Source: an uncultured Christensenella sp. (GTDB taxonomy: Bacteria > Bacillota > Clostridia > Christensenellales > Borkfalkiaceae). From it: a stretch of 64,000 nucleotides of DNA. How positions within the stretch are numbered: position 1 is the stretch's first letter; each line of letters starts with the position of its first letter. Shown here piece after piece: positions 1-64,000 of the stretch. The stretch is from the NCBI GenBank assembly GCA_910586065.1, contig CAJUGI010000001.1, positions 229,616 to 293,615 of the forward strand, read 5' to 3'. Made by a program: the position numbers and the translations under genes. The notes below the pieces were generated by a model. The model was not told the DNA's origin. It searched no databases and was given only the letters and a program-made list of their open reading frames with translations.

Positions 1-2232
1 TATGCGTTCTCTTCCAGCAAACTCGCTTCGGGTGTTACAACAATTAATCTCGCCGGCGTGGAAAAAATTGGCGAAGGCGCGTTTGCACACCTCAACATTA
101 CAAGCGTTACGATTCCTTCCACGGTTACGGAAATAGCTTTGCACGCGTTCGAGGACACGGCGCTTGTCAAACTCGTTGTTCCGGCTAACGTCAAATTCAT
201 CGGCAACTACGCTTTTGCCAATTGCGTTTCTTTAAACGAAGTTACGTTTGCGGCGGGCTCGCAGCTCACCGAAACGGGCGACGGCGTCTTTGCGGGATGT
301 ACTTCTCTCACTTCGGTAACTCTTCCCGAAAACCTTAAAATTATGGGAAGCTTATCTTTCAGCGACTGCGCAAACCTTAAAACCGTTTCTTTCCCCGCGC
401 TTACGGCGCTCGGTTCCGAAACGTTTGCGGGTTGCAAAAAGCTTGAACAGGTAACCTTTGCCGAAGGCGCAGGTACTGTTGGTACCGCTACGTTCGGCAG
501 ATTGATTATAACTTCGACAGGTTCTTTGGTATACGACGGCTGTACTGCGCTCAATACGGTTATTCTCGGCAAAAACGTTAAGGAAATAGGCGCGTTTACG
601 TTCGCAGGTTGCACGTCGCTTACAAACATTGATTTAAGCGGCGTAGTTTCCGTGGGAATGTATGCTTTTGCCGGTTGTTCCAACCTTTCGGGCTTGACGG
701 GGCTTGATAAAATCGTTATAATAGAAGAAGGTGCTTTCATAAATTGCTCCGGACTTGCAGATTTGAATCTTGCGTCCGCTCAATATATAGGCCACGTCGC
801 ATTTGCCGGCGTAGGATTTACTTCGCTTAAGCTTGACAGCGTCGTTTCAATAGGTTCCGAAGCGTTCCGCGACGGCAATGCGGTTACGGTTAATCTTCCC
901 GCAAGTCTTGCCTCAATCGGCGACGGAGCGTTTGCTCATTCGGTTAACTTAAGGAGCTTTACCGTTGACGAAGGCAACAAAATATTCTTTGCCGAAGACG
1001 GAGTTCTTTACCGCAATTTGGCAGGTCAGAAGGGTTCGTACGAATTGTGCGCTTATCCTTCCGCAAAGGTAATGAGGCTTCTTGACGACGGAGTCCGCAC
1101 TTACGAAATTAAGGAAGGAACCGTTTCTGTTCAAAGCTACGCTTTTGCGTTGCTCAACGATAACACGGTTACCAAAGTTAAACTTCCTTACAGCGTAAAA
1201 GTTTTGGGCAGCGGCGCGTTCAATATGAGCGGAATAACCGAATTGCACTTCGAAAGCATAAATGCGCCTGTCCTTATAACTGAAGTTGACTTCGGCGAAG
1301 ATAACCAGTCTTATAGCCTTTATTACAGCAACTTCAATGATAATTTCCTCAATCATTACAACCCCGGCGTCGGTCCCGTAGCGGGCGGCAGCGCAATGAA
1401 AATTTACAGACCTACGAACGGTTTGGGTTACGATAACTTAATCTACGGCAATTATTTCTCGTCGGTAGAGCTCCTCGGCGAACTTATGGAGGACGCAACC
1501 CGCAACCTGAAAACAATGATAAACGGTTTCGAATCTCCCGAAACGGTAGCGGGCTGGCTCAACCTCGGCGTAACTCCCGAAAACACGCAAATGATAACCG
1601 ATTTCTCCGAACAGGTAAAGGAAGCGCACCGCGCTTACAACAACATTCGCAGTGAAGGTCAGCTTGCGTTACTCGGCGCTGAGAATGTAGAAAAACTGTT
1701 TGCTATCGAAACGGCTCTCAAACCTGTAAAACTTAAGTTCAACATTCCTTTCAGCATATCTTCGCTTACGGTAAGCGCCGATTCAACCTATAAAACGGAA
1801 TACAGAGAAGGCGAAAGGTTCAATCCCGCAGGGCTTATCTTAATAATCACATACGACGATTATTCAACCGAAGTCGCCGATATGTCGCAGGTTACGCTTT
1901 CGTCGGCTTACGACAGAGCTCTCACATATCTCGACAGGTACGTAGAGTATAGCGGCTACGGACAGAGTGTAAGGGTTCCCATAACGGTTACAAAGAGCGA
2001 TAACGGCGGCAATACCCAAGGATTTAATCCGGCTGTAATTTACGGACCGATAATCGGCGTTGTAGTCGTTGCGGCGGCTGTTGCGGTAACGTTGATACTT
2101 CTCAAAAAGAAAAATACCCGTCACGCTGGCGGAACTTCCGCAAAAGCTCAACCCGAAAACGGCGGAACAGTTTCGTCGGATGAGACGGCGGACGGCAACG
2201 ACTTACAGTCTACGGACAAAACCGAAAAATAA
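1..2232 (+). CDS. BspA-type leucine-rich-repeat surface protein (5' end outside window) with C-terminal Ig-like module, TM anchor and short cytoplasmic tail
   Basis: The frame of ORF 58..2232 stays open back to nt 1 (YAFSSSKLASGVTTINLAGV precedes the first Met). It has ~22-25-aa repeats of the type 'vtIPxsVxxIGxxAFxxCxsL'. The C-terminus has 'YKTEYREGERFNPAGLILIITYDD', then the helix IIGVVVVAAAVAVTLILL followed by KKKN. Confidence 0.85.
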   Translation, partial: YAFSSSKLASGVTTINLAGVEKIGEGAFAHLNITSVTIPSTVTEIALHAFEDTALVKLVVPANVKFIGNYAFANCVSLNEVTFAAGSQLTETGDGVFAGCTSLTSVTLPENLKIMGSLSFSDCANLKTVSFPALTALGSETFAGCKKLEQVTFAEGAGTVGTATFGRLIITSTGSLVYDGCTALNTVILGKNVKEIGAFTFAGCTSLTNIDLSGVVSVGMYAFAGCSNLSGLTGLDKIVIIEEGAFINCSGLADLNLASAQYIGHVAFAGVGFTSLKLDSVVSIGSEAFRDGNAVTVNLPASLASIGDGAFAHSVNLRSFTVDEGNKIFFAEDGVLYRNLAGQKGSYELCAYPSAKVMRLLDDGVRTYEIKEGTVSVQSYAFALLNDNTVTKVKLPYSVKVLGSGAFNMSGITELHFESINAPVLITEVDFGEDNQSYSLYYSNFNDNFLNHYNPGVGPVAGGSAMKIYRPTNGLGYDNLIYGNYFSSVELLGELMEDATRNLKTMINGFESPETVAGWLNLGVTPENTQMITDFSEQVKEAHRAYNNIRSEGQLALLGAENVEKLFAIETALKPVKLKFNIPFSISSLTVSADSTYKTEYREGERFNPAGLILIITYDDYSTEVADMSQVTLSSAYDRALTYLDRYVEYSGYGQSVRVPITVTKSDNGGNTQGFNPAVIYGPIIGVVVVAAAVAVTLILLKKKNTRHAGGTSAKAQPENGGTVSSDETADGNDLQSTDKTEK

Positions 2233-2251
2233 TTTCTTTAAAGAGGAATAA

Positions 2252-3595
2252 ATGAGTAAGAGAACTAAATTCAAACTGTTGATACTCGCTGCGGTATTAT
2301 GTTTTTCCGTATCGCTGTTTGCGGGGTGTGTCGGCGAACTGCACGTAAACGACTTTTTAAACCAGAACAACGCTTTAAATCAGCAGGTAACGTATTACAG
2401 CAACGGCGGTTACTTCGACGGCACGAACAACATCGTTGAAAAAAATGTTTATTATCACGTGAACGATATAGTCATAACCAATTTCGACGCGATACAGGGC
2501 AAGTCGATAAGGCGCGAAGATTTCGTTTTTGCGGGATGGTATTATGCGGAGCTTACCGACAAGCTCGACGAAGAGGGTAACCCCGAACTCGACGCCGACG
2601 GAAATCACATTTTAGTGCCGGTTTTCGAAGACGAGGAAAAGAAAATAGTTAAAAGCACTACGCGCCGCCTCGAAGATAATCTTAAAATTCAGCAGAACAC
2701 GCATCTTTATGTTTGCGCTCACTGGGAAAAGGATGTCGAACTGCAATTCGTACTTGTCAGTGACGGTCCCGTAACGTTAAAATCGGGTGAACGGGTCAAC
2801 CCCGGCGAAGTTATCGCAAGCAAGCGTTTTGTGAGCGGTTCGGCTTCGGTCGGAACCGCGGCGCCTGCGGAAAGCACGGATTTCACGTTCCTGCAATGCT
2901 ATTCCAATCCGGAATGCACAATTCCCGCACCGTATTCGGTTTCCAAACCTTCGGGCGAAGACGCGCAGGCAAGGGCAACCGTTTACGCAAAATATATCGA
3001 AGGCGTCTGGACGGTCGTAAGAAACAAGAGCGACGTAGGCAGAATGTTCTTCAACATTTATACCGATACTAAATTCTATATTTTAAACGATATTGACTGC
3101 TCGAACGAAAGATTTAATCCGCAGCCGCGTACAAGCAGTTCCAACTGCTATATAGAGGGCAACGGCAAAACACTTTCAAATCTTAAGTTCGAATACCCCG
3201 TAGGTACGGGTATAGACGCCGGCGGCACTTATTCGATATTCGGAACTTTCGGTGAAAACGCCGAAATAAAGAACCTTGTTATGGATAACGTAACCGTGTC
3301 CTACACAACGCGCGTAAACGTAAACGGACTTTACTTCTTCTGTGCGGGCGACAACGGCGCAAAGTTTGAAAACTTTACTTTAAGAAACGTTTCAATGGAA
3401 GTGGATTCAGCCAATACGGTGCCCAACATCCAGCTTATCGACGGCGTTTACCAAAGCGGAAGCTGGCTGTTCGGAAACGTTAGTACCGATGCGGAATATA
3501 CAAAGACCGGCACGGGTAAACTCGTAATCGAAGGTAAAAAGCTTATCGTGCAGGGCGTGGTTGTGGTAGACGAACCCGCAACCGGCGCGCAGTAA
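2252..3595 (+). CDS. Lipoprotein of unknown function with a Listeria/Bacteroides-type repeat motif
   Basis: Signal peptide with lipobox SLFAGC. 'FVFAGWYY' resembles the GWY core of the Flg_new/List_Bact repeat. A GAGG ribosome-binding site lies upstream, and the gene starts 19 nt after the LRR gene. Confidence 0.7.
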   Translation: MSKRTKFKLLILAAVLCFSVSLFAGCVGELHVNDFLNQNNALNQQVTYYSNGGYFDGTNNIVEKNVYYHVNDIVITNFDAIQGKSIRREDFVFAGWYYAELTDKLDEEGNPELDADGNHILVPVFEDEEKKIVKSTTRRLEDNLKIQQNTHLYVCAHWEKDVELQFVLVSDGPVTLKSGERVNPGEVIASKRFVSGSASVGTAAPAESTDFTFLQCYSNPECTIPAPYSVSKPSGEDAQARATVYAKYIEGVWTVVRNKSDVGRMFFNIYTDTKFYILNDIDCSNERFNPQPRTSSSNCYIEGNGKTLSNLKFEYPVGTGIDAGGTYSIFGTFGENAEIKNLVMDNVTVSYTTRVNVNGLYFFCAGDNGAKFENFTLRNVSMEVDSANTVPNIQLIDGVYQSGSWLFGNVSTDAEYTKTGTGKLVIEGKKLIVQGVVVVDEPATGAQ

Positions 3596-3628
3596 AATTA
3601 ATTGAGGAAATTTCAGGAGGTTTAATCT

Positions 3629-6334
3629 ATGAATAAATTTTTTAAAGGAGCGTTAGCGGTCGGAATCGGTTGCACAATGCTTGCTACCACGGCGCTTACG
3701 GCTTGCGGAGGACAGCAGCTCGACCCCGAAACGCGCCCTTTGATGCTTTCGACGGGTGCGCTCGACGATAATTTCAATCCGTTTTTCTATTCGTCTTTAA
3801 ACGACGGCGAAATGGTTTCGATGACGCAGATTTCAATGCTTACAATCGACGGCGACGGTGAAATCGCATGCGGCGACGACTGGCCCACGGTAGTGCAGGA
3901 TTATAATATGACGATGTACGACACAAAGCAGGTCGGCACCGGCAATCCCGTTACCAACGGCAACGAAAACGGCAGAACGGAATATGAATTCCTCATTAAA
4001 AACGGCATCAAATTCAGCGACGGAACGCCGCTCACAATCAAGGACGTGCTCTTTAACCTGTACGTTTATCTCGACTACGCCTACACCGGCTCGTCTACAA
4101 TGTATTCAACGGATATACAGGGCTTAAAGGCTTACCGCACTCAGGACCCTTCGCTTAACGACGACAGCAACACACAGTTCGGCGCAACGTTCCGTGCAAA
4201 CGCACAGCAAAGAATTACCAATCTCAAAAACTGGTCCCAGCGTAAAACCGAAACTTACGACGCGAACGATTTAAAAACCGTTCAAGACCTTTTTCTGGAA
4301 GAAATCGAAAGCGACTGGAACACTCTTTCCACAAGCTGGAAAGAAACGTATAAGCACGCTTACAGCTTTGACGAAGTATGGCAGGCTTATCTCTACCAGG
4401 AGGGCATAATCGAAGTTCAGGAAAAAATCGGCAGCAACGGCGCAATGGTACAGATATTTAACGACAAAAACAACAACGGCAAACGTGACGACGATGAAAA
4501 AGACCCCGCGCAGAGTGAGAAGTATTACACTACTATCGACCCCGATATGACTAATCCCAATAACCCGGGCGTTATACGCGACCAGCGTTTAATCGATTCG
4601 GCTATGGACGCGGTCACTCCCGACAAAATCGCGCAGTACAAAATCGACAATGCCGAAGAGGGCGTAACGATAACCGACCAAATGGCAAAAGAAGGACTTT
4701 GGAAAGAATTCTGTATCGACCGCGTATATACGACTTACACTGCAAGGTCCGAAATTGCCAACGTACTCACGTACTGGGCAACGGCTTCAAAAGTTCTCGA
4801 AGAATTTACGGGCGAAGAAAGTACAAAATATTTCCAAACCCACAAGGGCGTTGACAGTATTTCCGGTGTAACTTACAAAACCGACGTTTCTTCATTCAAA
4901 GGAAAAGAACTCGGCGAAGAACATTCCGTATTAAAAATAGTAATCAACGGTATCGACCCCAAAGCTATTTTCAACTTTGCTTTCACGGTAGCGCCTCTTC
5001 ATTATTATTCCGGCACCTGGACTAATCCCGAAACCGGAGTTACAAAAAACTACGTTGAAGAATTCGACGGCGTTAAAAATTTCGGCGTGGAAGTAGGCAA
5101 CAGCAAATTTTTCAGTCAATGTCTCGGCTCTCCCGAAAAGAATGCGCTTCCCATCGGCGCCGGCGCTTATAAGGCTACTAATCTCAACGGCGACGACAAT
5201 ATAACGGGCGGCTTCAAAACCGGCGACAATATACTGCGTTTTAAGCGTAACGAACACTTCGAAAGCACCGGTAAAAATATAAACAATGCAAAAATCAAGT
5301 TCGTAAACTTCAAAGTTTATAACGACGACCAGATAATGGAAGCGCTTACTACCGGCGAAATCGATTACGGTATGCCCAACGCAAGCCTTACAAACAACAA
5401 CATTGTTTCGCAGCATCAGGATAAACTTACCGGCGTAAGTTACAGAACCGGCGGTTACGGCTATGTGGGCATCAACCCCAAATTTATTCCCGAATACAAG
5501 GTAAGGCAGGCTATAATGAAGTCTATGAACACTTCAATAGCAATCGATATGTACGGACCGAGTCTTGCCGAACCGATTAACAGACCTATGTCCGCAACTT
5601 CGTGGGCTTATCCTCAGGGCGTAGGCGAATACGAATCGATTGCGTACACAACCAACATAGACGAAATTAAAAAACTTGTAACCGATTCCGGCTACGAAAT
5701 TCAGGGCGGCGTTCTCACAAAAGTCAGAAACGCTCAGGGTATGTCCAACGCGGCAATCGGCACAAAGTTAGACTTAAAGTTTACGATTGCCGGCGAATCT
5801 GCTCTTGAACATCCTTCTTACAGAATGTTCCTCGACTCGCAGGAAGTATTAAACTCAATCGGTTTTAAAATTACGGTTTCGGCAGACCCGCAGGCTTTAA
5901 AACAGCTTTCAAGCGGTAACCTTGCGGTTTGGGCGGCTGCGTGGTCGTCTTCGGTTGACCCGGATATGTATCAGATTTACCACAAAGATTCCAAGGCGTC
6001 CAACGTAAACAACTGGAACTATCCCAACATTTTAAACGATACTTCAACGTGGCGTTATGAATACGACGTAATTACCGAACTCAGCGAAAATATCGACCAG
6101 GCAAGAAAAGTTATGGAAAAGGGCGACCGTATTCCTTATTATCACGAATGTCTCGATTTGGTAATGGACCTTGCGGTAGAGTTCCCCGTATATCAGAGAA
6201 ACGATTTGTGCGTTTACAATAAAAACGTAATCAACGGCAACACGCTCGTAAGCGGAAAAACCCCCAAAGGCGAAGATTTACCCAACCACAATATGGGGCT
6301 GTTCTCTAAAATCTGGGAAATTAACTACGTATAA
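3629..6334 (+). CDS. ABC transporter substrate-binding lipoprotein, family 5 (Opp/Dpp/Nik type), unusually large (901 aa)
   Basis: Lipobox ALTACGG. Family-5 core motifs are present ('GIKFSDGTPLTIKDVLFNL', 'YGYVGINPK', 'AAWSSSVDPDMYQIY'). It is followed directly by two permease genes and two ATPase genes. Confidence 0.85.
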   Translation: MNKFFKGALAVGIGCTMLATTALTACGGQQLDPETRPLMLSTGALDDNFNPFFYSSLNDGEMVSMTQISMLTIDGDGEIACGDDWPTVVQDYNMTMYDTKQVGTGNPVTNGNENGRTEYEFLIKNGIKFSDGTPLTIKDVLFNLYVYLDYAYTGSSTMYSTDIQGLKAYRTQDPSLNDDSNTQFGATFRANAQQRITNLKNWSQRKTETYDANDLKTVQDLFLEEIESDWNTLSTSWKETYKHAYSFDEVWQAYLYQEGIIEVQEKIGSNGAMVQIFNDKNNNGKRDDDEKDPAQSEKYYTTIDPDMTNPNNPGVIRDQRLIDSAMDAVTPDKIAQYKIDNAEEGVTITDQMAKEGLWKEFCIDRVYTTYTARSEIANVLTYWATASKVLEEFTGEESTKYFQTHKGVDSISGVTYKTDVSSFKGKELGEEHSVLKIVINGIDPKAIFNFAFTVAPLHYYSGTWTNPETGVTKNYVEEFDGVKNFGVEVGNSKFFSQCLGSPEKNALPIGAGAYKATNLNGDDNITGGFKTGDNILRFKRNEHFESTGKNINNAKIKFVNFKVYNDDQIMEALTTGEIDYGMPNASLTNNNIVSQHQDKLTGVSYRTGGYGYVGINPKFIPEYKVRQAIMKSMNTSIAIDMYGPSLAEPINRPMSATSWAYPQGVGEYESIAYTTNIDEIKKLVTDSGYEIQGGVLTKVRNAQGMSNAAIGTKLDLKFTIAGESALEHPSYRMFLDSQEVLNSIGFKITVSADPQALKQLSSGNLAVWAAAWSSSVDPDMYQIYHKDSKASNVNNWNYPNILNDTSTWRYEYDVITELSENIDQARKVMEKGDRIPYYHECLDLVMDLAVEFPVYQRNDLCVYNKNVINGNTLVSGKTPKGEDLPNHNMGLFSKIWEINYV

Positions 6335-6362
6335 TTAACCGATATAATCGGAGTAAACTTTA

Positions 6363-7361
6363 ATGACAAAATATATTATTAAAAGAATACTTTTGTCCGT
6401 TGTAATTTTGTTTTTCGTTTCGCTTATTCTCTATTTTCTTATAAGGTGTATGCCTGTAAGCTATATTGAGAATAAGTTTAACGAAGCGAATGCTAACGGC
6501 GCAAATCTGACTGAAGAGGACTTAAAACGACTCCTCGCCATTTACGGGTTGGAAGACAGCAGTTTCGGCGGCATAATAAAAGGCTACTTCGGCTGGCTCG
6601 GCAACTTTTTAAAGGGCGATATGGGCACGTCGTTCAAGTACGGCAACCCCGTAAACCAGGTAATAAGCGATTCTATGGGAATTTCTTTTGGAATTTCCTT
6701 TGTCGCGCTCATTCTCGAGCTTATCATCGCTATACCCCTCGGCATCAAGTGCGCAACCAACCAGTACGGTAAATTCGACTACACGGTTACCGTGCTGTGT
6801 ATGGCGCTTATGGCGTTTCCGTCGTTCTTCCTCGGCAATATATTTATTAAAATATTTGCCGTTGACTTAGGTTGGTTCGAAATCGGCGGTTTAAATACGG
6901 GGTCGTTGCAGGGCGTTTCGTTTATAGTAAAATTCTTCGATATGTGCTGGCACCTCGTTTTGCCCATTCTCGTAATGGTGCTCCTCGATATAGGACCTAT
7001 GATGCGCTATACAAGGACGAATACTCTCGAAGTTTTAAACGCCGACTACATAAGAACGGCGCGCGCAAAAGGACTTTCCGAGGGCAAAGTGGTCTATAAG
7101 CACGTTTTCAGAAACACGCTTATCCCGCTTATAACGCTCTTGTCGTCAACGCTTCCCATGCTTTTCGGCGGTGCAATGATTACCGAAACGGTTTTCGCTA
7201 TTCCGGGTATAGGACATACGGCGTACGAGGCGCTTAAAGTGGGCGATATTCCGCTTGCAATGGGCTATAATATGTTTATTGCAATATTAACCGTAATCGG
7301 CGTTTTGCTCGCCGATATAATGTACGCGGTTGTAGACCCTAGAGTTAAATTAGGTAAATAG
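6363..7361 (+). CDS. ABC transporter permease (OppB/DppB-like)
   Basis: Multi-TM protein with the binding-protein-dependent transport motif 'YIRTARAKGLSEGKVVYKHVFRNTLIPLIT' and the C-terminal 'VVDPRVK' typical of OppB. Confidence 0.9.
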   Translation: MTKYIIKRILLSVVILFFVSLILYFLIRCMPVSYIENKFNEANANGANLTEEDLKRLLAIYGLEDSSFGGIIKGYFGWLGNFLKGDMGTSFKYGNPVNQVISDSMGISFGISFVALILELIIAIPLGIKCATNQYGKFDYTVTVLCMALMAFPSFFLGNIFIKIFAVDLGWFEIGGLNTGSLQGVSFIVKFFDMCWHLVLPILVMVLLDIGPMMRYTRTNTLEVLNADYIRTARAKGLSEGKVVYKHVFRNTLIPLITLLSSTLPMLFGGAMITETVFAIPGIGHTAYEALKVGDIPLAMGYNMFIAILTVIGVLLADIMYAVVDPRVKLGK

Positions 7362-7369
7362 GTGTTGCT

Positions 7370-8500
7370 ATGGAAGAAAACAAAAAGGCAACAGGCGTTG
7401 AAATAACTCCGGCTGCGGATGAAGCAAACCTCGGTGAAAGCGTTGAAATAACTGTTACCGAAAAGGAAAACTTCAACGATAACCTGCACGGAGAAAATCT
7501 TACCGAAAGAGCAAAAGTGCTTTCGCCCGGAATGACCGTCTTAAAAAGGTTTTTCCGTTCAAAGCTCTCAATTGTCGGGCTTGTAGCTATTATATTATTG
7601 TTTGTATTTTCGTTTTTCGGACCGCTGTTTTCGCCGTGGAGCGCAAACGGCGGCACCGTAAGGGATTATGATACGGTAAATATTTTAGGTACCTATTCCG
7701 CAATCGAATATGTAGGTCCGGACGGCAATACATATATTGCCTACGACGTTACTATAGAAGGCGATTTATTGAATTATAACAGCCTCGGCGGCATTTCCGG
7801 CAATCACTGGCTGGGAACCACGTTGGAAGGCTACGACGTCTTCACAAGACTTATGTACGGCGGAAGGGTTTCTCTTACAATAGGTTTTGTGGTAATTATT
7901 CTCGAAACTTTAATAGGCGTTATTTTAGGCGGACTTGCCGGGTACTTTGGCAAGTGGGTTGACCAGTTGATAATGCGTATAGTGGACATATTAAGCTGTA
8001 TACCGTCGTTGCCGATAATGCTTATACTAAGCGCCGTGTTCGAAGCCGCAAATATTGTAGACATATCAAGGCTGTATTATATGATGGCGATTTTGTGTTT
8101 ACTCGGTTGGACGGGCACTGCCAGACTTGTAAGGGGACAGATTCTGTCGCTTAGAGAGCAGGAATTTATGCTTGCCGCCAAGTGTTCGGGTCTGTCTACG
8201 GGTAAAAAGATATTCAAGCACTTAATCCCCAATGTAATTCCGCAGCTAATCGTTTCGATGACGCTGGGACTCGGCAGTATAATTCTTATGGAAGCGACTT
8301 TGGGCTATTTGGCGATAGGCGCGCCTGCAGATACTGCAACCTGGGGCACTATGATAGAACTTGCTTCAAGGGCAAGATACAGAAATTACTATCCCAATCT
8401 TTGGCTGGGTGCAGGTATATGCATAACGCTTGCCATACTTGCATTCAACTTTGTCGGAGACGGTCTGCGCGACGCATTCGACCCTAAAATGAAGAGGTAA
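7370..8500 (+). CDS. ABC transporter permease (OppC/DppC-like) with N-terminal extension
   Basis: 'GTTLEGYDVFTRLMYGGRVSL' and 'FMLAAKCSGLSTGKKIFKHLIPNVIPQLIV' are OppC-type motifs. The gene starts 8 nt after the previous gene. Confidence 0.9.
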   Translation: MEENKKATGVEITPAADEANLGESVEITVTEKENFNDNLHGENLTERAKVLSPGMTVLKRFFRSKLSIVGLVAIILLFVFSFFGPLFSPWSANGGTVRDYDTVNILGTYSAIEYVGPDGNTYIAYDVTIEGDLLNYNSLGGISGNHWLGTTLEGYDVFTRLMYGGRVSLTIGFVVIILETLIGVILGGLAGYFGKWVDQLIMRIVDILSCIPSLPIMLILSAVFEAANIVDISRLYYMMAILCLLGWTGTARLVRGQILSLREQEFMLAAKCSGLSTGKKIFKHLIPNVIPQLIVSMTLGLGSIILMEATLGYLAIGAPADTATWGTMIELASRARYRNYYPNLWLGAGICITLAILAFNFVGDGLRDAFDPKMKR

Positions 8501-8502
8501 AA

Positions 8503-9810
8503 ATGGCGGACAACAAGACACAGGACAAAAAGAAACATTATATATCGCGTTCCGAATCCAGACAGATTGCCAAAGAAAACTCCAAGGCGATAAAGTTTTA
8601 CGAAAAGCAGAAAAAACGCAAGGTTAAGCCCGAAGATTACACAACCGAAATGAAAGACGATAAAAATATCGTCGAATTCGAGGATTTACACACTTATTTC
8701 TTTTCGGACGCGGGCACAGTTAAGGCGGTGAACGGTGTGTCTTTCTCTGTTCCCGCAGGCTCTACCGTGGGTGTAGTCGGCGAAAGCGGTTGCGGAAAGA
8801 GCGTCACTTCGCTCTCTTTAATGCAACTCGTACAAGCCCCCAGCGGACAGATTGTAAAGGGTTCCATACGCTTTAAGGCGGACCTTTTCAAACGCGATTC
8901 GCGCGGTAAAAAAATTCCCGTTTACGAAACCGAAACGGACGAAAACGGCGAAGAAAAAGTCAAACTCAACGAAAAGGGCAAACCGATAATAAAGAAAAAC
9001 GCGCTCGGCGGCAATATGTACGAAATGGAAAGTCGCGTGGTTGATATCGCAAAGATGCCTACCGAGGCGATGCGTTCAATCCGCGGCAGGGAAATATCCA
9101 TGATATTTCAGGAGCCGATGACCTCTTTGAATCCCGTATTTACGATAGGCAACCAGCTTGACGAAGTAGGCAGACTGCATATTGAGGGCATTTCCAAACA
9201 GCGCGTAAAAGCGCGCAGTATCGAGATGTTAAAGCTCGTAGGAATCGCCGACCCCGAGGGCGTTTACAAAAAGTACCCCCACGAACTTTCAGGCGGTATG
9301 CGCCAGAGAGTTATGATAGCTATTGCTCTTCTGTGCAATCCCAAGCTTATCGTTGCGGACGAACCTACTACCGCGCTCGACGTTACCATTCAGGCGCAGA
9401 TACTCGACTTATTGCGTGAAATAAAAACAAAAATCAACGGCTCTATAATGCTTATTACGCACGATTTGGGCGTCGTTGCCGAAATGGCGGATTTCGTAGT
9501 GGTTATGTATGCCGGAAAGGTAATAGAAATGGGCACCGCGGAAGATATTTTCGACCATCCCATGCATCCTTACACAATCGGCTTGCAAAAGAGCAAACCC
9601 ACGGTAGATTCGCAGGTTGACGAACTCTATTGCATTCCCGGTTTTGTGCCCAATCCCATTAATATGCCCGATTATTGCTATTTCCGCGACAGATGCGAAA
9701 AGTGCCTTGAAAAATGTGCGGGCGAGTATCCCGGACTCATAAAGGTCAGCGATACCCACAGTGTCTCCTGTTACCTCTATGACGGCGCGGAGGTGAAAAA
9801 TAATGGTTAA
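8503..9810 (+). CDS. ABC transporter ATP-binding protein (OppD-like) with N-terminal extension and an internal insertion
   Basis: Walker A GESGCGKS, signature LSGGMRQR, Walker [14 protein letters not shown] ~55-aa Lys/Glu-rich insert ([15 protein letters not shown]...[10 protein letters not shown]) sits between Walker A and the Q-loop. Confidence 0.9.
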
Positions 9811-11392
9811 TGAAGAGATAACCGAAATAAAAACGGCCGAAACCGGCAAAGACGCAAACCCTTCAACCGAAGTTGAAACGTTAACTGCCGAATCTCACGA
9901 CAGCTTTCTCGAAGTTGACGGACTTTGCAAATATTTTACCGTAGATACCGACATTATCGGCAGACCTACAAAATTTTTAAAGGCTGTTGATAACGTTTCA
10001 TTTAAAGTGCAAAAGGGTAAAACTCTCGGCATAGTCGGCGAAAGCGGCTGCGGTAAAACCACGCTCGGCAGAACCATTTTAAGGCTCTACGACGTAACCC
10101 GCGGCGACGTCTGGTTTAAAGGTCAAAAAGTAACCGACCTTAAAAACCGCGAATTTGATAAGCTCCGTCCCAATATGCAGATGATATTTCAGGACCCTTA
10201 CGCAAGTCTGTCTCCCAGAATCACCGTTGGCGAAATCATAGGCGAGGCGGCGCTTCAGCATAAAATCGTTGAAAAAAGCGCATATCACGACTATATCTTA
10301 AGCGTAATGGATATGTGCGGACTTCAGCCTCACTATTTCGAAAGATATCCGCACGAGTTCTCAGGCGGTCAGAGGCAAAGAATTTGTATTGCCCGCGCGC
10401 TCGCGTTAAAGCCCGAGCTCGTCGTCTGCGACGAACCGGTATCCGCGCTCGACGTTTCTATTCAGGCGCAGATAATCAATATGCTTATCGAACTGAGAAA
10501 GACTCTCGGTTTAACCTATCTTTTTATTTCTCACGACTTGTCTGTAGTAAAACATATTTCCGACGAAGTCGGCGTAATGTACCTCGGCACTATGATGGAG
10601 TACGGCAGTAACGACGCCATATTCAATCACACGTTGCATCCGTATACGCGTGCATTGTTTTCTGCGGTTCCCGTGCCTAATCCGCACGTGAAGATGAACA
10701 GAATAATCCTCCGCGGCGACATTCCCTCGCCCGTCAATCCGCCCAAGGGCTGTAAGTTCCATACGCGTTGCGAAAACTGTATGGATATCTGCACCAAGGC
10801 GGCGCCTCCTTTCAAAGAGGTTGAAAAAGGACATTTCTGCGCTTGCCATCTTTACACTACCGAAGAGGAGCAACAGCAACTTTTAATTAAAGCCGAAGAT
10901 GAAGAAAAAAAGCTTGCCGAAGAGGAAGCTAAAAAAATCACATTTAAAAAGGTGTGGGGAACGGTAACCGAAAAGGTAAAGGACGTAATCAAAAAGGACA
11001 AACCCGAAGAGTCAAAAGCTGAAAACTCTTCAAATCAACCTGCCGAAACGGTTTCCGCAAATAAAGAGGACGTAACGTCCGAACAGGTTGCCGAAGTTCC
11101 GGCTCCCGCAGTGGTTCCCGTTGCGGAAATTGCAACCGAAAAACCTGCAGCCAAAGCTCCCGCAAAGGAGCCCGCACCTCAAAAAGTTTCTTCGGATAAA
11201 ACCGAAAAACCCGCAGTAAATAAATCTGCACCGGCAAGAAAGACGTCGGCGTCTGCAAATAAAAAGCCTGCGCAGAATTCTTCGCAAAAGGGTACAAAAG
11301 TGGCAAAAGCGGCGCCTGCAAATAAATCAGGCTCTGCCGGAGCTAAAAAGCCCGCTGCGAAATCCGAGGTAAAAGATGCCGAGGAAAAATAA
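9803..11392 (+). CDS. ABC transporter ATP-binding protein (OppF-like) with ~178-aa disordered Lys/Ala/Pro-rich C-terminal tail
   Basis: GESGCGKTT, FSGGQRQR, LVVCDEPVSALD and the Opp C-terminal motif 'PPKGCKFHTRC...GHFCACHLY'. A low-complexity tail then runs to the stop. The gene overlaps the previous gene by 8 nt. Confidence 0.9.
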   Translation: MVNEEITEIKTAETGKDANPSTEVETLTAESHDSFLEVDGLCKYFTVDTDIIGRPTKFLKAVDNVSFKVQKGKTLGIVGESGCGKTTLGRTILRLYDVTRGDVWFKGQKVTDLKNREFDKLRPNMQMIFQDPYASLSPRITVGEIIGEAALQHKIVEKSAYHDYILSVMDMCGLQPHYFERYPHEFSGGQRQRICIARALALKPELVVCDEPVSALDVSIQAQIINMLIELRKTLGLTYLFISHDLSVVKHISDEVGVMYLGTMMEYGSNDAIFNHTLHPYTRALFSAVPVPNPHVKMNRIILRGDIPSPVNPPKGCKFHTRCENCMDICTKAAPPFKEVEKGHFCACHLYTTEEEQQQLLIKAEDEEKKLAEEEAKKITFKKVWGTVTEKVKDVIKKDKPEESKAENSSNQPAETVSANKEDVTSEQVAEVPAPAVVPVAEIATEKPAAKAPAKEPAPQKVSSDKTEKPAVNKSAPARKTSASANKKPAQNSSQKGTKVAKAAPANKSGSAGAKKPAAKSEVKDAEEK

Positions 11393-11627
11393 AAAAGACG
11401 ACCTCGATATGGAAACCAGCTTTGCGGATATGAACGTGGAAGGCTTCCGCTGGTACGACCCGTATGCAAAAAAGAACAACGGTGTAAAGCAGGTTAAGCA
11501 AAAGATTTCCCGCAAGGAATACTGGGCGATGGTGCGCGGCGCGTTTGCGGCAATGCTCCCTATGATAGGATGCATTGTTCTGGCAATGGCGGCGGTTGTC
11601 GCCATAGCTTATCTGTGGCTCGGTTAA
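11376..11627 (+). CDS. Small single-pass membrane protein (83 aa), unknown function
   Basis: The ATG lies 6 nt after GAGGT and overlaps the 3' end of the OppF-like gene. There is one C-terminal hydrophobic helix (AAMLPMIGCIVLAMAAVVAIAYLWL). Confidence 0.55.
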   Translation: MPRKNKKDDLDMETSFADMNVEGFRWYDPYAKKNNGVKQVKQKISRKEYWAMVRGAFAAMLPMIGCIVLAMAAVVAIAYLWLG

Positions 11628-11640
11628 ATTAACAAAATCG

Positions 11641-11670
11641 GGGGACGAATATTTTCGTTCCCCAGTTCTT
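11641..11670 (+). terminator. Putative intrinsic terminator of the ABC operon
   Basis: Hairpin ggggacgaa-tatt-ttcgttcccc (one bulged base) followed by a weak T-rich stretch. Confidence 0.45.
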
Positions 11671-11691
11671 TAAAAAAATAAGGAGGCGGAT

Positions 11692-12495
11692 ATGAAGGAA
11701 AAAACCGCAAAAACGGTACGGCTTGTCAGCGGAATTGTGCTCAGCGCAATGACCGTTATTCTCGCCGCGCTGTTTATATGGCAGGTTCTCGATATCCTCG
11801 CCGTCGGCACTTCCGAAGGATATGAAGGTTTCATATTCACAAGGGACGACGTAGCCGCAAGGCTGTTCAGGCTTTTGCCGGCAATCGTCATATGGATAGC
11901 GCTCATTATCGCGGGTTTCGTTTTATGGGAAGTTTTCCCCGTCAAGCCCGCCCGTGCTAAAAACGATAGCAGTTATATTTTAAAACGCTATAAAAAGCGC
12001 ATTCCCGCGGCTGTGCCCGAAGAACTTAAAGGCTCGCTGCAATTCATAAACGGTGAAGAAGAGAACTTAAAAATCATCCGCATTATCGCGGCTGTGATTT
12101 GCGGCGTCGGGGTGCTCTGCGGAGTAATTTATCTTTCCAATCCCTCAAACTTTCCCAAGGATGACGTAACTGCCGAAATGGTAAATATGGTTAAAAACGT
12201 ATTTCCTTGGGCTGCCGCGGCGCTCGTTTTATGGTGCGGCGTAGCAATTTATGAAGAGATTTCTTCAAAAAAGCAGCTCGAACACGCAAAAAAGCTCGCT
12301 GGCAAAATGAAAGTTGAAATTTACCACGGAAAAATCTATGCTTTCTTAAATCACAAATTTTTCCTTTTGGGCGCAAGAATCGTGCTCGGCGTGCTTGCCG
12401 TTGCGTTCATAATCGCCGGCGTTACCGGCAATTCTTTGCACAGCGTTCTTATAAAAGCAATAAATATCTGTACGGAGTGTATCGGTCTTGGCTAA
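11692..12495 (+). CDS. Polytopic membrane protein ending in a CXXC tail (KAINICTECIGLG)
   Basis: AGGAGG ribosome-binding site. There are about five hydrophobic helices. The C-terminal ...ICTECIGLG resembles, from memory, the CD1871A-type CXXC family that sits next to 4Fe-4S genes in clostridia. Its stop overlaps the start of the next gene. Confidence 0.7.
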   Translation: MKEKTAKTVRLVSGIVLSAMTVILAALFIWQVLDILAVGTSEGYEGFIFTRDDVAARLFRLLPAIVIWIALIIAGFVLWEVFPVKPARAKNDSSYILKRYKKRIPAAVPEELKGSLQFINGEEENLKIIRIIAAVICGVGVLCGVIYLSNPSNFPKDDVTAEMVNMVKNVFPWAAAALVLWCGVAIYEEISSKKQLEHAKKLAGKMKVEIYHGKIYAFLNHKFFLLGARIVLGVLAVAFIIAGVTGNSLHSVLIKAINICTECIGLG

Positions 12496-14224
12496 GGTAA
12501 AAAATTTCTTTATAAAAACCGGACAGTGGTTCAAAAATCACGCTCCGTCCAAGCGCCGTATCATTCAGGTATATGCGGCGTTATTGACAAACGCAAACAT
12601 AAAGGGTTTCGTAACCGGCAGAATTTACCGCGGCGGCACAAAAAATCTTTGCACGCCGGGATTGAACTGTTATTCCTGTCCGGGCGCGGTCGGCGCGTGT
12701 CCTTTGGGCGCACTGCAGGATTCCCTTGCAAAATCCGGCACAAGTTTCCCATATTATATATTGGGTATTTTAGGGCTTTTGGGACTTCTGTTCGCAAGAA
12801 CAATTTGCGGTTTCTTCTGTCCGGTAGGTTTGGGGCAAGAACTTCTCCACAAAATCAAAACTCCCAAACTGAAAAAAAGCCGTTTCACCCGCGTGCTTTC
12901 GTACTTAAAATACGTGCTGTTGGCAGTTCTGGTAATAGCAATCCCCATAATTTATCAGGGAATACCGGCATTTTGCAAATACGTTTGTCCCGCAGGCACG
13001 TTCGGCGGCGCGGGAGGACTGCTGATTAATCCGGGCAACGCCGATTTCTTCGATATGCTCGGTTATTTGTTCAGCTGGAAGTTCGTGCTCCTCGTCATAT
13101 TCATCGTTGGCAGTATATTTATTTACAGGTTCTTCTGCCGTTTCTTCTGTCCGCTCGGCGCAATATACGGTTTCTTCAACAAAATCGCTCTTATGGGTGT
13201 GAAATTAGACGAAGAGAAGTGCGTTGACTGCGGCTTATGCATACAGACGTGTCAGATGGACATAAAGCACGTCGGCGACCACGAATGTATCAACTGCGGA
13301 GCGTGCATAAAGGTCTGCCCCACGCAGGCAATAAGCTGGAAAGGCTCGCAAATCTTTTTGCATTCTAATATGGCAACCGCCTCCGCGGCGGCAAACGAAG
13401 CCGAAAAGATAAATCTTCTGGCGGTAAATTCAAATAATCAATCGGCAACAATGTCAACGCCCAAAGCGGTTACAACCCAAACGGCACAAGAAACAGTAAA
13501 GGCCGAAACGGTAATTCATCCCGTAGAGGAAGAGGGCAAAATTCAGCCCACGGCAACCGGCAACGCAATAAAAGCCCCCGCAATGGTAAAAGTTAAGCGT
13601 CCTCCGAAGGGCAGGCGCTACTGGCTTGAATTTGCCGCGTGGATAGCGGCGGCGGTTGTGCTCTTAACGGCGCTCGTGTATTACAACTTTCTGGCTCCTA
13701 CGGCTTCAACGGTGGCTTACGGCGTTGGCGACAAGTGTCCCGACTTCACGCTTACTCTCTACGAAAGCGAGGGCAGCAAAAAGGACGGCGGCTATTACAA
13801 AAAGGTTTCTTCAAACGTAATTGCGGACGACACAATTTGCAGTAAAGATAAAGTAACCGTAATAAATTTCTGGTATACCGACTGTGACCCCTGCAAGGCG
13901 GAACTTCCGTACTTTGCAAAGGTAAAACAGGAATACGGCGACGAAATTTTAATGATAACCGTTCAAACCGACCCTTATGCGGACGTACAGGAATTTATCG
14001 ATACGACGCTTGACCCCACGGATAATGCGACGCATTGGAGGGACTGGGGAATAATCTTTGCCGAAGAAGACCCTTCGCTCGATACCTACGGTATGTTCGG
14101 CGGCAAGTCTGCTTACCCCACGACGGTAATAATCGACGCCGACGGCGTAATAAGTTTCTACCGCGACGGCTCTCTTCCCGAAGCCACCCTGCGCGAGGAA
14201 ATCCAAAAAGCGCTCAAAAAATAA
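12488..14224 (+). CDS. Membrane polyferredoxin (NapH/MauN-like 4Fe-4S protein) fused to a C-terminal TlpA/ResA-type thioredoxin domain
   Basis: The TTG start overlaps the upstream stop. N-terminal motif: 'CTPGLNCYSCPGAVGACPLG'. TM-embedded CP motifs: FFCPVGLGQ, YVCPAGTFG and FFCPLGAIYG. Two ferredoxin motifs: CVDCGLCIQTC and CINCGACIKVCP. These are followed by an Ala/Thr-rich linker, an extra TM helix (WIAAAVVLLTALVYY), and then 'VINFWYTDCDPCKAELP...YPTTVIIDADGVI'. Confidence 0.85.
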   Translation: MAKVKNFFIKTGQWFKNHAPSKRRIIQVYAALLTNANIKGFVTGRIYRGGTKNLCTPGLNCYSCPGAVGACPLGALQDSLAKSGTSFPYYILGILGLLGLLFARTICGFFCPVGLGQELLHKIKTPKLKKSRFTRVLSYLKYVLLAVLVIAIPIIYQGIPAFCKYVCPAGTFGGAGGLLINPGNADFFDMLGYLFSWKFVLLVIFIVGSIFIYRFFCRFFCPLGAIYGFFNKIALMGVKLDEEKCVDCGLCIQTCQMDIKHVGDHECINCGACIKVCPTQAISWKGSQIFLHSNMATASAAANEAEKINLLAVNSNNQSATMSTPKAVTTQTAQETVKAETVIHPVEEEGKIQPTATGNAIKAPAMVKVKRPPKGRRYWLEFAAWIAAAVVLLTALVYYNFLAPTASTVAYGVGDKCPDFTLTLYESEGSKKDGGYYKKVSSNVIADDTICSKDKVTVINFWYTDCDPCKAELPYFAKVKQEYGDEILMITVQTDPYADVQEFIDTTLDPTDNATHWRDWGIIFAEEDPSLDTYGMFGGKSAYPTTVIIDADGVISFYRDGSLPEATLREEIQKALKK

Positions 14225-14234
14225 TTAAGTTTGT

Positions 14235-14272
14235 AAAGGCTCCCTTTAAACTAAAAGGGAGCCTTTGATTTT
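14235..14272 (+). terminator. Intrinsic terminator after the polyferredoxin gene
   Basis: 12-bp stem aaaggctccctt/aagggagccttt with an 8-nt loop, followed by gatttt. Confidence 0.7.
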
Positions 14273-14289
14273 CAGTTAATATAAATAAA

Positions 14290-14322
14290 TTCCTCTCAGG
14301 ACTTTTCCTGAGAGGAATTTTT
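14290..14322 (-). terminator. Terminator hairpin for the convergent lipoprotein operon (T-runs on both strands)
   Basis: Stem ttcctctcagg/cctgagaggaa. On the minus strand it is followed by tttatttat, and on the plus strand by ttttt. Confidence 0.65.
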
Positions 14323-14337
14323 ACGCTTAAATTATTA

Positions 14338-16461
14338 TTAGTTAACAGGCGTTACTTTTACGTATAACGATGCTTCTAAAACGTTGTTCGCACAATAGAA
14401 GTACAACAAATCGCCCTTATTTAACGTTACGTTAACGGTAAAGTTATTTGACTGGTTAAATTTCAGTTCCAACGCCGTGGGGCCTTCGCCAACATAAGCA
14501 GTTATTTCCTGACCGTAAATTCCCATGCCGGATGAAATTTCAATAGTGTAAGTGCCGTTATCACCGATAAATTCAACTTCCGTCTCGTTGGCTTCGATAA
14601 GTTTTACTTCCAACTCCTCACCGACTTTCAGCTTGTTGTTATTTTCGTTTTCGGTTTTATTAAGCGTAACGCTATAGGTCTCACCGTATATTGCTTCGTT
14701 CTCGTCGAAATAGAATATTACGTTATATACTTTGCCGGCTTCGACCTTGAATGCCGTGCTGGTTTTATTATAAGATTCAAAAACGTTGTTGCCGTCAACC
14801 GTAATTCGCTCTATTTCTACGGGAACAGCGCCTTCAAATATATACCATCCGTCTTCCTGAACCGTAAATGAGAAGTAAAGGTCTTCGCCTTCATATGTCA
14901 GATTAGCCGTTCCGGGATTAATCTGAGTGTTGCTTTCGGCGTAATATACACAGGGAAGTAACCAGTTGTTTTCTTTGTTGCTTACCGAAGCTCCCGCAAA
15001 TCTGTCTGCAAACGTCTGAAGGAATTTATAAAGGTCTTCATTCAAACCGTAAACGCCGTCTGCGTTAACAAAGAACGTATAAAAGTTTATCAGTCCTTTA
15101 TAATCGTAAACTTTATTGTTTTCTTCGTCGGATATTAAAGCGTTGGTCCAGGTATTAATCGCGTCGCCTATTCTGTCGCCTACAACGTCGGTTTTAGTGA
15201 GCATAACCGCAATAATTTTGCCGTCTTTGCTGTTCATATGATAATATCCGTCGTCTCCCAGAACAGCCTTAACCGAGCCGTCTACAGGCACAGCCGTAAG
15301 ATTTTTCTCCTTTGCGAATTCCGGGGGGTTCATAGTCGAAGGCTGAACTATTTCCGTATCAATTTCCCCGCGCGATGTTGCTTCGCCTGTTCTTTCAACG
15401 GTTATACTAACCGTGCAGTCCGTTGCGGAAGTAACGTAAAAATAATAGCTTGCCGCAGATTTTGTTAAATCCAAATCGAGTTCGATATAATCGGTTCCTG
15501 TATATTTATCGTCCGAGCCGTTACCGGTAATCGCCAAAATCTGAGTAGGACGTCCGTTTTTGTCTACGGGAGTATAGCCGGGGCTTGCATAAAAATGTCT
15601 CAAAACAGGCGTGGCGGAAGCGGTGGTGGTGGAAATGGTAAGCTTATACTTGCCTGTCGCCGCAAGAGTGGACATATTTGTAATTGCAACGCTTATCGCG
15701 CTCGCCTCGTCCGGCGTATAGGGAAGCCCGGTATCGGGGTTAATATCGGTTGTTCCAACGGTTCTGGGGTTTTTAAAAGTCGAAAAATCGAAATAGCTAA
15801 TCTCTCCCGCCTTAACGTTAAGCTGCAAAACTTTATCCGCGCTCTCTTTAAACGCCGCTTCGGGGTTATCCAGCGAATTCTGTCCGTTGTATGCAAATTC
15901 ACGGTAATAGGGGTGTAATGGTCTTTCCGAATAATAAAAGTGTTCGGGTACGTAGTCGAACTCAACCTTGGCGCTCTTTTCACCGTCAAAACCGAAATAG
16001 GTTATGGGCAGATGCGTAACTTCGTCGTTTACCGTGTGCAGAATGTAGTTGTAAGGAACAGCTCTGTCGTTTGCCGTTTCACCGCTCTGCGCCACTTTAA
16101 CAAAGTATTCTGCGCCGGCAACTGGTTTAAACTCGCCGAAAGGAATGGGAGTATTTGATGTGGCAACAAATTTTACCACGCCGTTTGCGTCGGTTTTTGC
16201 TCTCGTCAGCGTTTCCTGAACTATATAAGTTTGCCCTACGTCTTCAGGGTCAACGTTTTCTCCGCCTTCAACTGTTTTGGTTACATTGTAAAATAATTCA
16301 ATCCAAACGTTTGCAATAGGCGTTTTGGCGTCGGTAGTGTCGGTTACTGTTACTGTATAAGTTTCGCCGTCGTTTCCGCCGCAGGCTGTAAGCCCCAGCG
16401 CAAACGCAACCACGCAAACAACACTCAAAAGCGTAATCAGCAGCTTTTTGCATTTAGTCAT
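14338..16461 (-). CDS. Large lipoprotein, unknown function, with an N-terminal transthyretin/carboxypeptidase-regulatory-like beta domain
   Basis: Lipobox GLTACGG. I prefer the second ATG (MTKCKK...) because GGAGAA lies 5 nt upstream of it; the ORF track starts 12 nt earlier, at 16473. The 'FADRFAG...NNWLLPCVYY' segment resembles the C-terminus of the 957-aa neighbour. Confidence 0.75.
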   Translation of the reverse strand: MTKCKKLLITLLSVVCVVAFALGLTACGGNDGETYTVTVTDTTDAKTPIANVWIELFYNVTKTVEGGENVDPEDVGQTYIVQETLTRAKTDANGVVKFVATSNTPIPFGEFKPVAGAEYFVKVAQSGETANDRAVPYNYILHTVNDEVTHLPITYFGFDGEKSAKVEFDYVPEHFYYSERPLHPYYREFAYNGQNSLDNPEAAFKESADKVLQLNVKAGEISYFDFSTFKNPRTVGTTDINPDTGLPYTPDEASAISVAITNMSTLAATGKYKLTISTTTASATPVLRHFYASPGYTPVDKNGRPTQILAITGNGSDDKYTGTDYIELDLDLTKSAASYYFYVTSATDCTVSITVERTGEATSRGEIDTEIVQPSTMNPPEFAKEKNLTAVPVDGSVKAVLGDDGYYHMNSKDGKIIAVMLTKTDVVGDRIGDAINTWTNALISDEENNKVYDYKGLINFYTFFVNADGVYGLNEDLYKFLQTFADRFAGASVSNKENNWLLPCVYYAESNTQINPGTANLTYEGEDLYFSFTVQEDGWYIFEGAVPVEIERITVDGNNVFESYNKTSTAFKVEAGKVYNVIFYFDENEAIYGETYSVTLNKTENENNNKLKVGEELEVKLIEANETEVEFIGDNGTYTIEISSGMGIYGQEITAYVGEGPTALELKFNQSNNFTVNVTLNKGDLLYFYCANNVLEASLYVKVTPVN

Positions 16462-16545
16462 AATTTTCTCCATACTATTATTATTTTTTGTAAAAGCGCG
16501 GAAAAGTTTTCACACTATCCCGCGCTTTTTTTAAGTTTTATCGGG

Positions 16546-16938
16546 TTAATTTGTTTTTGTAAGGGTGTAATTCACTGTCCCGAACCCTGTTGCATACTGC
16601 TCGGCACCGTAAGAATAACCTGCGGGCACCTTGTTGAGCTGAACGTGGAACGACTGTCCGCCTTCAAGTGCGGGTAAATCTACGTTGCAGGTTGCTTCTC
16701 CGTTTGCGTCAAGTTTAACGGGAGTACCGTAGCATTGAATCGTTTCCTGCTTATCGGCCGATACAAGACACCACTGAACGGTAATCTGCGTATAATCGAA
16801 ACCTTCTTCCGCACAGACAACCTTAACGGAATACGCCGTTGCGCCGTCTCCGCCGCACGCGGGCATAAACGCGCAGGTCAGCGTTGCGGCAACGGCAACA
16901 AGCAAACCTATTACCAAAAGTTTTAAGTTCTTTTTCAT
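16546..16938 (-). CDS. Small lipoprotein (130 aa) consisting of one transthyretin-like beta domain
   Basis: Lipobox FMPACGG. 'YSVKVV...LDANGEATCNVDLPALEGGQSFHVQLNKVPAGYSY' parallels the N-terminal domains of both neighbouring lipoproteins. Confidence 0.7.
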   Translation of the reverse strand: MKKNLKLLVIGLLVAVAATLTCAFMPACGGDGATAYSVKVVCAEEGFDYTQITVQWCLVSADKQETIQCYGTPVKLDANGEATCNVDLPALEGGQSFHVQLNKVPAGYSYGAEQYATGFGTVNYTLTKTN

Positions 16939-16962
16939 ATTTGTCCTCCAAAATATTTTAAA

Positions 16963-19836
16963 TTAAATGTTGTAATATTCGTAATAGCACGCAAACATCT
17001 TCCATGCGCCGGTATTAAGTCCGTCGCCTGCAAAATTGCTGTTAAAGTTCTGAATGAAGTTTGCAAGCATATTTACAAGTTCGGACGAAGCTTCAAGCAG
17101 TCCGTAATCGGGGTCGCTCTTACGTTTTCCCTGTTTGGACTTTGAAAGGAACTCTTTCATTTTCGACGTGTTATTACCAAAATAATTGTTGTTTATCAAC
17201 CATTCAAGCGAGTGGTTTTGATTGTCAAAGTAGTTGCCGTGTACAAAGTCGATATATATTTTCGAACCGTAGGAGTTGTTGTCGTTGTAATAATATATAC
17301 CGTCCTGACCAAGAACCGTGGGTACTGCAAGATAATATATAAAGCCGTCAAGGGTATAAGTCCACATACCTTCCGCAGTCGAGCAAACCTTAATCATATT
17401 AATTGAAGTTTGAGGTAAACGCTCGATTTTTACGTTAAAATTACCTTGGTCGTTAGGAACTGCGGTGTCGCATTGCAAAAAGTACGTTCCGGCTTCCAGT
17501 ACCTGATATTTAAAGATGTTCGAATTTTCGTAAGAATTCCGTGTAAACTTGTCGTAACGCAAATCAGTGGTTTCATCAAAAATTATTTCACCGACGCTGT
17601 TATTATTTTCGTAATAAAGAGCAAGTCTGGGGTCCGTGTTGTTATTGTTAATAGTAGTGGTAAAGTGATAAATACCTTTTGCCGGCAAAGTAATTTTATA
17701 CCAGAGTCCGCCGCCGTAATCGGTCATCATTATTTTGGTTTTGTTTACCGTAAACTGATACGAGTTTCCGGGAATGTTAATCGCAAAAGCGTTTTCCGCA
17801 ATAAGCCCTTTTACAGGGTCTTTATAACTGAAGCAGTTGTCTTTGTCGGCTTCGGCGCTTGCCTGCGTATCGTGTCTGAATCCGTAATGGCGGTAGAAGT
17901 AGCACATTTCAAGCCACTGGTCCTCATAGTAACCGTACTTAGCCTTGTCGCCGTCGTTTTTATGCTCTTCGGCGTAAGCTTTCGTAAACTCTATAATTGC
18001 GTTTTTCAGATTTTCCGTTAAAGGCGTAAGCTGATTATCCGAAAATTCCTGAAGATAATAATTCCTGATAATCGTATCCGTCATTTTCTGGTCGCCGTAA
18101 GTAAATTTGAGTCCGCCGTCTTTATCGGCCGTCTCACGGTTTGACATATACCAGTAAGATATGCGGTAAAGCGAAGAGGGCTGGGTGGAAACTCCGCTTA
18201 TAGGAATAAACGTATCCGCGCCGAAGTGTTTTTCCGTCCAGGGTGAAGCCTGGTTGATATTCGCAAGCAACAAATACTTTTCGCCGTTATCGTCCGAATA
18301 GTAATAATATCCGTCTTCCTGGTTTATCGTAAGTCTATCCGATATTCCGTAAGAACCGTTCGAAAGCGTTTCGCCGTCTATTACCGAAACGCGCTGGTCT
18401 ATAGCCGTTTCGCTCTTTGTTACGTCGGTAATCGTAATGTTTCTTATCGAAGCCGTGTCGGTGCCGTCGTCTTTAAGAGGGTCCTTAATGTATATAAACG
18501 AAAGGGTGAGGTTAACCGTATGGTCCGCAACGTAAACTCCGTAATTCTGCACCCAGCCGTTATTACTGCCTGCGGTGCCGGTCGAATTTCCGCTGTGTTC
18601 GCCGACTATCTGTCCGTTAATAAGCGCAAACAGAATGTCGTTACCCGCCTCGGTGTCCACTTTGTATTCATAAGAAAGCGCGTCGCCGCTCTGAAGCGTC
18701 AGGTCAATATAAACGGTGGCGTAGGAATAAGGCTTTTTACTGTTGGATGCGGTCATATACCCGCCACCCTCGCCTATTATCCAGGGCCAGGTATAAGGAA
18801 CGTCTTTTTCGTTCGTTTCGGGGCTGAAATCGCCTATTTTACCATCTGTGCCCTCGCCGAGAACGTTTGCTTTGAACACCGAAGACGCGGGCATTTCAAC
18901 ACTTCCGTCAAACTTCGTGCGTTCTGTGGGCGTTTCGTTATTATCAGAATCAGAAGGGTCGTCCTGCGTGTAATCGTCGGAAGCATATTTATTGAAAAGC
19001 GCTTTCCAAGCCGATTCCTGAGGTATGCTCGAAACGTGCACTTCCGCAATTACGCCGTATCTGTCAATAACGACGGTGGTGGGGAACGCGGTTACGCCGA
19101 ACGCGCCGGTTATTCCCGCATTGTCGCGCGCGCAGTGGAAAGTAAGTCCCCAGTCGCTTTGGAATTTCGCTATTTCGTCTGCGCTGTCAGTCGAGTCAAG
19201 CGCAACTACGCTCACGGTATCCGCATAAGCCTTATAAGCTCTTTCAAGCGCGGGGAACTCCGTTTTGCACGCCGAGCATTCGGTGTACCAGAAGTTAAGA
19301 ACAACCGCTCTTTTCGTCTTAAAAAGTTCCTCAAGCGTCAACTGAATGCCGTAACTGTTCGTAAAGCTGAAATTGTGCATTATATCGCCTACGGAATATC
19401 TCGTACCCGAAGTCATCGTCTGCGAAATTACTTTCGAAGAAATAACAACTTCCGCGTTTTCCTTGTCGGCGGTGGTGGTAAAGGAAGTGCCTGCGGGCAC
19501 ATAGTAACCCGCGGGGAGTTTTTCCTCGTCTACAACCAATTCGTATTCGCCTGCCGGTAAACCGAATTCGATTTTACCCTCGTTCGAGGAAATACCGGTT
19601 GCAATTTCGTTTCCGCCCTTTTTAGCAGTAACGGTAATGTTCGAAAGCGCCAGACCTCCGATTGATTTAACAGAAATTACATATTTGCCTCTGTATTCGC
19701 TTCCTTCGTCCGTCGTACCGGGGTTTCTGAAGTTGGGCGACATATTCTTGCCGCCGCAAGCGGCAACCGCAAACGCTACGCACACCGTAAGGCACGCAAG
19801 TAACACGGTTATCAATATTTTTCTTAATTTACTCAT
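16963..19836 (-). CDS. Lipoprotein with a beta-sandwich domain, a TlpA/ResA-type thioredoxin domain and a ~650-aa C-terminal region of unknown function
   Basis: Lipobox AVAACGG. 'GKIEFGLPAGEYELVVDEEKLPAGYYVP', then 'VVLNFWYTECSACKTEFP...FPTTVVIDRYGVI'. The protein ends 'GAWKMFACYYEYYNI'. Confidence 0.8.
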   Translation of the reverse strand: MSKLRKILITVLLACLTVCVAFAVAACGGKNMSPNFRNPGTTDEGSEYRGKYVISVKSIGGLALSNITVTAKKGGNEIATGISSNEGKIEFGLPAGEYELVVDEEKLPAGYYVPAGTSFTTTADKENAEVVISSKVISQTMTSGTRYSVGDIMHNFSFTNSYGIQLTLEELFKTKRAVVLNFWYTECSACKTEFPALERAYKAYADTVSVVALDSTDSADEIAKFQSDWGLTFHCARDNAGITGAFGVTAFPTTVVIDRYGVIAEVHVSSIPQESAWKALFNKYASDDYTQDDPSDSDNNETPTERTKFDGSVEMPASSVFKANVLGEGTDGKIGDFSPETNEKDVPYTWPWIIGEGGGYMTASNSKKPYSYATVYIDLTLQSGDALSYEYKVDTEAGNDILFALINGQIVGEHSGNSTGTAGSNNGWVQNYGVYVADHTVNLTLSFIYIKDPLKDDGTDTASIRNITITDVTKSETAIDQRVSVIDGETLSNGSYGISDRLTINQEDGYYYYSDDNGEKYLLLANINQASPWTEKHFGADTFIPISGVSTQPSSLYRISYWYMSNRETADKDGGLKFTYGDQKMTDTIIRNYYLQEFSDNQLTPLTENLKNAIIEFTKAYAEEHKNDGDKAKYGYYEDQWLEMCYFYRHYGFRHDTQASAEADKDNCFSYKDPVKGLIAENAFAINIPGNSYQFTVNKTKIMMTDYGGGLWYKITLPAKGIYHFTTTINNNNTDPRLALYYENNNSVGEIIFDETTDLRYDKFTRNSYENSNIFKYQVLEAGTYFLQCDTAVPNDQGNFNVKIERLPQTSINMIKVCSTAEGMWTYTLDGFIYYLAVPTVLGQDGIYYYNDNNSYGSKIYIDFVHGNYFDNQNHSLEWLINNNYFGNNTSKMKEFLSKSKQGKRKSDPDYGLLEASSELVNMLANFIQNFNSNFAGDGLNTGAWKMFACYYEYYNI

Positions 19837-20005
19837 TGTCTGCCTCCTTTAATTCGTTTAAAATTCTATTCCATATTATTTTAATATATTTATAATCTTA
19901 AATCAAGTAAATTGTCGATAAAAATACAAATTTTATTCAGTAACAATCAAAAATTTTTTAAAATTTTATAATTATGCGTATAAAACAACAAAATGAATAA
20001 AATCC

Positions 20006-20034
20006 TTGACATTAGTTTGACTCAAAGATATAAT
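20006..20034 (+). promoter_or_regulatory. Consensus sigma-A-type promoter for the aminopeptidase gene
   Basis: TTGACA (20006-20011), a 17-nt spacer and TATAAT (20029-20034) in an AT-rich divergent intergenic region. Confidence 0.7.
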
Positions 20035-20063
20035 ATTAACCGAAAAATCAAAAGGAGAAATAT

Positions 20064-21437
20064 ATGGATTTAAAATACGAACGCAAGAACGTCTACAAGC
20101 AGGCGGACGGCAAAGAACTCAAAAAAATTTACGACTTTGCAGAAGGTTATAAAGACTTTTTAAATAACTCAAAAACCGAAAGGGACGCGGCTTTGACCGC
20201 CAAAAAACTCGCCGAAGAAAACGGTTTCAAGCCCTTTTCTTTTTCCGAAAAATTGAAGGCGGGGGACAAGAGATATTTCATCAACCGTCATAAAAACGTA
20301 TTTCTGATTTCCGTCGGTACCGAGGACGTTTCAAAAGACGGCGTAAGAATAATGGTTGCGCACGTCGATTCGCCCCGTCTCGATTTAAAGCCCAACCCCG
20401 TTTTTGAAGAATCCGGACTATGCTACCTTAAAACCCACTACTACGGCGGCATAAAAAAATACCAGTGGACGGCAATCCCTCTCGCGCTCCACGGCGTGGT
20501 GATGCTCCCCGGCGGCAAGCGTCAAGAAGTCTGCGTGGGCGAAGACGAAAACGACCCTGTTTTCTATATAACCGACATTCTTCCCCATTTGGGCGCCGAG
20601 CAGGCGGCAAAACCCCTTGCAAAGGCAATCGACGGCGAAAGCTTAAACGCGGTAATCGGCGGACTTCCCGCAGTTGCCGAAGACGGCGAAGAGGAAAAGG
20701 AAGCGGTTAAATCGCAGATTTTAAGGCTTTTAAACCAAAAATACGGCATAACGGAAGTGGATTTCCAGTGTTCCGAACTTTGTTTTGTTCCCGCGGGCAA
20801 GGCTCGCGACGTCGGTTTCGACAAAGCGCTTATTTCGGCTTACGGTCACGACGACAAGGTTTGCGCTTATCCCGAAATGCGCGCGGTTTTCGAAAGCAAC
20901 TCCAAACATACGGTAATCGCAGTGTTCGCCGATAAAGAAGAGGTGGGTAGCGACGGCACCACGGGTATGCAGAGCAAAGTCATTTCCGACGTAATCGAAA
21001 CCGTCGCGGCATCCTTTAAAGTCAACCCCATAGAAGTTCGTTACAACAGCAAATGCATCTCCGCGGACGTAACCGCTGCGTACGACCCCGCGTATTCTTC
21101 GGTGTTTGAAAAGCGCAACACAACTTTTATCTCGTGCGGCGCTGCGGTAAGCAAATATACGGGCGCCCGCGGCAAATCGTCCACAAACGACGCCGACGCC
21201 GAATATATGGGCTGGATTAGGGATATTTTCGACGCTAACGGAGTAACGTGGCAGGTCGGCGAACTTGGCGCAATCGACCAGGGCGGCGGTGGAACCGTTG
21301 CAAAATTCATTGCAAATTTAGGTATCGATACCGTGGACGTTGGCGTTCCCGTGCTTTCGATGCACGCCCCTTACGAACTCATTTCCAAGGCGGATATTTA
21401 TTCGCTGTATTTGGCTTGTCTGGCGTTTTGCAAGTAA
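20064..21437 (+). CDS. M18-family aminopeptidase (aminopeptidase 1 type)
   Basis: 'VAHVDSPRLDLKPNP', 'HYYGGIKKYQW', 'FADKEEVGSDG' and 'LSMHAPYE' are characteristic of clostridial M18 aminopeptidases. GGAG ribosome-binding site. Confidence 0.85.
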   Translation: MDLKYERKNVYKQADGKELKKIYDFAEGYKDFLNNSKTERDAALTAKKLAEENGFKPFSFSEKLKAGDKRYFINRHKNVFLISVGTEDVSKDGVRIMVAHVDSPRLDLKPNPVFEESGLCYLKTHYYGGIKKYQWTAIPLALHGVVMLPGGKRQEVCVGEDENDPVFYITDILPHLGAEQAAKPLAKAIDGESLNAVIGGLPAVAEDGEEEKEAVKSQILRLLNQKYGITEVDFQCSELCFVPAGKARDVGFDKALISAYGHDDKVCAYPEMRAVFESNSKHTVIAVFADKEEVGSDGTTGMQSKVISDVIETVAASFKVNPIEVRYNSKCISADVTAAYDPAYSSVFEKRNTTFISCGAAVSKYTGARGKSSTNDADAEYMGWIRDIFDANGVTWQVGELGAIDQGGGGTVAKFIANLGIDTVDVGVPVLSMHAPYELISKADIYSLYLACLAFCK

Positions 21438-21588
21438 TTGCGGCTCGGCTTATAAACTTTTAGCAATCCTGAGTTAAACGGCGCGCGCTTTCGGTACTAC
21501 TTATTTGTACGCCCTTTCGCCGGCGCCGTTTATCTTGCTCGTTTATGAGCAGGGACGTAAAAGAATAACTGAAATAATAAAAAATCAC

Positions 21589-21610
21589 GGCGGTCGCAGT
21601 TGCGGCCGCC
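21589..21610 (-). terminator. Terminator-like hairpin downstream of the 448-aa minus-strand gene
   Basis: GC-rich stem ggcggtcgca/tgcggccgcc with one G-U pair, followed on the minus strand by gtgattttt. Confidence 0.5.
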
Positions 21611-21639
21611 GCTTAAATTATATCAAAATTTCAAAAATA

Positions 21640-22986
21640 TTATTTTCCGCTTAAATCCTCGTGGGGAACAAAGCTGTAAACTTCCTTTAAAACTCTGCGC
21701 ACAAACAGCTTGTATTGTCTTGCGCCCGATTCGAACAACACGTAAACCCTGTCGCCGGAAACGCACAACCCTTCCGACATAGAGGGAACGGAATATTTGT
21801 TAAGCATACTTCCGCCGTCTATAAAGTAAACCCTTAAAGAACTTAAATTCAGATTGTTTTCCGTTGCTGGCGCGTTGGATTTAGTGGTAACGCCGCGGTA
21901 TTCAAAGTATTTTTCGTCCTTGTTGAAGTTGCGGTAAGTTTTATAATTGCTGTTCTTGGATATGACGGACCAGTCGTAAAAATACAAATTCGAATTCTTT
22001 AAACCGTAACTTTGCGAAAGCACCAGCTTATCGTTTAGTTCGGTGGTGGTTTCACCGTTGGAATTGGTTACCTGTTTTGTACCGTGAATGCGCGCAAAAC
22101 CCTGAATTTCAGCGGGAATGGAATAAATATTCTGAACCTGCGGAACCCTGTTCGAATAAGCCGGGTCCAGTCTGTCTGAATAAACGCAGTTCAAACCCGT
22201 CAAGTTGCTTTCGTTCGTCATATTGGTGGAGGTGTTAACGCTGTATTCATAAACGAAAGCGGTGTTATAATCGCCTGCGGGCGTTTTACCCTTGTGCGTG
22301 TCGTCCGTCTGATATTTTCTTCCGCGTTCAAATTCGCCTACGTACAGCTTGTCGCCCTGTAATTCGTTATAAGACTGGTTATATCTTCCGTCGCGGTAAT
22401 AATAGAGGAATGAAGCCTTTCCGTTCGCGTTGAACTTCGAAGTAAACTGAATTTCACCGTTTTCGTGCGCCTTTGCAACGATTTCACGTCCTATTTTATA
22501 GTCAAAAGACTTGTCCGTCGTCTTTGCGCAATAAACGTAACCCTCGTCGCCTTCGTTCGAGCAAATCCACAAAAAGTAACCGTTTGTGGCAATTCCGCCG
22601 CAATGTCCGTTATAATAACCTTCGCCGTCCGCGTTTTTAACCGTTACGTATCCCACGTAGCCGGTGGTTTTTCCGGTGACGTAAATGCGGGAGGGTGCGC
22701 CTTTTAAATAAGAACTTATAAAAAAGTACTCGTCGCCTTCGTAATCAACCGAAGTTTTATTGCCGTCTTCGCCTTCGGTTTCAACTTTAAAAGCGTCGGT
22801 TTTCCAGTTCGTAATACCCTGCGGCGTAGCTCCGTCCGCAAGTCCGGGTATGCCGAATTCCGCGTTAAAAGTGCCGTCAAACTGCGGATAGGTGTCTCCC
22901 CAGTACCATAAGAGTAAAAAGGTTGCCAGCACCACAACCGCCGAAAAAATTACTATTCCCGTTATAAACAGCTTTTTGCTTTTCAT
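21640..22986 (-). CDS. N-terminally membrane-anchored extracytoplasmic protein, unknown function
   Basis: 448-aa ORF with a single N-terminal helix (LFITGIVIFSAVVVLATFLLLWYW). The rest is beta-rich and rich in Tyr, Gly and Asn. I recognise no family. Confidence 0.65.
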   Translation of the reverse strand: MKSKKLFITGIVIFSAVVVLATFLLLWYWGDTYPQFDGTFNAEFGIPGLADGATPQGITNWKTDAFKVETEGEDGNKTSVDYEGDEYFFISSYLKGAPSRIYVTGKTTGYVGYVTVKNADGEGYYNGHCGGIATNGYFLWICSNEGDEGYVYCAKTTDKSFDYKIGREIVAKAHENGEIQFTSKFNANGKASFLYYYRDGRYNQSYNELQGDKLYVGEFERGRKYQTDDTHKGKTPAGDYNTAFVYEYSVNTSTNMTNESNLTGLNCVYSDRLDPAYSNRVPQVQNIYSIPAEIQGFARIHGTKQVTNSNGETTTELNDKLVLSQSYGLKNSNLYFYDWSVISKNSNYKTYRNFNKDEKYFEYRGVTTKSNAPATENNLNLSSLRVYFIDGGSMLNKYSVPSMSEGLCVSGDRVYVLFESGARQYKLFVRRVLKEVYSFVPHEDLSGK

Positions 22987-23115
22987 TTCCGCTGCTCCAA
23001 AATAATATTCAAACTAATTTTACCAAATTCGTTCGGTAAATGCAAATAAAATGACGCAAGATAAAAAATTTTGCCGCAACGTGCGGAAATTTCCGTTATG
23101 TTGCGGCCTTAATAT

Positions 23116-23475
23116 TTATCCGAAAAGTCTCTTTAAAATCACGCCGAAAATAAAAGTTGCCAACGCGCCGATAAAAGCCAGAAAAATTTTAAAGGAAATA
23201 TCACGCTGTTTTTGCTTTGCCGTGCGTTTAAACGCAAATCCGCTCTCTTTCAGGTTAATAACGTACATCTTTTCGCCCTTGCGTTCCGAAGAGATAATGT
23301 CAAAATAACCGTCGCACTTCAGCGCGTACAAAATGTCTTCAAGTCTTTCGGCGGTATATTTGTGTTTCGAGGGCAAAATGGACAGTATGTCTAGCGGCGA
23401 AACAAGGCACCCCTCCGTGCCGTCGCAAAGCGAGTATACCGCCGCCATAACTTCGTTTTCGTATCTGTTCAGCAT
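23116..23475 (-). CDS. Small winged-helix-like protein with a C-terminal TM helix (paralog 2)
   Basis: The start is trimmed to MLNRYENEV, where the ATG overlaps the upstream TGA (ATGCTGA). The C-terminal helix is IFLAFIGALATFIFGVIL. Architecture parallels 23469..23888. Confidence 0.6.
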   Translation of the reverse strand: MLNRYENEVMAAVYSLCDGTEGCLVSPLDILSILPSKHKYTAERLEDILYALKCDGYFDIISSERKGEKMYVINLKESGFAFKRTAKQKQRDISFKIFLAFIGALATFIFGVILKRLFG

Positions 23476-23888
23476 CCGAACGCCGCCGAAATTATTCCCG
23501 CAACCAAACTTCCCAGAACGCCGCCCGCAAAAGCCGCCAAAAACGCAAATATATAAATTTTCTTTTCGGGCGGTTTCAAAGCGCAAACGGTTTCCGTTCT
23601 CACTTCGGGTGAGGGGATATGTTCCGGTGCCGGTTCATATTTTTTTAGCGGCGCCGCACAGTATAAATCCCCGCTCGAATATCTCAAATCGATAAATCCG
23701 TTCGATACGAGCGTCCGCAACGCCTTTTTCAGCTCCGCTTCGTTTTTATCCGAGTCGTCTGGAAAATTCTCAAAAAACTCATCCTCGGAAATAATAACGT
23801 ATCTGCCCAAAGACGCAAGCGAACAAATTTTTTCAAGCACCGCATTGCAAATTCTGTCCATCATTAAAATTGTGGCAACTTTTTGCAA
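23469..23888 (-). CDS. Small winged-helix-like protein with a C-terminal TM helix (paralog 1)
   Basis: The N-terminal ~70 aa (ICNAVLEKICS...LRTLVSNGFIDLRYS) are followed by a linker and the helix IFAFLAAFAGGVLGSLVAGIISAAF. Confidence 0.6.
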   Translation of the reverse strand: MQKVATILMMDRICNAVLEKICSLASLGRYVIISEDEFFENFPDDSDKNEAELKKALRTLVSNGFIDLRYSSGDLYCAAPLKKYEPAPEHIPSPEVRTETVCALKPPEKKIYIFAFLAAFAGGVLGSLVAGIISAAFGC

Positions 23889-23898
23889 TTTTTATACT

Positions 23899-24264
23899 TC
23901 AACCTTTCGCGGCTAAGGAAGCGTAAATTATCCCGCCTATAAAAAACGCAATAAAAACGGCAAGCAGTACGTATGCGGCTATGGTAACGTATAAAACCGC
24001 CTTAAAATTATTTTTCTTTTTCTGCGTGTTCAAAAACGAAAGGGAGGCAAGCGAACATAAAACCGCCGCAATTAATCCGTAAACCCCCAGTATATGGGGT
24101 ATGCACAGTGTAAGCACAAACAAAACAAGTCCTGCCGCCGAAGCCGCGGCGCCAACCCAAAAAAAGGTGGTGGAGTCGCTTTGCGGCTGCTCTCCGTTTA
24201 AATTACTCGGCTCGTTTTTCTTATTTTCGTTTTTATCGTTTTCCATATTAAACACTCCGCTCAA
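23899..24264 (-). CDS. Small membrane protein (3 predicted helices), unknown function
   Basis: 121-aa ORF whose start overlaps the rqcH stop by 4 nt. Three hydrophobic segments. Confidence 0.55.
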   Translation of the reverse strand: MSGVFNMENDKNENKKNEPSNLNGEQPQSDSTTFFWVGAAASAAGLVLFVLTLCIPHILGVYGLIAAVLCSLASLSFLNTQKKKNNFKAVLYVTIAAYVLLAVFIAFFIGGIIYASLAAKG

Positions 24265-25964
24265 TTTTCGTCTTTCAAAAGCTCGCCGTGCCCGTCCGGT
24301 TCGGCAAGCAAAGTTTTGTAATCGGTGTAAATAACGAATCCCGCGTTTGACTTCGGCGGTTTTTTAACGGACTTTCTCCGGCAGTAATCCACCGGCACCT
24401 TACTTGCGCCGCGCCCGTCGGAATAGTAAGCGCAAATCTCCGCCGCTTTTAAAACAACTTCTTCCGGCGCCGTCTTTCCCTCAGTAACAATAACAACGTG
24501 GGAGGAGTGGTAATTCTGCGTATGCAGCCATATATCCTGCGGCGAAACGCTTTTCAAAAGTCTGTCGTTCTGCAAATTGTTTCGTCCCGCCAAAATTCTG
24601 AACCCGCCGCATAAAAACTCGCGGAAAGGCGAAATCTTTTGCGTTTTTTTCTTTTTTACGTCCTCTTTCAAAAGCCCGCAAATTTTAAGTTCTTCCTCGG
24701 TCTCCTCAAGGTCCAAAAGCGTTTCGGCGGCGCATATGTGCGCCTCAATGCTGTTTAAGTAATCAAGTTTCTCTCCGGTTTCGCGCTTTTGTCCGCTCAC
24801 CGAAGCAAGCGTTCTTTTAAGTTTGGCGTATTTTTTATAATATCTTTGCGCGTTTTCCGCCGGCGAAAGCGATTTGTCCAGCGCAATCTTTATCGTTCCG
24901 CCCTTTTCGTCGTAATAATTCACCGCCTCAAAGCTGTCGCAACCGCGTTTAACGGCATATATGTTGGCGGTAATCAGTTCGCCCTTCAGTTTTACAAGTT
25001 CCATGTCGCGGCATTCAAAAAGTCTTGCGTCAAAAGTTGCAATCCGTTTTTCCAGTTTCTTTATCGCGGAAAAAACCGTACCGTAAAGTCTGCGCTTCAC
25101 TTCTTCAAACGTTTGCTTTTGCGTGACGTAAGCATAATATGCTGTCTGCGCTTCCAGAACCGTGGGATAAATCCGCTTATCGGCGCTTACGCTTTTAACC
25201 TTAAAATCATTCGGCTCTCCGTTCAAAAACGTCACGCAAGGTTCGGTTATACCCCCGCATATATAGCGGTTTACGTCGTGTGCCGTCGGTTTTTGGTTAA
25301 ATTCCCCGCATATTTCCAGAGCGGTGGAATAAGCTACCCCCAAAACTCTGTCCGCAATTAATTTTGCAAAGTCTCCCGAAAAACCTTTAAAAACCTCTTC
25401 GAGCGCGTTCAGGTTTTCGGGGTTCACTTTGTCCTGCGGCGCGGGCAAAACGTACTTCGCGCCGGTAAAAAGCACGCGCCTCGTGCTCTCGCCGATGGCG
25501 GTGGTTTTAAGCGCTCCCGCAATAATCCCGTTTTCGCACAGCACCGCGTTGGAGTATTTTCCCATCAGCTCGCAATAAAGGCTCATTTCTTTCAGTTCGA
25601 ATTCTGAATTGCACAAAAAATCAAACCGCACTATTCTTTCGCCGTCCGTTTGTTCAACGCGTTTTATCTCCGCATTCTGCAGATGTTTTCTCAAAAGCAT
25701 GCAAAAAGCCGGCGCAACTTTGGGCGCAGGCGTCTCCGTCCTGCACACGTTCAAACGGCATCCTTTTGCCGAAAAACACGTTTCCAGTTTAACCGTGCCC
25801 TTTCGGGTGTATATAATAAACGTGAGCATATCGCGGTTCTGCTGCGTGATTTTGGAAATTTTTCCGCCGGCAAGCAATTCTTCAAGCTCTTTCGCAACGT
25901 ATTTAATTGTAAAAGCGTCCTGCGGCACGGAAAACGCCTCCCGCCGAAAAATTTTGTGTAACAC
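24261..25964 (-). CDS. rqcH: RqcH / FbpA-family (NFACT) ribosome quality-control protein
   Basis: NFACT-N-like N-terminus (FTIKYVAKELEELLAGGKISKITQ), a coiled-coil middle, and a DUF814/NFACT-R motif 'GRNNLQNDRLL...DIWLHTQNYHSSHVVI'. Confidence 0.85.
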   Translation of the reverse strand: MLHKIFRREAFSVPQDAFTIKYVAKELEELLAGGKISKITQQNRDMLTFIIYTRKGTVKLETCFSAKGCRLNVCRTETPAPKVAPAFCMLLRKHLQNAEIKRVEQTDGERIVRFDFLCNSEFELKEMSLYCELMGKYSNAVLCENGIIAGALKTTAIGESTRRVLFTGAKYVLPAPQDKVNPENLNALEEVFKGFSGDFAKLIADRVLGVAYSTALEICGEFNQKPTAHDVNRYICGGITEPCVTFLNGEPNDFKVKSVSADKRIYPTVLEAQTAYYAYVTQKQTFEEVKRRLYGTVFSAIKKLEKRIATFDARLFECRDMELVKLKGELITANIYAVKRGCDSFEAVNYYDEKGGTIKIALDKSLSPAENAQRYYKKYAKLKRTLASVSGQKRETGEKLDYLNSIEAHICAAETLLDLEETEEELKICGLLKEDVKKKKTQKISPFREFLCGGFRILAGRNNLQNDRLLKSVSPQDIWLHTQNYHSSHVVIVTEGKTAPEEVVLKAAEICAYYSDGRGASKVPVDYCRRKSVKKPPKSNAGFVIYTDYKTLLAEPDGHGELLKDEN

Positions 25965-26112
25965 GATTATACAGCAAAAAAATTGAAAAGTAAATTTATT
26001 TACTTCATTAAAACGCTTTTCAAAATTATAAGATTGTGTTAAAATAAAAAACGGTTGCGTTTTAAAAAATGCGCCCGATTCAATTCAAAATCATTATTTT
26101 TAGGAGAAACAT

Positions 26113-27528
26113 ATGAACTACACACAGGCAGTCGGTGAAAAGAGTACGGTAAAACTTACGATTACCTTTACCGAAGAAGAATGGCAGGACGCAATAAACA
26201 AGGCTTATGCAAAAACGCGCGGCAAATATTCCGTGCCCGGTTTCAGAAAGGGCAAGGCGCCCAAACCCGTCCTTGAAAATTATTACGGCAAGGGCGTGTT
26301 CTTCGACGAAGCGTTCAATTTACTTTACGGCGAACATTACTACGCTATTATCGAAAAAGAAAAGGACAATTTCACCGCAGTCGGCGAACCGTCGCTTTCC
26401 GTCGAGGATATGACCGAAGGCAAGGGAGTAACGCTCTCCGCGGTCGTTCCCGTTAAGCCCGACGTAACAATCGAAGCTTACACAGGTTTAAAAATCAAAA
26501 AGTATGAGTATAATGTTACCGACGCCGATGTGGAAAACGAAGTAAACAAACTTGCCTCCCGCGATGCAAAAGACGTTCCCGTCGAAGGCAGAGCCTGCAA
26601 ATCCGGCGACACTGTCAACATCGACTTTTCCGGCAGTGTAAACGGCGAAAAATTTGCTGGCGGAACTGCGGAAGACTACGACCTGGTACTTGGCAGTCAC
26701 AGCTTCATCCCCGGTTTCGAAGAGCAGGTCGAGGGTATGAAAATCGGAGAAAACAAGGACATAACCGTAACTTTCCCCGAAGATTATCAGGCTGATAACC
26801 TCCGCGGCAAGGACGCCGTTTTCGCAATCAAACTCAACAAAATAACCGAAAAGCAGTATCCCGAGCTTACCGACGAATACGTTAAAAAGCACGCGGGTGT
26901 CGAAACGGTTGAAGATTACAAAAACAAAACGCGCGAAAAGCTTCTCAAAAACGCCGAAAACCGCTCTCGCGACGATACCGAAAACAGCATCGTCAACGAA
27001 ATCTGCAAACACGCTGCGGCGGAAATTCCCGACGCCATGTTGGAGAGCGAAATCGACAGAATGGTTCAGGATTTCTCCTACCGTCTTATGTATCAGGGAA
27101 TTAAACTCGAAGACTACGTAAAATATATGGGGCAGACAATGTCCGAGTTCCGCGAACAGTTCCGCGAACAGGCTCGTCCCAGAGTTTTATCCCAGCTCGT
27201 AGTCGAAAAAATCGTAAAATCCGAAAACTTCAAAGCGGAAGACGGCGAAATCGACAAAAAGATAGAAGAGCAGGCGCAGTCTGTCGGCAAAACTTTTGAA
27301 GAATACAAAAAGAATATCGACCCCAGACAGCTCGAATATATTTCAAACGATATAATAATAACCAAACTTTTCGACTTCCTGTCAAAGAATAACGAGCTTT
27401 ATACCGAAGACGGCGAACCCGCCGCAAAGCCCGCAAAAAAGCCCGCGGCAAAAAAAGCAACGGCTGAAAAAGCGGAAGGAGAACCCGCAAAAAAGCCTGC
27501 GGCTAAAAAAACCACTAAAAAATCCTGA
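26113..27528 (+). CDS. tig: Trigger factor with a Lys/Ala/Pro-rich C-terminal tail
   Basis: 'SVPGFRKGKAPKPVLE' and the FKBP-type PPIase segment 'VNIDFSGSVNGEKFAGGTAEDYDLVLGSHSFIPGFEEQVEGMK'. The tail reads EPAAKPAKKPAAKKATAEKAEGEPAKKPAAKKTTKKS. Confidence 0.95.
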   Translation: MNYTQAVGEKSTVKLTITFTEEEWQDAINKAYAKTRGKYSVPGFRKGKAPKPVLENYYGKGVFFDEAFNLLYGEHYYAIIEKEKDNFTAVGEPSLSVEDMTEGKGVTLSAVVPVKPDVTIEAYTGLKIKKYEYNVTDADVENEVNKLASRDAKDVPVEGRACKSGDTVNIDFSGSVNGEKFAGGTAEDYDLVLGSHSFIPGFEEQVEGMKIGENKDITVTFPEDYQADNLRGKDAVFAIKLNKITEKQYPELTDEYVKKHAGVETVEDYKNKTREKLLKNAENRSRDDTENSIVNEICKHAAAEIPDAMLESEIDRMVQDFSYRLMYQGIKLEDYVKYMGQTMSEFREQFREQARPRVLSQLVVEKIVKSENFKAEDGEIDKKIEEQAQSVGKTFEEYKKNIDPRQLEYISNDIIITKLFDFLSKNNELYTEDGEPAAKPAKKPAAKKATAEKAEGEPAKKPAAKKTTKKS

Positions 27529-27549
27529 AAATTTTAAGGAGGATACCTT

Positions 27550-28146
27550 ATGTTCAACGAAAAAAGCGCGCTCGTACCCTACATTGTCGAACAGACTTCT
27601 CGCGGGGAGCGCTCCTATGACATTTACAGCCGTCTCTTAGAGGACAGAATTATCTTTTTAAGCGGCGAAATCGACGATGCGGTGGCAAACACCGTTGTAG
27701 CTCAGCTCATTTATCTGGAAGCAAAGGACCCCTCCAAAGACATATCGCTCTACATCAACAGCCCCGGCGGCTCTGTTTCCGCAGGACTTGCCATATATGA
27801 TACGATGAACTACATCAAGTGCGATGTTTCCACAATCTGTATAGGTATGGCGGCGTCTATGGGCGCGTTCCTTCTTTCCAGCGGACAAAAGGGCAAACGC
27901 TATGCGCTCCCCAACAGCGAAATTATGATTCATCAGCCCTTGGGCGGCGCTCAGGGGCAGGCAAGCGACATAAAAATCGCCGCCGAGCACATCTTGAAAA
28001 CCCGTCAGAAGCTGAATACGATTCTCGCGCAGAACAGCGGCAGAACGCTTGCCGAAATCGAGCGCGACACCGACCGCGACAATTACCTTTCTGCACAGGA
28101 AGCGCAAAATTACGGGCTTATCGACAAAGTATTCTTTAAGAGGTAA
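27550..28146 (+). CDS. clpP: ATP-dependent Clp protease proteolytic subunit
   Basis: '[18 protein letters not shown]', active-site context '[11 protein letters not shown]' and 'MIHQPLGG'. Confidence 0.97.
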
Positions 28147-28226
28147 CCGCATATAAGTTCGGCGCGGCTTATAATTTTTAAATACTTTACCGCGCCCATT
28201 ACATAACTAAATCGAGGTAACTTTTT

Positions 28227-29453
28227 TTGAAGGAGCAAAATTATTGTTCATTCTGCGGCAAGGCAGAAGAATTTACTAAAAAATTAATAAGAGGAAAATC
28301 CAACGGCGCATATATCTGCGACGAGTGTATAGAAATCTGCGCGGATATGTTGCGCGACATCGACGAAACTGGCATTGAACCCGTCCCCCTTAAAACGCCC
28401 GCCGAAATTAAGAACGAGCTTGACAACTTCATTGTAGGTCAGCACGAGGCTAAACGCGTTTTATCCGTTGCGGTATACAACCATTACAAGCGTATCAACC
28501 ACCTTGCGGAAAACAAGGGCGATACGGGAGTAGAGATTGAAAAGAGCAACATTCTTTTGCTAGGGCCAACGGGTTGCGGCAAAACCCTGCTTGCACGAAC
28601 GCTTGCAAAAATTCTCAACGTTCCCTTTGCAAGTTCCGACGCAACCACGCTCACCGAAGCGGGTTACGTCGGCGAAGACGTTGAAAACATTCTTTTAAAA
28701 CTCATCCAGAACGCCGATTACGACATCGAGCGCGCGCAGCGCGGTATAATTTACATCGACGAAATCGACAAAATCGCAAGAAAGGGCGAAAACGTTTCAA
28801 TCACCCGCGACGTTTCGGGCGAGGGCGTTCAGCAGGCGCTTTTAAAAATAATCGAAAGCACCGTTGCAAACGTTCCCCCGCAGGGCGGCAGAAAGCATCC
28901 CCAGCAGGAGTGTCTCCGCATAGATACGACCAACATCTTATTCATCTGCGGCGGCGCCTTCGTCGGGCTTGACAAAATCGTACAAAAGCGCAGGGACAAC
29001 ACGTCTCTCGGTTTCGGCGGCAGCGTAAAGCAGACCGAAGAAAACGTTTACGAAATGCTTTCCGACGTCAAACCTCAGGATTTAACGAAATTCGGCTTAA
29101 TCCCCGAATTTGTCGGCAGAATCCCCATCGTCGTAAGTCTGCATCCCCTCGACGAGGCGGCTCTGGTAAATATTTTAACCGAACCTAAAAACGCCATTAT
29201 CAAGCAATATCAAAAGCTTATCGAAATGGACGGCGTAAAACTTACGGTAGAGGACGGCGCTGTGCGCGAAATCGCAAATACGGCAATCCGCTTAAAAACG
29301 GGCGCAAGAGGATTAAGAACTATAATCGAAAGTTTTATGACCTCCGTTATGTATAAAATTCCCTCCGAAAAGAACGTAAAAGAGGTAATCGTAACAAAAG
29401 AGTGCGTAACCGACAGGGCGGAACCCAAAATAATCTATAAAGAAACGGCTTAA
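28227..29453 (+). CDS. clpX: ATP-dependent Clp protease ATP-binding subunit ClpX (TTG start)
   Basis: Zinc-binding 'CSFCGK...CDECIEIC', Walker A '[15 protein letters not shown]' and '[10 protein letters not shown]'. The ORF starts at a TTG 9 nt after GAGGT. Confidence 0.95.
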
Positions 29454-29481
29454 AAAAGCGGACAATTAAAACTGTTTTATT

Positions 29482-29512
29482 CGCGCAATTTCATAAGGGA
29501 ATTGCGCGTTTT
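29482..29512 (+). terminator. Hairpin plus T-run between clpX and lon (terminator or attenuator)
   Basis: 9-bp stem cgcgcaatt/aattgcgcg with a 9-nt loop, followed by tttt. It lies 23 nt upstream of the lon start. Confidence 0.55.
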
Positions 29513-29534
29513 GGTAAAAACGGAAGAGGTAAAA

Positions 29535-31844
29535 ATGGCAAGAACTACATCACAGTCGCTGCCTTTGGTGGCGCTGAGAGGGCGTGTAATATTTCCCTCT
29601 GCAACAGTAAGCTTCGACGTGGGCAGGCTTTCCTCGCTCACTGCGGTTAAAAGCGCGACGGACGGCGATTCGCGCCTTTTCGTCGTTACGCAAAAGGATG
29701 CGGATAAAAACGAAATAACTCCCGCCGACGTTTACGACGTCGGCACGGTAGTGCGCTTAAAACAGGTTACCCGTCTCCCCGGAAACAATATAAGAATAAC
29801 GGTGGAGGGTCTTTTCCGCGCCGCCGCAAGAAGCATAGAAGAAGCCGAGCATATGCTCGTTGCCGAAGTTGACGAAATCAAAACGGTTCACGGCGAAAAA
29901 TCGCTCGAAGAAGCGTATTTCAGAACTGCAAAAGATATAATGCACGAAATCTCGCAGGGCGAAACCCGCATTTCCAAGGACGTCGTTGCCGCTTTGGAAC
30001 GTTGCACCGACCCCGACGAATTCGTCAACCTCGCGGCAAACAGCATAAAATGCAAGCTGGAAACCAAGCAGCAGCTTTTAGAAAACCCCCGCCTTATCGA
30101 AAGGTTGAGGGATTTGGACAAGGTTTTAAACGAAGAGCTTGAAATTATGCGTTTAGAGCGCAAAATCAACAATATGGTGCGCGCCGGCATAGATAAAAAC
30201 CAAAAGGAATATTACCTCAGAGAGCAGTTAAAGGCAATCCATACCGAACTCGGCGACGACGAGGAGGAGCGCGACGAGCTTGAAAGAAAAATAAAAGAAA
30301 AGCATATGCCGCAGGAAGTAGAGGAAAAAGCTTTAAAAGAGCTTTCCCGCATGTCTAAAATGCAGACTTCCTCTCCCGATTACAATGTTTTAAGAATGTA
30401 TCTCGACTGGCTTTTGGATATCCCCTGGACTGAAAAAACCGAGGATACCGAAAACTTAAAGGACGCGGTTAAAATTTTAAACGAGGACCACTACGGGCTT
30501 GAAAAAATAAAGGAAAGAATAACCGAATATCTCGCCGTGTTAAAGCTCACAAACGGGCTTAACGCGCCCATACTGTGCCTTGTAGGGCCTCCCGGAGTCG
30601 GCAAAACTTCAATCGCAAGCTCGGTTGCGCGCGCCCTCGGCAGAAAGTTCGTAAGAATGAGCCTTGGCGGCGTAAAGGACGAAAGCGAAATCCGCGGACA
30701 CAGAAAAACCTATATCGGCGCGCTCCCCGGCAGAATTATCGCGGGCATGAAAAACGCCGGCTCCGTAAACCCCGTTTTCCTTCTGGACGAGGTGGACAAG
30801 CTCTCTTCGGATATGCGCGGCGACCCCGCCAGCGCCCTTTTAGAGGTTTTGGACCCCGCCCAAAATTCAACCTACCGCGACAGATATCTCGAAGTGCCTT
30901 ACGATTTAAGCAAGGTTTTGTTCATAACCACCGCCAACGAGCTTTCAACCATTCCCCGTCCGCTTTTGGACAGAATGGAGGTTATCGAGCTTTCGGGCTA
31001 TACCGAGGTTGAAAAGCGCGAAATAGCAAAGCGTTATCTGGTTCCCAGAAAGAGCGCCGCAAACGGTCTTAAAGAGGGAGAAATAACCTTCGACGACGCG
31101 GCTATCGACGAAATTATTTCCGGCTACACCTTAGAAGCTGGCGTGAGAAATTTAGAGCGCGAAATCGACGCGGTTTGCCGCAAGGTTGCGGTTAAACGCG
31201 CCGAAGGCGAAAGTAAAAGCGCAAAAATAACCGCAAAAAAAGTAACCGAACTTCTCGGTGCAAGGCGCTACGACAGAGATAACGCCTTGGACGGCGACGA
31301 GGTCGGCGCGGCAACGGGCTTGGCCTGGACGGCAGTCGGCGGCACTACGCTCACAATCGAAGTTTCGGCAATGCACGGCAAGGGCGATATTCTCCTTACG
31401 GGCAAGCTGGGCGACGTAATGAAGGAGAGCGCCCGCGCCGCAATAAGCTACATCCGCTCGCACAGCCAAAGCTACGGCATCGAAAACGAGGCGTTCGAAA
31501 AAACCGACGTGCACATTCACGTGCCCGAGGGCGCAACACCCAAGGACGGACCCAGCGCGGGCATAACTATGGCTACTGCAATACTTTCGGCGTTCACTAA
31601 AAAACCGGTCAAAAAATCGGTTGCAATGACTGGCGAAATAACACTCCGCGGCAAGGTTCTGCCCATTGGCGGGCTTAAAGAAAAGGCGCTTGCCGCCTAC
31701 CGCATAGGCGTTAAGGACGTAATTATTCCCGCCGAAAACAAAAAGGATTTGGAAGAAATTCCCGCGCCCGTCCGCGAAAAACTCAATTTTATTCCCGTAA
31801 CCGACGTTTCCGCGGTTTTCAAAACAGCTATAATAGGCATTTAA
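29535..31844 (+). CDS. lon: Lon protease (LonA type)
   Basis: The start is trimmed to the ATG preceded by GGAAGAGG ([16 protein letters not shown]). Walker A '[15 protein letters not shown]' and catalytic '[14 protein letters not shown]'. Confidence 0.95.
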
Positions 31845-32288
31845 GTGAAAAAGAAAAAGCTTTTTTATGGTCCGTTGGGTTGAGTCGGTTCAGCCGGACT
31901 GATTATCGGTGCGGGGCTTTTGGCGTTTTCGTTCTGGTTTCTTTCAACCACGGTGTTAAAGGATATCGGTTACGTCCGCACGGAGGCGACCGTCGTAGAC
32001 TTTGAAGAAAGGCGCGACTATATCGGCGGCTCTTACCGCCACGTTTATACCGAAGTTGTGGAATAAGAAGTCGACGGCAAAACGTACAGAACGAATAATA
32101 CATTATATTCAAACTTTCCGCCCGATAGCGTAGGTAGCAAAATGACCGTTTGCTACGACCCCGAAAACCCGCAGGAATGCTTTTTTCCTTCGTCAAACTA
32201 TTCGTTCGTGCCGGTTTCCTTCGTTTTAACGTTCGGCTTTTTGGCGGCGGGAATTTATTTGATATGTCTTGACGTAAAGGAAAAAAGA
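31845..32288 (+). pseudogene. DUF3592-like membrane protein gene disrupted by two in-frame stop codons
   Basis: One frame reads VKKKKLFYGPLG*VGSAGLIIGAGLLAFSFWF...TEVVE*EVDGKTYRTNN...MTVCYDPENPQE...FVLTFGFLAAGIYLICL. Stops are TGA at 31881 and TAA at 32064. The layout (TM, beta domain with 'V.YDP.NP', TM) matches DUF3592. Confidence 0.7.
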
Positions 32289-32888
32289 ATGAATAAATAC
32301 GCAAACGCAAAATTTATTACGAGCGCCGCAGGTCCGCAGCAGTTTTTAAAGACGGATAAGCCCGTAATAGCCGTAAGCGGCAGGTCAAACGTGGGCAAAT
32401 CAAGCTTTATCAACCTTCTTGCGGGGCGCAAACAGCTTGCAAGGGTTTCAAAGGAGCCGGGGCGCACCCGTCTTATCAATTACTTTGATTACGGCGGCTT
32501 TATCCTTGCCGACCTCCCCGGTTACGGCTACGCAAAGGTCAGCAAGGAAGAAAAATTAAAATGGGCGCGTCTTTTGGACGAATTTTTTGCCGAAGAGGGG
32601 CACATATGCCACGTTTTGGCGCTTGTCGACTGCCGTCACGAGCCCACCGCCGACGATATTCAGATGGTGGAGTTTCTCTATTCAAAAATAATCCCCTTTA
32701 CGGTTATCGCCACCAAGGCGGACAAAATTTCCAAAGCCGAAGGGGCGCGCAGCAAAATAAGAATAGCCGCCGCTTTAAAGTGCGGAGCGGACGACGTGAT
32801 TGTAACTTCGTCGCAAAAGCGCACGGGGCTTGAAAGCGTAATCAAAAGAATACAAAACGTAATTACATACGGAGAAGAAAATGCCTGA
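32289..32888 (+). CDS. engB: Ribosome-biogenesis GTPase EngB/YsxC
   Basis: The start is trimmed to MNKYANAKFITSA, with AAAGGA upstream. G1 'GRSNVGKSSFIN', 'DLPGYGYAKVS' and 'TKADK'. It lies downstream of lon, as in Bacillus. Confidence 0.93.
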   Translation: MNKYANAKFITSAAGPQQFLKTDKPVIAVSGRSNVGKSSFINLLAGRKQLARVSKEPGRTRLINYFDYGGFILADLPGYGYAKVSKEEKLKWARLLDEFFAEEGHICHVLALVDCRHEPTADDIQMVEFLYSKIIPFTVIATKADKISKAEGARSKIRIAAALKCGADDVIVTSSQKRTGLESVIKRIQNVITYGEENA

Positions 32889-33603
32889 ATTTTTAAAAAC
32901 CCCGGCGGGGCACGCATTACTCGGCGTAATAATCGCGGTGGTGCTCATAATTTTTATAGACCTCAATTACAAGTTCTTCATGAAGGCGGTTTTAGACTTT
33001 TTCTTTGCGCTTATTATAGCGGCAATCCTCTTATTCCCGCTTATTATTCCCCTTTCGATAATCTCTAAGGTAAGGGCGGGGCAAACGTACGAAAGTACGC
33101 CGTATATGGGGGTTAAAGGAAAAATAATCCGCCTTAAAACCTTTGCCGGCGTAAAGTGCGGCTTAAAATATATTCCACGGCTTTTCGATATTATGGCAGG
33201 CAAACTCAGTTTTGTCGGCGTAAAACTCTTAAACGTTTCCGACGGCGCTTTAATTGACGACGATTATCTTTCGCGTTTCAACGCCCGCCCCGGGCTCGTG
33301 TGCCATTTATCGCTTAAAGGCGACGAAGGTTTAACTTACGAAGAGATGTTCGCCTTGGACGAACGCTACGCAAAAAAGCGCGAACTGTTCACCGACTTAT
33401 TCGTTTTATTAAAATCCGCCGTTTTAAAAATCCGCGGCGAAGGCAAAAGTTATTTTGGCGAAGCCGCAAAAATGAGCTACGGCGAAGCGCTGTTAGTCCG
33501 CGGCGAAATCAGTAAAGAAGATTTTGAGCAGGCGAAGGAATACGGCAACGACGCCGTTGCCGAAGCGGACAAAACGACGGATTTCCGTAAAAAACGCATA
33601 TAA
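32881..33603 (+). CDS. Divergent bacterial sugar-transferase (PglC/WbaP C-terminal domain)-like membrane protein, probably non-canonical
   Basis: N-terminal re-entrant-type helices. 'RLKTF', 'YIPRLFDIMAGKLSFVGV' and 'RPGLVCHLS' align with KFRTM, DELPQLxNVLxGxMSxVGPRP and PGxTG, but the Asp-Glu of DELPQ is replaced by KY. Confidence 0.55.
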   Translation: MPEFLKTPAGHALLGVIIAVVLIIFIDLNYKFFMKAVLDFFFALIIAAILLFPLIIPLSIISKVRAGQTYESTPYMGVKGKIIRLKTFAGVKCGLKYIPRLFDIMAGKLSFVGVKLLNVSDGALIDDDYLSRFNARPGLVCHLSLKGDEGLTYEEMFALDERYAKKRELFTDLFVLLKSAVLKIRGEGKSYFGEAAKMSYGEALLVRGEISKEDFEQAKEYGNDAVAEADKTTDFRKKRI

Positions 33604-33760
33604 GCTGCGCATAACTTTGTTGCGCTGCGGCAAATTTCAGTCAATTACGCTTAGTAAGCTCCTTCATGTTTTGCTCGCGAGTCTCGTTCTGCCTGCTTCT
33701 CTGCGTTTTAGGGGTTGCGTAATCGCTCCCGCAATTAGCTCTACAATAAATAATTTAAGG
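33604..33760 (+). repeat. Conserved intergenic element, copy A (fills the whole intergenic space upstream of the SGNH hydrolase gene)
   Basis: About 80% identical by eye over ~130 nt to 45458..45590, with one 1-nt indel. The shared blocks are listed in the finding at 33604..33760. Confidence 0.75.
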
Positions 33761-33768
33761 TAAATAAT

Positions 33769-34920
33769 ATGTCGAAGTGGGTAACCTTTTGGGGCAACGC
33801 AACTTCTGTTGCCGACCGCCGACCCGAAACGTACGCAAAAAACTTAACCTTGCGATATCCTATAAATTGCCCTTTCGGCGGCAATACATTAAGGCTTCAC
33901 TTTTCCAACTTCTGCGGAACGGAGCCGGTAACCTTGTCGCAAGTCACGGTTGCCCCCACAATATCCCGCCGCGAAATCAATTTAAAGGACGCGGCTTTGG
34001 TCACTTTCGCCGGTAATGAAAGCGTAACTATCCCAGCGGGCGAAGAAATTTTTTCGGATGAAATCAGTTTCCGCGTAAAGCCCCTCGGCACGGTTTCCGT
34101 AAGTATCTATTTAAAGGACTTCACTCAAATGCGCTCGGCGGTGGTAATAACCGGTCCGCTTTCGGGCGGTTTTTATTCCGTCGGCAATCAAACGCTTACC
34201 TCGGTTCTGCCTTTAAACGAAACGCGCACCACGCAAACTTACTACTTTTTTACTGGCGCCGACGTGTTTACAGAAGATAACAATCGCGCGGTAATCTGCT
34301 ACGGTGATTCCATAACTTCCCAAAACTGGCCTGATGAATTACAGCTTTTATGCAACGCCGACCCCTACAACCAAACGGCAATAATCCGCCGCGCGGCAAG
34401 CGGCACGCGGGTTTTGCGCGAGTACAGCTGTATCACCTACGAAAGTTACGGGCTCTGCGGCAAACGTCGTTTCGAGCGCGAAATTTCCACCGTGAGCGGC
34501 GCGGTCGCCGTCATAATCCAGCAGGGAATAAACGACGTAATCCACCCCGTAGGCACGGAAGTAAATCCTTTCCGCCCCATGTCGGATTTACCGACGGCAC
34601 AGGAGTTGGAAAACGGTTTAAAGTTTTATCTCGACGTGGCGAAAAAGCATAATTTAAAAACTTTCGTCGGCACGCTTCTGCCAATTTTCGGTTGGCGCAC
34701 TTACGCGCCTTTCCGCGAAGATTTAAAAGAAGAAATAAACGCGTGGCTCCGCGGCAGTTGCGGAGCGGACGGTTTAATCGACTTCGACAAGGCTTTGCGC
34801 TCCGAAAAAGACGCGCGCGCCTTCAAACAGGGTTTTGACAGCGGCGACCATCTGCACCCGAGCGAGTCCGCCTACAAACAAATGGCTTTAACCGCCTTCG
34901 ATAAAATAAAATTTATATAA
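33769..34920 (+). CDS. SGNH/GDSL-family hydrolase with an N-terminal beta domain
   Basis: Block I 'ICYGDSITSQ', block III 'QQGINDV' and block V 'DSGDHLHPS'. Confidence 0.85.
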   Translation: MSKWVTFWGNATSVADRRPETYAKNLTLRYPINCPFGGNTLRLHFSNFCGTEPVTLSQVTVAPTISRREINLKDAALVTFAGNESVTIPAGEEIFSDEISFRVKPLGTVSVSIYLKDFTQMRSAVVITGPLSGGFYSVGNQTLTSVLPLNETRTTQTYYFFTGADVFTEDNNRAVICYGDSITSQNWPDELQLLCNADPYNQTAIIRRAASGTRVLREYSCITYESYGLCGKRRFEREISTVSGAVAVIIQQGINDVIHPVGTEVNPFRPMSDLPTAQELENGLKFYLDVAKKHNLKTFVGTLLPIFGWRTYAPFREDLKEEINAWLRGSCGADGLIDFDKALRSEKDARAFKQGFDSGDHLHPSESAYKQMALTAFDKIKFI

Positions 34921-34932
34921 ACGAGGTTAAAA

Positions 34933-35853
34933 ATGCAGGATATTTTTTACCCTTCCAAGGACGGAAAGAACGTCGTTCACGCCGTAATATGGCAGCCGGA
35001 GTGCGAGCCTAAGGGTGTAATCCAGATTATTCACGGAATGTGCGAATACGCCGCGCGCTATGCGCCCTTTGCCAAATTTTTAAATTTAAACGGTTATATC
35101 GTCGTTGCCGACGACCACCTCGGTCACGGCAGGTCCGCAAAAACCGAAAACGACCTCGGCTACTTCAACGACGCTCACGATTACTCAATCGTGGTTGAGG
35201 ACATTCACGAGTTAAAGCTCACCGTTCAAAAAACTACGGGCGGTTTGCCTTGGTTCGTCATCGGTCACAGCATGGGTTCGTTCTTCTGCCGCAAATATAT
35301 TTCTCTTTACGGCTCCGAGTTCAAAGCAGCTGTTATAATGGGTTCGGGCTTTAAGTCCAAAGCAACCTTAAACACGGCGCTTTTTGCGGTTAAGTTAAAC
35401 GCTCTTTTCTGCGGCTGGCGCAACCGTAGCAAGCTTATCAAAAAGCTTGCTTTCGGTTCCTACAACAAAAAGTTCAGTCCCGCAAAAACCGAAAACGACT
35501 GGCTTTCAAAAGACCCTGCAAACGTAACGGCTTACGAAGCCGACCCTCTGTGCGGATTCAGCTTTACGAATAACGGCTATTATGTTCTGTTTTCGGCCAT
35601 TAAACAGGCGTGCTCCAAAAAGGTAATTAACGCCGTCCCCAAAAATCTGCCGGTATTTTTCGTCGCGGGCGAAGACGACCCCGTCGGCGACTACGGCAAG
35701 GGAGTGAAAAAAGCGTACGAAAAGTTTAAAAAGGCGGGAGTTGAAAGCGTAAGCATCGCCCTTTACGAAGAGGGCCGCCACGAAATTTTAAACGACTTCT
35801 GCAAAGAACAGGTCCAGTCTGATATAATAGAATTCATAGAAAGCAATTTGTAA
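34933..35853 (+). CDS. Alpha/beta hydrolase (lysophospholipase/monoglyceride-lipase type)
   Basis: 'IIHGMCEYAARY', nucleophile elbow 'GHSMGS' and C-terminal 'GRHEILND'. Confidence 0.85.
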   Translation: MQDIFYPSKDGKNVVHAVIWQPECEPKGVIQIIHGMCEYAARYAPFAKFLNLNGYIVVADDHLGHGRSAKTENDLGYFNDAHDYSIVVEDIHELKLTVQKTTGGLPWFVIGHSMGSFFCRKYISLYGSEFKAAVIMGSGFKSKATLNTALFAVKLNALFCGWRNRSKLIKKLAFGSYNKKFSPAKTENDWLSKDPANVTAYEADPLCGFSFTNNGYYVLFSAIKQACSKKVINAVPKNLPVFFVAGEDDPVGDYGKGVKKAYEKFKKAGVESVSIALYEEGRHEILNDFCKEQVQSDIIEFIESNL

Positions 35854-35959
35854 AATAAGGCGCGGTCTACAAACTGCGCATAACTTTGTTACGGCTCCGT
35901 TTTACTCGTTTCTAATCCGCGGAGCGCATAGCTCCCGCGATACGCGATATTTTATTACT

Positions 35960-36724
35960 ATGGTTCAAAGATTTTCCGTTACAATTCCCGCGCTCACAGG
36001 CGAAAATGAGCGCACCGCTTACGTTTACCTTCCGCAAGGCTACGGTGAAACGGAAAAGCGTTATCCCGTTATATATATGTTCGACGGACACAACCTCTTT
36101 TCGGACGAAGAAGCCGCTTTCGGCAAATGCTGGGGGCTTGAAAACTATCTCGACGATACGCGCACGCAGGTTATTGTCGCCGCCGTCGAGTGCAATCATC
36201 GCGACCATGAACGCTTAAAGGAATACACTCCCGAAAGTTTCACTTTCAAGGACGGTTCTTTCATAAAAGCCAAGGGCAAAAAATATATGGACTGGCTCGT
36301 AAAAGAATTCAAGCCCTACATAGACGAAAATTATTTAACTTTGCCCCAAAGGGAAAACTCCGCGATTGCGGGCAGTTCTATGGGCGGACTTATGACGCTT
36401 TTCGCCCTCTGCAAATACGGTAAATACTTTTCCCGCGGCGCCGCGCTTTCTCCCAGTTTGTGGGTAAACGGCGGAGCCACGTCAAACGCGTTTATCGAAA
36501 AGGCGAAATTTACAAACGACGTAAAAATCTATCTGGATTACGGCAGTAAAGAATTTTCCAACCGCACTGACCGGAGGGAAACGTTTGCAAACACGTGCGC
36601 CGCTCTCATAAAAAAAGGCGCAAACGTAACCTGCCGCGTTGTCGAAGGCGGCACCCACAGCGAAGCCTCGTGGGAGCGTCAAATTCCTTATTTTATGTCG
36701 GCTTTGGGTTTCTTTCCCGTCTAA
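35960..36724 (+). CDS. Putative esterase (esterase-D / enterochelin-esterase-like alpha/beta hydrolase)
   Basis: 'AYVYLPQGYGETEKRYPVIYMFDGHNLF' and nucleophile elbow 'AGSSMGG'. Confidence 0.8.
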   Translation: MVQRFSVTIPALTGENERTAYVYLPQGYGETEKRYPVIYMFDGHNLFSDEEAAFGKCWGLENYLDDTRTQVIVAAVECNHRDHERLKEYTPESFTFKDGSFIKAKGKKYMDWLVKEFKPYIDENYLTLPQRENSAIAGSSMGGLMTLFALCKYGKYFSRGAALSPSLWVNGGATSNAFIEKAKFTNDVKIYLDYGSKEFSNRTDRRETFANTCAALIKKGANVTCRVVEGGTHSEASWERQIPYFMSALGFFPV

Positions 36725-36795
36725 TCCGCATATAATTTTGCCGGCACGGCACTAAAAGCTACAAAATTCATTATAATAAACTCGGAGGGTTTATC

Positions 36796-37983
36796 ATGAA
36801 AAACTTTATATTCATTTCCCCGAATTTTCCCGAAAACTACTGGAAATTCTGCCGCGAACTCAAAAACAACGGGTTCCGTGTGCTCGGTATAGGCGACTGC
36901 CCTTACGACAATCTCACCTATGAGCTTAAAAACTCCCTGCACGAGTATTACAGGGTAAACTCGTTGGAAAATTACGACGAAGTTTACCGCGCCGTCGCAT
37001 TCTTTTCGTTCAAGTACGGCAAGATAGATTTTATCGAAAGCAACAACGAATACTGGCTCGAGCGCGACGCCGCATTACGCACCGAATTCAACGTCGAAGG
37101 TTTCAAAAACAAGGACGTCAAAAAAATCAAACTTAAATCGCAGATGAAGCGTTACTACAAAAAAGCGGGCGTGCCGGTCGCTCGCCATTACGTGGTAAAA
37201 TCTCTTGCCGGATGCAAAAAATTTATCGATAAAGTCGGCTATCCCGTAATCGTCAAACCGGATAACGGCGTTGGCGCCAACGATACGCACAAGTTGAAAA
37301 ACGAGGAGGAGTTAAAAGCTTTCCTCAAAAACAAACTTTCCGTTTCTTATATTATGGAAGAGTACATAGACGGCGAAGTGGTAACGTACGACGCGATAAT
37401 CGACAGTAACGGCAACGCGATTTTCGAAAGCGGCAACATAACTCCCCGTTCCTTAATGGACGTGGTAAACGACAACGGCAACTGTATGTTCTATATAGTA
37501 AACGGGCTTTCCCCCGATATCCGCACGGCAGGCGTAAAAACCGTTAAAGCCTTCGGTGTGAAAAGCCGTTTCGTCCACTTCGAATTTTTCCGTCTTTTAT
37601 CAGACCAGCATATCGGCAAAAAGGGCGATATAGTCGCGCTCGAAGTAAATATGCGCCCCTGCGGCGGAATCGCGCCTGATATGCTCAACTATGCAAACAG
37701 CACCGACGTTTACAAAATCTGGGCGGATATGTGCGCGTACGACAGTACGCTCGTGCCTTCGGGCGAAAAATATTTCTGCGGTTTTGCAGGACGTCGCGAC
37801 GGCAGAGAGTTTTTCTATCACGAACAGGATATAGTCGATAAGTACAAAAACAATTTAAAGGCTGTCGGCAGGGTTCCGCAGGTTCTTTCCGGCGCAATGG
37901 GCAACGTAATGTATATTGCCAATTTCAAAACCGAAGAGGAATTAAAAGCCTTCTATTCCGACGTCTTAAAAGAAAAAGATTAA
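36796..37983 (+). CDS. ATP-grasp domain protein (carboxylate-amine ligase type), substrate unknown
   Basis: 'GYPVIVKPDNGVGANDTHKL', 'IMEEYIDGEVVTYDAI' and 'ALEVNMRPCGG' fit the ATP-grasp fold. GGAGGG ribosome-binding site. Confidence 0.8.
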   Translation: MKNFIFISPNFPENYWKFCRELKNNGFRVLGIGDCPYDNLTYELKNSLHEYYRVNSLENYDEVYRAVAFFSFKYGKIDFIESNNEYWLERDAALRTEFNVEGFKNKDVKKIKLKSQMKRYYKKAGVPVARHYVVKSLAGCKKFIDKVGYPVIVKPDNGVGANDTHKLKNEEELKAFLKNKLSVSYIMEEYIDGEVVTYDAIIDSNGNAIFESGNITPRSLMDVVNDNGNCMFYIVNGLSPDIRTAGVKTVKAFGVKSRFVHFEFFRLLSDQHIGKKGDIVALEVNMRPCGGIAPDMLNYANSTDVYKIWADMCAYDSTLVPSGEKYFCGFAGRRDGREFFYHEQDIVDKYKNNLKAVGRVPQVLSGAMGNVMYIANFKTEEELKAFYSDVLKEKD

Positions 37984-38009
37984 AACGCACATAAGCTGCA
38001 TATAACTTT

Positions 38010-38047
38010 GCCGCCCGCGCCTTTCAAACGCGGGCGGCGTTTTTTTG
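38010..38047 (+). terminator. Intrinsic terminator after the ATP-grasp gene
   Basis: 10-bp GC stem gccgcccgcg/cgcgggcggc followed by ttttttt. Confidence 0.85.
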
Positions 38048-38212
38048 CGCTTTCGCAATAATTTCCCCTAAAATTCACCTTGCGGTTTTTAAAAATACAA
38101 ATTCCCGCGCTAAAATAATAACAAGTAAACGCAAAATAAAATCAAAGCAAAGTTCTAAACGCAAATTCTTTGCAATAAGTTATTATACACATAGATTTTG
38201 CGGAGGCGGATA

Positions 38213-39688
38213 ATGCTTGATTACAACGTTTACGAGGACATCGCCCAAAGAAGCGGCGGAGATATCTACATAGGGGTGGTGGGGCCTGTCCGTACGGGCA
38301 AATCCACGCTTATAAAAAAGTTTATGACTGAACTTGTCATTCCCAACGTGGAGGACGGCAATTCCAAAAAGGTAATGACGGACGAACTGCCGCAGTCCGG
38401 TTCCGGCAAGTCGGTAATGACTACCGAACCCAAGTTCGTGCCCGCAAAGGCAGCGCACGTCAAAATCGAAAACGCTTCGGCAAACGTAAGATTCGCCGAC
38501 TGCGTGGGCTTTATAACTAAGGGCGCAAACGGTTTCGAAGAGGACGGAAAACCCCGTCTGGTCTCCACGCCGTGGAGCGAAAAACCATTGCCCTTCACCG
38601 AAGCTGCCGAACTCGGCACCGAAAAGGTGATATCCGAACATTCCACAATCGGGCTTTGCGTTACTACGGACGGCAGTATAGCCGACATCCCGCGCGACGG
38701 CTACGTTGAGGCGGAAGAGCGCACGGTCTCCCGTCTTAAAAGCTCCGGCAAACCTTTCGTAATCGTCCTTAACTGCGTCGAGCCGGAAAAGGCTCCCGCA
38801 AAGCGGCTTAAAGACGAACTCGAGGCAAAGTACGGCGTAACCGTGCTTGCAACCAACTGCGAAAAACTCGACGCGGCGGCGCTTTTAAATATTCTCAAAG
38901 CCGTGCTGTTCGAGTTCCCCGTAACCTGTTTCGACGTTGACGTTCCCGACTGGACGCGCTTTTTGCCGCCCGACAGTTCGGCGGTTTGCGAACTTCTGGA
39001 AAGGGTAAAAGCCGCCGCCGCAAATATCTTTAAAATGAAAGACTGCGCCGTGTTCGACGATATGCTTTCGGACTGCAAATACTGGAAGAGGGAACTTTCG
39101 GTAAACTTAAGTCTCTCCGACGGCAAAGCAAAGGTTACTGCAAGCGTTCAGGAAGGAATATTCTTTGCGCTGCTTTCCGAAATCGCGGGCGATGAAATAA
39201 CCGACGAATATACCCTGATGCGCTATGTAAAGGGCAGTTCCGAGGCAAAGAAAAATTACGACAAAATCAAGGACGCTTTCGAGTGCGCCAAAGTCAACGG
39301 CTACGGCATAGTCCAGCCCGACGACACGGATATGAGCCTTGAAGAGCCTAAAGTAATCCGTCAGGGCGGCAGTGTGGGCATAAAGCTCCGCGCAACCGCG
39401 CCCAGCTACCACATCGTAAAAATAGACGTAACCGGCGAGGTCAGCCCCATAATGGGAAGCGCCGGACAGAGCGAGGGCATAGTGCAGGGAATGATGCAGG
39501 GCTTCGAAAAAAATCCCGACGATATGTGGGATACGAATGTGTTCGGCAAGTCTCTCCGCGGAATGGTAAAGGAAGGGCTTTCAGGCAAAGTAACCTGTAT
39601 GCGCGACGAAACGAAAACCAAAATGCGCCGCGCTATATCCAGAATCGTCAACGAAGGACGCGGCAGCGTCATATGTATAATACTGTAA
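38213..39688 (+). CDS. spoIVA: Stage IV sporulation protein A (spore-coat morphogenetic ATPase)
   Basis: The start is trimmed to MLDYNVYEDIAQRSGGDIYIGVVGPVRTGKSTLIKKFM, which parallels B. subtilis SpoIVA, with GGAGG 7 nt upstream. The full-length similarity pattern runs to the C-terminal '...RIVNEGRGSVICIIL'. Confidence 0.95.
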   Translation: MLDYNVYEDIAQRSGGDIYIGVVGPVRTGKSTLIKKFMTELVIPNVEDGNSKKVMTDELPQSGSGKSVMTTEPKFVPAKAAHVKIENASANVRFADCVGFITKGANGFEEDGKPRLVSTPWSEKPLPFTEAAELGTEKVISEHSTIGLCVTTDGSIADIPRDGYVEAEERTVSRLKSSGKPFVIVLNCVEPEKAPAKRLKDELEAKYGVTVLATNCEKLDAAALLNILKAVLFEFPVTCFDVDVPDWTRFLPPDSSAVCELLERVKAAAANIFKMKDCAVFDDMLSDCKYWKRELSVNLSLSDGKAKVTASVQEGIFFALLSEIAGDEITDEYTLMRYVKGSSEAKKNYDKIKDAFECAKVNGYGIVQPDDTDMSLEEPKVIRQGGSVGIKLRATAPSYHIVKIDVTGEVSPIMGSAGQSEGIVQGMMQGFEKNPDDMWDTNVFGKSLRGMVKEGLSGKVTCMRDETKTKMRRAISRIVNEGRGSVICIIL

Positions 39689-39772
39689 CGCGTGCAGCAT
39701 GGGCTGCATATTATAATAGGGGAGTGGCGCCGTTTGCGGAAAATTCGCGCGGGCGGCGGCTTCCGGTAAATC

Positions 39773-39806
39773 CGCGGGCGGGAACTTTTAAATAAGTTCC
39801 CGCCCG
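39773..39806. terminator. Strong hairpin between the convergent spoIVA and small minus-strand ORF (no clear U-tract)
   Basis: 14-bp perfect stem gcgggcgggaactt/aagttcccgcccgc with a 6-nt loop. Confidence 0.5.
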
Positions 39807-39870
39807 CGCCAAGTTTACGGATTAGAAAAATATTTACCGCCACGGAATATGCGGGTTTTCTGCAAAAAGT

Positions 39871-40026
39871 TTATCTGTTTTCTTCCTCTTCCTTTACTTG
39901 CGTAAAAGTTTCGGGAACAAGTAAATTTCCTTTGGAATCGAACAGCGCCGCGTCGTTTTTAAGTCCGGCAATGTAGGCAAGGTACTGTTCGTCGGTCAGT
40001 TTCCTTATTTTTTTCTTTTTTCCCAT
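39871..40026 (-). CDS. Small protein (51 aa), unknown function; below the cutoff of the ORF track
   Basis: The reverse complement reads GGAGGCttttttATG, then MGKKKKIRKLTDEQYLAYIAGLKNDAALFDSKGNLLVPETFTQVKEEEENR, then TAA. Confidence 0.5.
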   Translation of the reverse strand: MGKKKKIRKLTDEQYLAYIAGLKNDAALFDSKGNLLVPETFTQVKEEEENR

Positions 40027-40365
40027 AAAAAAGCCTCCGGGTCCGTTTTTTAATATTATGCCCCCCGCGCCGGCGTTTTATTCCTGACTTTTCGGCGGTT
40101 GTTCGGGCTTAAACGCCTCGAAAAATCGTCAAAACAGCGCAAAAATTGCCCCAAAACACCTAATATTCCCGCTTGAACGAAATCAGCGGCAAAGGGGTGT
40201 ATTTTAAATTGCCCCCCACATATGCCGTGCTTTTTGTTAAATTTTTTTTAAAAAAAGCCAAAAATCTCCGTAATTGTATTTACTTTTTTAAATTTTTGGT
40301 GTAAACTGTTATTAAGTAGCGGCAAAACCGCTTTATTTTCGGCTAAATACTCAAGAGGTGGAATT

Positions 40366-43300
40366 ATGGCAAAAAACGTTTACGATGACGACGAATCTAT
40401 GGAATATCGTCCCCCGAAGAAGGCGGACGTTATCCTCAAAATGGAGCGTGAAATCTCCGCAAGACAGGCTCAGATGCAAACCGAAATTCAAAATTCGGCA
40501 AAGCAGATAGAGGCGGTGCTTGCCGAGCTTCAGAACATCAGAAAGGATTCCGAAGAAGCCGCTAACAAAAACGGCGAACTTATCGGCGCCGTTCAGGGCG
40601 ACAACACGTCTTTAAAGCGCGAAATCAAATATCTCGCCGTTCAGAACGAGAGTATTTTCAATTCGCTTTCCGAAAGAATCAACAAGCTTGAAGAAGCGCT
40701 CGGAAACATTAACGCGGCGGAACCCGTTGCGCAACGGGAAGAAAAGAGCGTTTCTGCCGAAATCGATTACGACGTTCTGGCTGATAAAGTTGCCGAAAGA
40801 ATCGTCGTTCCCGCACCCGTCGTTCAGAGCGACGGCGCACCCGTGGTATATCAGACCGAAAGGCAAGAAGTGGATTACGACCTTCTCGTCGATAAAATCG
40901 TTGCAAGACTGCCTGTACAGGACGATGCTCCTTTATCGGCGAAAGCGGATATCGACGTGGAAGAACTTGCAAGAAAGGTTGCCGAGAACGTAAGCGTTCC
41001 CGCACCCGTATACGCCGAGGCGGCGCCCGCATATGCCGGAGCTGTTCCTGCGGCTCAGGCGGTTACCGTAAGCGCCGAAATAGACTACGACTGCCTTGCC
41101 GAAAAAGTCGCAAGCCGTATTCCCGCACCCGAAGTCCACACAGTATATTCCGAAGCCGCACCCGCGGCGGTTCCCGTTACCGCGGAAATCGATTACGAAG
41201 AACTCGCCGAAAAGGTTGCAAGCAAAATTCCCGCGCCTCAGGTTCAGGCGGTTTATTCCGAAGCCGCACCCGCGGCGGTTCCCGTTACCGCGGAAATCGA
41301 TTACAACGAACTGGCAGATAAAGTTATTTCCCGCATTCCTCTGCAGGAGGCGGTTTCACCCGATTACGTAGCGGCTAAAATAGCCGAGCAGATAATACTT
41401 CCGCAGGCTCCCGAAGTTAAGTTCGACTATGATGAGCTTGCAGGCAAGGTTGCCGAAAAGATAACGTTGCCCCAAGCTGAAGTTCACGCCTATGCCGAAG
41501 CTGCTCCCGCGGCGGTCGCTGCGGAGCTTGACTATGACGCGCTTGCCGAAAAGGTTGCCGAAAAGGTTTCCCTTCCCGAAAACGCCGTCGATTACGAACT
41601 TCTTGCAGACAACATTGTTGCGCGTATTCCCGTACAGGAGAGCATTTCTCCCGAATACGTCGCTTCCCTTATTTCCGAAAATATCCCCGAACGCGAAATA
41701 GTGACCGCGGACGGACAAATCGATTTGGACGCGCTTGCCGGCAAAATAGCGGAACGCATCCCCGCGCAGGAAGCGCAGGCGGTTTATTCCGAAGCCGCTC
41801 CCGCGGCGGTCACTGCGGAGCTTGACTACGACGCGCTTGCCGAAAATATCGTTTCGCGTATTCCCGCACAGGAAACGCAGACGTTTGAAAACGTTGAAAT
41901 CGACTACGAAGCGCTCGCTGAAAAGCTTGCCGGAAGAATTCAACCCTCCGGCGGCGTTGTTGACGAAGAAGAGCTTTCCGACAGAATCGCGTTAAAAGTC
42001 GGTTCACTCAAAGCGGACGACTTCGACGTGCTTGTTGACGACGAGGGTTGCGAATCAATATCCAGAACGATTGCCGAAAAACTCGACTACGAACTTATTG
42101 CGTCGGCGGTTGCCGAAAAACTCCGTGCAGAGCTCGACCCCGCCAATGCGGAAGAAACCGATTACGAGGAAATGGCAAACCGCATAAGCGAAAAGATAAC
42201 GGTTGCGGGCATAAACGAGGATGCAATCGCGGATAAAGCCGCTGCGGCGCTTTCAAATTATCTCCCCGAAATCGACGCAGACGAAATTGCGGATAAAGTT
42301 GCAAATCAGGTAATCAGCGCCCTGCCTTCGGTAGATAACGAATATATCTCGTCATCAGTTGCCGAAAAGATTATAGAAGCACAGGCTGAAAAAGACTTCG
42401 ACGTAATTATCGACGAGGAAGGCGTTGAAACAATTTCCGAAAGACTCGCCGAAGTTGCAGGCAACGATAACACGACCGAACGTTTTAACAGCGTAGATAA
42501 CGACCTTGCCGAAATCAAGGCTCTGCTTGCAAACGGAGCATATGTCGTTCACGAAATCGAAACCGTTCCCGCAGAGGAACAGCCTGCAATCGAAGAGCCC
42601 GAAGACGAACCCGAGGAGACTCTCGTTACCGTCAGCGACATAGTCGAAGAGGTTGAATCAGGACAGGATGAAGAGGAAATAACCGAAGAACAGCCCGAAG
42701 AAGAGGTTGTTGAGGAAGTTCCCGAAGAGACCGAAGAACCCGTTGAAGAAACGGTTGAAGAGGTCACCGAAGAGGAAATAACCGAAGAACAGCCCGAAGA
42801 AGAGGTTGTTGAAGAAGTTCCCGCCGAAACTCAGGTTGAAACCGCCGAAACTGAGGAAAACTCCGAAGAAGACGGCGACGTTGAAGAATTTACTTTGGAC
42901 GATTTGACGGACGGACAGGGCGAAGGCGGCGTAGACTTTGCAAATATGATGCGCTACAACCGCAGTTTCATTGCAAGGATTATCCAGAGCACCGACGACC
43001 AGAAGGGTTATTACGGCGAAGTAAGAAACGCGCTGTTAAGCTACAAAAAGGTCAACTCAAATATTGCCTGGGGCGCAGAACGTTTCCATAAGGGCAGAGA
43101 AACCATTGCCCGCTTTAAAATCCGCGGTAAGACTCTTTGTCTGTATCTTGCGCTCAATCCCAAGGAACACGAGTATTCGGTTTATCATCATAAAGACGTT
43201 TCCGGCGTGAGAATGTTCGACGGTACGCCTATGATGATAAAGGTTCAAAGTCCCCGCGGCGTAAAGAAAGCAATAAGACTTATCGATGAAATGCTCGAAG

Positions 43301-43416
43301 CCCGCGGAGGAATTAAGAGGAACGTTCCTCAGCGTGATTACGCGGCTATGTATCCTTACGAAACTATCGAAGAGCTTATCGAAGACGGACTTGTAAAGGA
43401 CGTAAACAAAAAGTAA
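40366..43416 (+). CDS. 1016-aa acidic repeat protein: N-terminal coiled coil, ~18 'DYxxLAxKVAxxI' repeats, Glu-rich tract, C-terminal globular domain
   Basis: GAGGTGG ribosome-binding site. The repeats and the C-terminal ~150-aa non-repetitive domain are listed in the finding at 40366..43416. Confidence 0.85.
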   Translation: MAKNVYDDDESMEYRPPKKADVILKMEREISARQAQMQTEIQNSAKQIEAVLAELQNIRKDSEEAANKNGELIGAVQGDNTSLKREIKYLAVQNESIFNSLSERINKLEEALGNINAAEPVAQREEKSVSAEIDYDVLADKVAERIVVPAPVVQSDGAPVVYQTERQEVDYDLLVDKIVARLPVQDDAPLSAKADIDVEELARKVAENVSVPAPVYAEAAPAYAGAVPAAQAVTVSAEIDYDCLAEKVASRIPAPEVHTVYSEAAPAAVPVTAEIDYEELAEKVASKIPAPQVQAVYSEAAPAAVPVTAEIDYNELADKVISRIPLQEAVSPDYVAAKIAEQIILPQAPEVKFDYDELAGKVAEKITLPQAEVHAYAEAAPAAVAAELDYDALAEKVAEKVSLPENAVDYELLADNIVARIPVQESISPEYVASLISENIPEREIVTADGQIDLDALAGKIAERIPAQEAQAVYSEAAPAAVTAELDYDALAENIVSRIPAQETQTFENVEIDYEALAEKLAGRIQPSGGVVDEEELSDRIALKVGSLKADDFDVLVDDEGCESISRTIAEKLDYELIASAVAEKLRAELDPANAEETDYEEMANRISEKITVAGINEDAIADKAAAALSNYLPEIDADEIADKVANQVISALPSVDNEYISSSVAEKIIEAQAEKDFDVIIDEEGVETISERLAEVAGNDNTTERFNSVDNDLAEIKALLANGAYVVHEIETVPAEEQPAIEEPEDEPEETLVTVSDIVEEVESGQDEEEITEEQPEEEVVEEVPEETEEPVEETVEEVTEEEITEEQPEEEVVEEVPAETQVETAETEENSEEDGDVEEFTLDDLTDGQGEGGVDFANMMRYNRSFIARIIQSTDDQKGYYGEVRNALLSYKKVNSNIAWGAERFHKGRETIARFKIRGKTLCLYLALNPKEHEYSVYHHKDVSGVRMFDGTPMMIKVQSPRGVKKAIRLIDEMLEARGGIKRNVPQRDYAAMYPYETIEELIEDGLVKDVNKK
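41146..41304 (+). repeat. Intragenic tandem repeat, 108-nt period
   Basis: The 51-nt block tattccgaagccgcacccgcggcggttcccgttaccgcggaaatcgattac occurs identically at 41146 and 41254. Related copies lie near 41491 and 41779. Confidence 0.85.
42670..42830 (+). repeat. Intragenic tandem repeat, 99-nt period, in the Glu-rich tract
   Basis: gaagaggaaataaccgaagaacagcccgaagaagaggttgttga is repeated at 42670 and 42769, encoding EEITEEQPEEEVVEEVP. Confidence 0.85.
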
Positions 43417-43431
43417 ATTAAGGCACAACGC

Positions 43432-43461
43432 GCGGGGGTTGATGGTTTTGTCAACCCCCGC
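43432..43461 (+). terminator. Terminator-like hairpin after the repeat-protein gene
   Basis: 11-bp stem gcgggggttga/tcaacccccgc with an 8-nt loop. The U-tract is weak. Confidence 0.5.
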
Positions 43462-43486
43462 ATTATATGTAAACGGAGTAGTAAAT

Positions 43487-45439
43487 TTGGAAAGAGAAAA
43501 TTCAAGCACGGTTTCACAAAAGAACAGACGGCGCACGGGCAATTCAAACGGAAACAATTCAAAAAACAGCGGAGCAAAATCGCCCGATACCGTAATGGTA
43601 AACGTTAATCACGGTTCGCAACGCGGTCAAAAACCTCATTCCGCAGTCGCACAAAAGCGCTCCCGCGGGCAAAAATCAACCCGCGAGGTAAATCAGCGGA
43701 CAAGCGCTCAAAAGCAAAAGCAGTCACCGCAATCCGCCGCACCGCTCTTAAAAGCCGTAAAACAACCTCGTAAAAACGTCAGGCAGAACGATAAAAAGAC
43801 GGTTAAAATAGTATTTTTAGGCGGCGTCGGCGAAATCGGCAAAAATATGACGGCAATCGAATGCGGCGACGATATAATAATAATCGACGCGGGTGCGATT
43901 TTTCCCACCGAGGAAACCCCGGGTTTCGACCTTATTGTTCCGGACATTACTTATTTAATAGAAAACCGCAAAAAAATCCGCGGTCTTTTACTCACACACG
44001 GTCACGAGGACCACATAGGCGGAGTACCTTATCTTTTAAAGGAGCTTAAAGTTCCCGTAATCGGCACGCGCCTTACCTTGGCGCTCGTCGACAACAAACT
44101 CCGCGAGCACCGCATAAACGACGCAAAAGAAATAACGGTCGAACCCGGTCAGATAATTCAGCTCGGTTGTTTCAAAGTTCGGGCAGTAAACGTAAATCAT
44201 TCCATAGCCGGCTCTCTTGCTTTTGCCGTTCAAACTCCGCAGGGCGTAATATTCCACAGCGGCGACTATAAAATAGACTTAACGCCCGTTGCAGGCGAAC
44301 CCATCGATTTAAAGACCATTTCCGATTTCGGAGCGTCCGGAGTTCTTTTGTATATGGGCGAAAGCACCAATATCGAGCGCGCGGGTTTCACCATGAGCGA
44401 AACGGTGGTAGGCACTACTCTGGACAGGCTTTTCGGCGAAAATTTAAAACGCAGACTCATTGTGGCGACCTTTGCCTCAAACGTCCACAGACTTCAGCAG
44501 ATAATCGATTTAGCCGTAAAATATAAGCGTAAAGTCGCGCTTTCGGGCAGAAGTATGCTCAACGTAGTTGAAGCCGCCGAAAAAATCGGTGAAATCAACA
44601 TTCCCGACGGTGCAATCGTAGACGTCTCCAAAATCAGGAATATGCGCGACAGCGAAATAGTAGTCGTTTCAACCGGCAGTCAGGGCGAACCGATGAGCGC
44701 GCTTTCCCGTATGTCCAACGGCGACAATCAGTTCGTAACCGTCGGCGACAACGATACGGTAATAATTTCCGCTTCTCCAATCCCCGGCAACGAAAAACTC
44801 GTATACAGGGTAATAAACAATCTTTATAAGTTGGGCGCGGAAGTCGTTTACGAAAGTCTTCAAAATATCCACGTTTCGGGGCACGCCTGCAGGGAAGAAC
44901 ACAAAATTATGCATCATCTCTTAAAGCCCAAATTCTTTATCCCCGTGCACGGCGAATACAGACATCTTAAAAAGCACGCCCAGCTTGCCGAAGAACTCGG
45001 CATGCAGTCCGGACGCATAATAATTCCCGACATAGGAAATTGCGTTCTTTTAACGGCGCACGGTATGAAACTCGGCGAAAGCGTGCCTTCCGGCTCGCGC
45101 TTAATCGACGGCGAGGGTATCGAGGACGAAAAGGCAAGCACGGTAATAGAGGACAGGCGCCAACTTTCCGAAGAGGGCTTGTTCATAGTTTCCATAACGG
45201 TTTCGGGCGGCGTTGTTCTGGGCGAACCGGCAATCAATTCGCGCGGATTTGTGTTCGATTTCCACCGCGATTACGACAGGGAAATCCGCTCGGTTATAAA
45301 CCGCGCAATCGACGGTTACGACCTCTCTCTGGGCACAGTAGACGAATTAAAACGCACCATAAAGCGCTCGCTTGCAAATTATTTGTATAAAAAGACCAAG
45401 CAGTCCCCTATGATTGTGCCGGTAGTAGTAGAACTTTAA
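43487..45439 (+). CDS. rnj: Ribonuclease J with a basic, low-complexity N-terminal extension (start uncertain)
   Basis: Core 'IVFLGGVGEIGKNMTAIE', 'LLTHGHEDHIGG' and 'HVSGHACREE'. I prefer TTG 43487, which lies 9 nt after GGAG and downstream of the hairpin. The ORF track starts at 43439. No start codon lies close to the core, so an extension of at least ~65 aa is real. Confidence 0.9.
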   Translation: MERENSSTVSQKNRRRTGNSNGNNSKNSGAKSPDTVMVNVNHGSQRGQKPHSAVAQKRSRGQKSTREVNQRTSAQKQKQSPQSAAPLLKAVKQPRKNVRQNDKKTVKIVFLGGVGEIGKNMTAIECGDDIIIIDAGAIFPTEETPGFDLIVPDITYLIENRKKIRGLLLTHGHEDHIGGVPYLLKELKVPVIGTRLTLALVDNKLREHRINDAKEITVEPGQIIQLGCFKVRAVNVNHSIAGSLAFAVQTPQGVIFHSGDYKIDLTPVAGEPIDLKTISDFGASGVLLYMGESTNIERAGFTMSETVVGTTLDRLFGENLKRRLIVATFASNVHRLQQIIDLAVKYKRKVALSGRSMLNVVEAAEKIGEINIPDGAIVDVSKIRNMRDSEIVVVSTGSQGEPMSALSRMSNGDNQFVTVGDNDTVIISASPIPGNEKLVYRVINNLYKLGAEVVYESLQNIHVSGHACREEHKIMHHLLKPKFFIPVHGEYRHLKKHAQLAEELGMQSGRIIIPDIGNCVLLTAHGMKLGESVPSGSRLIDGEGIEDEKASTVIEDRRQLSEEGLFIVSITVSGGVVLGEPAINSRGFVFDFHRDYDREIRSVINRAIDGYDLSLGTVDELKRTIKRSLANYLYKKTKQSPMIVPVVVEL

Positions 45440-45457
45440 TTACAAACCTTATATACT

Positions 45458-45596
45458 TCACATAACTTTGTTGCGCTGTGGCAACTTTCATTCATTTACC
45501 GCAAAGTAAACTCCTTCAAGTTTTTCTCTCGCGTCTCGTTATGCCCGCATCTCTAAGGTTTAAGGTTGCCGTAATCGGTTACCGCAATTATAATTT
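45458..45596 (+). repeat. Conserved intergenic element, copy B (fills the intergenic space upstream of the O-methyltransferase gene)
   Basis: Paralog of 33604..33760 in the same orientation. It also runs from just after one gene's stop codon to the next gene's start. Confidence 0.75.
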
Positions 45597-46259
45597 ATGG
45601 AATTCTCTTACGCACACAAAAACACAAGCTGCGGCGAGCGTCAGACAGCAACCGCGCAGTTCAACGTTCCGCGGTTAAGCGCGCAAGTTCAGGAACTTCG
45701 CCTTGCGGCTTTCGAACGGGAAATTCCCGTATCCGACGATGAAACGCTGTGCCTTCTTAAAACTCTGCTTACCGCAAAGCAGCCGCAAAATATCCTTGAA
45801 CTCGGCACCGCCGTGGGAATATCCGCCGCAGTTATGCTTTCAGTATGCCCTAACGCTAAGGTTACCACAATCGAGCGCGACGAAAATTTTTATAGCGAAG
45901 CGTTAAAAAACTTTAAAAGTCTCGGCATATCCCAAAGTGTAACGGCAATCGCGGGCGACGCCGGTGAAGAAATCCAAAAGCTTGACGATAAGTTCGACTT
46001 CATTTTTCTCGACTGCGCTAAGGTGCAGTACGTAAAATATCTTCCGTGTCTGAAACAGCTCTTAACAAAAGGCGGCATTCTAGTTGCGGACGATATTCTG
46101 TTGTTCGGCTACGTCACGGGCGAAAAGGAAGTTCCCAAAAAGCGAAAAATGCTTGTCGAGCACGTAAAGGAATATATAACCGCCGTAACAACGGATAACG
46201 AACTTCAAACCACAATTTTGAACGTCGGCAACGGCGTTGCGTTATCGGTAAAATTATGA
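45597..46259 (+). CDS. Class I SAM-dependent O-methyltransferase (YrrM/TrmR-like)
   Basis: 'ILELGTAVGISA', 'DFIFLDCAK' and 'GGILVADDILLFG'. It is followed by a U32 peptidase gene, as in the B. subtilis yrrM-yrrN-yrrO locus. No obvious ribosome-binding site precedes ATG 45597. Confidence 0.8.
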   Translation: MEFSYAHKNTSCGERQTATAQFNVPRLSAQVQELRLAAFEREIPVSDDETLCLLKTLLTAKQPQNILELGTAVGISAAVMLSVCPNAKVTTIERDENFYSEALKNFKSLGISQSVTAIAGDAGEEIQKLDDKFDFIFLDCAKVQYVKYLPCLKQLLTKGGILVADDILLFGYVTGEKEVPKKRKMLVEHVKEYITAVTTDNELQTTILNVGNGVALSVKL

Positions 46260-46387
46260 AAGCGCCTTACCTGCGCAAAATACGTAATCCGCGCCGAAGT
46301 CACGGATACGGACGGAAACGCGTTGCAAAAGCTTTATGTTAAAATTGACGGTTTTCCGCAATCAAAAGAAATATTGGATAAATTGTT

Positions 46388-47581
46388 ATGAAGGCAGAAC
46401 TTTTAGCCCCCGCCGGCAACTTTTCAAAATTAAAAACTGCAATTTACTATGGCGCGGACGCGGTTTACGTCGGCGGCAAGGATTTTTCTTTGCGCTCTTT
46501 TGCCGATAATTTCACGCGTGATGAACTTGCAAACGCAATCACCTACGCTCATAACCTCGGCAAAAAAGTTTACGTAACCGCAAACATATTCGCAAAAAAC
46601 GCCGATATGCCCCTTTTGGAGGACTATTTCAAGTTTCTCGAAAGCGCAAATGCGGACGCGGCTATAATATCCGACAGCGGGGCGGTTTACGCCGCCAAAA
46701 AATCCGCTCCCAAGCTCAACATACATATTTCCACGCAAGCTAATTTAACCAACAAATACGCGGTTAAATTCTGGCGCGAGCAGGGCGCCGCGCGTGTGGT
46801 TCTCGCCCGTGAGCTTTCCTTAAAAGAAATTAAAGAAATTCACGAATTCGTGCCGGAAATCGAGCTTGAAGCCTTCGTTCACGGCGCAATGTGTATTTCA
46901 TATTCGGGGCGGTGTTTGCTTTCAAACTACCTCGCAGGGCGCGAAAGCAACCGCGGCGAGTGTGTTCAGGCTTGCCGTTGGAATTATCAGATACGCAAAA
47001 AGGACAACCTTTCCGACAGCGGCTGGCTCGATATCGAAGAGGATGAAAGGGGCGCTTACATTTTAAATTCCAAAGATTTGAATATGAGCGCACACTTGCA
47101 GGAGCTTGAAGATTCAGGCGTAAGCTCCTTCAAAATCGAAGGCAGAATGAAGTCGGAATACTACCTTGCAACAGTAATAAACGCTTACCGCCGCTGTATG
47201 GACGCAGGTTTTAGCGACGTAACCGAGCGCGAGCTTAAAACGGCTTTTCACCGCGATTATACGCAGGCTTACGCCTTCGGCGAAAATAACAAAACGGTAA
47301 ATTACGACGACAGTCAGGCTAAGGGCGACTGCGATTATATCGCAAACGTAATTTCTTCAAACGGCAAAACGGCTGTTGTTGAAATGCGCGGCAGATTTAA
47401 AGTCGGCGACGCGCTCGAAGTTTTGTCGCCGAACGCAGATTTCGGCAAGTCGTTTACGGTAAAAACCGCCAAAACTAGCGCGGGCGAAGACGTAACCGAC
47501 TGCAAGCTCGTGCAGGAAAATTATACAATAAACTGCCCGTATAAGTTAAATTGCGGCGATATTTTGCGCCGCAGAAAATAA
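46388..47581 (+). CDS. Peptidase U32 family protein (YrrO/TrhP-like)
   Basis: 'ELLAPAGNFSKLKTAIYYGADAVYVGG' and the U32 signature 'EAFVHGAMCISYSGRCLLS'. Confidence 0.88.
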   Translation: MKAELLAPAGNFSKLKTAIYYGADAVYVGGKDFSLRSFADNFTRDELANAITYAHNLGKKVYVTANIFAKNADMPLLEDYFKFLESANADAAIISDSGAVYAAKKSAPKLNIHISTQANLTNKYAVKFWREQGAARVVLARELSLKEIKEIHEFVPEIELEAFVHGAMCISYSGRCLLSNYLAGRESNRGECVQACRWNYQIRKKDNLSDSGWLDIEEDERGAYILNSKDLNMSAHLQELEDSGVSSFKIEGRMKSEYYLATVINAYRRCMDAGFSDVTERELKTAFHRDYTQAYAFGENNKTVNYDDSQAKGDCDYIANVISSNGKTAVVEMRGRFKVGDALEVLSPNADFGKSFTVKTAKTSAGEDVTDCKLVQENYTINCPYKLNCGDILRRRK

Positions 47582-47604
47582 ATTCGAATATTCGGGAGAA
47601 GAAA

Positions 47605-48090
47605 ATGAGTTTACCTTATAAAAGCTGGTCGGGAATGAAAAAACAACTCGAAGAACGGCTTGCAGATTGCTTAAAAGGCAAAATTACATATTATTTTACA
47701 AGCTACGACAAGTGCGGCAGGGCTGCGATACTTTATAACAATAAAGAGCTGTTAAAGTGTGCTACAGCGGATAGCTTTAAGCAGTCCGACTTGAAATACG
47801 AATGTGCTTACGGCGCGGAATACGAAAAGGCGTTCAATGAAATTTACTGTCCTGCCGGAGCAATAACCGAGCTCAATTTTTTGCACTATGCCGCCGTATT
47901 TTTTAATACGGACGTTTTTGCCGCGCTCGACTCCGAAAATCTACTTTTAAGAATTTTTGCGGTTCTCGACGGACGCGTCGGCAAAAGAACGCTTAAAAAA
48001 CTTTACGATGAGGGAAATTACAAAAATTTGCCCGATTCGGTTAAGCAGTTTTACGAATTGAGATTCAAAGAAGAAGGTATAGCTCCGTGA
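47605..48090 (+). CDS. Conserved hypothetical cytoplasmic protein (161 aa)
   Basis: The start is trimmed to MSLPYKSW, with GGGAGAAG upstream. The stop overlaps the aroA GTG (GTGA). The 'LDGRVGKRTLKKL...FYELRF' tail looks familiar but I cannot name the family with confidence. Confidence 0.6.
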   Translation: MSLPYKSWSGMKKQLEERLADCLKGKITYYFTSYDKCGRAAILYNNKELLKCATADSFKQSDLKYECAYGAEYEKAFNEIYCPAGAITELNFLHYAAVFFNTDVFAALDSENLLLRIFAVLDGRVGKRTLKKLYDEGNYKNLPDSVKQFYELRFKEEGIAP

Positions 48091-49343
48091 ATTATATTAT
48101 TAAAAACGTTTACGGTAAAACGAACGGTAAAAAAATAAGCGTAACCGTGCCCGGGTCAAAAAGTATAACAGCCCGTGCATTGCTTATTGCGGCGGTTGCC
48201 AAAGGCGAAAGCACTCTTTACGGCGCGCAGTTTTCAGACGACTGCGCAACTTTTTTAAATTGTTTAAATAAATTGGGCATAAAGAGCGAAGTAAACGGCA
48301 CAACGGTTAAAATTCTGGGCTGTAACGGCGTTCTGCCCGAAAAAAACGCTGAAATATACGTTGGGAGCGCGGGAACGGCGGCGAGGTTTATACCCGCCTT
48401 GCTTGCATTTCAGTCTGGTAAGTACACTTTAACTTGTTCGGACCAGATGAAAAAACGCCCCGTAAAGCCTTTGATAGATACGTTAAAGGCGCTTGGTGCA
48501 AGGTTTGAATTTCACGAAAAGGAAAATTCTTATCCGTTTACGGTTTACGGCACGGCAAATCCCGCAGAAAAAGCGGAAGTGGATATAACCGAAAGCAGTC
48601 AGTTTTTATCGGCTCTGTTGATTTCGGCGGTATGCGCGGGTAAACGGCTTAAAATAACCGCCCGCGGCAGCCACGGTTTGGACTACGTTAATATGACTGT
48701 GAAAATGATGCGTGAGTTCGGCGCAACCGTAAAAACGGAAAAACCGCAAAAAAATTTGCAAAAGAACGGCAAAATCGAAAATAAATACGTGGTTTTTGGC
48801 AATTACGAGGCAAAAACTTACAGAGTGGAACCGGATTTTTCGGCGGCGTGCTATTTTTACGCAATGAACAAAATTTTAGGCACACGCGTTTTTGCGGAAG
48901 GCGTAACCGAAAACGGATTGCAGGGCGATTACAAATTTATTAAACTTTTGCAGAATTTTGACGGCGGAAAGATTGATATGAGCGAATTTTCGGACCAGGC
49001 GCTGACTCTTGCCGCAATTGCTCCGTATTTTAAAAATCCCACCGAAATTCGCGGAATAGAGCATATTCGCAGGCAGGAATGCGACAGAATTGCCGCAATT
49101 GTCTATAATTTAACCGAGATGGGCGTAAAATGCGAGGAATTTGCGGACGGAGTTAAAATTTTTCCTTCGCAGCCTAAGCCAGCGAAAATTAAAACTTTCG
49201 GCGACCACAGAGTTGCAATGAGTTTTGCCGTTACCGGTTTGCGCGCGGACGGAATTGAAATTGAAAACTGCGAAGTTTGCGCAAAAACCTTTGCAAATTA
49301 CTTTGAAACACTGGACGAAACGGTTAAAAAAGTGACCGAATAA
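48087..49343 (+). CDS. aroA: 3-phosphoshikimate 1-carboxyvinyltransferase (EPSP synthase)
   Basis: 'VPGSKSITARALLIAAVAKGESTL', 'GSAGTAARF' and 'DHRVAMSFAV'. GTG start. Confidence 0.9.
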   Translation: MNYIIKNVYGKTNGKKISVTVPGSKSITARALLIAAVAKGESTLYGAQFSDDCATFLNCLNKLGIKSEVNGTTVKILGCNGVLPEKNAEIYVGSAGTAARFIPALLAFQSGKYTLTCSDQMKKRPVKPLIDTLKALGARFEFHEKENSYPFTVYGTANPAEKAEVDITESSQFLSALLISAVCAGKRLKITARGSHGLDYVNMTVKMMREFGATVKTEKPQKNLQKNGKIENKYVVFGNYEAKTYRVEPDFSAACYFYAMNKILGTRVFAEGVTENGLQGDYKFIKLLQNFDGGKIDMSEFSDQALTLAAIAPYFKNPTEIRGIEHIRRQECDRIAAIVYNLTEMGVKCEEFADGVKIFPSQPKPAKIKTFGDHRVAMSFAVTGLRADGIEIENCEVCAKTFANYFETLDETVKKVTE

Positions 49344-49469
49344 ATATAGATTTTTATGGACAAATCAGACCTTTTTATGTAATTTTCAGACATCGGGCTT
49401 TTTAAAAAACGTCATTAAAACGTATTTAATTTTGAAAAAACGTAAAAAACCATTAAAAACGGCAGAGGT

Positions 49470-50780
49470 GTGAATACGGAACGCATAATTATTCATTCGG
49501 ACTTAAACAACTTTTACGCTTCGGTTGAGCGCAAGCTTCATCCGGAGCTTTGCGGCGTGCCTGTTGCCGTTTGCGGCAGCAAGGAAGAGCGCCGCGGGAT
49601 TGTGCTTGCAAAGAGCGAGGAAGCAAAGCGCGCGGGAGTTAAGACGGGCGACACGGTGTGGCAGGCAAAGAGAAAGTGCCCCGATATTGTGTGCGTGCCG
49701 CCGCACTTTGACGAATATATGAAACACTCGCGGCTGGTTAAAAAAATTTACGCACGGTATACCGATTTGATTGAAGGTTACGGCATAGACGAATGCTGGC
49801 TGGACGTAACTAAATCCACGAAAATTTTTAAAGAGTTTTCGCCTATGTACACGGAGGTTGAAGGGGTAAGATATTTTACCGACGCTTATCTTACTTTTTT
49901 GGGGGACACTATAAGGGAGGAAGTTAAAAGCGAAATAGGCGTGACTGTGAGTTGCGGAGTTTCGTTTAACAAGGCGTTTGCAAAGCTGGGCTCCGATTTA
50001 AAAAAACCGGACGGCACTTCGGTTATATCAAAACTGAATTTTAAGTCGGTGGTGAACGGTTTGCCCGTGGAAGATTTGCTGCTTGTGGGCAGGGCTACAA
50101 AGGATAAACTTTACAGAATGGGGCTTTCGACAATAGGCAGGCTTGCGGCGGCGGACGATAATTTAATTAAGACGGAGTTCGGAAAATTCGGCGAAACGCT
50201 TTTAAGGTACGCGCGCGGCGAGGACAATGACGAAGTGAAGCATATGGACGATAAGCGCGAATATAAGTCCATAGGCAATTCGTGCACTTATCCGCAGGAC
50301 GTTACGAGTTTTGAGAGGGTGGAAAGGCTTTTGTACGTGCTTGCGGAATCTGTTGCGGCGCGGCTGAGGGAGAGCGGACAGGGGCTTGCAGACACAGTGC
50401 ACCTGTGGGTGCGGTTTGATAATTTAAGCGATTTTTCGGTGCAGAAAAAAGTGCGGCATACAGCGCTTTGCGGCGAGATAGCAAGGAGCGCGTTCGAGCT
50501 CTTTAAAGCAAACGTGGCGCCGCCTTTTAAAGTGCGCGCACTGGGCGTAACCGTTTCGGGGTTCGATAACGGAACTTCGCAGATTACGCTTGACGAAGAG
50601 TTCGGGAACTACAAAAAGTTTGAGGCGCTTGAAAAATGCGTGGACGAAATCCGCAAAAAGCACGGATACGATAAAGTACAGCGAGCGAATGTTGCGGCGG
50701 AGCCTTCGCAGATGCGCAATGATATAAAAAATTCGCACCTTATTAAGCCTGCGAACTTCGAGGACAGGGAAAACAAGTAA
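49470..50780 (+). CDS. dinB: Y-family DNA polymerase IV
   Basis: 'IIHSDLNNFYASVE', 'GIDECWLDVT' and 'SCGVSFNKAFAKLGSDLKKPDG'. GTG start after GGCAGAGG. Confidence 0.9.
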   Translation: MNTERIIIHSDLNNFYASVERKLHPELCGVPVAVCGSKEERRGIVLAKSEEAKRAGVKTGDTVWQAKRKCPDIVCVPPHFDEYMKHSRLVKKIYARYTDLIEGYGIDECWLDVTKSTKIFKEFSPMYTEVEGVRYFTDAYLTFLGDTIREEVKSEIGVTVSCGVSFNKAFAKLGSDLKKPDGTSVISKLNFKSVVNGLPVEDLLLVGRATKDKLYRMGLSTIGRLAAADDNLIKTEFGKFGETLLRYARGEDNDEVKHMDDKREYKSIGNSCTYPQDVTSFERVERLLYVLAESVAARLRESGQGLADTVHLWVRFDNLSDFSVQKKVRHTALCGEIARSAFELFKANVAPPFKVRALGVTVSGFDNGTSQITLDEEFGNYKKFEALEKCVDEIRKKHGYDKVQRANVAAEPSQMRNDIKNSHLIKPANFEDRENK

Positions 50781-50796
50781 AAATAAGTGACGTAAA

Positions 50797-50825
50797 GCCG
50801 CCCGCGCAGGTGTTGCGCGGGCGGC
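50797..50825. terminator. Bidirectional terminator hairpin, copy 1 of 3 identical copies
   Basis: gccgcccgcgc-aggtgtt-gcgcgggcggc. It serves dinB (+) and the first HTH gene (-). Identical copies lie at 51621 and 52421. Confidence 0.8.
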
Positions 50826-50838
50826 TTGCTGATTTTGT

Positions 50839-51306
50839 TTAAGTTTCTCTGCCGAGGAGACCGTCGATGGTCATTTTTAAATATTTGGAAAGGATTATCG
50901 CCTTATCCAGCGACGGCGTAAATTTTCCGTTGTACCAATCGTCAAGGCGGTTTAATGAAATGCCTGTTTCCTTACTTATTTTATAGCGCGTTAATTTGTT
51001 GTCTGAAAGAATTTGTTTAAATCTTTTATCAAACGGCGGGGTTTTGTTAAACACTGTCTCTTCGGGGAACGGGATAAAGCCGAGTAAAAAATCAATAGAA
51101 TAATTATAGCAATCTGCGATTTTTATTAAGTTTGAAAGTTTTGGCAGGTATATCTTGCGTAAATATCTGTAAACCTCGGAAAAAGCTATGTCAACCGATT
51201 TTGCAAAATCTTCTACCGTAATTTTTTTGTCATCGATAAGTTCTTTGATATTGTCGCCGAAATCAGATAAAATATCCATAAATTGCTCTCTCGGATTTTT
51301 TATCAT
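50839..51306 (-). CDS. Transcriptional regulator with two tandem XRE/Cro-type HTH domains (copy A)
   Basis: Two HTH units are present ('ITVEDFAKSVDIAFSEVYRYLRK...LIKIADCYNYSIDFLLG' and 'LTRYKISKETGISLNRLDDWYNGK...LSKYLKMTIDGLLG'). The protein ends LLGRET, like copy B. Confidence 0.8.
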   Translation of the reverse strand: MIKNPREQFMDILSDFGDNIKELIDDKKITVEDFAKSVDIAFSEVYRYLRKIYLPKLSNLIKIADCYNYSIDFLLGFIPFPEETVFNKTPPFDKRFKQILSDNKLTRYKISKETGISLNRLDDWYNGKFTPSLDKAIILSKYLKMTIDGLLGRET

Positions 51307-51331
51307 TATTCCCTATTACTTACAAAATTAC

Positions 51332-51360
51332 TTGCTTTTTGAAGTAGTAGGGTATATAAT
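51332..51360 (+). promoter_or_regulatory. Promoter of small gene A with overlapping imperfect palindrome
   Basis: TTGCTT-N17-TATAAT. The inverted repeat CCCTATTACTTACAAA (51311-51326) / TTTGAAGTAGTAGGG (51338-51352) brackets the -35. Confidence 0.6.
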
Positions 51361-51399
51361 TTCATTACACGAAATGCAAAAAAATTAAGGAGTTTTGGA

Positions 51400-51612
51400 A
51401 TGGATAAAAGACAAAAGCAAAATCACATATTTGTAAAGGACAGCGGAGTGGAGGCGTTGGACGGCAGAACGGACAGTTTGAGTTTGCTGTTGGACTTGAA
51501 AGTTCTGATTAAGGAATATTACACTGCAACGTTTACGGCGGACGAGAGGGGGCTTGTGATAGGTTTTAACAACGGTCAGAAATTTAAAATATCGGTGGAA
51601 GAAATAAAGTAA
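51400..51612 (+). CDS. Small acidic protein (70 aa), unknown function (copy A)
   Basis: AAGGAG ribosome-binding site. 61 of the last 64 residues are identical to copy B. Confidence 0.7.
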   Translation: MDKRQKQNHIFVKDSGVEALDGRTDSLSLLLDLKVLIKEYYTATFTADERGLVIGFNNGQKFKISVEEIK

Positions 51613-51620
51613 CTTAAAAA

Positions 51621-51649
51621 GCCGCCCGCGCAGGTGTTGCGCGGGCGGC
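51621..51649. terminator. Bidirectional terminator hairpin, copy 2
   Basis: Identical to 50797..50825. The 63 nt from 51621..51683 equal 50797..50859. Confidence 0.8.
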
Positions 51650-51662
51650 TTGCTGATTTTGT

Positions 51663-52100
51663 TTAAGTTTCTCTGCCGAGGAGTTCGTCTAATGTGCAGT
51701 TAAAATATTTTGCGAGTTTAATTAAGTTGTCAACGGTAGGAAACCGTTTGCCGTTGTACCAGTCGTCAACGCTCTGTTTTGCAAAATGAATTTCCTGACG
51801 GAACTTATATCTTGTTAAATTTTTATCCTTCAATAGATGCCTGAACCTTTCAGAAAACGGCGGCGTCGGTTTGAGCGTTATATTTTGATTTTCGGACAAC
51901 CCCAAAATGAAGTCTATTGAACACTTAAAATAATCCGCAATCAAAACCAGATTTGGTAAAGTCGGTAAAATTTCTTTGCGTAAATATTTGTAAATAACCG
52001 AACGGTCAATTTTTGTTTCATCGGCAAACGCTTTGGGCGTTAAATCATTGTCAAAAATCAATTCGGATAAATTTTCACCAAAACTTTCTACAATTTCCAT
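51663..52100 (-). CDS. Transcriptional regulator with two tandem XRE/Cro-type HTH domains (copy B)
   Basis: Same architecture as 50839..51306, with roughly half the residues identical by eye. The last six codons (LLGRET) are identical. Confidence 0.8.
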   Translation of the reverse strand: MEIVESFGENLSELIFDNDLTPKAFADETKIDRSVIYKYLRKEILPTLPNLVLIADYFKCSIDFILGLSENQNITLKPTPPFSERFRHLLKDKNLTRYKFRQEIHFAKQSVDDWYNGKRFPTVDNLIKLAKYFNCTLDELLGRET

Positions 52101-52147
52101 AACGTACTCTCTTAAATTAATTATTCCTTACGTTTGCCTAAAAATAC

Positions 52148-52176
52148 TTGCAATAGGCAAACATTAGGCTTATAAT
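52148..52176 (+). promoter_or_regulatory. Promoter of small gene B with overlapping perfect 8-bp inverted repeat
   Basis: TTGCAA-N17-TATAAT. TTTGCCTA (52133-52140) and TAGGCAAA (52154-52161) flank the -35. Confidence 0.6.
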
Positions 52177-52208
52177 ATAAGTACACAAAATTAATAAGGA
52201 GTCTGTAT

Positions 52209-52412
52209 ATGAAGAAACAAAATCACATATTTGTAAAGGATAGCGGGGTGGAGGCTTTGGACGGCAGAACGGACAGCTTGAGTTTGCTGTTGGATTTAAA
52301 AGTTCTGATTAAAGAATATTACACTGCAACGTTTACAGTGGACGAGAGGGGGCTTGTGATAGGGTTTAACAACGGTCAGAAATTTAAAATAACTGTGGAC
52401 GAGATAAAGTAA
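52209..52412 (+). CDS. Small acidic protein (67 aa), unknown function (copy B)
   Basis: AAGGAG ribosome-binding site. About 92% nucleotide identity to copy A by eye. Confidence 0.7.
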   Translation: MKKQNHIFVKDSGVEALDGRTDSLSLLLDLKVLIKEYYTATFTVDERGLVIGFNNGQKFKITVDEIK

Positions 52413-52420
52413 CTTAAAAA

Positions 52421-52449
52421 GCCGCCCGCGCAGGTGTTGCGCGGGCGGC
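52421..52449. terminator. Terminator hairpin, copy 3
   Basis: Same hairpin, here followed by tttttatt. Confidence 0.85.
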
Positions 52450-52529
52450 TTTTTATTATTGTTTTTATCTGCAATACGGCGACAAAGGAGATTATGCGGC
52501 TTTGCCGCCCTTTGAAAGGACAGAGGTGA

Positions 52530-53402
52530 TTAGTATTTTATGGAGACGGCGCAGGCGAGCGCTCCCGGACCTATGTGGCAGGAAACGCTTAACGACAGGG
52601 GGTCGATATAAGAAAATCCGATATCGGGGAACGCCGCTTTGAGCTCTTCGCGGAATTTTTCGGCTTCGGTAAAGTTTTGCGTGTGGGCAACGGCAAGAGT
52701 TAATTTGCCGTCGGCGCGGAGCTGTTTGAAACGCGTTTCCACGTCCTTTTTAATTGCGTTTATCATAGTGGTCTTTGCGTCGGTAAGTTTTCTTACCTTT
52801 GCGTACTGGTCTAACTTTTCGCCCTGAATCTGTAAAACGGGCTTGATTTTTAAAAGCGTGCCAATCGCGGCGACGGCGGGGGTGAGACGTCCGCCTTTTT
52901 TGAGATATTTGAGGGTGTCAACCATTATGTAAATGCTCGACTGCATTTTTGTGTCCATTAAAAAGGCGTAAATTTCTTCGGCGGGTTTGCCTTCGTTTGC
53001 CATTTTAATAGCGTCGATTACGCTCTGGCGCTGGGTTATCGAAATTCTTTGGTTATCCACAACGTAGACCTTGCCCTTGAACTGCGGTTCGGTTGCCGCG
53101 TAGTGCTGAAGGGTGTGGCAGGTTTCGGAAAGTCCGCTGGACATAGGTATGTAAATTACGGCGTCGTTATCCTTTAAGGCTTTTGCCCAGTATTCGCCGA
53201 CGTCTACGGGGTTGGGCTGTGAAGTCGAAACCTGAGCGTCGGCTTCGAGCTTTTCGTAAAATTTTTCCTGAGATAAGGTTAAATCCTCGAAATAGAGTTC
53301 TCCGTCTATAAGGACGGGCATGGGGACGACTTCGATTCCCATTTCCCTTGCGAGGCTTTGCGTAATGCCGCTGTTGCTGTCGGTCATTATTGCGGTTTTC
53401 AT
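52530..53402 (-). CDS. DegV-family fatty-acid-binding protein
   Basis: 'MKTAIMTDSNSGITQ', 'VSTSQPNP', 'IPMSSGLSET' and 'GPGALACAV'. Confidence 0.9.
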   Translation of the reverse strand: MKTAIMTDSNSGITQSLAREMGIEVVPMPVLIDGELYFEDLTLSQEKFYEKLEADAQVSTSQPNPVDVGEYWAKALKDNDAVIYIPMSSGLSETCHTLQHYAATEPQFKGKVYVVDNQRISITQRQSVIDAIKMANEGKPAEEIYAFLMDTKMQSSIYIMVDTLKYLKKGGRLTPAVAAIGTLLKIKPVLQIQGEKLDQYAKVRKLTDAKTTMINAIKKDVETRFKQLRADGKLTLAVAHTQNFTEAEKFREELKAAFPDIGFSYIDPLSLSVSCHIGPGALACAVSIKY

Positions 53403-53530
53403 ATTATTCTCCTTTTTTAACGAAAGCGTATTAAAATTCTATTACAAATTATAGTATCTGCGTTGTGTGTTGTCAAATAATTGCGCGCGGGTAGCGCGCA
53501 TACGGCGGAGGGAATTGAGCGGATTTTTGT

Positions 53531-53560
53531 AATTTGTGTACAAAAACCGTCAATTTGTGT
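53531..53560 (+). promoter_or_regulatory. 9-bp direct repeat with 12-bp spacer (LytTR-box architecture) just upstream of the GH3 promoter
   Basis: AATTTGTGT at 53531-53539 and 53552-53560. The second copy ends 8 nt before the -35. Confidence 0.45.
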
Positions 53561-53568
53561 CATTATTA

Positions 53569-53596
53569 TTGAAAAACAGCTGTTTGCCGTTATAAT
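53569..53596 (+). promoter_or_regulatory. Putative sigma-A promoter of the GH3 gene
   Basis: TTGAAA-N16-TATAAT. Confidence 0.55.
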
Positions 53597-53644
53597 GGGA
53601 GCAGATTTATAATTACCAAAAATATTGCTTGTAAGAGGAGAATA

Positions 53645-56041
53645 ATGGACAGTAAAACGATTGAAAGACTGACTTTAAGGCAAAAGGCCGACCTGTTGAC
53701 GGGAAAGGATTTTTGGGAGACGCTTGATATTGCGGAAGAGGGGATACCTTCTTTATTTTTGTCGGACGGTCCTCACGGACTGAGGAAACAGGCGGCAAAG
53801 GCCGACCATCTTGGATTTAACGCGAGTATTCCCGCAACGTGTTTTCCCACGGCGGCGGCAATGGCGAACAGCTGGGACGACGCTTTGGGTGAAAAACTGG
53901 GAGAGGCGCTGGGCGAAGAGGCGGCGTCGATGGGAGTGAATATGCTGCTGGGTCCCGGCGCTTGCATGAAGAGAAATCCGCGCTGCGGAAGGAACTTCGA
54001 ATACTTTTCGGAGGACCCCTATCTTGCTGGAAAGATGGCGGCGGGGTACATACGCGGCATACAGAAGAGCGGCGTTTCGGCATGCGTAAAGCATTTTGCC
54101 TGCAACAGTCAGGAAGAGCGCAGAATGGTTTCGGATTCGGTTGTGGACGAAAGGACGCTGAGGGAAATTTATCTGACCGCGTTTGAAATAGCCGTTAAAG
54201 AGGGCGGCGCGAACGCGATAATGTCTTCTTACAATAAAATAAACGGCACGTTCGCCGATGAAAACGAGCATTTACTCAAAGATATTCTCCGCGGGGAATG
54301 GGGATTTGACGGCGTTGTGGTTTCGGACTGGGCGGGGTGCAACAACAAGGTTGCCTCGACCAAAGCGGGAAGCGATTTGGAAATGCCCGCGTGCAGGTAC
54401 GGCGCGGACGATATAGTTAAGGCCGTGGAGAACGGTTCTTTAGATATAAAATACGTTGACGAATGTGTGGCGCGTGTTTTGAAACTGATTGAAAAGACCA
54501 CTGCGCACGAGGCGGGAAAGCCGTTTGACAAGGAGGCGCACCACGCTCTTGCGAGGGAGTGCGCGCGTGAGAGCATAGTACTTTTGAAAAACGACGGCGT
54601 ACTGCCTTTGAATAAGGATTTGAAAATTGCCGTAATAGGAGACTTTGCGGATAAGCCCAGATATCAGGGGGCGGGGTCTTCGGTTGTTAACCCCACCAGA
54701 CTGGACACCGTTCTGAACGAAATAAAGGCGAACGGAGTTAAGATTTCGGGCTATTGCAAGGGGTTTGAAAGATACGGCAAAAGAAATAAAAAACTCCTTA
54801 AAAAAGCCGTTAAGCTTGCAAAGGAATCGGACGTTGCGGTGCTGTTTATGGGACTGGACGAATTCAGCGAAGTGGAAGGGCTTGACAGGGAACACATAAA
54901 ACTGCCTTATAATCAGACCGAGTTGTATCACTCGGTAACGGCTACGGGTAAAAAAGTGGTTGTGGTGCTTTCGTGCGGGAGCGCGGTTACCACGGACTGG
55001 GCTCAGAGGGCGAACGCGATAGTATACGCGGGGCTTTCGGGGCAGGCGGGCGCGGGCGCCGTTTGGGACGTGCTCGAAGGCAAAGTGAACCCGAGCGGAA
55101 AGCTTGCGGAAACTTTCCCTTCGCCGTACGACCCGTGCGCTTCGGCTTCGCATTTCCCCGGAAAGGAGATGACGGTTGAATACCGCGAAGGCATTTACAT
55201 AGGTTACAGATATTTTTTGACTGCGGGCGTAAAGGTTGCGTATCCTTTCGGGCACGGACTTTCGTATACTACGTTTGAATATTCAGGTTTAAACGTATCG
55301 GACGGCGGAGTTTCGTTCATAATTAAAAATACCGGCGGAGTTGACGGCGCGGAGATTGCCCAGCTTTATCTTGGGAAAGACAACGCTAAAGTTTTCCGCC
55401 CCGCCAAAGAACTTAAAGGATTTAAAAAGGTTTTTATAAAAGCGGGAGAGAGCGTGACGGTAAATATTCCGTTCGACGACAAAACTTTCAGATATTTCAA
55501 CATTTTAACGGATAAATGGGAAACAGAAGGCGGGGAGTATAAAATTTATATAGGCGCGAGCAGCGCGGATATAAGACTGGAAGGCGAAATAACCCGCGAG
55601 GGAACGACGGAACAGTATCCGTATTCTCCCGAAAAACTGCCCTCTTATTACAGCGGCAAAGTGAGCGCCGTAAAAGACGAGGAGTTTTCGGTTCTTCTGG
55701 GCTGTGAAATACCGGAATCCGGTTACGATTTTTATAAGAAAAGACGAATGGTTATTACCGAAAACAGCACGGTTGCGGATTTGAGATATTCGCGCCGCTG
55801 GGTGGGAAGAGCCTTTTCGGGAATAATAAGATTTGCTATTGCTTTCTGTTATAAGACGGGGCACAAGGTAAACGCCAACACTATGGTTATGGGCGTTTTG
55901 CACCAGCCCGTGCGCGGACTTGCAAAATACGGCAGGATGAGCCGCAGAAAGATGGAAGGGCTTTTGCTGATGTTCAACGGGCACTTCTTTAAGGGACTTC
56001 ATTATTACTGTTCCAAAGAAAAGGTTAAGAAAGCAAAATAA
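53645..56041 (+). CDS. Glycoside hydrolase family 3 beta-glucosidase (canonical domain order)
   Basis: 'GRNFEYFSEDPYLAG', 'KHFACNSQEERR', 'GFDGVVVSDW', 'KVNPSGKLAETFP' and the Fn3-like 'YPFGHGLSYTTFEYS'. Confidence 0.92.
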   Translation: MDSKTIERLTLRQKADLLTGKDFWETLDIAEEGIPSLFLSDGPHGLRKQAAKADHLGFNASIPATCFPTAAAMANSWDDALGEKLGEALGEEAASMGVNMLLGPGACMKRNPRCGRNFEYFSEDPYLAGKMAAGYIRGIQKSGVSACVKHFACNSQEERRMVSDSVVDERTLREIYLTAFEIAVKEGGANAIMSSYNKINGTFADENEHLLKDILRGEWGFDGVVVSDWAGCNNKVASTKAGSDLEMPACRYGADDIVKAVENGSLDIKYVDECVARVLKLIEKTTAHEAGKPFDKEAHHALARECARESIVLLKNDGVLPLNKDLKIAVIGDFADKPRYQGAGSSVVNPTRLDTVLNEIKANGVKISGYCKGFERYGKRNKKLLKKAVKLAKESDVAVLFMGLDEFSEVEGLDREHIKLPYNQTELYHSVTATGKKVVVVLSCGSAVTTDWAQRANAIVYAGLSGQAGAGAVWDVLEGKVNPSGKLAETFPSPYDPCASASHFPGKEMTVEYREGIYIGYRYFLTAGVKVAYPFGHGLSYTTFEYSGLNVSDGGVSFIIKNTGGVDGAEIAQLYLGKDNAKVFRPAKELKGFKKVFIKAGESVTVNIPFDDKTFRYFNILTDKWETEGGEYKIYIGASSADIRLEGEITREGTTEQYPYSPEKLPSYYSGKVSAVKDEEFSVLLGCEIPESGYDFYKKRRMVITENSTVADLRYSRRWVGRAFSGIIRFAIAFCYKTGHKVNANTMVMGVLHQPVRGLAKYGRMSRRKMEGLLLMFNGHFFKGLHYYCSKEKVKKAK

Positions 56042-56077
56042 ATTAAAACACACATTTTTCATTTTTCTCCTCAAAGT

Positions 56078-56120
56078 GAGTCCGCGCGGATTAATAAATA
56101 TTTTAAAAATCCGCGCGGAC
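56078..56120 (+). terminator. Long hairpin after the GH3 gene
   Basis: 14-bp stem agtccgcgcggatt/aatccgcgcggact with a 15-nt AT loop. The U-tract is weak. Confidence 0.5.
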
Positions 56121-56135
56121 TTCATAATTTACCTC

Positions 56136-56164
56136 TTGAAAAAACAAAATAAAAGTGGTAAAAT
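56136..56164 (+). promoter_or_regulatory. Putative promoter of the LytTR two-component operon
   Basis: TTGAAA-N17-TAAAAT, with TGg immediately upstream of the -10. Confidence 0.55.
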
Positions 56165-56225
56165 AGAGGAAGCCGGTTTTACGGCGGAAATTTTTGCGCA
56201 TTTCTTTTAAAGGAGGGAAACCGAA

Positions 56226-56936
56226 ATGATATTTAACGTTGCTATCGTGGAGGACAGCCCCGAGGAAATGCAGCGGCTTGCGGCGTATTTTAAACGCTAT
56301 GAAAGCGAAAACCCCGACGTGGGATTCAAGATAAGCAAATTTACGGACGGCGACGAAATCTGTGAAAATTACCAGTGCAGTTACGACGTGATTTTAATGG
56401 ATATTCAGATGAAGAGGCTTGACGGAATGAAAGCCGCGGAATATCTGAGAAATTTCGACGACCGTGTGGAAATTATTTTTGTTACGAACTGCACGCAGTA
56501 CGCCATAGGCGGTTACAAGGTGCATGCGTTCAATTACATTTTAAAACCGATGACTTATGCGGTTTTCAGCGCGGAGGTAAAGAGATTTACCGCGTCGATT
56601 GCGAAAAAGAAAGAGGAATACATTCTTATTTCTATGCGCAACAACTCCGTAAGGCTGGCGCTGAGCGAGATTATTTACGTTGAGAGCGTAAAGCACAAGA
56701 TTATCTTTCACACCAAGGACGCGGAGTATGAAATTTTCGGGACGATGCGCGATTATGAGAGCCGTTTGGAGAAAAATAATTTTTTCCGCTGTAACAGCGG
56801 GTATCTGATAAACCTTATGATGGTTAAGGGCGTAAAGGACGATATGGTGAACGTGGGCGGGCACGAACTTAAAATAAGCCGTCCCCGCAAAAAGCAGTTT
56901 ATGGAAAGACTTGCGGGTTTTTACTGCGGAGGTTGA
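56226..56936 (+). CDS. LytR/AlgR-family response regulator (receiver + LytTR DNA-binding domain)
   Basis: Receiver 'DVILMDIQM'. LytTR 'IIYVESVKHKIIFHTKDAEYEIFGTMRDYESRL...FFRCNSGYLINL'. Confidence 0.92.
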   Translation: MIFNVAIVEDSPEEMQRLAAYFKRYESENPDVGFKISKFTDGDEICENYQCSYDVILMDIQMKRLDGMKAAEYLRNFDDRVEIIFVTNCTQYAIGGYKVHAFNYILKPMTYAVFSAEVKRFTASIAKKKEEYILISMRNNSVRLALSEIIYVESVKHKIIFHTKDAEYEIFGTMRDYESRLEKNNFFRCNSGYLINLMMVKGVKDDMVNVGGHELKISRPRKKQFMERLAGFYCGG

Positions 56937-56939
56937 CGT

Positions 56940-58247
56940 ATGCCCGATGAAGTAATGATGGATATACCCCGCGTTTACACGGCTGTTGCCGAATGGCTTG
57001 CGTGCGTGGTTGTAATCGTTTTTGCGGACAAAAGATTTTCCAAAGTGCAGACGGTTGCGCTTGTTGCCGCCGCTCTTTTGATATTTGCCGCTTATCATCT
57101 TATAGCCGAGCTTTTGCCGATAGGATTCTGGATACCGTGTATGATTTTGGCGGTTATGATGATGTGCGGCTTTATATGGCTGACGGTTAAAAGAAACGTG
57201 AAAGTTGCGTGCTATCTGGGCGTTCAGGCATTTATCGTTGCGGAATTTGCGGCTTCCGCCGAGTGGTGGCTTTATTACTTTTTTGCGCAGAACTTTCCCG
57301 CGGTGGCTTCGGTTGCCGGAAACGCGTTGTTTGCGGCGTTTATTTTTGCCGCGATTTTTACCGCTCTGTTTTTTATCGAACGGCATTATAACCGCAGAAA
57401 ACTTGTTTCGGTTACGTTGAAGGACCTGTTTACGGCGGTGGTGATAGTGGTTACGGCGTTTTTGATAAGCAATATAAGTTTTATTCACTGGAATACGCCG
57501 CTTTCGAGCAAGTACGCTCTTGAAATATTTTATATCCGCACTATTGTGGATTTGTGCGGACTGCTGCTTTTATACAGCAACCGTCAGATTAAAAACGCGG
57601 GCAGCGCGGAGGCGGAGCTTACGCAGATAAGACTGCTGCTTGCAAGACAATACGAGCAGTATTGCATTACAAAGGACGCGATAGATTCGGTAAACAGGCG
57701 TTATCACGATTTAAAGCATCAGGTTGCGCTGATACGCGACAAGGGAACGGACGCGGCGGCAAAGCTTGTTAACGAAATCGAAAACGAAACGCGGCTTTAC
57801 GAAGTAGTTTATGACACCGGCAACGAAATTTTAAATACTATTTTAATGTCGAAGAGCGTGCTGTGCGTGCAGAAGGGCATTACGTTTACCTGTGTGGCGG
57901 ACGGCGACGCGCTTAATTTTATGAGCGATATCGATATTTGTTCGCTGTTCGGAAACGCGCTTGACAACGCGATTGAGAGCTTTGACGGAAGCGCGACGGA
58001 AGCGAAGCTTATTAAACTTGCAGTTTATAAGAATAACGGGCTTGTTATAATAAGGTGCGAGAACACGTTTGACGGCGAGTTGAAAATACGCGACGGAGAA
58101 CTTCAGACGACGAAGAAAGAGAGGCAAAACCACGGTTACGGAGTGAAGAGTATTAAGACGGTTGCGGAAAAATACGGCGGCACAGTGAACTTTGCGGTGA
58201 ACGACGGAATTTTTGCGCTTGGCGTGGTTATACCGCTGAAAATATAA
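56940..58247 (+). CDS. AgrC/HPK10-type GHKL sensor histidine kinase with a 6-TM sensor domain
   Basis: Six N-terminal helices, H-box 'RRYHDLKHQVALI', N-box 'FGNALDNAIE' and G-box 'NHGYGVKSI'. Confidence 0.9.
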   Translation: MPDEVMMDIPRVYTAVAEWLACVVVIVFADKRFSKVQTVALVAAALLIFAAYHLIAELLPIGFWIPCMILAVMMMCGFIWLTVKRNVKVACYLGVQAFIVAEFAASAEWWLYYFFAQNFPAVASVAGNALFAAFIFAAIFTALFFIERHYNRRKLVSVTLKDLFTAVVIVVTAFLISNISFIHWNTPLSSKYALEIFYIRTIVDLCGLLLLYSNRQIKNAGSAEAELTQIRLLLARQYEQYCITKDAIDSVNRRYHDLKHQVALIRDKGTDAAAKLVNEIENETRLYEVVYDTGNEILNTILMSKSVLCVQKGITFTCVADGDALNFMSDIDICSLFGNALDNAIESFDGSATEAKLIKLAVYKNNGLVIIRCENTFDGELKIRDGELQTTKKERQNHGYGVKSIKTVAEKYGGTVNFAVNDGIFALGVVIPLKI

Positions 58248-58256
58248 TATGCTTTT

Positions 58257-58296
58257 AAAGCGGCTGAAACGCATGTGCGTTTCAGCCGCTTTTTTA
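58257..58296 (+). terminator. Intrinsic terminator after the kinase gene
   Basis: 17-bp stem aaagcggctgaaacgca/tgcgtttcagccgcttt followed by a T-run. Confidence 0.85.
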
Positions 58297-58616
58297 TTAT
58301 GCGCATAGCAGAAAATGTATAAAATATTACAGAATATGTAATGTATAAACATTTTTCGACAAAGTTTGATATGCTGAAGAAAAAATAAAATAGGCGAATT
58401 GAAGGGGTACCCCTTCTTCGTGTGTTTCACACACGAAGAAAACAAATTGTCTGTTAAAAAGCGCAAGCCGCTTAAAATAATCCGCCGCGGGCGGAAAAGG
58501 AGGAAAAGGGAAAAAAGAATTAACGTTTCACCGCACCCGCGTGCTTAATTTTAAGCGCCGCCGCCCGAAAGGGAAAACAAATTAAATTAACGTAAACAAA
58601 AATAAGGAGATCTTTA

Positions 58617-59840
58617 ATGAAAAGCAAATTAAAAAAGATCGTTGCAGCGGCAATGGCTATTCTTACGCTTTCCGTAGGATTTGCCGGAGCCACGGGTTGC
58701 GGCTATTGCGCCCACAGTCTTGAAACAATAGAAAAGGTACCTTCGACGTGTCTGGAGCACGGCCACGGGTATTCTTATAAATGTAAAAAGTGTAACAAGT
58801 TGTTCGCTTATAACGAAGAAGACGGGCTTTATGAAATAGAAGAAGCGGAGCAGCTTCCTTTAAGCGGGCATACGTTGCCGGAAATCGCGAATCTGGGCGA
58901 CAGTCTGGGCGTGAGACTTAAGGACGGTAAAGAGACCGCCGACTCGATATGGGATTACGAAGTTACGTATAAATGCGCGCTTTGCCACGAGGAACACGCC
59001 GTTCCCGGCGAACATCTCGGAGCAATCGTTCCCCCCAACATAAATAAGACTCAGCAGGGAGGCTCGGGCGACGCTTACAGAGGAACTTACGGTTACGACA
59101 ACGGCGATAAGGAAACGGGAAGACCTTATACGATGATAGAGTTCCTTGCGGGCGTAACCCCTAACGCTTATATAGAGCTTGACCCTTACAGGTATGTAAA
59201 GACTACTACGGGAAAGGTTGACCCCACCAAATATTATGCGGATAAGTACGAGTGGGTTGACTCTTCGAACATAGGCGCGTATCAGCGTTTTCCTTTGTAT
59301 ATTCCCTTTAACGTAAACGAGACGAGATACGTCTTTTACGTAATAAAGAATACGACTACAACGACGACGGACCCCTTGAAAATAGAATGGAGCATAGACG
59401 GCGACGAGTGGGCGAACGTTACGGTTAATCCCGGCGAAATAAAGGTGTTGCCGGTGAAGGCGACTTCGCGCAGTAATATAAACGTTCAGGCGCAGTTTAT
59501 TAAGGTGAGCAACCCCAACAACGCGGCGAGACTCGGCAAAAAAATGAGCATTGAAATTGCCGGACAGTTTTATATAGCCGGCGAGGTTGCAAAGCTGGAC
59601 ATCGACAATCAGCCCGTTAAAACCGAGTATACCGCGGGCGAAATTTTCGACCCGACGGGATTGAAAATTTACGCGACGTACACGGACTACTGTCTGGGCA
59701 AAACGCTGAGAATCGAAGATATGGAGTTCAGTTGCGGAGACAGACCTCTGACTGCGGACGATACGAAAGTTACCGTTTCGTACGGCGGAAAGAAAGTTTC
59801 GATGAATATTACCGTTACGGAGGGCGCGAACAATGGATAA
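58617..59840 (+). CDS. Lipoprotein with a Cys/His-rich N-terminal region and a C-terminal Ig-like module
   Basis: Signal peptide with ...GATGC. 'CAHSLETIEKVPSTCLEHGHGYSYKCKKCNKLF' and 'YKCALCHEEH'. The C-terminal 'YTAGEIFDPTGLKIYATYTDY...VTVSYGGKKVSMNITV' matches the module in the LRR protein. Confidence 0.8.
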   Translation: MKSKLKKIVAAAMAILTLSVGFAGATGCGYCAHSLETIEKVPSTCLEHGHGYSYKCKKCNKLFAYNEEDGLYEIEEAEQLPLSGHTLPEIANLGDSLGVRLKDGKETADSIWDYEVTYKCALCHEEHAVPGEHLGAIVPPNINKTQQGGSGDAYRGTYGYDNGDKETGRPYTMIEFLAGVTPNAYIELDPYRYVKTTTGKVDPTKYYADKYEWVDSSNIGAYQRFPLYIPFNVNETRYVFYVIKNTTTTTTDPLKIEWSIDGDEWANVTVNPGEIKVLPVKATSRSNINVQAQFIKVSNPNNAARLGKKMSIEIAGQFYIAGEVAKLDIDNQPVKTEYTAGEIFDPTGLKIYATYTDYCLGKTLRIEDMEFSCGDRPLTADDTKVTVSYGGKKVSMNITVTEGANNG

Positions 59841-60315
59841 GGTTAAGAGCTTTTTGAGGAAAGCGTGGAATTATCTGAAAACCCGCTGGATAGGTTTTTA
59901 TCTGCTTTTGCCCGTAGTTTTACTTTCGTTTATAACGGCGTTTGTTTATCTGTCCGCTTATAAAGATATGGAAATGGGAAGATATTACAGCACAATCGCT
60001 TTCGTTTTGCCCCTTTTGGGCTGTGCGGCGTTTGCAACGGCGTTCTTTAAGTACACCGAAAGATATACGGCGGTGATTATATTTGCGTTTATGCTTGCAG
60101 GTTTGGGCATGTTTGCAAATTCGGTTTATTACCACGTTGCCGACGTAGCGTTTAAGGGCGGACTTCAGGGACTGGAAACGGGTTTCTGGTTTGTTGCTGT
60201 GGCTTATATTCTGAACATAGTTCTCTGTTTTGTTGCGGCGTTCTTTAAAATTTCGAAGGACGGTAAAAAGACGGCGGAGCCTGAGCCTGCCGAAGTAGCG
60301 GAGGTGCAGTCGTGA
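59833..60315 (+). CDS. Four-helix membrane protein, unknown function
   Basis: 160-aa ORF that overlaps both neighbours (ATG within the upstream stop region, and GTGA with the downstream gene). Four hydrophobic segments. Confidence 0.65.
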   Translation: MDKVKSFLRKAWNYLKTRWIGFYLLLPVVLLSFITAFVYLSAYKDMEMGRYYSTIAFVLPLLGCAAFATAFFKYTERYTAVIIFAFMLAGLGMFANSVYYHVADVAFKGGLQGLETGFWFVAVAYILNIVLCFVAAFFKISKDGKKTAEPEPAEVAEVQS

Positions 60316-63300
60316 AAAATAAAGTAAAGAAAATTTTGTTGCCCGTATCAAAGGGTATGGCGCTTACGTTTACGCTGGCTTTCGGCGTGCTGACGGTAGG
60401 AACGACGATTGCAAACGCAAATGCGAGCGTAATAACTTCCTATTTGGGCGGCGGCGGAACAAACATAGTTTATATCGACAACGGGGAAGTTTCGACGGAT
60501 AACGATTATTACAAGTCGGAATATTCTTCCGTAAAGGAAGTGAGAGGCGCGGGTATAGACTTTACCCAGACGACAATGGAAGAAGGCGCGGTGCTTTTGA
60601 GAAACGAAAACAACGCTTTGCCGCTTTCTTCGACTGATAAGGTAAGTTTGTTTTCGGCGTCTTCGGCAAAATCGGTTGTATCCGGTTACCGTGAGTCGGG
60701 CAAGGGCAATGACGCGGTGAGCTTTAAAGACGCGTTCAAAGACGCTGGCATAGACGTTAACGAAGACTTATATAACTGGTATGCAAACAGTTCTTACGGC
60801 AGAAAATCCGTTATGGGACACACAGGATTTGCAAACGTATATGCGATTGGCGAAGCGCCCTGGTCGGCGCTGCCCGAAAGCAAGACGGCGGCGGGATATA
60901 ATACCGCGGTGTTTGTGGTTTCGCGTATTTCGGGCGAGGCTTCGGACGTGCAGTTAAGAGACCTTGGAGAAAGCCGCTATACTTCGCATGCGGTTTTCGA
61001 CGGGAAGAACGGCAACTATCTGTTGCTTTCCGCAGAGGAAGAGGACGTTTTACAGAACCTTAAAGCCGAAAAGGATAAGGGAACGTTCGATAAAATCGTC
61101 GTGATTTTAAACACTACAAATCAGGTTGCGTGCGACTTTGAAGATAAGTACGGCGTGGACGCGCTGCTTTACACCGGTTCGACCGGTTCCGCGGGCACCA
61201 GAGGTATTGCAAATCTTTTAAAGGGAAGCGTGAATCCTTCGGGCAAGCTTTCGGATACGTTCTGGAAAAACCACTATCTCAATCCCGTACTTGCAAACTG
61301 GGGCGCTTACGGCTTTAACAGCGGCAACTCGGGCGCGCCTTATTCGGCTTATCCCTACGCGAACAATACCGGTTATGCGGCGGTTGTTTATCAGGAAGGA
61401 ATTTATTCCGGTTACCGTTACACGGAAACAAGATACGAGGATAAAATTCTCGGCACCGCGGGAGTGGGCGAATTCAATTACGGCGAAGTAGTTGCCTATC
61501 CTTTCGGTTACGGACTTTCTTACACGAACTTCAATTACGGGGATATGGCTATAAATTACGACGCCGAAACCGATAACTTTGAAATTTCGGTTAAAGTAAC
61601 GAACGCTGGCGGCGTTGCCGGCAAGGAGAGCGTTCAGCTCTTTTTACAGAAGCCTTATACCGATTACGACAAGGAAAAGGGCATAGAGAAGGCTTCGGTA
61701 GAGCTTGTGGATTTTGCAAAGACCGCAAAGCTTGAAAGCGGCGCGGACGAGACGATTAATTTCACCGTTGCAAGGCGCGAACTTGCGTCCTATGATTCTT
61801 ACGGTGAAAAGACTTATATCGTTGAAAACGGCGATTACCGTTTTGTTGTGGGGCACGACGCGCACGACGCTGTGAACAACATTCTTGCCGACAAGGAAAA
61901 GACGGGTATGACCGATATTTCCGGCGCAACCGTTGCAGGCGACAAAGCCCTTGTTAAAACCGTGACCGTAGGGGACGGCGACAACCTTTATAAGGCTTAT
62001 GCAAAATCGGCGAACGGCACGGATATAACAAACCGGTTCGACGACGTTGATTTGAAGCTTTACGAACATTCCGGCGACAAAGAAAAACTGAATTATATTA
62101 CCAGAAACAACTGGTCGGGTACGGTTAAACTTGGATTTAACGCCGACGGAACGCAGATTTCAGACAGCTATTACAGACCGACGATGACGGCGGGAATGCT
62201 TGCGGCGATGAATCCCAACCCCGACGCTCTTGCGGTAGCGGGAGATTTGCCGGTTATGGGTTCAACCGAAACGGCGTGGCAGCTTATCGATATGATTCAG
62301 GACGAAGAGGGCAACAGAGTTGACATCCCTTACGGCGACGAAAAGTGGGAACAGCTTTTAAACCAGCTGACTTACGCCGAAATGGCGGAATTTTTGAGCG
62401 ACGCTTACGGATTTACGTATGAGATAAATTCGATAAGCAAACCCAAAACCACCGACCAGGATTCGGACCTCGGCGTAATTAACGCATACTCTTTCGGTTC
62501 GAGCGGACTTGCAAACAAGCTTGCAGACCCCGACAAGGACCTTTACCCCGCGGCTTACGTGGACAACGGCATTGTTGCCGCAACGCGCAACCCCGAACTT
62601 TTATACGAATACGGTCTGCAATGGGGCGAGGACTGCCTGTGGGCGGGTTACTCCGGTTTGTACGGCACGGGCGGAAACATTCACCGCAGCCCTTACGGCG
62701 GACGTAACTACGGTTATTACAGCGAAGACCCCGTTCTGATGGGCAAATGCGTTTCGCAGATTAACGTCGGTATGGAAGAAAAGGGCTCGTTTATGATGAT
62801 GAAGCACTGTATGCTCAACGAGCAGGAGGCAGGGCGCATCGGTATGAGCAGCTGGGCAAACGAGCAGACTATAAGGGAAGTTTATTTAAAGCCTTTCCAG
62901 ATTGCGATAGAAGAAGGCGGCGTTCAGGGCGTTATGACTTCGCTGAACCGTTTGGGTACTCTGGCGGCTCCCCATCATCCGTTTATGAACACGGTGCTCC
63001 GCGGCGAGTTCGGAATGATAGGTTATAACGTAACGGACAGCTGGATGCCTTATAACGCTAGCAAGCCTTCGGAAGGACATATGGAACTTATATCCTGCCT
63101 GATTGCAGGCAACGATTTGCCTTTGGGCGGTGCGAGCGTGCTGAAGAACAACGAGGCTAAGTACAACACGCGCGAATATGCGAACGTCGTATGGGCAATG
63201 CGCAACGCGACTCACAACGTGCTTTACTCGGTAGTTCATTCGAACGCAATGAACGGTATGTCGAAAAATACCAGAATAATCACTTTCCAGCCCGAATGGC

Positions 63301-63479
63301 AGTACTATCTCGACAGAATAAATCCCGCGGTTGCGGTTCTGTTCGGAATAAGCGTTGCGTTCTTTGTGGGAATGGAAGTATGGAGTTACTTCGGCAACGG
63401 AAAGAAAGCGGCAAAAGCCGGCGAGAGCGACGGCGAACCCGAAAAGACCGGCGGCGACGCGCCCGACGGTGAGAATTAA
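60312..63479 (+). CDS. Membrane-anchored GH3 glycosidase with circularly permuted domain order
   Basis: The alpha/beta-sandwich domain comes first ('GAVLLRNENNALPL', 'SVNPSGKLSDTF'). Next is the Fn3-like 'YPFGYGLSYTNFNYG'. The catalytic barrel comes last ('GRNYGYYSEDPVLMG', 'KHCMLNEQEAGR', 'GMIGYNVTDSW'). There is an N-terminal signal/anchor and a C-terminal helix AVAVLFGISVAFFVGMEVW. Confidence 0.85.
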   Translation: MKNKVKKILLPVSKGMALTFTLAFGVLTVGTTIANANASVITSYLGGGGTNIVYIDNGEVSTDNDYYKSEYSSVKEVRGAGIDFTQTTMEEGAVLLRNENNALPLSSTDKVSLFSASSAKSVVSGYRESGKGNDAVSFKDAFKDAGIDVNEDLYNWYANSSYGRKSVMGHTGFANVYAIGEAPWSALPESKTAAGYNTAVFVVSRISGEASDVQLRDLGESRYTSHAVFDGKNGNYLLLSAEEEDVLQNLKAEKDKGTFDKIVVILNTTNQVACDFEDKYGVDALLYTGSTGSAGTRGIANLLKGSVNPSGKLSDTFWKNHYLNPVLANWGAYGFNSGNSGAPYSAYPYANNTGYAAVVYQEGIYSGYRYTETRYEDKILGTAGVGEFNYGEVVAYPFGYGLSYTNFNYGDMAINYDAETDNFEISVKVTNAGGVAGKESVQLFLQKPYTDYDKEKGIEKASVELVDFAKTAKLESGADETINFTVARRELASYDSYGEKTYIVENGDYRFVVGHDAHDAVNNILADKEKTGMTDISGATVAGDKALVKTVTVGDGDNLYKAYAKSANGTDITNRFDDVDLKLYEHSGDKEKLNYITRNNWSGTVKLGFNADGTQISDSYYRPTMTAGMLAAMNPNPDALAVAGDLPVMGSTETAWQLIDMIQDEEGNRVDIPYGDEKWEQLLNQLTYAEMAEFLSDAYGFTYEINSISKPKTTDQDSDLGVINAYSFGSSGLANKLADPDKDLYPAAYVDNGIVAATRNPELLYEYGLQWGEDCLWAGYSGLYGTGGNIHRSPYGGRNYGYYSEDPVLMGKCVSQINVGMEEKGSFMMMKHCMLNEQEAGRIGMSSWANEQTIREVYLKPFQIAIEEGGVQGVMTSLNRLGTLAAPHHPFMNTVLRGEFGMIGYNVTDSWMPYNASKPSEGHMELISCLIAGNDLPLGGASVLKNNEAKYNTREYANVVWAMRNATHNVLYSVVHSNAMNGMSKNTRIITFQPEWQYYLDRINPAVAVLFGISVAFFVGMEVWSYFGNGKKAAKAGESDGEPEKTGGDAPDGEN

Positions 63480-63505
63480 GGGTAAAAACAAAACTTAATT
63501 AAAAG

Positions 63506-63531
63506 CCCTGCCGGCGGCAACGGCGGCAGGG
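63506..63531 (+). terminator. Hairpin after the permuted GH3 gene
   Basis: Stem ccctgccg/cggcaggg. No clear U-tract. Confidence 0.4.
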
Positions 63532-63598
63532 AAATAAATTAAAAACTTTATATTATTTCATAAAACAAAACAAAAAAATTACGGAGGTTAAAAATTTT

Positions 63599-64000
63599 AT
63601 GAAAAAATTAAATAAAGTGCTTGCAATTTTGTGCACGAGCGCAATTGCGGTAAGCGGCGTTGCCGCATTCACAGCCTGCGGAGGCGACGGCGGTCACGAC
63701 CATAACGCTCATTTAACCTATGTGAGCGACGGCGCGACACAGCACCACGGCGAGTGTTCGGAAGACGATTACAAGACTGAAAAAGAAAACCACACCTGGG
63801 GAACCAACAACAAGTGCACGAAGTGCGGCGAAGACAAACCCGCGGAAGTATCTTTAACACTTGACAAGACGACGGCTTCGGTAGAAGTGGGCGAGACGGT
63901 GACGATTACCGCAACCGTAACCGGCAGTACCGCGGCGGTAGAGGCAACTTCGGGCACGCCCGCAAACGCTACCGTTACGGTAAACGGAAAGGTTGTAACA
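63599..64000 (+). CDS. Lipoprotein with a Cys/His-rich N-terminus and a Big_2-like Ig domain (3' end outside window)
   Basis: GGAGG ribosome-binding site. MKKLNKVLAILCTSAIAVSGVAAFTACGG, then 'HDHNAHLTYV...HHGECSEDDY...NNKCTKCGEDKP', then 'LDKTTASVEVGETVTITATVTG'. The frame is open to nt 64000. Confidence 0.8.
   Translation, partial: MKKLNKVLAILCTSAIAVSGVAAFTACGGDGGHDHNAHLTYVSDGATQHHGECSEDDYKTEKENHTWGTNNKCTKCGEDKPAEVSLTLDKTTASVEVGETVTITATVTGSTAAVEATSGTPANATVTVNGKVVT

Follow-up and report, generated by a model that had tools for sequence, protein, structure and literature searches.

To our knowledge, every characterised supply of reducing power to extracytoplasmic thioredoxin-like proteins belongs to the DsbD/CcdA superfamily and is fed by cytoplasmic thioredoxin. 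The roles of these thioredoxin-like proteins are the maturation of cytochrome c, synthesis of the spore cortex, repair of methionine sulfoxide and isomerisation of disulfides. The only well-established chemistry known to us in which [4Fe-4S] clusters reduce a disulfide that in turn reduces thioredoxin is that of the FTR/HdrB type. VKOR-Trx fusions place a membrane redox module, a TM helix and an external Trx-like domain in one polypeptide. In Streptococcus pneumoniae, the surface-anchored ResA/TlpA-like thioredoxins Etrx1 and Etrx2 are fed across the membrane by CcdA1 and CcdA2 (PMC3914529). For NapH-like modules that feed an extracytosolic FMN-binding domain, a role as trans-membrane electron conduits has been put forward before, so the general idea of a NapH-like module serving an extracytosolic redox domain is not new (PMC8238504). 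In NosR, PceC and other NapH-like proteins, too, a redox domain outside the cytosol is coupled to the membrane core (PMC8238504, PMC5928378), and it is still debated whether the CX3CP motifs act as disulfides or Fe-S sites (PMC5928378).

The window analyzed here is one strand of 64,000 nt from an uncultured Christensenella sp. (GCA_910586065.1 CAJUGI010000001.1:229616-293615). A sequence-only reading of it had proposed that a single fusion protein passes electrons from cytoplasmic Fe-S clusters through a membrane domain with CP motifs to an external thioredoxin; it knew of no characterised example, and none was found in the literature search. The fusion gene and the gene directly upstream (Table 1) are read here, with a probability of roughly 0.6, as the fused form of a recurrent three-component system that would supply an external thiol reductase with electrons from Fe-S clusters in the cytoplasm. 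The conserved fusion and its CxxC partner probably export reducing power without CcdA/DsbD in gut Clostridia.

Table 1. Features of the redox locus and its surroundings (positions in the window, residues in the respective protein).
Feature	Position	Strand	Basis or remark
Terminator-like hairpin, end of upstream Opp-type operon	11640..11663	+	10-bp GC-rich stem, then T-rich tail
Partner gene, 267-aa membrane protein	11692..12495	+	Five predicted TM helices; N-terminus inside, C-terminal tail outside (hydropathy, charge bias)
Partner C-terminal tail KAINICTECIGLG, CD1871A CxxC motif, predicted extracytoplasmic	12454..12492	+	Conservation
Fusion gene, 578 aa: NapH-like module, two [4Fe-4S] motifs, linker, TM helix, ResA/TlpA-like Trx	12488..14224	+	ORF listing, HMMs, conservation
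K/R-rich cytoplasmic N-terminus (residues 1-24) and first helix (25-44)	12488..12619	+	Charge, hydropathy, AF2
N-terminal Cys motif C55-x5-C61-x2-C64P-x6-C71P, first outer loop	12650..12703	+	NapH alignment, conservation
CX3CP no. 1 (C107/C111P)	12806..12823	+	Cytoplasmic end of helix 87-109; aligns with NapH CSWVCP
CX3CP no. 2 (C163/C167P)	12974..12991	+	Second outer loop; aligns with cysteine-free NapH WEWINP, periplasmic loop
CX3CP no. 3 (C217/C221P)	13136..13153	+	Cytoplasmic end of helix 199-217; aligns with NapH CGHICP
Two ferredoxin-type [4Fe-4S] motifs, cytoplasmic	13220..13321	+	Pfam Fer4, Fer4_7, Fer4_9; NapH alignment
Low-complexity acidic linker (residues 296-364), variable length, cytoplasmic	13373..13579	+	Conservation, charge, pLDDT
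Fifth TM helix (379-399), preceded by KVKRPPKGRR	13622..13684	+	Hydropathy 2.1; AF2 helix 376-402
ResA/TlpA-like Trx domain, predicted extracytoplasmic	13724..14221	+	Pfam Redoxin and AhpC-TSA family matches; pLDDT 83-94
Terminator-like hairpin 3' of fusion gene	14234..14267	+	14-bp stem
711-aa lipoprotein	14338..16473	-	Travels with 957-aa protein; syntenic in relatives
130-aa lipoprotein	16546..16938	-	Travels with 957-aa protein; syntenic in relatives
Convergent 957-aa lipoprotein with second ResA-like extracytoplasmic Trx (C187-S-A-C190)	16963..19836	-	Pfam AhpC-TSA, 59.8 bits

The three parts described for the 578-aa ORF are all borne out by the ORF listing and by HMM searches. The ORF begins with a TTG that falls within the final codons of the gene before it (CTTGGCTAA), which gives an overlap of 8 nt; the identical overlap occurs in 8 of 13 related loci checked, and the rest have an ATG a few bases 3' of the stop. 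Pfam matches were obtained to Fer4_5 (45.4 bits, cut-off 22; two stretches, best at 199-233), Fer4 (36.6 bits, cut-off 21.1), Redoxin (47.5 bits, cut-off 26.6) and AhpC-TSA (47.6 bits, cut-off 26). Two CxxCxxCxxxC(P) motifs are present at residues 245-255 and 267-277, and the Ala/Thr/Pro-rich linker, the extra TM helix (hydrophobic stretch 379-397), the WYTDCDPC site and the YPTT cis-Pro motif were likewise found as described. At least 600 genome matches to the fusion were obtained; the best 80 loci all come from species-representative genomes, mostly of gut and rumen Clostridia, and their fusion ORFs range from 464 to 838 aa. Some family members have two Trx domains. Full-length matches fall into at least 120 protein clusters with 50-99% identity, and all 20 functional cysteines (18 in the membrane and Fe-S parts plus the CxPC pair) are kept in 120 of 120 sequences; therefore, the fusion is not a frameshift artefact.

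The membrane module is homologous to NapH. An hhalign comparison of the family profile with E. coli NapH gave a probability of 98.2% (E 3.8e-14) over residues 72-282. The sequence-only reading had listed an N-terminal motif and three CP motifs embedded in TM helices. All of these motifs are present, but they are not equivalent membrane-embedded sites: those at 107-112 and 217-222 match the two canonical NapH motifs at helix ends, whereas the N-terminal motif and the one at 163-168 correspond to periplasmic loop positions of NapH. CX3CP no. 2 is restricted to this subfamily (120 of 120 fusions, 91-97% of standalone relatives), and the ten cysteines of the membrane module are retained in 88-100% of the standalone relatives. 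The N-terminal motif, kept in 120 of 120 sequences, directly precedes PLGALQDSLA, which hhalign places on PLMTLQSLAS of the first periplasmic loop of E. coli NapH. The first helix (predicted by AF2 at 22-43) is highly conserved (RRxIQxYxALLxNANxKG), yet its mean hydropathy of 0.76 makes it weakly hydrophobic, so it is NapH homology and charge bias that place the N-terminal motif on the outer face. Residues 1-24 have a family mean net charge of +7.4 and the loop after CX3CP no. 1 (loop C) has +5.9, while the two outer loops have family-wide values of +1.7 (the first, over 42 residues) and +0.5. All eight ligands of the [4Fe-4S] motifs (C245, C248, C251 and C255; C267, C270, C273 and C277P) are invariant, and the linker that follows has no conservation, a net charge of -7.7 and a pLDDT of 28-30. 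With a pLDDT of 40-60, the AF2 model is unreliable for the membrane and Fe-S parts and gives no geometry for the cysteine sites.

The Trx domain has its active site, WYTDC466DPC469, at 13883-13894 and its cis-Pro motif, YPTT (543-546), at 14114-14125; C466, P468, C469 and P544 are invariant. The best Foldseek matches are DsbE (3gl3), ResA (4nmu/1su9) and Etrx2 (2yp6), with a TMt of about 0.8, and DipZ-C (2hyx) also matches at lower coverage. The cut-offs of the ResA subfamily model NF002854 (46 vs 170) and the DsbE model TIGR00385 (31 vs 123) are not reached by the fusion. In this family the active site often reads CGPC; this and the fold of reductant-type proteins (ResA, DsbE, Etrx) were counted in favor of a reducing character. 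Topology was derived from charge bias and from homology to E. coli NapH. Averaged over 120 homologues, the net charge is +4.6 for the 14 residues before the last helix, -2.3 after it and -11.3 for the Trx domain, and a K/R-rich, NapH-like inner face precedes the Fe-S domain. These values support the earlier claim that the extra helix puts the Trx domain opposite the Fe-S clusters. The clusters are thus predicted to lie inside and the Trx domain outside; the middle CX3CP, like the N-terminal Cys motif, would face outward. In the split and unfused forms the Trx protein bears its own signal anchor or lipobox.

A third component had been overlooked. The sequence-only reading was right about the parts of the fusion, but the proposed route would also involve an obligatory third part, a CD1871A-type CxxC protein encoded just upstream. 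This partner matches NCBIfam NF040920 (CD1871A family) at residues 231-267 with 33.5 bits against a cut-off of 32; the score is marginal because the model spans only the last 37 residues. The 575 homologues of the partner are all full length, C260 and C263 are kept in 121 of 121 sequences, and the tail is invariant or nearly so. Small versions of CD1871A (45-66 aa) consist of KRR, a TM helix and the tail, and score 62-65 bits on the same model. In 73 of 77 species loci, the ORF immediately before the fusion is of the CD1871A type. The upstream hairpin closes the Opp-type operon and makes the redox pair a separate unit; this two-gene unit is flanked by the two hairpins of Table 1.

The three parts are genetically linked in three different arrangements. 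A frameshift, or genes that are separate everywhere else, had been raised as a doubt about the fusion. The 77 species loci comprise 71 fused forms and 6 in which the NapH-like part and a TM-anchored Trx are encoded by overlapping genes. Unfused relatives (40-47% identity) have an operon in the order exported TlpA-like Trx, 45-66-aa CD1871A, NapH-like protein. The small CD1871A gene is present in 70 of 70 unfused loci and the Trx gene in 61 of 70, and seven of the nine loci lacking it end at a contig edge; these loci are not phylogenetically independent, many being near-identical human-gut contigs. Retention of the Trx partner in the fused, split and operon forms is as expected for a core component. 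The unfused triad is also annotated in RefSeq for the cultured Peptoclostridium acidaminophilum, where the CD1871A gene immediately precedes the gene for a membrane "4Fe-4S binding protein", so the hypothesis is directly testable.

The recurrent neighbors of the fusion in related loci include further Trx lipoproteins. In the window, the convergent 957-aa lipoprotein is a candidate downstream partner or substrate of the fusion Trx. Its C187 and C190 are invariant in 40 homologues, its Trx domain (AF2 pLDDT 86.7) matches ResA in Foldseek with a TMt of 0.9 and also DipZ-C, and the protein occurs in four of the five lineages examined and at about 35 of 71 species loci. Searches of Pfam, NCBIfam and PDB gave no match for the 711-aa and 130-aa lipoproteins beside it. 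Four cysteines are present in the mature 130-aa lipoprotein and six in a 447-aa exported protein.

The earlier statement that the window encodes no CcdA/DsbD agrees with a Pfam scan, which found no PF02683 match among the unannotated ORFs with at least two predicted TM helices, to which the scan was largely confined; two Opp permease ORFs with 5-7 TM helices were judged through their syntenic counterparts, which carry BPD_transp_1. A loose motif screen of about 1.49 Mb of related flanks found no CcdA/DsbD, and neither the fusion nor the partner matches PF02683.

For the preferred reading, we infer the direction of electron flow, the donor, the outer-face chemistry and the substrates as follows. 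Reduced ferredoxin or another low-potential cytoplasmic donor would load the two cytoplasmic [4Fe-4S] clusters, from which electrons would pass the canonical CX3CP pair at the inner face and go on to eight outer-face cysteines (C55, C61, C64, C71, C163 and C167 plus C260 and C263 of the partner). There, one-electron carriers might generate a reduced dithiol, either by FTR-like chemistry or through a DsbD-like thiol relay. The dithiol would reduce the CxPC of the fused Trx, and the Trx in turn external substrates, with the 957-aa Trx lipoprotein as the leading candidate. The architecture behind the route proposed earlier stands and its topology is supported, but its three CP motifs would not form one relay. 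Since Fe-S clusters transfer one electron at a time and disulfide reduction takes two, the conversion step is hypothetical and was counted against the mechanism. Outer metal clusters would need to be acquired outside the cell by a Sec-inserted protein, which was also counted against it.

Electron flow could run the other way. The external Trx would then take electrons from exported cysteines, forming disulfides, and the NapH-like module would lead these electrons inward to the Fe-S clusters and an acceptor in the cytoplasm; such a complex would be a quinone-free counterpart of DsbB or VKOR-Trx for strict anaerobes. Exported proteins of the window, the 130-aa and 447-aa proteins among them, do bear cysteines, VKOR-Trx fusions share the layout, and the fold does not fix the direction: SdbA (5um7), described as an oxidase, is among the fold matches of the Trx domain of the 957-aa lipoprotein. 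This reading is nevertheless unlikely, because CGPC, CDPC and CTPC sites on a ResA/TlpA fold typically mark a reductant, the analogues with the same Trx subfamily (DipZ and DsbD) are reductive, and ferredoxin-type [4Fe-4S] clusters, whose potential is usually low, are ill suited to accept electrons from a disulfide-forming Trx.

The polyferredoxin may also have a different main job, such as metal reduction or electron export, with the Trx domain and the CD1871A tail keeping its outer cysteines reduced or aiding assembly. A precedent is the cupric reductase CcoG (PMC7558416), itself a related polyferredoxin that has an additional TM helix and a domain in the periplasm; a weak Fer4_18 match (18.1 bits, cut-off 27) and the six invariant cysteines in loops predicted to lie outside fit the same idea. 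It is made improbable by the conserved neighborhood, in which no copper or metal-handling genes were seen and more Trx lipoproteins recur, by the persistence of the Trx through all three arrangements and by the members with two Trx domains. Least probable of all is a quinol dehydrogenase in which electrons come from menaquinol and the Fe-S clusters have a regulatory or assembly role. Menaquinol, at about -74 mV, would be unable to reduce a Trx-type disulfide without energy input, and the hosts are uncultured gut Clostridia, which commonly lack quinones as far as known. The fusion is homologous to NapH and shares PLxxLQ in the outer loop with it, but it misses the NapH models by far (TIGR02163, 71.6 vs 213.05; NF007013, 48.4 vs 234; residues 196-285 only), and both Fe-S motifs are invariant in all members. 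NapH has been described as oxidising menaquinol and passing the electrons to a periplasmic partner (PMC3475470).

Export of reducing power by the triad may, more tentatively, amount to a third, Fe-S-based route to envelope thiol-disulfide oxidoreductases that replaces CcdA in many gut Clostridia; it would rank after the DsbD/CcdA superfamily and alongside the flavinylated systems. This bolder and rather doubtful version assumes a membrane-spanning, cysteine-ligated chain with FTR-like chemistry outside. Its centers would be the two [4Fe-4S] clusters, a site at the inner CX3CP pair and one or two sites from the eight outer cysteines, two of which would come from the CD1871A peptide. The chain would feed the large Trx lipoproteins, whose targets would be external disulfides, possibly those of peptides from the host or the diet that the neighboring Opp system imports. 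If true, envelope thiol chemistry would be tied straight to the low-potential ferredoxin pool of anaerobes, and the CD1871A peptides and a large subfamily known only as "4Fe-4S binding protein" would gain a function. There would also be a handle on the role of the CX3CP cysteines in NapH, NosR and RdhC proteins. Hundreds of uncultured gut and rumen Clostridia carry the system, which may bear on oxidative-stress tolerance, sporulation or disulfide-rich substrates.

Among known systems, NapH, MauN, NosR and PceC (RdhC), membrane proteins with Pfam Fer4_5, share with the fusion a homologous 4-TM core in which two helices end in a CX3CP motif on the cytoplasmic side. In NapH, both CX3CP motifs and both C-terminal [4Fe-4S] motifs align with those of the fusion in the same order. 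NapH and NosR share the two C-terminal cytoplasmic [4Fe-4S] motifs with the fusion, while PceC is without them. The fusion differs from NapH, NosR and PceC in that its outer domain is a C-terminal Trx past an extra TM helix rather than an N-terminal FMN-binding domain or a docked NapG, in the six extra invariant cysteines of its two outer loops, and in its obligatory CD1871A-type CxxC partner. NapH/MauN proper was rejected as an assignment, as the family cut-offs are not reached and no napA, napG or mau genes occur in the window or related loci. A flavinylated system of the NosR/PceC type was likewise rejected: the fusion has no FMN_bind match and scores 28.4 on the NosR model (cut-off 1000), no FMN_bind or ApbE neighbor is present among the called genes, and no nap, nos or rdh genes lie near the fusion.

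In CcoG/FixG/RdxA, a related family of membrane polyferredoxins, the chain also runs on through an additional TM helix into a C-terminal domain outside the cytoplasm (PMC7558416), but in CcoG this domain is Ig-like, and the activity known for CcoG, Cu(II) reduction, is attributed to the cytoplasmic side. Membership in this family was rejected, with Fer4_18 under its cut-off and no FixG_C match in the fusion. VKOR-Trx and DsbB have a similar layout, but they have an unrelated fold, depend on quinone and work in the oxidising direction. The FTR/HdrB-type enzymes are soluble and have no detected sequence similarity to the triad, so the resemblance is mechanistic and hypothetical. DsbD, CcdA, ScsB and DipZ do the same job as is proposed here, bringing cytoplasmic reducing power to extracytoplasmic TlpA/ResA-like Trx proteins, and DipZ and DsbD are also membrane transporters fused to an external Trx-fold domain, with DipZ-C among the structural matches. 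They have no sequence relationship to the fusion, and their input is cytoplasmic thioredoxin through two membrane cysteines, whereas here it would be Fe-S clusters. Etrx and the Bacillus proteins ResA and StoA, all surface-anchored thioredoxins of Firmicutes, are structurally matched by both Trx domains of the locus; their supplier is CcdA, whereas the Trx domains described here are linked to a NapH-like polyferredoxin and a CD1871A protein.

All of the features that the sequence-only reading had listed for the fusion are present in its 578-aa translation (Table), and the domain make-up it proposed is borne out by Pfam, since Fer4_5, Fer4 and Redoxin/AhpC-TSA all score above their cut-offs. 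The NCBIfam models for NapH, NosR, ResA and DsbE give only partial matches, far below their cut-offs. A peroxiredoxin reading of the AhpC-TSA match was considered and rejected because the site is CxPC and the fold is ResA-like. The TTG start falls within the final codons of the upstream partner gene. The same start/stop overlap is found in 8 of the 13 related loci checked; in others an ATG follows the stop by a few bases. Terminator-like hairpins at 11640-11663 and 14234-14267 flank the two-gene unit of partner and fusion.

A search of 5.8 billion proteins gave at least 120 clusters with 50-99% identity and full query coverage, and both Fer4_5 and Redoxin are present in all of these full-length clusters. 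The 18 membrane/Fe-S cysteines and both CxPC cysteines are 100% conserved in an alignment of 120 sequences. A frameshift origin of the fusion was rejected, since homologues are as a rule conserved over their full length. The library of 50%-identity representatives contains about 45 distinct clusters with the fusion; the active-site dipeptide differs among them (CGPC, CDPC, CTPC, CSGC) and a few have two thioredoxin domains. A tandem thioredoxin pair after the NapH-like module is seen in the protein relatives P0144, P0149 and P0168 and in the related locus L072 (9689-12139), where both domains carry a WGTWCPGC motif.

The scan of species-representative genomes gave at least 600 matches, and the best 80 loci were analysed. 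These 80 are mostly from gut or rumen Clostridia MAGs, with Christensenellaceae, Borkfalkiaceae, Oscillospiraceae, Lachnospiraceae, Mogibacterium and others among them. An intact NapH-like ORF is present at 77 loci. The two parts are fused at 71 of them, which rules out the possibility, raised by the sequence-only reading, that orthologues are always two genes. They appear split into two overlapping genes in the other 6, where the second product begins just upstream of the thioredoxin membrane anchor. The split forms lend Rosetta-stone-type support to a putative functional link between the NapH-like part and the thioredoxin.

The third component, which the earlier reading missed, is the partner gene upstream of the fusion. 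Its product has five predicted transmembrane helices with the N-terminus inside and ends in KAINICTECIGLG, so this C-terminal tail is predicted to be outside. Over its final 37 residues the product matches NCBIfam NF040920, "CD1871A family CXXC motif-containing protein", and the tail and both its cysteines are invariant in 121 homologues. An ORF with the CD1871A tail motif lies directly 5' of the fusion in 73/77 species loci and varies in length from 46 to 357 aa. The short versions consist of a K/R-rich N-terminus, one transmembrane helix and the tail; therefore, their CxxC is also predicted to be outside, as in the partner.

The same parts are found unfused. Standalone NapH-like relatives are 283-347 aa long with 40-47% identity to the fusion, and the ten membrane-module cysteines are kept in 88-100% of them. 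In both informative look-ups the operon is the same: a gene for an exported Redoxin/thioredoxin protein comes first, then a 46-60-aa ORF, and last a NapH-like gene which overlaps the small ORF by 8 nt. Metagenome contigs were then scanned with a profile of the standalone members and the loci were read by a custom ORF and HMM script. A CD1871A-type ORF is directly upstream in all 70 loci with an intact NapH-like ORF, and a thioredoxin-domain gene lies just before it on the same strand in 61 of the 70, although many of these are closely related human-gut contigs and are not independent. Seven of the nine loci without the thioredoxin gene are interrupted by a contig end. On NF040920 the small ORFs reach 62-65 bits; the thioredoxin proteins are ResA/TlpA-like. 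In many unfused operons the thioredoxin partner is 375-425 aa long with about 230 N-terminal residues without assignment, and the one at locus L104 (3671-4819) has a weak match to the NCBIfam "ResA-like WAxxUGC" (selenocysteine) model.

RefSeq annotation places all three genes of the triad (thioredoxin, CD1871A-type protein and NapH-like protein) in the cultured Peptoclostridium acidaminophilum DSM 3953. This unfused triad (L175; NZ_CP007453.1, 781399-784479) is on an 809-kb replicon, and its genes are named TlpA disulfide reductase family protein, CD1871A family CXXC motif-containing protein and 4Fe-4S binding protein. The TlpA-family gene is separated from the CD1871A gene by an MFS transporter gene. 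The three parts occur fused, split and in a differently ordered operon, so that their linkage holds across three different arrangements of the genes.

The topology of the fusion was considered using charge bias, calculated as the mean net charge per segment over 120 homologues (Table), and homology to NapH. An hhalign comparison of the family profile with E. coli NapH gives a probability of 98.2% (E 3.8e-14) and aligns residues 72-282 with NapH 68-275. C107x3C111P and C217x3C221P align with the two canonical NapH CX3CP motifs, while PLGALQDSLA and C163x3C167P fall opposite sequences in the NapH periplasmic loops, respectively PLMTLQSLAS (first loop) and WEWINP (second loop), which lacks cysteines. 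Brondijk et al. reportedly found in 2004 that NapH has four transmembrane helices and that its two termini, like its Fe-S clusters, are cytoplasmic. This agrees with the topology of PceC, which has been checked by experiment (PMC5928378).

In the predicted model, the N-terminus of the fusion is inside and is followed by a weak, highly conserved helix (25-44), after which C55, C61, C64 and C71 would be located in an outer loop. Helix 87-109 is predicted to lead to a CX3CP at the inner face, then to an inner loop and helix 137-157, which would place C163 and C167 in an outer loop. Helix 199-217 is predicted to lead to another CX3CP at the inner face, with the two [4Fe-4S] motifs and the linker inside, and helix 379-399 to cross the membrane, leaving the thioredoxin domain outside. 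The predicted placement of the thioredoxin outside and the Fe-S clusters inside, already proposed in the sequence-only reading, is well supported by the charge bias and NapH homology. Homology and charge also suggest an outer-face location for the six extra cysteines. Just N-terminal of the last helix, KGRRYWLEF (residues 373-381, window 13604-13630) resembles a twin-arginine motif. Since the family consensus is K-R-x-F-W-L, this is probably a mere positive-inside anchor; Tat-dependent export of the helix, prompted by GRRYW, was set aside on the basis of that consensus and of the thioredoxin being cofactor-free.

The AF2 model of the fusion, built with 49 homologues as input, is confident in the thioredoxin domain alone, with a pLDDT of 83-94 there and 40-60 in the membrane and Fe-S parts. 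The modelled thioredoxin resembles DsbE, ResA and Etrx2 at TMt of about 0.8 and DipZ-C at lower coverage. A PDB sequence search yielded no solved structure of a NapH-like membrane module.

Table. Genes around the fusion (window positions) and segments within it (residues, with mean net charge)
Feature	Position	Strand	Remarks
Opp-type ABC operon	3629-11392	+	Unusually large 901-aa lipoprotein binding protein; second ATPase
Small membrane protein ORF, 83 aa	11376-11627	+	Overlaps end of ATPase gene
Partner	11692-12495	+	267 aa
Fusion	12488-14224	+	578 aa; TTG start
711-aa lipoprotein	14338-16473	-	Accompanies thioredoxin lipoprotein in related loci
130-aa lipoprotein	16546-16938	-	Accompanies thioredoxin lipoprotein in related loci; mature form with four cysteines
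957-aa lipoprotein	16963-19836	-	Ig-like domain, ResA-like thioredoxin domain, about 650 residues mostly beta
Fusion, N-terminal Cys motif	C55-x5-C61-x2-C64P-x6-C71P
Fusion, three CX3CP motifs	C107/C111, C163/C167, C217/C221
Fusion, two CxxCxxCxxxC(P) motifs	245-255 and 267-277
Fusion, hydrophobic helix	379-397		Follows low-complexity linker; span elsewhere 379-399
Fusion, thioredoxin fold	WYTDC466DPC469; YPTT 543-546		Active site; YPTT. Net charge of domain -11.3
Fusion, N-terminus	1-24		Net charge +7.4
Fusion, loop	45-86		Net charge +1.7
Fusion, loop	110-136		Net charge +5.9
Fusion, loop	158-198		Net charge +0.5
Fusion, segment past helix 199-217			Net charge +2.9
Fusion, 14 residues preceding helix 379-399			Net charge +4.6
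Fusion, stretch following helix 379-399			Net charge -2.3

From comparative sequence analysis, the best-supported reading, with a probability of roughly 0.6, is that electrons would flow from a low-potential cytoplasmic donor to external targets. The donor, probably a ferredoxin, would reduce the two [4Fe-4S] clusters, and the inner CX3CP pair would carry electrons across the NapH-like module to eight outer cysteines, six of the fusion and two of the CD1871A tail. A dithiol arising at these cysteines would reduce the fused thioredoxin, which would pass the electrons on to its targets. The cysteine sites could be redox-active disulfides forming a DsbD-like relay, or they could instead ligate further metal clusters, with ferredoxin:thioredoxin-reductase-like chemistry as the last step. 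A cluster at the outer face would pose an assembly problem without a known solution. Even for NosR, NapH and RdhC, no function of the CX3CP motifs has been established (PMC5928378).

Other readings of the same complex seem improbable. It is unlikely that it runs in the oxidising direction, and somewhat less likely that the thioredoxin domain is a maintenance device of a polyferredoxin which has another job. An electron input from quinol, rather than from the Fe-S clusters, is more doubtful still.

Three lipoprotein genes are convergent with the fusion, and the product of one of them, 957 aa long, contains a second ResA-like thioredoxin domain. Its C187 and C190 are kept without exception in 40 homologues, and its relatives are named "TlpA family protein disulfide reductase" at NCBI. 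The AF2 model of this protein (pLDDT 86.7) matches ResA at TMt 0.9; beyond the thioredoxin domain, the best structural match is the thioredoxin and beta-sandwich C-terminal part of M. tuberculosis DipZ. Near the fusion, about 35 of 71 species loci and 4 of the 5 lineages looked up have a large thioredoxin lipoprotein of this kind together with one to three related lipoproteins. Among candidate downstream partners or substrates of the fusion, it ranks first. The 711-aa and 130-aa lipoproteins have no Pfam, NCBIfam or PDB sequence match. On the other side, synteny between the Opp-type operon and the redox pair extends to several lineages, and related ABC ATPase genes are present in 17/71 species loci. 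Its second ATPase (9803-11392) ends in an Ala/Pro/Lys-rich tail of about 170 aa. The 83-aa ORF matches no family; ORFs of 82-88 aa occupy the equivalent position at four related loci (L001, L003, L005, L006).

The earlier statement that the window lacks CcdA and DsbD holds among the unannotated multi-TM ORFs, none of which encodes a DsbD/CcdA-family protein. None was found in 1.49 Mb of related flanks by a motif screen, which is not an HMM search and which divergent members could escape. Three of the weak CcdA candidates from this screen were checked with Pfam and are not of the DsbD family. No Rfam family reaches its gathering score across the whole 64 kb (tRNAs without a dedicated tool); therefore, the window shows no sign of a riboswitch, a leader or any other described RNA family. 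The GC skew stays around zero or a little below it to about 46 kb and is +0.08 to +0.20 from 48 kb to the window end (+0.13 to +0.20 up to 62 kb). This shift in 46000-64000 has no corresponding change in coding strand.

No functional literature was found on CD1871A, CD1871, PF12801 or polyferredoxins with TlpA or CcdA; the "CD1871" matches concern C. difficile, either a conjugative-transposon region or an ABC permease. The literature search found no paper on the fusion, the triad or the CD1871A family. The triad is an uncharacterised three-part system made up of known superfamilies, and it would carry considerable conceptual weight should the proposed mechanism be borne out.

The membrane module is a member of the NapH/Fer4_5 superfamily, but fails the family tests for NapH, NosR and CcoG. 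The thioredoxin domain is a Redoxin-family member without being an equivalog of either ResA or DsbE. DsbD, CcdA and DipZ are closest to the triad in function, but have no sequence relation to it. NapH-like proteins have been proposed as trans-membrane electron conduits to flavinylated domains, with thioredoxin-like carriers treated as a separate, DsbD-fed class (Meheust et al. 2021, PMC8238504). The closest architectures are those of CcoG, a polyferredoxin with an extra transmembrane helix and a periplasmic domain (PMC7558416), and NosR/PceC, in which a NapH-like core is combined with an external FMN domain.

Follow-up and report, generated by a model that had tools for sequence, protein, structure and literature searches.

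What do three consecutive lipoprotein genes do opposite an operon for a membrane polyferredoxin, and do the two gene clusters encode parts of one cell-surface thiol-redox system? This question is raised by a locus within the window, by which we mean the whole stretch of 64,000 nucleotides analyzed here. Three ORFs called on the minus strand encode predicted lipoproteins of 957 aa (16963..19836), 130 aa (a small Ig-like protein, 16546..16938) and 711 aa (14338..16473), exactly as claimed in a preliminary description of this DNA, which our analysis partly confirmed overall. The genes are spaced by 24 and 72 bp, and two overlapping sigma-70-like promoter candidates lie 5' of the 957-aa gene (19878..19911, minus strand; consensus match only, 9/12 each). 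On the plus strand, the gene for a polytopic membrane protein of 267 aa that ends in a CTEC tail (11692..12495) is followed by that for a NapH-like membrane polyferredoxin with a C-terminal thioredoxin domain (12488..14224), the first gene overlapping the start of the second by 8 nt. Two hairpins separate the operons, one with a 14-pair stem ending the polyferredoxin operon (14234..14267, plus strand) and one with a 15-pair stem ending the lipoprotein operon (14287..14320, minus strand). They are the longest terminator-like hairpins of the scanned region, in line with the convergence and back-to-back terminators that had been described.

A lipobox was taken to be the pattern [LVI][ASTVI][GAS]C where it closes an N-terminal signal peptide. 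In the 957-aa protein, a predicted signal peptide carries the canonical box VAAC (C27), which by sequence prediction places the protein outside the cytoplasm, and the box of the 711-aa protein (LTAC, C31) is likewise canonical. The claim of a lipobox in all three proteins stood for these two but not strictly for the 130-aa protein, whose FMPAC is non-canonical with a Pro at −2; the boxes of its relatives are canonical, and the lipobox Cys was found in 37/38 of them. For the 711-aa ORF the true start is probably Met5, where its homologues all begin, which would give a protein of 707 aa.

An AlphaFold2 model of the 957-aa protein (mean pLDDT 86.6), whose family is present in at least 391 species genomes, together with profile comparisons gave the order signal peptide and lipobox, Ig-like domain, ResA/TlpA-type thioredoxin domain, jelly-roll, a first copy of a domain here called X (X1), beta-sandwich and a second copy (X2), all encoded on the minus strand. 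After a low-confidence linker that follows the lipobox region (residues 16-46), the model shows a prealbumin/Ig-like beta-sandwich of seven strands (residues 47-142, 19411..19698). Every model and profile indicates small beta-sandwiches at the N-termini of the three lipoproteins, and the similarity that had been claimed among them was supported only at the level of fold or by weak profile matches. PF13620 (CarboxypepD_reg) matched the window's 957-aa protein with E 0.009 (16.8 bits, below the cut-off of 32.3), and within its family SpaA was matched by 14/39 members and CarboxypepD_reg by 3/39; the N-termini of the 711-aa and 130-aa proteins had no match to PF13620 or PF17802. By hhalign, the Ig domain of the 957-aa protein was related to that of the 130-aa protein with a probability of 88.7% and to that of the 711-aa protein with 65.7%, but similarity between the 130-aa and 711-aa domains was undetectable.

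The thioredoxin domain of the 957-aa protein (residues 143-290, 18967..19410) gave matches to AhpC-TSA (E 3e-16) and Redoxin (E 2e-14) over residues 149-273, both above the Pfam cut-offs. Foldseek superposed it on ResA with target-normalised TM-scores of 0.84-0.92 and an rmsd of about 2 Å, and all PDB matches of the whole 957-aa model fell on this domain. Its active site, in register with Bacillus anthracis ResA in the alignment, comprises C187-S-A-C190, Glu193 at CXXC+3 and cis-Pro252, with the family signature IDRYG. C187, C190, E193 and P252 are invariant across 39 family members, and Glu occupies position +3 in 31/31 members where the motif pattern matched. With both a ResA-type thioredoxin fold and the CXXC/cis-proline pair, the domain is of ResA/TlpA type and has reductase-type (ResA-like) sequence features. 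It scores below the NCBIfam cut-offs for ResA itself (NF002854, 75.6 bits against 170) and for StoA (NF041202, 34.9 bits against 210). The CXXC dipeptide is highly variable within the lipoprotein family (CSWC, CGPC, CSAC and others), which we count against the relay proposed below.

A TlpA-type domain inserted in the 957-aa protein is therefore present as had been noted, but its "striking" closeness to the thioredoxin domain of the polyferredoxin protein proved to be at family level. The two domains share 31% identity over 113 residues (55.0 bits), and the lipoprotein domain comes about equally close to Bacillus ResA (59.4 and 50.3 bits, with some 59 bits to that of B. anthracis). With family HMMs, ResA scored 87.8 bits, and the median for thioredoxin domains of polyferredoxins was 69.2. 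The proposal that the two domains are special paralogs was not upheld, and a recent, specific duplication was rejected because Bacillus ResA scores as well or better; they are paralogues only as common members of the ResA/TlpA family.

Residues ~290-957 of the 957-aa protein and the entire 711-aa protein are uncovered by any Pfam, NCBIfam or PDB-sequence family, which bears out the several hundred family-less residues reported in each. In the 957-aa protein this region begins with an all-beta jelly-roll-like domain delimited by the secondary structure of the model (residues 305-476, 18409..18924), for which no Pfam match was obtained in any of 39 family members. It is followed by X1 (residues 477-680, 17797..18408; from hhalign), by a beta-sandwich with eight strands in the model that is PPC/collagen-binding-like by sequence pattern and lies inside the hhalign match to the 711-aa family (residues 681-808, 17413..17796), and by X2 (residues 809-957, 16966..17412; from the model and hhalign), with the C-terminal end WKMFACYYEYYNI.

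The segment F..W..C.YY common to the 957-aa and 711-aa proteins, which had been noted as shared and uncharacterised, is real and larger than described, forming the end of the 120-200-residue alpha/beta domain X, of which the 957-aa protein has two copies and the 711-aa protein one. X1 contains the motifs DGYYx, PVTxxLK and WLExCxYYxHYG and was related by hhalign to X2 with a probability of 99.5% and to the copy in the 711-aa protein with 98.9%; the two families as a whole aligned profile to profile over about 190 columns (probability 99.4%, E 7e-22). A search with the X profile recovered 981 representative proteins at E<=1e-3 (clusters at 50% identity). Compared with PDB sequences the profile gave nothing significant (best E 0.09, to coronavirus spike N-terminal domains), and a Pfam scan of individual X members at E<=1 gave 19 different single-member matches, none consistent. 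Domain X thus looks new to Pfam, NCBIfam and, by sequence, the PDB. It travels with the thioredoxin domain, which was found in 39/39 aligned members of the 957-aa family and in 7/10 X-domain matches of atypical length, and we count this in favour of the relay.

The 711-aa protein consists of an Ig-like domain, beta-sandwiches, an X domain and two C-terminal PPC-like sandwiches. Its X domain, placed by the family alignment and hhalign (residues 395-515, 14929..15291, minus strand), ends in WLLPCVYY, and C508 within it is invariant in the family alignment. The model of this protein (pLDDT 69.8) had its best Foldseek match in the tandem collagen-binding domains of ColG (5iku, E 8e-8), with a target-normalised TM-score of only 0.28; the PPC family PF04151 gave no Pfam match in these lipoproteins, and the 711-aa family profile gave only noise against PDB sequences (E 0.48, to DHFR-TS). 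A search of the 957-aa model against a viral fold library gave nothing beyond generic sandwiches of the CUB, F5/8-C and CBM types, with TM-scores <=0.2. The remainder of the large proteins is predicted to consist of beta-sandwich modules of binding type together with the one new domain; the models revealed no enzyme fold. The idea of large enzymatic lipoproteins is not borne out by these models, and a check of the C-terminal regions for well-known enzyme families of unrelated function matched none.

The Ig-like 130-aa protein has a Cys pair, C57/C69 (VQWC...C), which is conserved in 38/38 relatives. It was detected at 56/69 genome loci with enough flank, and an X-only lipoprotein at 51/69. Both occur in closer and distant relatives alike, in varying gene order.

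In the convergent operon, the polyferredoxin protein has a Cys cluster (C55/C61/C64/C71), three CX3CP motifs and two 4Fe-4S motifs, connected through a linker and a TM helix to the ResA/TlpA-type thioredoxin domain (CDPC) at its C-terminus. All 18 Cys of the polyferredoxin domain and both thioredoxin Cys are present in 48/48 homologues. It resembles NapH no further than at the level of domains (TIGR02163, 71.6 bits; cut-off 213). The 267-aa membrane protein matches the CD1871A-family CXXC motif model with 33.5 bits (cut-off 32), and its C260 and C263 are found in 45/45 homologues. Hydropathy gave no clear topology for the CX3CP motifs of the polyferredoxin or for the CXXC tail of the 267-aa protein, a point counted against the relay. 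In relatives, an SDH_alpha gene is inserted beside the polyferredoxin operon; a role for it as a cysteine desulfidase was considered and dropped, and the gene was left out of the interpretation because NCBIfam gave no match.

Whether the two clusters are co-conserved, a check set in the preliminary description, was assessed in 80 genome loci, largely from MAGs of gut and rumen Clostridia, which were taken regardless of their neighbours and scored where at least 6 kb lay downstream. Among closer relatives, 26/27 loci have the polyferredoxin gene in convergent orientation, 1.3-6.8 kb away. Among distant relatives, with 22-27% identity in the C-terminal part of the lipoprotein, it was found in 19/36 loci, with two more upstream on the same strand (L043 and L049); its absence within 10 kb in 17/36 is counted against the relay. 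Reciprocal look-ups from polyferredoxin homologues found the lipoprotein genes in 3/3 cases. The distant linked loci are annotated as Oscillospiraceae or Lachnospiraceae, and there the synteny with an Opp operon seen in closer relatives is gone; the far-side flanks vary from locus to locus. Co-conservation of the two clusters is strong, and the linkage survives divergence of the lipoproteins, change of the far flanks and loss of Opp synteny. Among closer relatives, part of the linkage may be inherited synteny because Opp genes are also conserved nearby, and this too is counted against the relay. No CcdA/DsbD or Msr genes (DsbD_TM, PMSR, SelR) were present among the called genes of seven annotated neighbourhoods, nor did these show any ResB/ResC or CcsBA genes.

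The earlier suggestion of one cell-surface thiol-redox system withstands this attempt at refutation because the clusters are co-conserved, while the enzymatic role considered for its lipoproteins is not supported and the flow of electrons between the clusters enters here as a proposal. We regard it as an evenly balanced proposition that the three lipoproteins and the membrane polyferredoxin-TlpA fusion form an extracytoplasmic thiol-disulfide reductase system, for which we infer the direction of electron flow, the order of the relay and the nature of its substrates as follows. Reducing power from the cytoplasm would enter the membrane at the NapH-like Fe-S protein and the CXXC-tailed protein that accompanies it, pass to the exofacial ResA/TlpA-type domain of the polyferredoxin protein and then be handed on, through thiol-disulfide exchange, to the corresponding domain of the tethered 957-aa lipoprotein. 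A partner or substrate may be held by the jelly-roll, PPC-like and X modules of the 957-aa and 711-aa proteins, and the likeliest candidate for a direct redox partner or client is the 130-aa lipoprotein, whose Cys pair is invariant. This relay is supported by the CXXC, the Glu at +3 and the invariant cis-Pro of the thioredoxin domain, by the complete conservation of Cys residues in all three further families (38/38, 45/45 and 48/48), and by a linkage that holds in closer loci, distant loci and reciprocal look-ups. It is also supported by the small Cys-pair and X-only lipoproteins, which form a core set, and by the fact that no other electron donor or client lies near in the seven annotated neighbourhoods.

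An unlikely but more far-reaching form of the proposal is that gut Clostridia use an Fe-S-driven transmembrane reducing route, made up of the NapH-like polyferredoxin-TlpA fusion and the CXXC membrane subunit, instead of the thioredoxin-to-CcdA/DsbD route. A dedicated surface complex of three types of lipoprotein, organised around the new domain X, would then capture and reduce external disulfides as an exofacial electron sink or for the harvest of disulfide-bonded host or dietary peptides.

A different reading takes the lipoproteins for adhesins or binding proteins whose thioredoxin domain acts in cis or on operon partners, in folding or in keeping Cys reduced, with the polyferredoxin operon nearby through synteny and without a direct link. 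The bulk of the lipoprotein mass is indeed in binding-type beta-sandwich modules, the lipoproteins evolve fast (23-76% identity, against 58-96% for the polyferredoxin), and Opp genes are likewise syntenic in closer relatives. The polyferredoxin family also seems far larger, with >5,000 clusters at 90% identity against 391 genomes of the 957-aa family or ~980 X clusters at 50%, although these measures differ. However, the linkage is kept in distant relatives where Opp synteny is gone, and in L043 and L049 it is kept in another arrangement, upstream on the same strand. We consider this reading improbable.

The system could instead serve disulfide harvesting or act as an exofacial electron sink, the surface complex capturing and reducing disulfide peptides, proteins or small disulfides for Opp uptake or disposal of reductant. 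This would suit the Opp operon directly upstream of the polyferredoxin operon in closer relatives, with its unusually large family-5 binding protein (~900 aa), and the M18 aminopeptidase gene that, in the window, lies upstream of the lipoprotein operon in divergent orientation. Elsewhere, reductases outside the cytoplasm are fed by NapH-type proteins, with the reservation that the NapH likeness here is at domain level. The Opp linkage is nevertheless limited to closer relatives, a small Opp-coupled protein occurring in only one distant locus, and among 84 loci the aminopeptidase was detected beside the operon only in the close relatives L001 and L011. We consider this reading quite unlikely.

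Streptococcus pneumoniae has surface thioredoxin lipoproteins, Etrx1 and Etrx2, which work with CcdA1/2 and MsrAB2 (PMC3914529). A comparable role in repair of extracellular oxidative damage, in which a strict anaerobe would use the thioredoxin lipoprotein to reduce either a repair enzyme or its oxidised surface proteins, agrees with the lipoprotein-anchored ResA/TlpA-like domain common to both and with the Etrx2 structures 4hqz and 2yp6 among the fold and sequence matches. It is highly doubtful, given that neither an Msr nor a CcdA gene occurs in the seven annotated neighbourhoods and that ~670 extra residues and two partner lipoproteins would be left unexplained. A dedicated ResA/StoA-type maturation factor for cytochrome c assembly or spore cortex synthesis is barely credible: the domain finds its best matches, in sequence as in fold, among ResA proteins and matches the StoA model weakly, but this role was rejected because the family cut-offs failed and the partner genes are absent from the seven neighbourhoods, and the architecture is unlike that of the ~180-aa ResA and StoA. 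The link to spores raised earlier found no support.

Taken together, this gene neighbourhood, found in many gut Clostridia, points to an uncharacterised cell-surface disulfide-reducing system. Our literature search found no published description of the lipoprotein/polyferredoxin set, and nothing relevant on CD1871A, a NapH-thioredoxin fusion or TlpA-NapH-4Fe-4S; a conserved gene set without a functional name in the searched databases is now defined. What is understood of thiol reduction outside the cytoplasm of Gram-positive bacteria comes mainly from CcdA working with ResA, StoA or Etrx. If the relay is true, it would be a second means of energising surface thiol chemistry in strict anaerobes and would offer a way to study how they cope with disulfides or oxidants at the surface. 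Because one locus (L007) belongs to a cultured carrier, Pumilibacter muris CLA-AA-M08, the relay can be tested.

Compared with known systems, the 711-aa protein resembles the PPC/collagen-binding domains of ColG (PDB 5iku) in a PPC-type sandwich pattern (...GxYxF... AGxxY...), a likeness probably no more specific than that of binding sandwiches in general; unlike ColG, it has no Pfam PPC match and no peptidase domain. The 957-aa protein shares with Etrx a lipobox-anchored, surface ResA/TlpA-like thioredoxin domain and a gene beside a potential electron-supplying membrane protein. Etrx, however, is a single domain of about 185 aa, whereas here the thioredoxin is part of a ~950-aa chain with Ig-like, jelly-roll, PPC-like and two X domains. 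The donor of Etrx is CcdA, and the candidate donor here is a NapH-like Fe-S protein fused to TlpA together with a CXXC membrane protein; in place of the Msr client of Etrx, none being encoded nearby, there are two partner lipoproteins. Bacillus ResA, which works with CcdA, ResB and ResC in cytochrome c maturation, is the best match of the thioredoxin domain in fold and sequence (28% identity) and has in common with it the CXXC with Glu at +3, the cis-Pro and the extracytoplasmic location. In contrast to ResA, the 957-aa protein is multi-domain, has no ResBC or CcdA neighbours, scores below the ResA cut-off and is predicted to be anchored by a lipid, where ResA has a TM helix.

Polyferredoxins of the NapH/NosH/MauN/RdhC type feed extracytoplasmic redox enzymes, and the partner protein resembles them in its polytopic membrane domain with CX3CP motifs and in the two ferredoxin-type 4Fe-4S motifs that come after it. 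It differs in the extra TM helix leading to a TlpA-type domain and in the CD1871A-type CXXC membrane protein with which it is paired. NapH-type proteins have a metalloenzyme as acceptor, whereas here a thiol-disulfide protein would take that place.

The three lipoprotein genes of the preliminary description were recovered at the same coordinates and on the same strand, and encode proteins of 957 aa (16963-19836, minus strand), 130 aa (16546-16938, minus) and 711 aa (14338-16473, minus). The three ORFs run in the same direction in this order with intergenic gaps of 24 and 72 bp, and a Shine-Dalgarno sequence (AAAGGAGG) precedes the 957-aa gene. This operon converges on the gene for a 578-aa fusion of a NapH-like polyferredoxin and a thioredoxin-fold domain (12488-14224, plus strand). 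Between the stop codons of the convergent operons lie two hairpins of 14 and 15 bp, each followed by a T-rich tail, in agreement with the terminators proposed there. No other terminator-like stem in a 10-kb scan came near them in length, although the total number of such sites was no greater than in shuffled sequence. Overall, the earlier observation was largely correct.

Co-conservation of the two gene clusters, which had been set as the test of their association, was borne out. In a search using one genome per species, relatives of the 957-aa protein were found in 391 genomes, almost all labeled as Clostridia, including Pumilibacter muris, Christensenellaceae, Borkfalkiaceae and Coproplasma, and more distantly Faecousia, Oscillospiraceae and Lachnospiraceae. 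Eighty loci were fetched and queried with the N-terminal part of the polyferredoxin, thereby avoiding thioredoxin cross-hits. Among loci with at least 6 kb downstream, the polyferredoxin was present in 26 of 27 from the closer group (25-76% C-terminal identity to the 957-aa protein), downstream and convergent at a distance of 1.3-6.8 kb, and in the same arrangement in 19 of 36 from the distant group (22-27% C-terminal identity); two additional loci of the distant group carried it upstream on the same strand. A 267-aa membrane protein encoded beside the polyferredoxin (11692-12495, plus) accompanied it in most of these loci. Starting instead from three polyferredoxin homologs (55-58% identical), each locus encoded a convergent 955-963-aa thioredoxin lipoprotein and a 131-147-aa protein. 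HMM searches of all ORFs in the 69 loci with enough flank recovered the small lipoprotein with its cysteine pair in 56 and an X-only lipoprotein (X being the domain described below) in 51, both in closer and distant relatives. The gene order was 957-like, small, X-only in the closer group, and 957-like, X-only (410-520 aa), small in the distant group. All 18 polyferredoxin-domain cysteines and the thioredoxin CXXC were kept in 48/48 polyferredoxins, and the CTEC at the C-terminus of the membrane protein in 45/45. The tail of the 267-aa protein (its last 37 residues) aligns along the full length of the 38-position NCBIfam model "CD1871A family CXXC motif-containing protein" (33.5 bits, cut-off 32) and therefore corresponds to what this model describes elsewhere.

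The genes beyond the lipoprotein operon vary from locus to locus, examples being an M18 aminopeptidase, grpE-dnaK-dnaJ, asparaginase and feoAB. Upstream of the polyferredoxin, an Opp-type ABC operon (3629-11627, plus) with a binding protein of about 900 aa and a small 83-aa protein was syntenic in the closer relatives (47-90% identity for the 83-aa protein), while in the distant group this linkage was lost and that to the polyferredoxin kept. The family-5 binding protein is unusually large at 901 aa, of which SBP_bac_5 covers only residues ~503-789; OppF (529 aa) ends in a long tail of low complexity, rich in Ala, Lys and Pro, and its stop codon is overlapped by the start of the 83-aa single-TM protein. 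In many relatives the Opp and polyferredoxin operons are separated by an oppositely oriented gene for a 422-448-aa protein in which SDH_alpha is the only domain (PF03313; L085 7816-9090, L086 7717-8991, L087 7733-9001, also L002-L004); this protein had no NCBIfam match and is absent from this position in the window. At L004 (13595-15769), from a MAG labeled Roseburia sp. (GCA_023666445.1), gene calling gave no more of the polyferredoxin-thioredoxin gene than a redoxin fragment of 211 aa, yet by tblastn the N-terminal part of the polyferredoxin is intact (14879-15769); this could reflect a pseudogene, a frameshift or a gap in gene calling. Further upstream of the Opp operon are a BspA-type leucine-rich-repeat protein (58-2232, plus; LRR_5, E 7e-76) and a 447-aa protein without family match (2252-3595, plus). 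Only L001 and L011, the two closest relatives, keep (76-77% identity) a 448-aa protein (21640-22986, minus) that has a TM helix at its N-terminus and no family match. GC skew, near zero or weakly negative before, turns strongly positive (+0.13 to +0.20) at ~48 kb and beyond (~46000-64000), with a cumulative minimum near 42-46 kb; possible causes are a switch linked to replication and altered gene orientation.

The domain composition of the 957-aa protein was assessed with an AlphaFold2 model (39-sequence alignment, mean pLDDT 86.6, pTM 0.63), which predicted a signal peptide and low-confidence tether (residues 1-46), a seven-stranded Ig/prealbumin-like sandwich (47-142), a thioredoxin fold (143-290), an all-beta jelly-roll (305-476), an alpha/beta domain X1 (477-680), an eight-stranded sandwich (681-808) and a second alpha/beta domain, X2 (809-957). 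Pfam and NCBIfam matched only the thioredoxin domain, plus a weak CarboxypepD_reg (E 0.009), and this was also the case for 39/39 family members. The 711-aa model was weaker (8 sequences, pLDDT 69.8), with one sandwich at the N-terminus, two at the C-terminus, others besides, and an alpha/beta segment around residues ~395-515. Among PDB structures the ColG tandem collagen-binding domains matched it best, at low TM-score. Fold searches with both whole models returned no enzyme fold, and the suggestion of large enzymatic lipoproteins is not supported.

The segment reported as common to the 957- and 711-aa proteins was supported by profile-profile comparison of the two families (probability 99.4%, E 7e-22) and is a new repeated domain, X, whose C-terminal end is the motif F..F.G....W....C.YY. 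With the domains cut out, X1 matched X2 at 99.5% and the copy in the 711-aa protein at 98.9%, and X2 matched the latter at 94.8%. The motifs DGYY[HY], PVTxxLK and WLxxCxYY are kept; the cysteine of the last is invariant in the 711-aa family and reaches 90% conservation or more in X1. In an exhaustive search of 1.84 billion representative proteins, an X profile of 26 sequences had 981 matches at E<=1e-3, of which 388 reached E<=1e-10. The best 150 matches were mostly 900-1000 aa long, and 7 of 10 matches of atypical length contained a Redoxin/AhpC-TSA domain, preceded in most by Ig-like domains. A PDB sequence search with X gave no significant match, and a Pfam scan of its members no consistent one. 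A second, larger lipoprotein with thioredoxin and X domains (981-1464 aa) occurs in the same cluster at distant loci L042, L052, L061, L062, L072, L077, L080 and L082; the one examined, the 1076-aa protein of L080, contains additional Ig-like repeats.

All three proteins had been described as lipobox proteins with a similar N-terminal domain. Lipoboxes are canonical in the 957-aa (VAAC) and 711-aa (LTAC) proteins, the latter with Met5 of the ORF as the start of all homologs, but atypical in the 130-aa protein (FMPAC, Pro at -2), although its relatives, lipoproteins of roughly 127-170 aa with some up to ~262 aa, have canonical boxes. The single Ig-like domain of this small family is related to the 957-aa N-terminal domain (hhalign probability 88.7%), whereas the 957- and 711-aa domains matched weakly (65.7%) and profile comparison detected no similarity between the 130- and 711-aa domains; the common N-terminal domain therefore holds at the level of fold and only partly by sequence. 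The pair C57/C69 in the 130-aa protein, within VQ[IFW]C x(2-16) C, was invariant in 38/38 relatives.

The thioredoxin domain of the 957-aa protein superimposes on ResA structures with target-normalized TM-scores of 0.84-0.92. C187, C190, E193 and P252 are invariant in its family, E193 occupying the CXXC+3 site that is Glu80 in ResA, and the CXXC dipeptide varies widely. A special paralogy with the polyferredoxin thioredoxin domain had been proposed from their active-site contexts, and the two share 31% identity across 113 residues (BLAST E 1e-13). However, NFW.T.C..C..E.P and PTT are features of the wider family rather than signs of a special relationship, and ResA scored comparably or higher: for the lipoprotein domain on one phmmer scale, 55.0 bits to the polyferredoxin domain compared with 59.4 and 50.3 to ResA of B. 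anthracis and B. subtilis, and with the lipoprotein family HMM a median of 69.2 (maximum 85.2) for polyferredoxin domains compared with 87.8 for ResA. Both domains are ordinary ResA/TlpA family members. The window proteins do not reach the curated score thresholds for ResA or for StoA.

Taken together, these genes look like a single functional unit that carries out thiol-disulfide chemistry on the outer face of the membrane. The membrane Fe-S protein and the tethered modular lipoprotein each carry a ResA/TlpA-type domain, the linkage spans a large evolutionary distance, and the candidate redox cysteines are fully conserved. The single redox system envisaged earlier is supported in part: co-conservation stands, special paralogy does not, and the searches gave no enzyme. 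Electrons may pass from the Fe-S protein to its own thioredoxin domain, then to that of the lipoprotein and on to a client; with its invariant cysteine pair, the small lipoprotein is the best candidate for a direct partner. Possible roles are surface repair, an exofacial electron sink, and the harvest of disulfides that Opp would take up. Hydropathy did not place the CX3CP motifs and the CXXC tail on either side of the membrane.

We found no published description of this gene set, whose members are named "TlpA family protein disulfide reductase", "redoxin domain-containing protein", "4Fe-4S binding protein" or "hypothetical" in source databases. The closest functional analog is the pneumococcal Etrx1/2-CcdA-MsrAB2 system (PMC3914529), and the closest structural relative of the 957-aa thioredoxin domain is ResA; no CcdA or Msr gene occurred in seven annotated neighborhoods. 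Among extracytoplasmic thioredoxin lipoproteins, a known kind of system, this one has a new domain (X), a conserved set of three lipoproteins and an unusual candidate electron donor.

What the first reader, a model, noticed from the sequence alone, without database searches (positions are those of the whole stretch)
33604..33760. Two-copy conserved ~140-nt intergenic element (second copy 45458-45596) that fills the gap between a stop codon and the next start codon
The two intergenic regions lie 12 kb apart, upstream of an SGNH hydrolase gene and a TrmR-like methyltransferase gene. They are about 80% identical over ~130 nt and share orientation. The conserved blocks are CATAACTTTGTTGCGCTG, GGCAA, AGTAA, CTCCTTCA, GTTTT, TCTCGTT, TCTCT, GTAATCG and CCGCAATTA.

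The surrounding genes are unrelated, so the element itself is conserved. It contains a CUCCUUC anti-Shine-Dalgarno-like block on the plus strand (GAAGGAG on the minus strand). It has no terminator-like GC hairpin with a U-tract. It ends right at the downstream start codon, and copy B leaves no recognisable ribosome-binding site for its gene.

Possibilities include a cis-regulatory 5' leader (riboswitch-like or protein-binding), an antisense small RNA, or a miniature repeat family. I could not match it to any RNA family I know.
Basis: seen in the sequence. Interest (0 to 1): 0.6.

Follow-up and report, generated by a model that had tools for sequence, protein, structure and literature searches.

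The report
Stop-codon-anchored structured RNA repeat family
The two look-alike intergenic stretches are copies of an apparently uncatalogued family of ~125-nt repeats in gut Clostridia that fold into a long hairpin and almost always begin right at the stop codon of the upstream gene. This suggests an RNA module acting on the 3' end of messages, not a leader for the next gene.

Summary
Window 33590-33713 and 45443-45565 (+ strand) are two copies, 84% identical, of a ~125-nt element.

**Further copies.** A covariance model also finds a 68-nt mini copy at 35859-35926 and a degenerate copy at 37981-38068 whose apical part is a canonical terminator. It finds about 130 further copies in uncultured gut Clostridia MAGs and metagenomes (Coproplasma, Gallimonas, Scatosoma, Christensenellaceae-labelled).

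**Structure.** The family folds as an irregular rod. About 91% of pair cells are paired, 30 of 36 pairs show compensatory changes, and an independent set replicates this. G.U pairs favour the + strand. No Rfam family, plasmid or phage matches.

**Placement.** The element starts within about 15 nt of the stop codon (mostly TAA) of a co-oriented upstream gene in about 90 of 91 ORF-adjacent copies. Distance to the downstream gene varies widely (median 158 nt). Upstream genes are unrelated housekeeping genes. Some copies are followed by a normal terminator. Metatranscriptome contigs run through the window copies.

**Evolution.** Copies turn over between relatives, form tandem arrays, and are partly decayed in this window.

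**Best reading.** It is a REP/ERIC-like dispersed repeat that acts in cis as a 3'-UTR or intercistronic RNA structure on translation termination or mRNA stability. It is not a riboswitch, 5' leader or antisense RNA. The function is inferred, not shown.

The parts
33590..33713 (+). Copy A of the rod element (full length, partly decayed). Helices: P1 33591-33596 / 33704-33709, P1b 33602-33605 / 33695-33698, P2 GCAUAAC 33609-33615 / GUUCUGC 33686-33692, P3 33621-33630 / 33673-33681, distal stem 33632-33640 / 33662-33671, apical hairpin 33644-33648 / 33654-33658.
   Evidence: CM R1 gives 116.6 bits, E 1e-34. Pair map. MFE keeps the basal helices but z is only -0.3.
33601..33603 (+). TAA stop codon of the upstream sugar-transferase-like ORF (32881-33603). 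It lies inside the element's first internal loop (AUAUAA), so the P1 5' arm encodes the last four codons (K K R I).
   Evidence: ORF list. Gap of -14. The same -14 class recurs in 4 + 10 other copies.
33659..33665 (+). CUCCUUC, the anti-Shine-Dalgarno-like block. It sits on the 3' side of the internal loop below the apical hairpin. The family consensus is CUCC(C/U)UC.
   Evidence: Sequence. Family consensus with >=90% conserved CUCC.
33711..33737 (+). Second small module of copy A, GGGGTTGCGTAATCGCTCCCGCAATTA (hairpin plus CCGCAAT). It recurs 3' of, 5' of, or between rod copies in other genomes.
   Evidence: Alignment of A and B. The GCTCCCGC(AAT) motif sits next to many copies. It is absent from the ortholog in L164.
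45443..45565 (+). Copy B of the rod element, lying between the RNase J stop (45437-45439) and the O-methyltransferase start (45597). P1 is 45444-45449 / 45556-45561.
   Evidence: CM gives 108 bits. Pair map. Its ortholog in L017 scores 141.9 bits and shows compensatory changes in the apical hairpin. RNA contigs from 4 runs span it.
45564..45590 (+). Second small module of copy B, GGTTGCCGTAATCGGTTACCGCAATTA.
   Evidence: Alignment. A promoter-like TTGCCG-17-TATAAT match overlaps it but ends 3 nt before the ATG, so it cannot serve that start.
35859..35926 (+). Mini copy containing only the basal half (P1 GCGCGG/CCGCG, AAAC/GUUU, GCAUAAC/GUUUUAC). It starts 5 nt after the stop of the S33-hydrolase ORF and is followed by GCTCCCGC at 35931-35938.
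   Evidence: CM gives 36.1 bits, E 9e-9, with 60 model positions replaced by 3 nt. The relative L164 has a full 125-nt copy at the same site.
37981..38068 (+). Degenerate copy. The 5' basal half is TAAAACGCACATAAGCTGCATATAACTTTG, with TAA serving as the stop of the ATP-grasp ORF. A canonical terminator follows (stem 38010-38019 / 38029-38038, T7 38040-38046), then the 3' basal remnant GCGCTTTCGCAAT.
   Evidence: CM gives 16.9 bits, E 0.014. Sequence. RNA contigs end at 37986/38000 and restart at 38147.
36725..36795 (+). Probable remnant (TCCGCATATAATTTTGCCGGCACGGCA...), at the site where the relative L164 carries a full copy (L164:5594-5741).
   Evidence: Alignment of orthologous spacers. CM hit in L164. 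There is no significant CM hit in the window here.

Best explanation
The two stretches are members of a dispersed family of ~125-nt structured repeats found in gut Clostridia. Each copy lies on the sense strand of the gene upstream and begins at, or a few nucleotides from, that gene's stop codon, usually UAA and often itself part of the outermost helix P1. Each copy is transcribed as the 3' UTR or intercistronic spacer of that message.

The RNA folds into one long irregular hairpin with these parts:
- a sequence-variable closing helix P1;
- a small loop (AUA / UCU);
- P1b;
- a nearly invariant P2 (GCAUAAC/GUUCUGC or GCAAUAC/GUCUUGC, each with a conserved U.C mismatch);
- P3 (UGCGC/GCGCG);
- a variable distal stem;
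- an apical hairpin, next to a conserved CUCC(C/U)UC block.

Inferred mechanism: a ribosome reaching the stop codon must melt P1. The rest of the rod then stands directly behind the terminating ribosome. There it could slow or tune termination, as REP elements closer than 16 nt to a stop codon do in E. coli. It could also act as a 3'-exonuclease barrier, an RNase site or a protein-binding site that sets the stability of the upstream message independently of the downstream cistron. The invariant P2/P3 core suggests a specific trans-acting partner.

The family multiplies and turns over like REP/ERIC/BOX-type repeats: tandem arrays, composite modules, replacement and decay at fixed sites. The window's own copies are partly decayed.

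Shown: the family, the structure, the strand, the stop-codon anchoring, and co-transcription consistent with RNA contigs. Inferred: the effect on termination or stability, the existence of a partner, and the mode of spread.
For: **Family.** An exact 18-mer scan and a 3'-core scan of species-representative genomes found true copies only in Clostridia MAGs. CM R1 found 63 hits in 56 loci and 72 hits in an independent metagenome set.

**Structure.**
- RNAalifold predicts 36 pairs.
- On 60 sequences, 91.8% of cells are paired against 73% in shuffles and 32-52% in slid controls. 30 of 36 pairs have compensatory changes.
- The independent set replicates this: 90.6% paired, 26 of 36 pairs compensatory.
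- Consensus-like copies fold to the same rod by MFE, with z -3.5 to -4.7.

**Strand.** There are 125 G.U/U.G cells against 38 A.C/C.A. The reverse strand of copy A scores 11.7 against 116.5 bits.

**Anchoring.**
- 44 of 62 copies abut a long co-oriented ORF with gaps mostly -4..+5, and the stop is TAA in 40 of 44.
- 37 of 40 copies sit in the first 10% of their intergenic space; the median upstream gap is 0 nt and the median downstream gap 158 nt.
- The independent set replicates this: 47 of 68 copies abut an ORF, 44 within +-15 nt, and 36 of 47 stops are TAA.
- No copy was seen in the opposite orientation to its upstream transcription unit.

**Context.** Upstream genes are unrelated housekeeping genes: rplA, EF-G/TypA/LepA/EF-Tu, NrdD, GyrA, DnaK, Pta, RNase J and others. 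Canonical terminators follow at least 17 of 63 copies.

**Transcription.** Metatranscriptome contigs run from RNase J through copy B into the next gene in 4 runs, and through the mini copy.

**Long persistence.** Copies follow rplA in three different MAGs, with different but still-paired helices.

**Precedent.** In E. coli, REPs closer than 16 nt to a stop codon down-regulate translation (PMC12306157 citing Liang et al. 2015). ERIC-type repeats are co-transcribed and alter mRNA stability (PMC3184786).
Against: - No experiment or end-mapping data were available. The RNA runs are held as assembled contigs, which give no 5'/3' ends and can contain DNA.
- The window copies and several others are decayed, shortened or lost in close relatives. 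This argues against strong selection at every site.
- Orthologous copies are often not each other's nearest relatives, and interiors are swapped between subfamilies. That pattern is typical of selfish or concerted-evolving repeats.
- A simple barrier function would not need the invariant P2/P3 sequence.
- P1 is AU-rich and may not impede a ribosome.
- A subset of copies (7-10 of 63) lies after a terminator, where little transcription is expected.
Confidence: 0.5

Rival explanations
1. The element is selfish, non-autonomous mobile DNA (MITE-like, or hairpin-dependent like IS200/IS605-RAYT substrates). The hairpin is required on single-stranded DNA for mobilisation, the copies have no function for the host, and stop-codon adjacency reflects target preference plus purifying selection against harmful insertions.
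For: - The element is multi-copy and dispersed, with tandem arrays.
- Composite units are duplicated to several sites within one genome.
- Close relatives differ by presence, absence, replacement or size at the same site, and a related strain carries 72 nt in place of 33607-33766.
- The nearest neighbour is usually a non-orthologous copy in another genome.
- The window copies are decayed.
- G.T pairs are also tolerated in ssDNA hairpins, and the sense strand of leading-strand genes is the lagging-strand template.
Against: - The terminal helix P1 is not conserved between copies, so there are no shared TIRs.
- No consistent target-site duplication was seen by inspection.
- Every classifiable copy is co-oriented with the upstream gene and anchored to its stop, including copies between convergent genes. 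A replication-strand bias alone would leave some copies anti-oriented.
- No longer element shares the ends: every true hit of the 18-mer scan is a complete short element.
- There is no match in plasmid, phage or viral collections.
- Copies persist behind rplA in three MAGs with structure kept.
Confidence: 0.25
2. The element is a 3'-UTR-derived (or independently transcribed) trans-acting small RNA family. Its conserved pyrimidine-rich CUCC(C/U)UC block pairs with Shine-Dalgarno sequences of target mRNAs, or of its own mRNA as in the icaR 3'-UTR of S. aureus (recalled from memory).
For: - The anti-SD-like block is conserved.
- 26 of 63 copies end in a U-run of at least 4, and others are followed by terminators.
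- Several sibling copies occur per genome.
- The family is structured and strand-specific.
Against: - No conserved promoter is possible, because the 5' end abuts or overlaps coding sequence.
- The block is partly base-paired in the rod.
- RNA contigs read through copies into downstream genes.
- Mini copies lack the block altogether.
- No target prediction or processing evidence exists.
Confidence: 0.1
3. The element is an unusual long-stem intrinsic terminator or attenuator for the upstream gene.
For: - P1 is often flanked by an A-run and a U-run (UAAAACGCA...UGCGUUUU), and 26 of 63 copies have a U-run of at least 4.
- Copy 3 in the window merges the basal module with a real terminator.
- Behind rplA in L119 and L102 no other terminator precedes the next promoter.
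Against: - The stem next to the U-run is short and AU-rich.
- At least 17 of 63 copies are followed by a separate canonical terminator, whether or not they have a U-run.
- RNA contigs run through copy B and the mini copy.
- Many copies have no U-run.
Confidence: 0.06
4. The element is a cis-regulatory 5' leader (riboswitch or protein-binding) for the downstream gene.
For: In the window both full copies precede a co-oriented gene by 31-55 nt, and copy B's gene lacks an obvious SD.
Against: - The distance to the downstream gene ranges from about 8 to over 600 nt.
- 13 of 40 downstream genes are on the other strand.
- Terminators intervene.
- Downstream and upstream genes are unrelated in function.
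- There is no Rfam match.
Confidence: 0.03
5. The element is an integron attC-like recombination site at the 3' end of gene cassettes.
For: It is an imperfect palindrome of attC-like length that starts at or overlaps the stop codon of the preceding ORF, in fixed orientation. Structure is conserved more than the sequence of the outer helix. AAC...GTT is frequent at the base of P1.
Against: - The preceding genes are core housekeeping genes at conserved chromosomal positions, such as rplA followed by the L10 leader.
- Copies lie 2-12 kb apart with operons between them.
- The central part is conserved and the ends are variable, which is the reverse of attC.
- R''/R' consensus sequences are not matched.
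- Wobble pairs favour the sense (top) strand.
- No integrase was seen in the window ORFs examined.
Confidence: 0.02

Closest known systems
ERIC / IRU elements of Enterobacteriaceae (~127-bp imperfect palindromes)
   Same: The size is almost identical (~125 nt). Both are single long imperfect hairpins, lie in transcribed intergenic regions (often at 3' ends of genes), are co-transcribed, and have moderate copy number with presence/absence differences between relatives. ERIC is reported to alter stability of the upstream mRNA (PMC3184786).
   Different: ERIC is classed as a MITE with conserved TIRs and TA target duplication and occurs in both orientations (PMC3184786). Here the terminal helix differs from copy to copy, no consistent TSD was seen, all copies are co-oriented with the upstream gene, and nearly all start at its stop codon. 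There is no sequence similarity, and the host clade is different (Clostridia).
REP / BIME elements, in particular REPs closer than 16 nt to a stop codon (Liang, Rudd and Deutscher 2015, as summarised in PMC12306157)
   Same: Both are dispersed extragenic palindromes in mRNA 3' regions that form mosaics with other small motifs. In E. coli, stop-proximal copies stall terminating ribosomes and lower expression of the upstream gene. That is the geometry shared by about 95% of ORF-adjacent copies here.
   Different: REPs are 20-40 nt, GC-rich, carry a conserved GTAG-type head, occur in hundreds of copies (often as inverted pairs, REPINs), and are tied to a RAYT transposase. Only 11-50% of them are stop-proximal. 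This element is three to four times longer, has a multi-loop rod with an invariant core, and forms direct tandem arrays. RAYT linkage was not tested.
Correia/CREE (Neisseria), RUP and BOX (pneumococcus), bcr1 (Bacillus cereus group). Properties beyond those in PMC3184786 Table 1 are recalled from memory.
   Same: All are ~100-160-nt intergenic repeats that are transcribed, fold into stable RNA hairpins and can affect processing or stability of neighbouring messages. BOX is modular, as are the rod plus GCTCCCGCAAT module here.
   Different: Those families have conserved termini and TSDs (TA for Correia and RUP), and none is reported to be anchored to stop codons in a single orientation.
Integron attC sites
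   Same: Both are folded imperfect palindromes of similar length that begin at or overlap the stop codon of the preceding ORF in fixed orientation.
   Different: The context is housekeeping genes rather than cassettes. The conserved centre and variable ends are the reverse of attC. The core-site consensus is absent. The folded strand is the sense strand.

Membership tests
Any Rfam 15 RNA family | Covariance-model match at or near the family's gathering score | tested here: not met
   No hit at gathering threshold in the window or in 14 loci holding about 25 copies (only the L10 leader and a tRNA were found elsewhere). At E<10 over copy A there are only two chance-level hits, 13.8 and 13.9 bits against thresholds of 45 and 37.
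MITE (ERIC / Correia / RUP type) | Terminal inverted repeats whose sequence is shared by the copies | tested here: not met
   The outer helix P1 pairs in 92% of cells, but all six of its pairs vary with compensatory changes (AU, CG, GC and UA all occur). Only an AAA/UUU tendency is shared.
MITE (ERIC / Correia / RUP type) | Direct target-site duplication (e.g. TA) flanking each copy | tested here: inconclusive
   Inspection of the flanks shows TA...TA is compatible with some copies (L024, L047, L015) but not others (L021, L060, L003, L119, winB). A TA duplication would also be indistinguishable from two extra base pairs of P1.
MITE (ERIC / Correia / RUP type) | Insertion in either orientation relative to neighbouring genes | tested here: not met
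   All classifiable copies are co-oriented with the upstream gene or upstream terminator. None shows the mirrored arrangement, even between convergent genes.
MITE (ERIC / Correia / RUP type) | A related autonomous IS carrying the same ends around a transposase gene | tested here: inconclusive
   All true hits of the 5'-core 18-mer scan are complete short elements. No split copies were seen in CM searches apart from truncation by contig ends. Whole genomes could not be scanned.
MITE / dispersed repeat in general | Multiple dispersed copies per genome with differences between close relatives | tested here: met
   At least 6 copies were found in each of several MAGs from partial sampling. There are four in 12 kb of the window. 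Sites are replaced, shortened or lost between the window and L164. A related strain carries a 72-nt allele at locus A.
REP / REPIN (RAYT-associated) | Short (20-40 nt) GC-rich palindrome with a conserved tetranucleotide head, arranged as inverted pairs | tested here: not met
   The unit is ~125 nt with 41-58% GC, arrays are direct tandem repeats, and there is no GTAG-type head.
REP / REPIN (RAYT-associated) | Presence of a cognate RAYT (TnpA_REP) gene in the genome | not testable with these tools
   Only 8-kb pieces of MAGs could be fetched. None of the 46 flanking proteins scanned had a Y1 transposase domain among the listed families.
Riboswitch / 5' leader | Fixed position upstream of functionally related genes, with an expression platform | tested here: not met
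   Downstream distance ranges from 8 to over 600 nt, 13 of 40 downstream genes are on the opposite strand, terminators intervene and gene functions are diverse.
Intrinsic terminator | GC-rich stem immediately followed by a U-tract that ends transcripts | tested here: not met
   Only 26 of 63 copies have a U-run of at least 4, and the adjacent stem is AU-rich. Separate terminators follow at least 17 of 63 copies. RNA contigs read through. The exception is copy 3 (37981-38068), which contains a true terminator.
Integron attC | R'' RYYYAAC ... R' GTTRRRY core sites with a variable centre, following promoterless cassette ORFs near an integrase | tested here: not met
   The core consensus is not matched (for example GTTTTAG, GTTTAAG). 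The centre is invariant and the ends variable. Upstream genes are housekeeping genes.
Structured cis-acting RNA (generic) | Secondary structure supported by covariation on the transcribed strand | tested here: met
   30 of 36 and 26 of 36 pairs carry compensatory changes in two independent sets, and the shuffled and slid controls are far lower. The G.U excess is on the sense strand. The counts come from CM-fitted alignments, which lean towards the model.
Protein-coding small ORF | A conserved open frame with a start signal on either strand | tested here: not met
   Open frames differ in phase between copies, lengths vary by 1-2 nt, and only 1 of 60 copies has an SD-plus-start arrangement on the minus strand.

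The most novel reading that the evidence does not exclude
The element is a translation-termination-coupled RNA device that homes to, or is retained only at, the position immediately 3' of (or overlapping) UAA stop codons of transcribed genes. The terminating ribosome opens P1. This switches the invariant P2/P3 core and the pyrimidine-rich 3' strand between a sequestered and an exposed state, which is read by a clade-specific partner (a protein, an RNase or the ribosome itself). The family propagates in a strictly strand-specific way, without TIRs or TSDs, by a mechanism not yet described for bacterial repeats, possibly RNA-mediated.
Probability: 0.15. Interest if true: 0.8.

Novelty: new variant of a known kind. 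Interest (0 to 1): 0.58.

Why it matters
Small structured intergenic repeats are well studied in Proteobacteria and in a few Bacilli and streptococci. They are hardly described in the uncultured gut Clostridia that dominate animal microbiomes.

This family adds a well-supported RNA structure that no Rfam family matches and that text searches of the held literature for four conserved blocks did not find. It also has an unusually clean positional rule: one orientation, starting at the stop codon.

If the rule reflects function, the family would be a natural, widely reused module for tuning termination or mRNA 3' stability. It would extend to another phylum the idea, so far shown for E. coli REPs, that stop-proximal structures regulate translation. 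If the rule reflects insertion specificity, it points to a strand- and stop-codon-specific mobilisation mechanism.

Practically, the covariance model lets annotators mask about 125 nt behind many genes in these MAGs. It also explains short C-terminal extensions that the element encodes, such as KKRI* in the window.

Tried and rejected
1. **Rfam.** Searches at gathering and at permissive thresholds gave nothing.
2. **Mobile-element collections.** Viral contigs gave only chance hits of the 18-mer in unrelated coding sequence. Plasmid and phage collections gave no match.
This gave unconvincing structures (z 0.7 to -1.0). The structure became clear only from relatives.
4. **Alternative local 5' hairpin CGCA/UGCG.** It is pairable in 91.5% of cells but invariant, so it is neither supported nor excluded.
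5. **Coding potential.** Long stop-free stretches on both strands stem from the A-poor 3' half (my reading). Frames are not conserved.
6. **Stops in all three frames at the 5' end.** I tested whether the element carries these, as some insertion elements do. Only 2 of 60 and 0 of 72 copies do.
7. **TA target duplication.** The evidence is inconsistent (inspection).
8. **Promoter inside the element.** The only good match (45566-45594) ends 3 nt before the ATG and cannot serve it.
9. **GC skew.** I used it to try to separate replication-linked from transcription-linked orientation. The element strand has positive skew in 34 of 44 loci, but 8-kb pieces are too short and the signal is confounded by coding strand.
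10. **Recovering the 72-nt allele at locus A.** A gapped pattern scan of metagenome contigs gave 0 hits.
11. **Empty site behind rplA in L143.** The spacer there still resembles a P1 5' arm, so it looks like a deletion remnant rather than a virgin site.
12. **Literature.** Text searches for four conserved blocks gave no paper. A recent preprint on intergenic features does not mention such an element.
Full report
**1. The observation**

Window 33590-33775 and 45440-45610 align in the same orientation at 84% mean column identity. The shared 18-mer CATAACTTTGTTGCGCTG occurs exactly twice in 64 kb, against 0.06 expected.
- Copy A lies between a sugar-transferase-like ORF (32881-33603) and a GDSL/SGNH hydrolase (33769-34920).
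- Copy B lies between RNase J (43439-45439) and an O-methyltransferase (45597-46259).

Its boundaries and the 'two-copy' label need correction, as described below.

**2. It is a family**

I scanned one genome per prokaryotic species for the exact 18-mer. This gave 35 loci. Seventeen of them carry the whole element, not just the 18-mer. All seventeen are uncultured Clostridia: Candidatus Coproplasma and several 'Clostridia bacterium' MAGs. Several MAGs contribute more than one contig.

A second scan with the 3' core added Candidatus Gallimonas, Scatosoma, Borkfalkiaceae and Christensenella/Christensenellaceae-labelled MAGs. NCBI files these under Clostridia, partly incertae sedis.

A covariance model built from 19 copies gave these results:
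- In 56 Clostridia loci it found 63 matches.
- In an independent set of 80 metagenome loci, fetched with a pattern for the other P2 subtype, it found 72 matches.
- In the window it found four + strand matches: 33590-33713 (116.6 bits), 45443-45565 (108 bits), a 68-nt mini version at 35859-35926 (36 bits), and a degenerate copy at 37981-38068 (17 bits, E 0.014).

No Rfam 15 family matches any copy. Nothing similar is in the plasmid, phage or viral-contig collections. Text searches for four conserved blocks found no paper.

**3. Structure**

RNAalifold predicts one long irregular hairpin of 36 pairs. From the base outwards it consists of:
- **P1**: 6-9 bp. Examples are AAAACGCA/UGCGUUUU in copy A, AAACCUUA/UAAGGUUU in copy B, and CCCGCGUUU/AAACGCGGG in L013.
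- **A small loop**: (U/G)AU on the 5' side and CU(C/G/A) on the 3' side.
- **P1b**: AAGCG/CGCUU, or AUAC/GUAU.
- **P2**: nearly invariant, either GCAUAAC/GUUCUGC or GCAAUAC/GUCUUGC. The conserved U.C mismatch shifts by one position on both strands together.
- **P3**: an internal loop, then UGCGC/GCGCG.
- **A variable distal stem.**
- **A 2-bp helix** flanked by UCA and CUC.
- **A 5-bp apical hairpin**: for example CUUAC/GUAAG, CGUAC/GUACG or CAUAC/GUAUG.

Support from pair counts is strong in both sets.

| Measure | 60 sequences | Independent metagenome set |
|---|---|---|
| Pair cells that are standard pairs | 91.8% | 90.6% |
| Same, in column shuffles | 73% | 72.5% |
| Same, with the 3' partner slid | 32-52% | 35-54% |
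| Pairs with compensatory changes | 30 of 36 | 26 of 36 |
| Shuffles reaching any observed measure | 0 of 500 | 0 of 500 |

These alignments are fitted to the model, which inflates the numbers somewhat. However, the compensatory changes are already obvious in the plain MAFFT alignment.

Consensus-like copies fold to the same rod by free-energy minimisation alone, with z -3.5 to -4.7. The window's copies keep the basal helices but are weaker (z -0.3 and -2.1). They are partly decayed members.

The mini copy keeps only P1, P1b and P2. In the fourth copy the apical domain is replaced by a canonical terminator (GCCGCCCGCG...CGCGGGCGGC followed by T7). This suggests that the basal half is the persistent core.

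**4. Strand**

Wobble pairs are asymmetric: 125 G.U/U.G cells against 38 A.C/C.A. The reverse strand of copy A scores 11.7 bits against 116.5. No ORF or SD-start arrangement is conserved on either strand. The folded strand is therefore the sense strand of the neighbouring genes. This removes the antisense-RNA idea.

**5. Position: the unexpected part**

*Upstream anchoring.* In 44 of 62 copies a long co-oriented ORF ends within -14 to +25 nt of model position 1, mostly -4 to +5. The stop codon is TAA in 40 of those 44. In 16 of them the TAA runs straight into the A-run that opens P1 (UAAAACGCA...).

A second recurrent class has the stop in the first internal loop (AUAUAA), so the P1 5' arm encodes the last four residues. 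Copy A belongs to this class (...KKRI*), as do 4 + 10 others.

*Downstream variability.* The downstream side is loose. The median downstream gap is 158 nt against 0 upstream. 37 of 40 copies lie in the first tenth of their intergenic space.

*Replication.* The metagenome set repeats the pattern. 47 of 68 assessable copies abut an ORF end, 44 of them within +-15 nt, and 36 of 47 stops are TAA.

*Copies without an adjacent ORF.* These are second members of tandem pairs, or they follow a co-oriented terminator. No copy was seen in the mirrored arrangement, even between convergent genes.

*Neighbouring genes.* Upstream genes are unrelated, mostly housekeeping: rplA (three MAGs, followed by the L10 leader), EF-G/TypA/LepA/EF-Tu-type GTPases, NrdD, GyrA, an aminoacyl-tRNA synthetase, QueA, Pta, PurH, DnaK, MnmA, SMC and RNase J.

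*Terminators.* A conservative scan finds a separate canonical terminator 40-150 nt downstream of at least 17 of 63 copies, and upstream of 7-10. Only 26 of 63 copies end in a U-run of at least 4.

The element therefore sits in the 3' UTR or intercistronic spacer of the upstream gene. It is not a leader of the downstream one, and it is not itself the terminator.

**6. Transcription**

The species is a mouse-gut bacterium present in many metagenomes and in isolate-type runs. Only assembled contigs of RNA runs were available, so ends and strandedness cannot be read and DNA carry-over cannot be excluded. Within those limits:
- Contigs of four RNA runs run uninterrupted from RNase J through copy B into the methyltransferase gene.
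- Contigs of two metatranscriptomes run from 32803 through locus A and the mini copy.
- Those contigs stop, with adapter sequence, at 37986/38000, just before the terminator of copy 3. A new high-depth contig starts at 38147.

This fits read-through of copies A, B and the mini copy, with termination only at the true terminator.

Across related strains copy B carries 2 differences in 148 nt. The flanking coding sequence carries about 1 per 32-52 nt.

**7. Dynamics**

In the closest available relative (JAIDVM01; SGNH protein 91% identical) three sites can be compared:
- The copy orthologous to A has the same basal stem, but its interior comes from another subfamily, and it lacks the second module.
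- The site of the window's mini copy holds a full 125-nt copy with a different P1.
- A further full copy sits where the window has only a remnant (36725-36795).

Other observations point the same way:
- A related strain in two metatranscriptomes has 72 nt in place of 33607-33766. I could not retrieve that sequence.
- Arrays of up to five contiguous units exist, alternating full and P1-less units.
- Composite units (GCTCCCG, rod, GCTCCCG, rod) are duplicated within one genome.
- Only 18 of 60 copies have their nearest relative in the same genome. Orthologous copies, for example the three behind rplA, are not nearest neighbours.
- Those rplA copies are nevertheless still well-formed in three MAGs (143, 102 and 93 bits). 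A fourth MAG has only what looks like a deletion remnant.

The family thus behaves like a dispersed repeat with turnover and recombination between copies. It also persists long term at some sites with its structure kept.

**8. What it most likely is and does**

The best-supported reading is a REP/ERIC/BOX-like dispersed repeat whose unit is an RNA structure acting in cis on the message of the upstream gene.

*Shown:*
- the family, the fold and the strand;
- the single orientation and the stop-codon anchoring;
- the independence from downstream genes;
- contiguity with mRNA contigs.

*Inferred:* a ribosome arriving at the stop codon has to open P1, which leaves the P1b-P3 rod at its entry channel. 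The rod then tunes termination, serves as a barrier to 3' exonucleases, or serves as a site for an RNase or RNA-binding protein.

*Precedents:*
- E. coli REPs closer than 16 nt to a stop codon lower expression of the upstream gene, by stalling ribosomes just before the stop (Liang et al. 2015, as summarised in PMC12306157).
- ERIC elements are ~127-bp imperfect palindromes that are co-transcribed and change the stability of upstream mRNA (PMC3184786).

The nearly invariant P2/P3 sequences and their genome-wide subtype switches suggest a specific partner. The conserved CUCC(C/U)UC block could pair with SD sequences. Neither idea could be tested here.

I give this reading 0.5.

**9. Rivals**

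- **Purely selfish hairpin-dependent mobile DNA** is the main rival (0.25). It explains the turnover, the arrays and the decay. It does not easily explain the absence of shared termini and TSDs, the 100% co-orientation and the stop-codon anchoring.
- **Trans-acting 3'-UTR-derived sRNA**: 0.10.
- **Odd terminator**: 0.06.
- **5' leader or riboswitch**: 0.03.
- **attC-like site**: 0.02.

The last four are each contradicted by specific results listed under the rival explanations.

**10. Novelty and verdict**

The kind, a structured intergenic repeat, is known. This family is not in Rfam 15 and was not found in the literature I could search, and it comes from a clade where such elements are essentially undescribed.

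It differs from known families in three ways: variable, covarying termini; a single orientation; and a start at the stop codon in about 95% of ORF-adjacent copies. I rate it a new variant of a known kind, of moderate to good interest (0.58). The function remains to be shown experimentally.

Noticed in passing
window 33711-33737, 45564-45590, 35927-35945; also L023, L092, L142, L079, L025, L024, L164: A second small repeat module (...CTTCGTAA-N5-GCTCCCGCAAT(TA), a short hairpin plus CCGCAAT) accompanies many rod copies. It lies 3' of them, 5' of them or between tandem copies, giving BIME-like mosaics. It is missing from the ortholog of copy A in L164.
   Followed up: partly
window 33607-33766 (related strain in runs X32/X33): A closely related strain (95-99% identical flanks) has 72 nt in place of these 160 nt, so locus A is polymorphic within the species. 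The 72-nt sequence was not printed by the read tool, and a gapped pattern scan of metagenome contigs found nothing.
   Followed up: partly
L024, L003, L164 (~4740-4790), L034, L092, L023, L070, L085: Another widespread short repeat, TGTCATTCCGAGCGAAGCGA(A/G)GAATC-like (a hairpin), occurs in the same intergenic regions as the rod element in several MAGs.
   Followed up: no
L142, L079, L022, L029 (downstream of rod copies): A third repeat, ...GGCGCCCCTTnnCAAGGGGAGCTGTCACCG(AAGGCGACTGAGGGG), follows the GCTCCCGCAAT module in two rabbit-gut MAGs.
   Followed up: no
window 40366-43416: A 1016-aa ORF with no convincing Pfam domain is built largely of internal tandem repeats: units of about 35 aa around D-Y-D-x-L-A-x-K...R-I-P, plus a Glu-rich repeated block at 42670-42830.
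   Followed up: no
window 50794-52510: There is a tandem duplication of an ~800-bp unit (250 nt at 92% identity). Each unit carries a double-HTH regulator-like ORF on the - strand (50839-51306, 51663-52100). A 70-aa + strand ORF (51400-51612) lies in the first repeat copy. The same palindromic terminator AAAGCCGCCCGCGCAGGTGTTGCGCGGGCGGCTT occurs three times.
   Followed up: partly
window 45566-45600: The O-methyltransferase ORF (ATG at 45597, conserved in L017) has no recognisable Shine-Dalgarno sequence. A TTGCCG-17-TATAAT promoter-like match ends 3 nt before the ATG, so how this gene's translation starts is unclear.
   Followed up: partly
window 33769-34920: Apart from one close MAG, the SGNH/GDSL hydrolase has its nearest relatives (51-55% identity) in Lachnospiraceae, Oscillospiraceae, Prevotella, Fibrobacter and others. 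This suggests horizontal transfer of this accessory gene block.
   Followed up: no
window 38147-38300: In one metatranscriptome a contig with about 2000x word depth begins, with adapter, at 38147, about 50 nt upstream of the spoIVA ORF (38198-39688). This indicates a strong transcript start there.
   Followed up: no
L010 1433-3753: In this MAG about 2.3 kb separates the rod element behind rplA from the L10 leader. In L119, L102 and L143 the leader follows within about 100-200 nt, so L010 probably has an insertion in the rplA-rplJ spacer.
   Followed up: no
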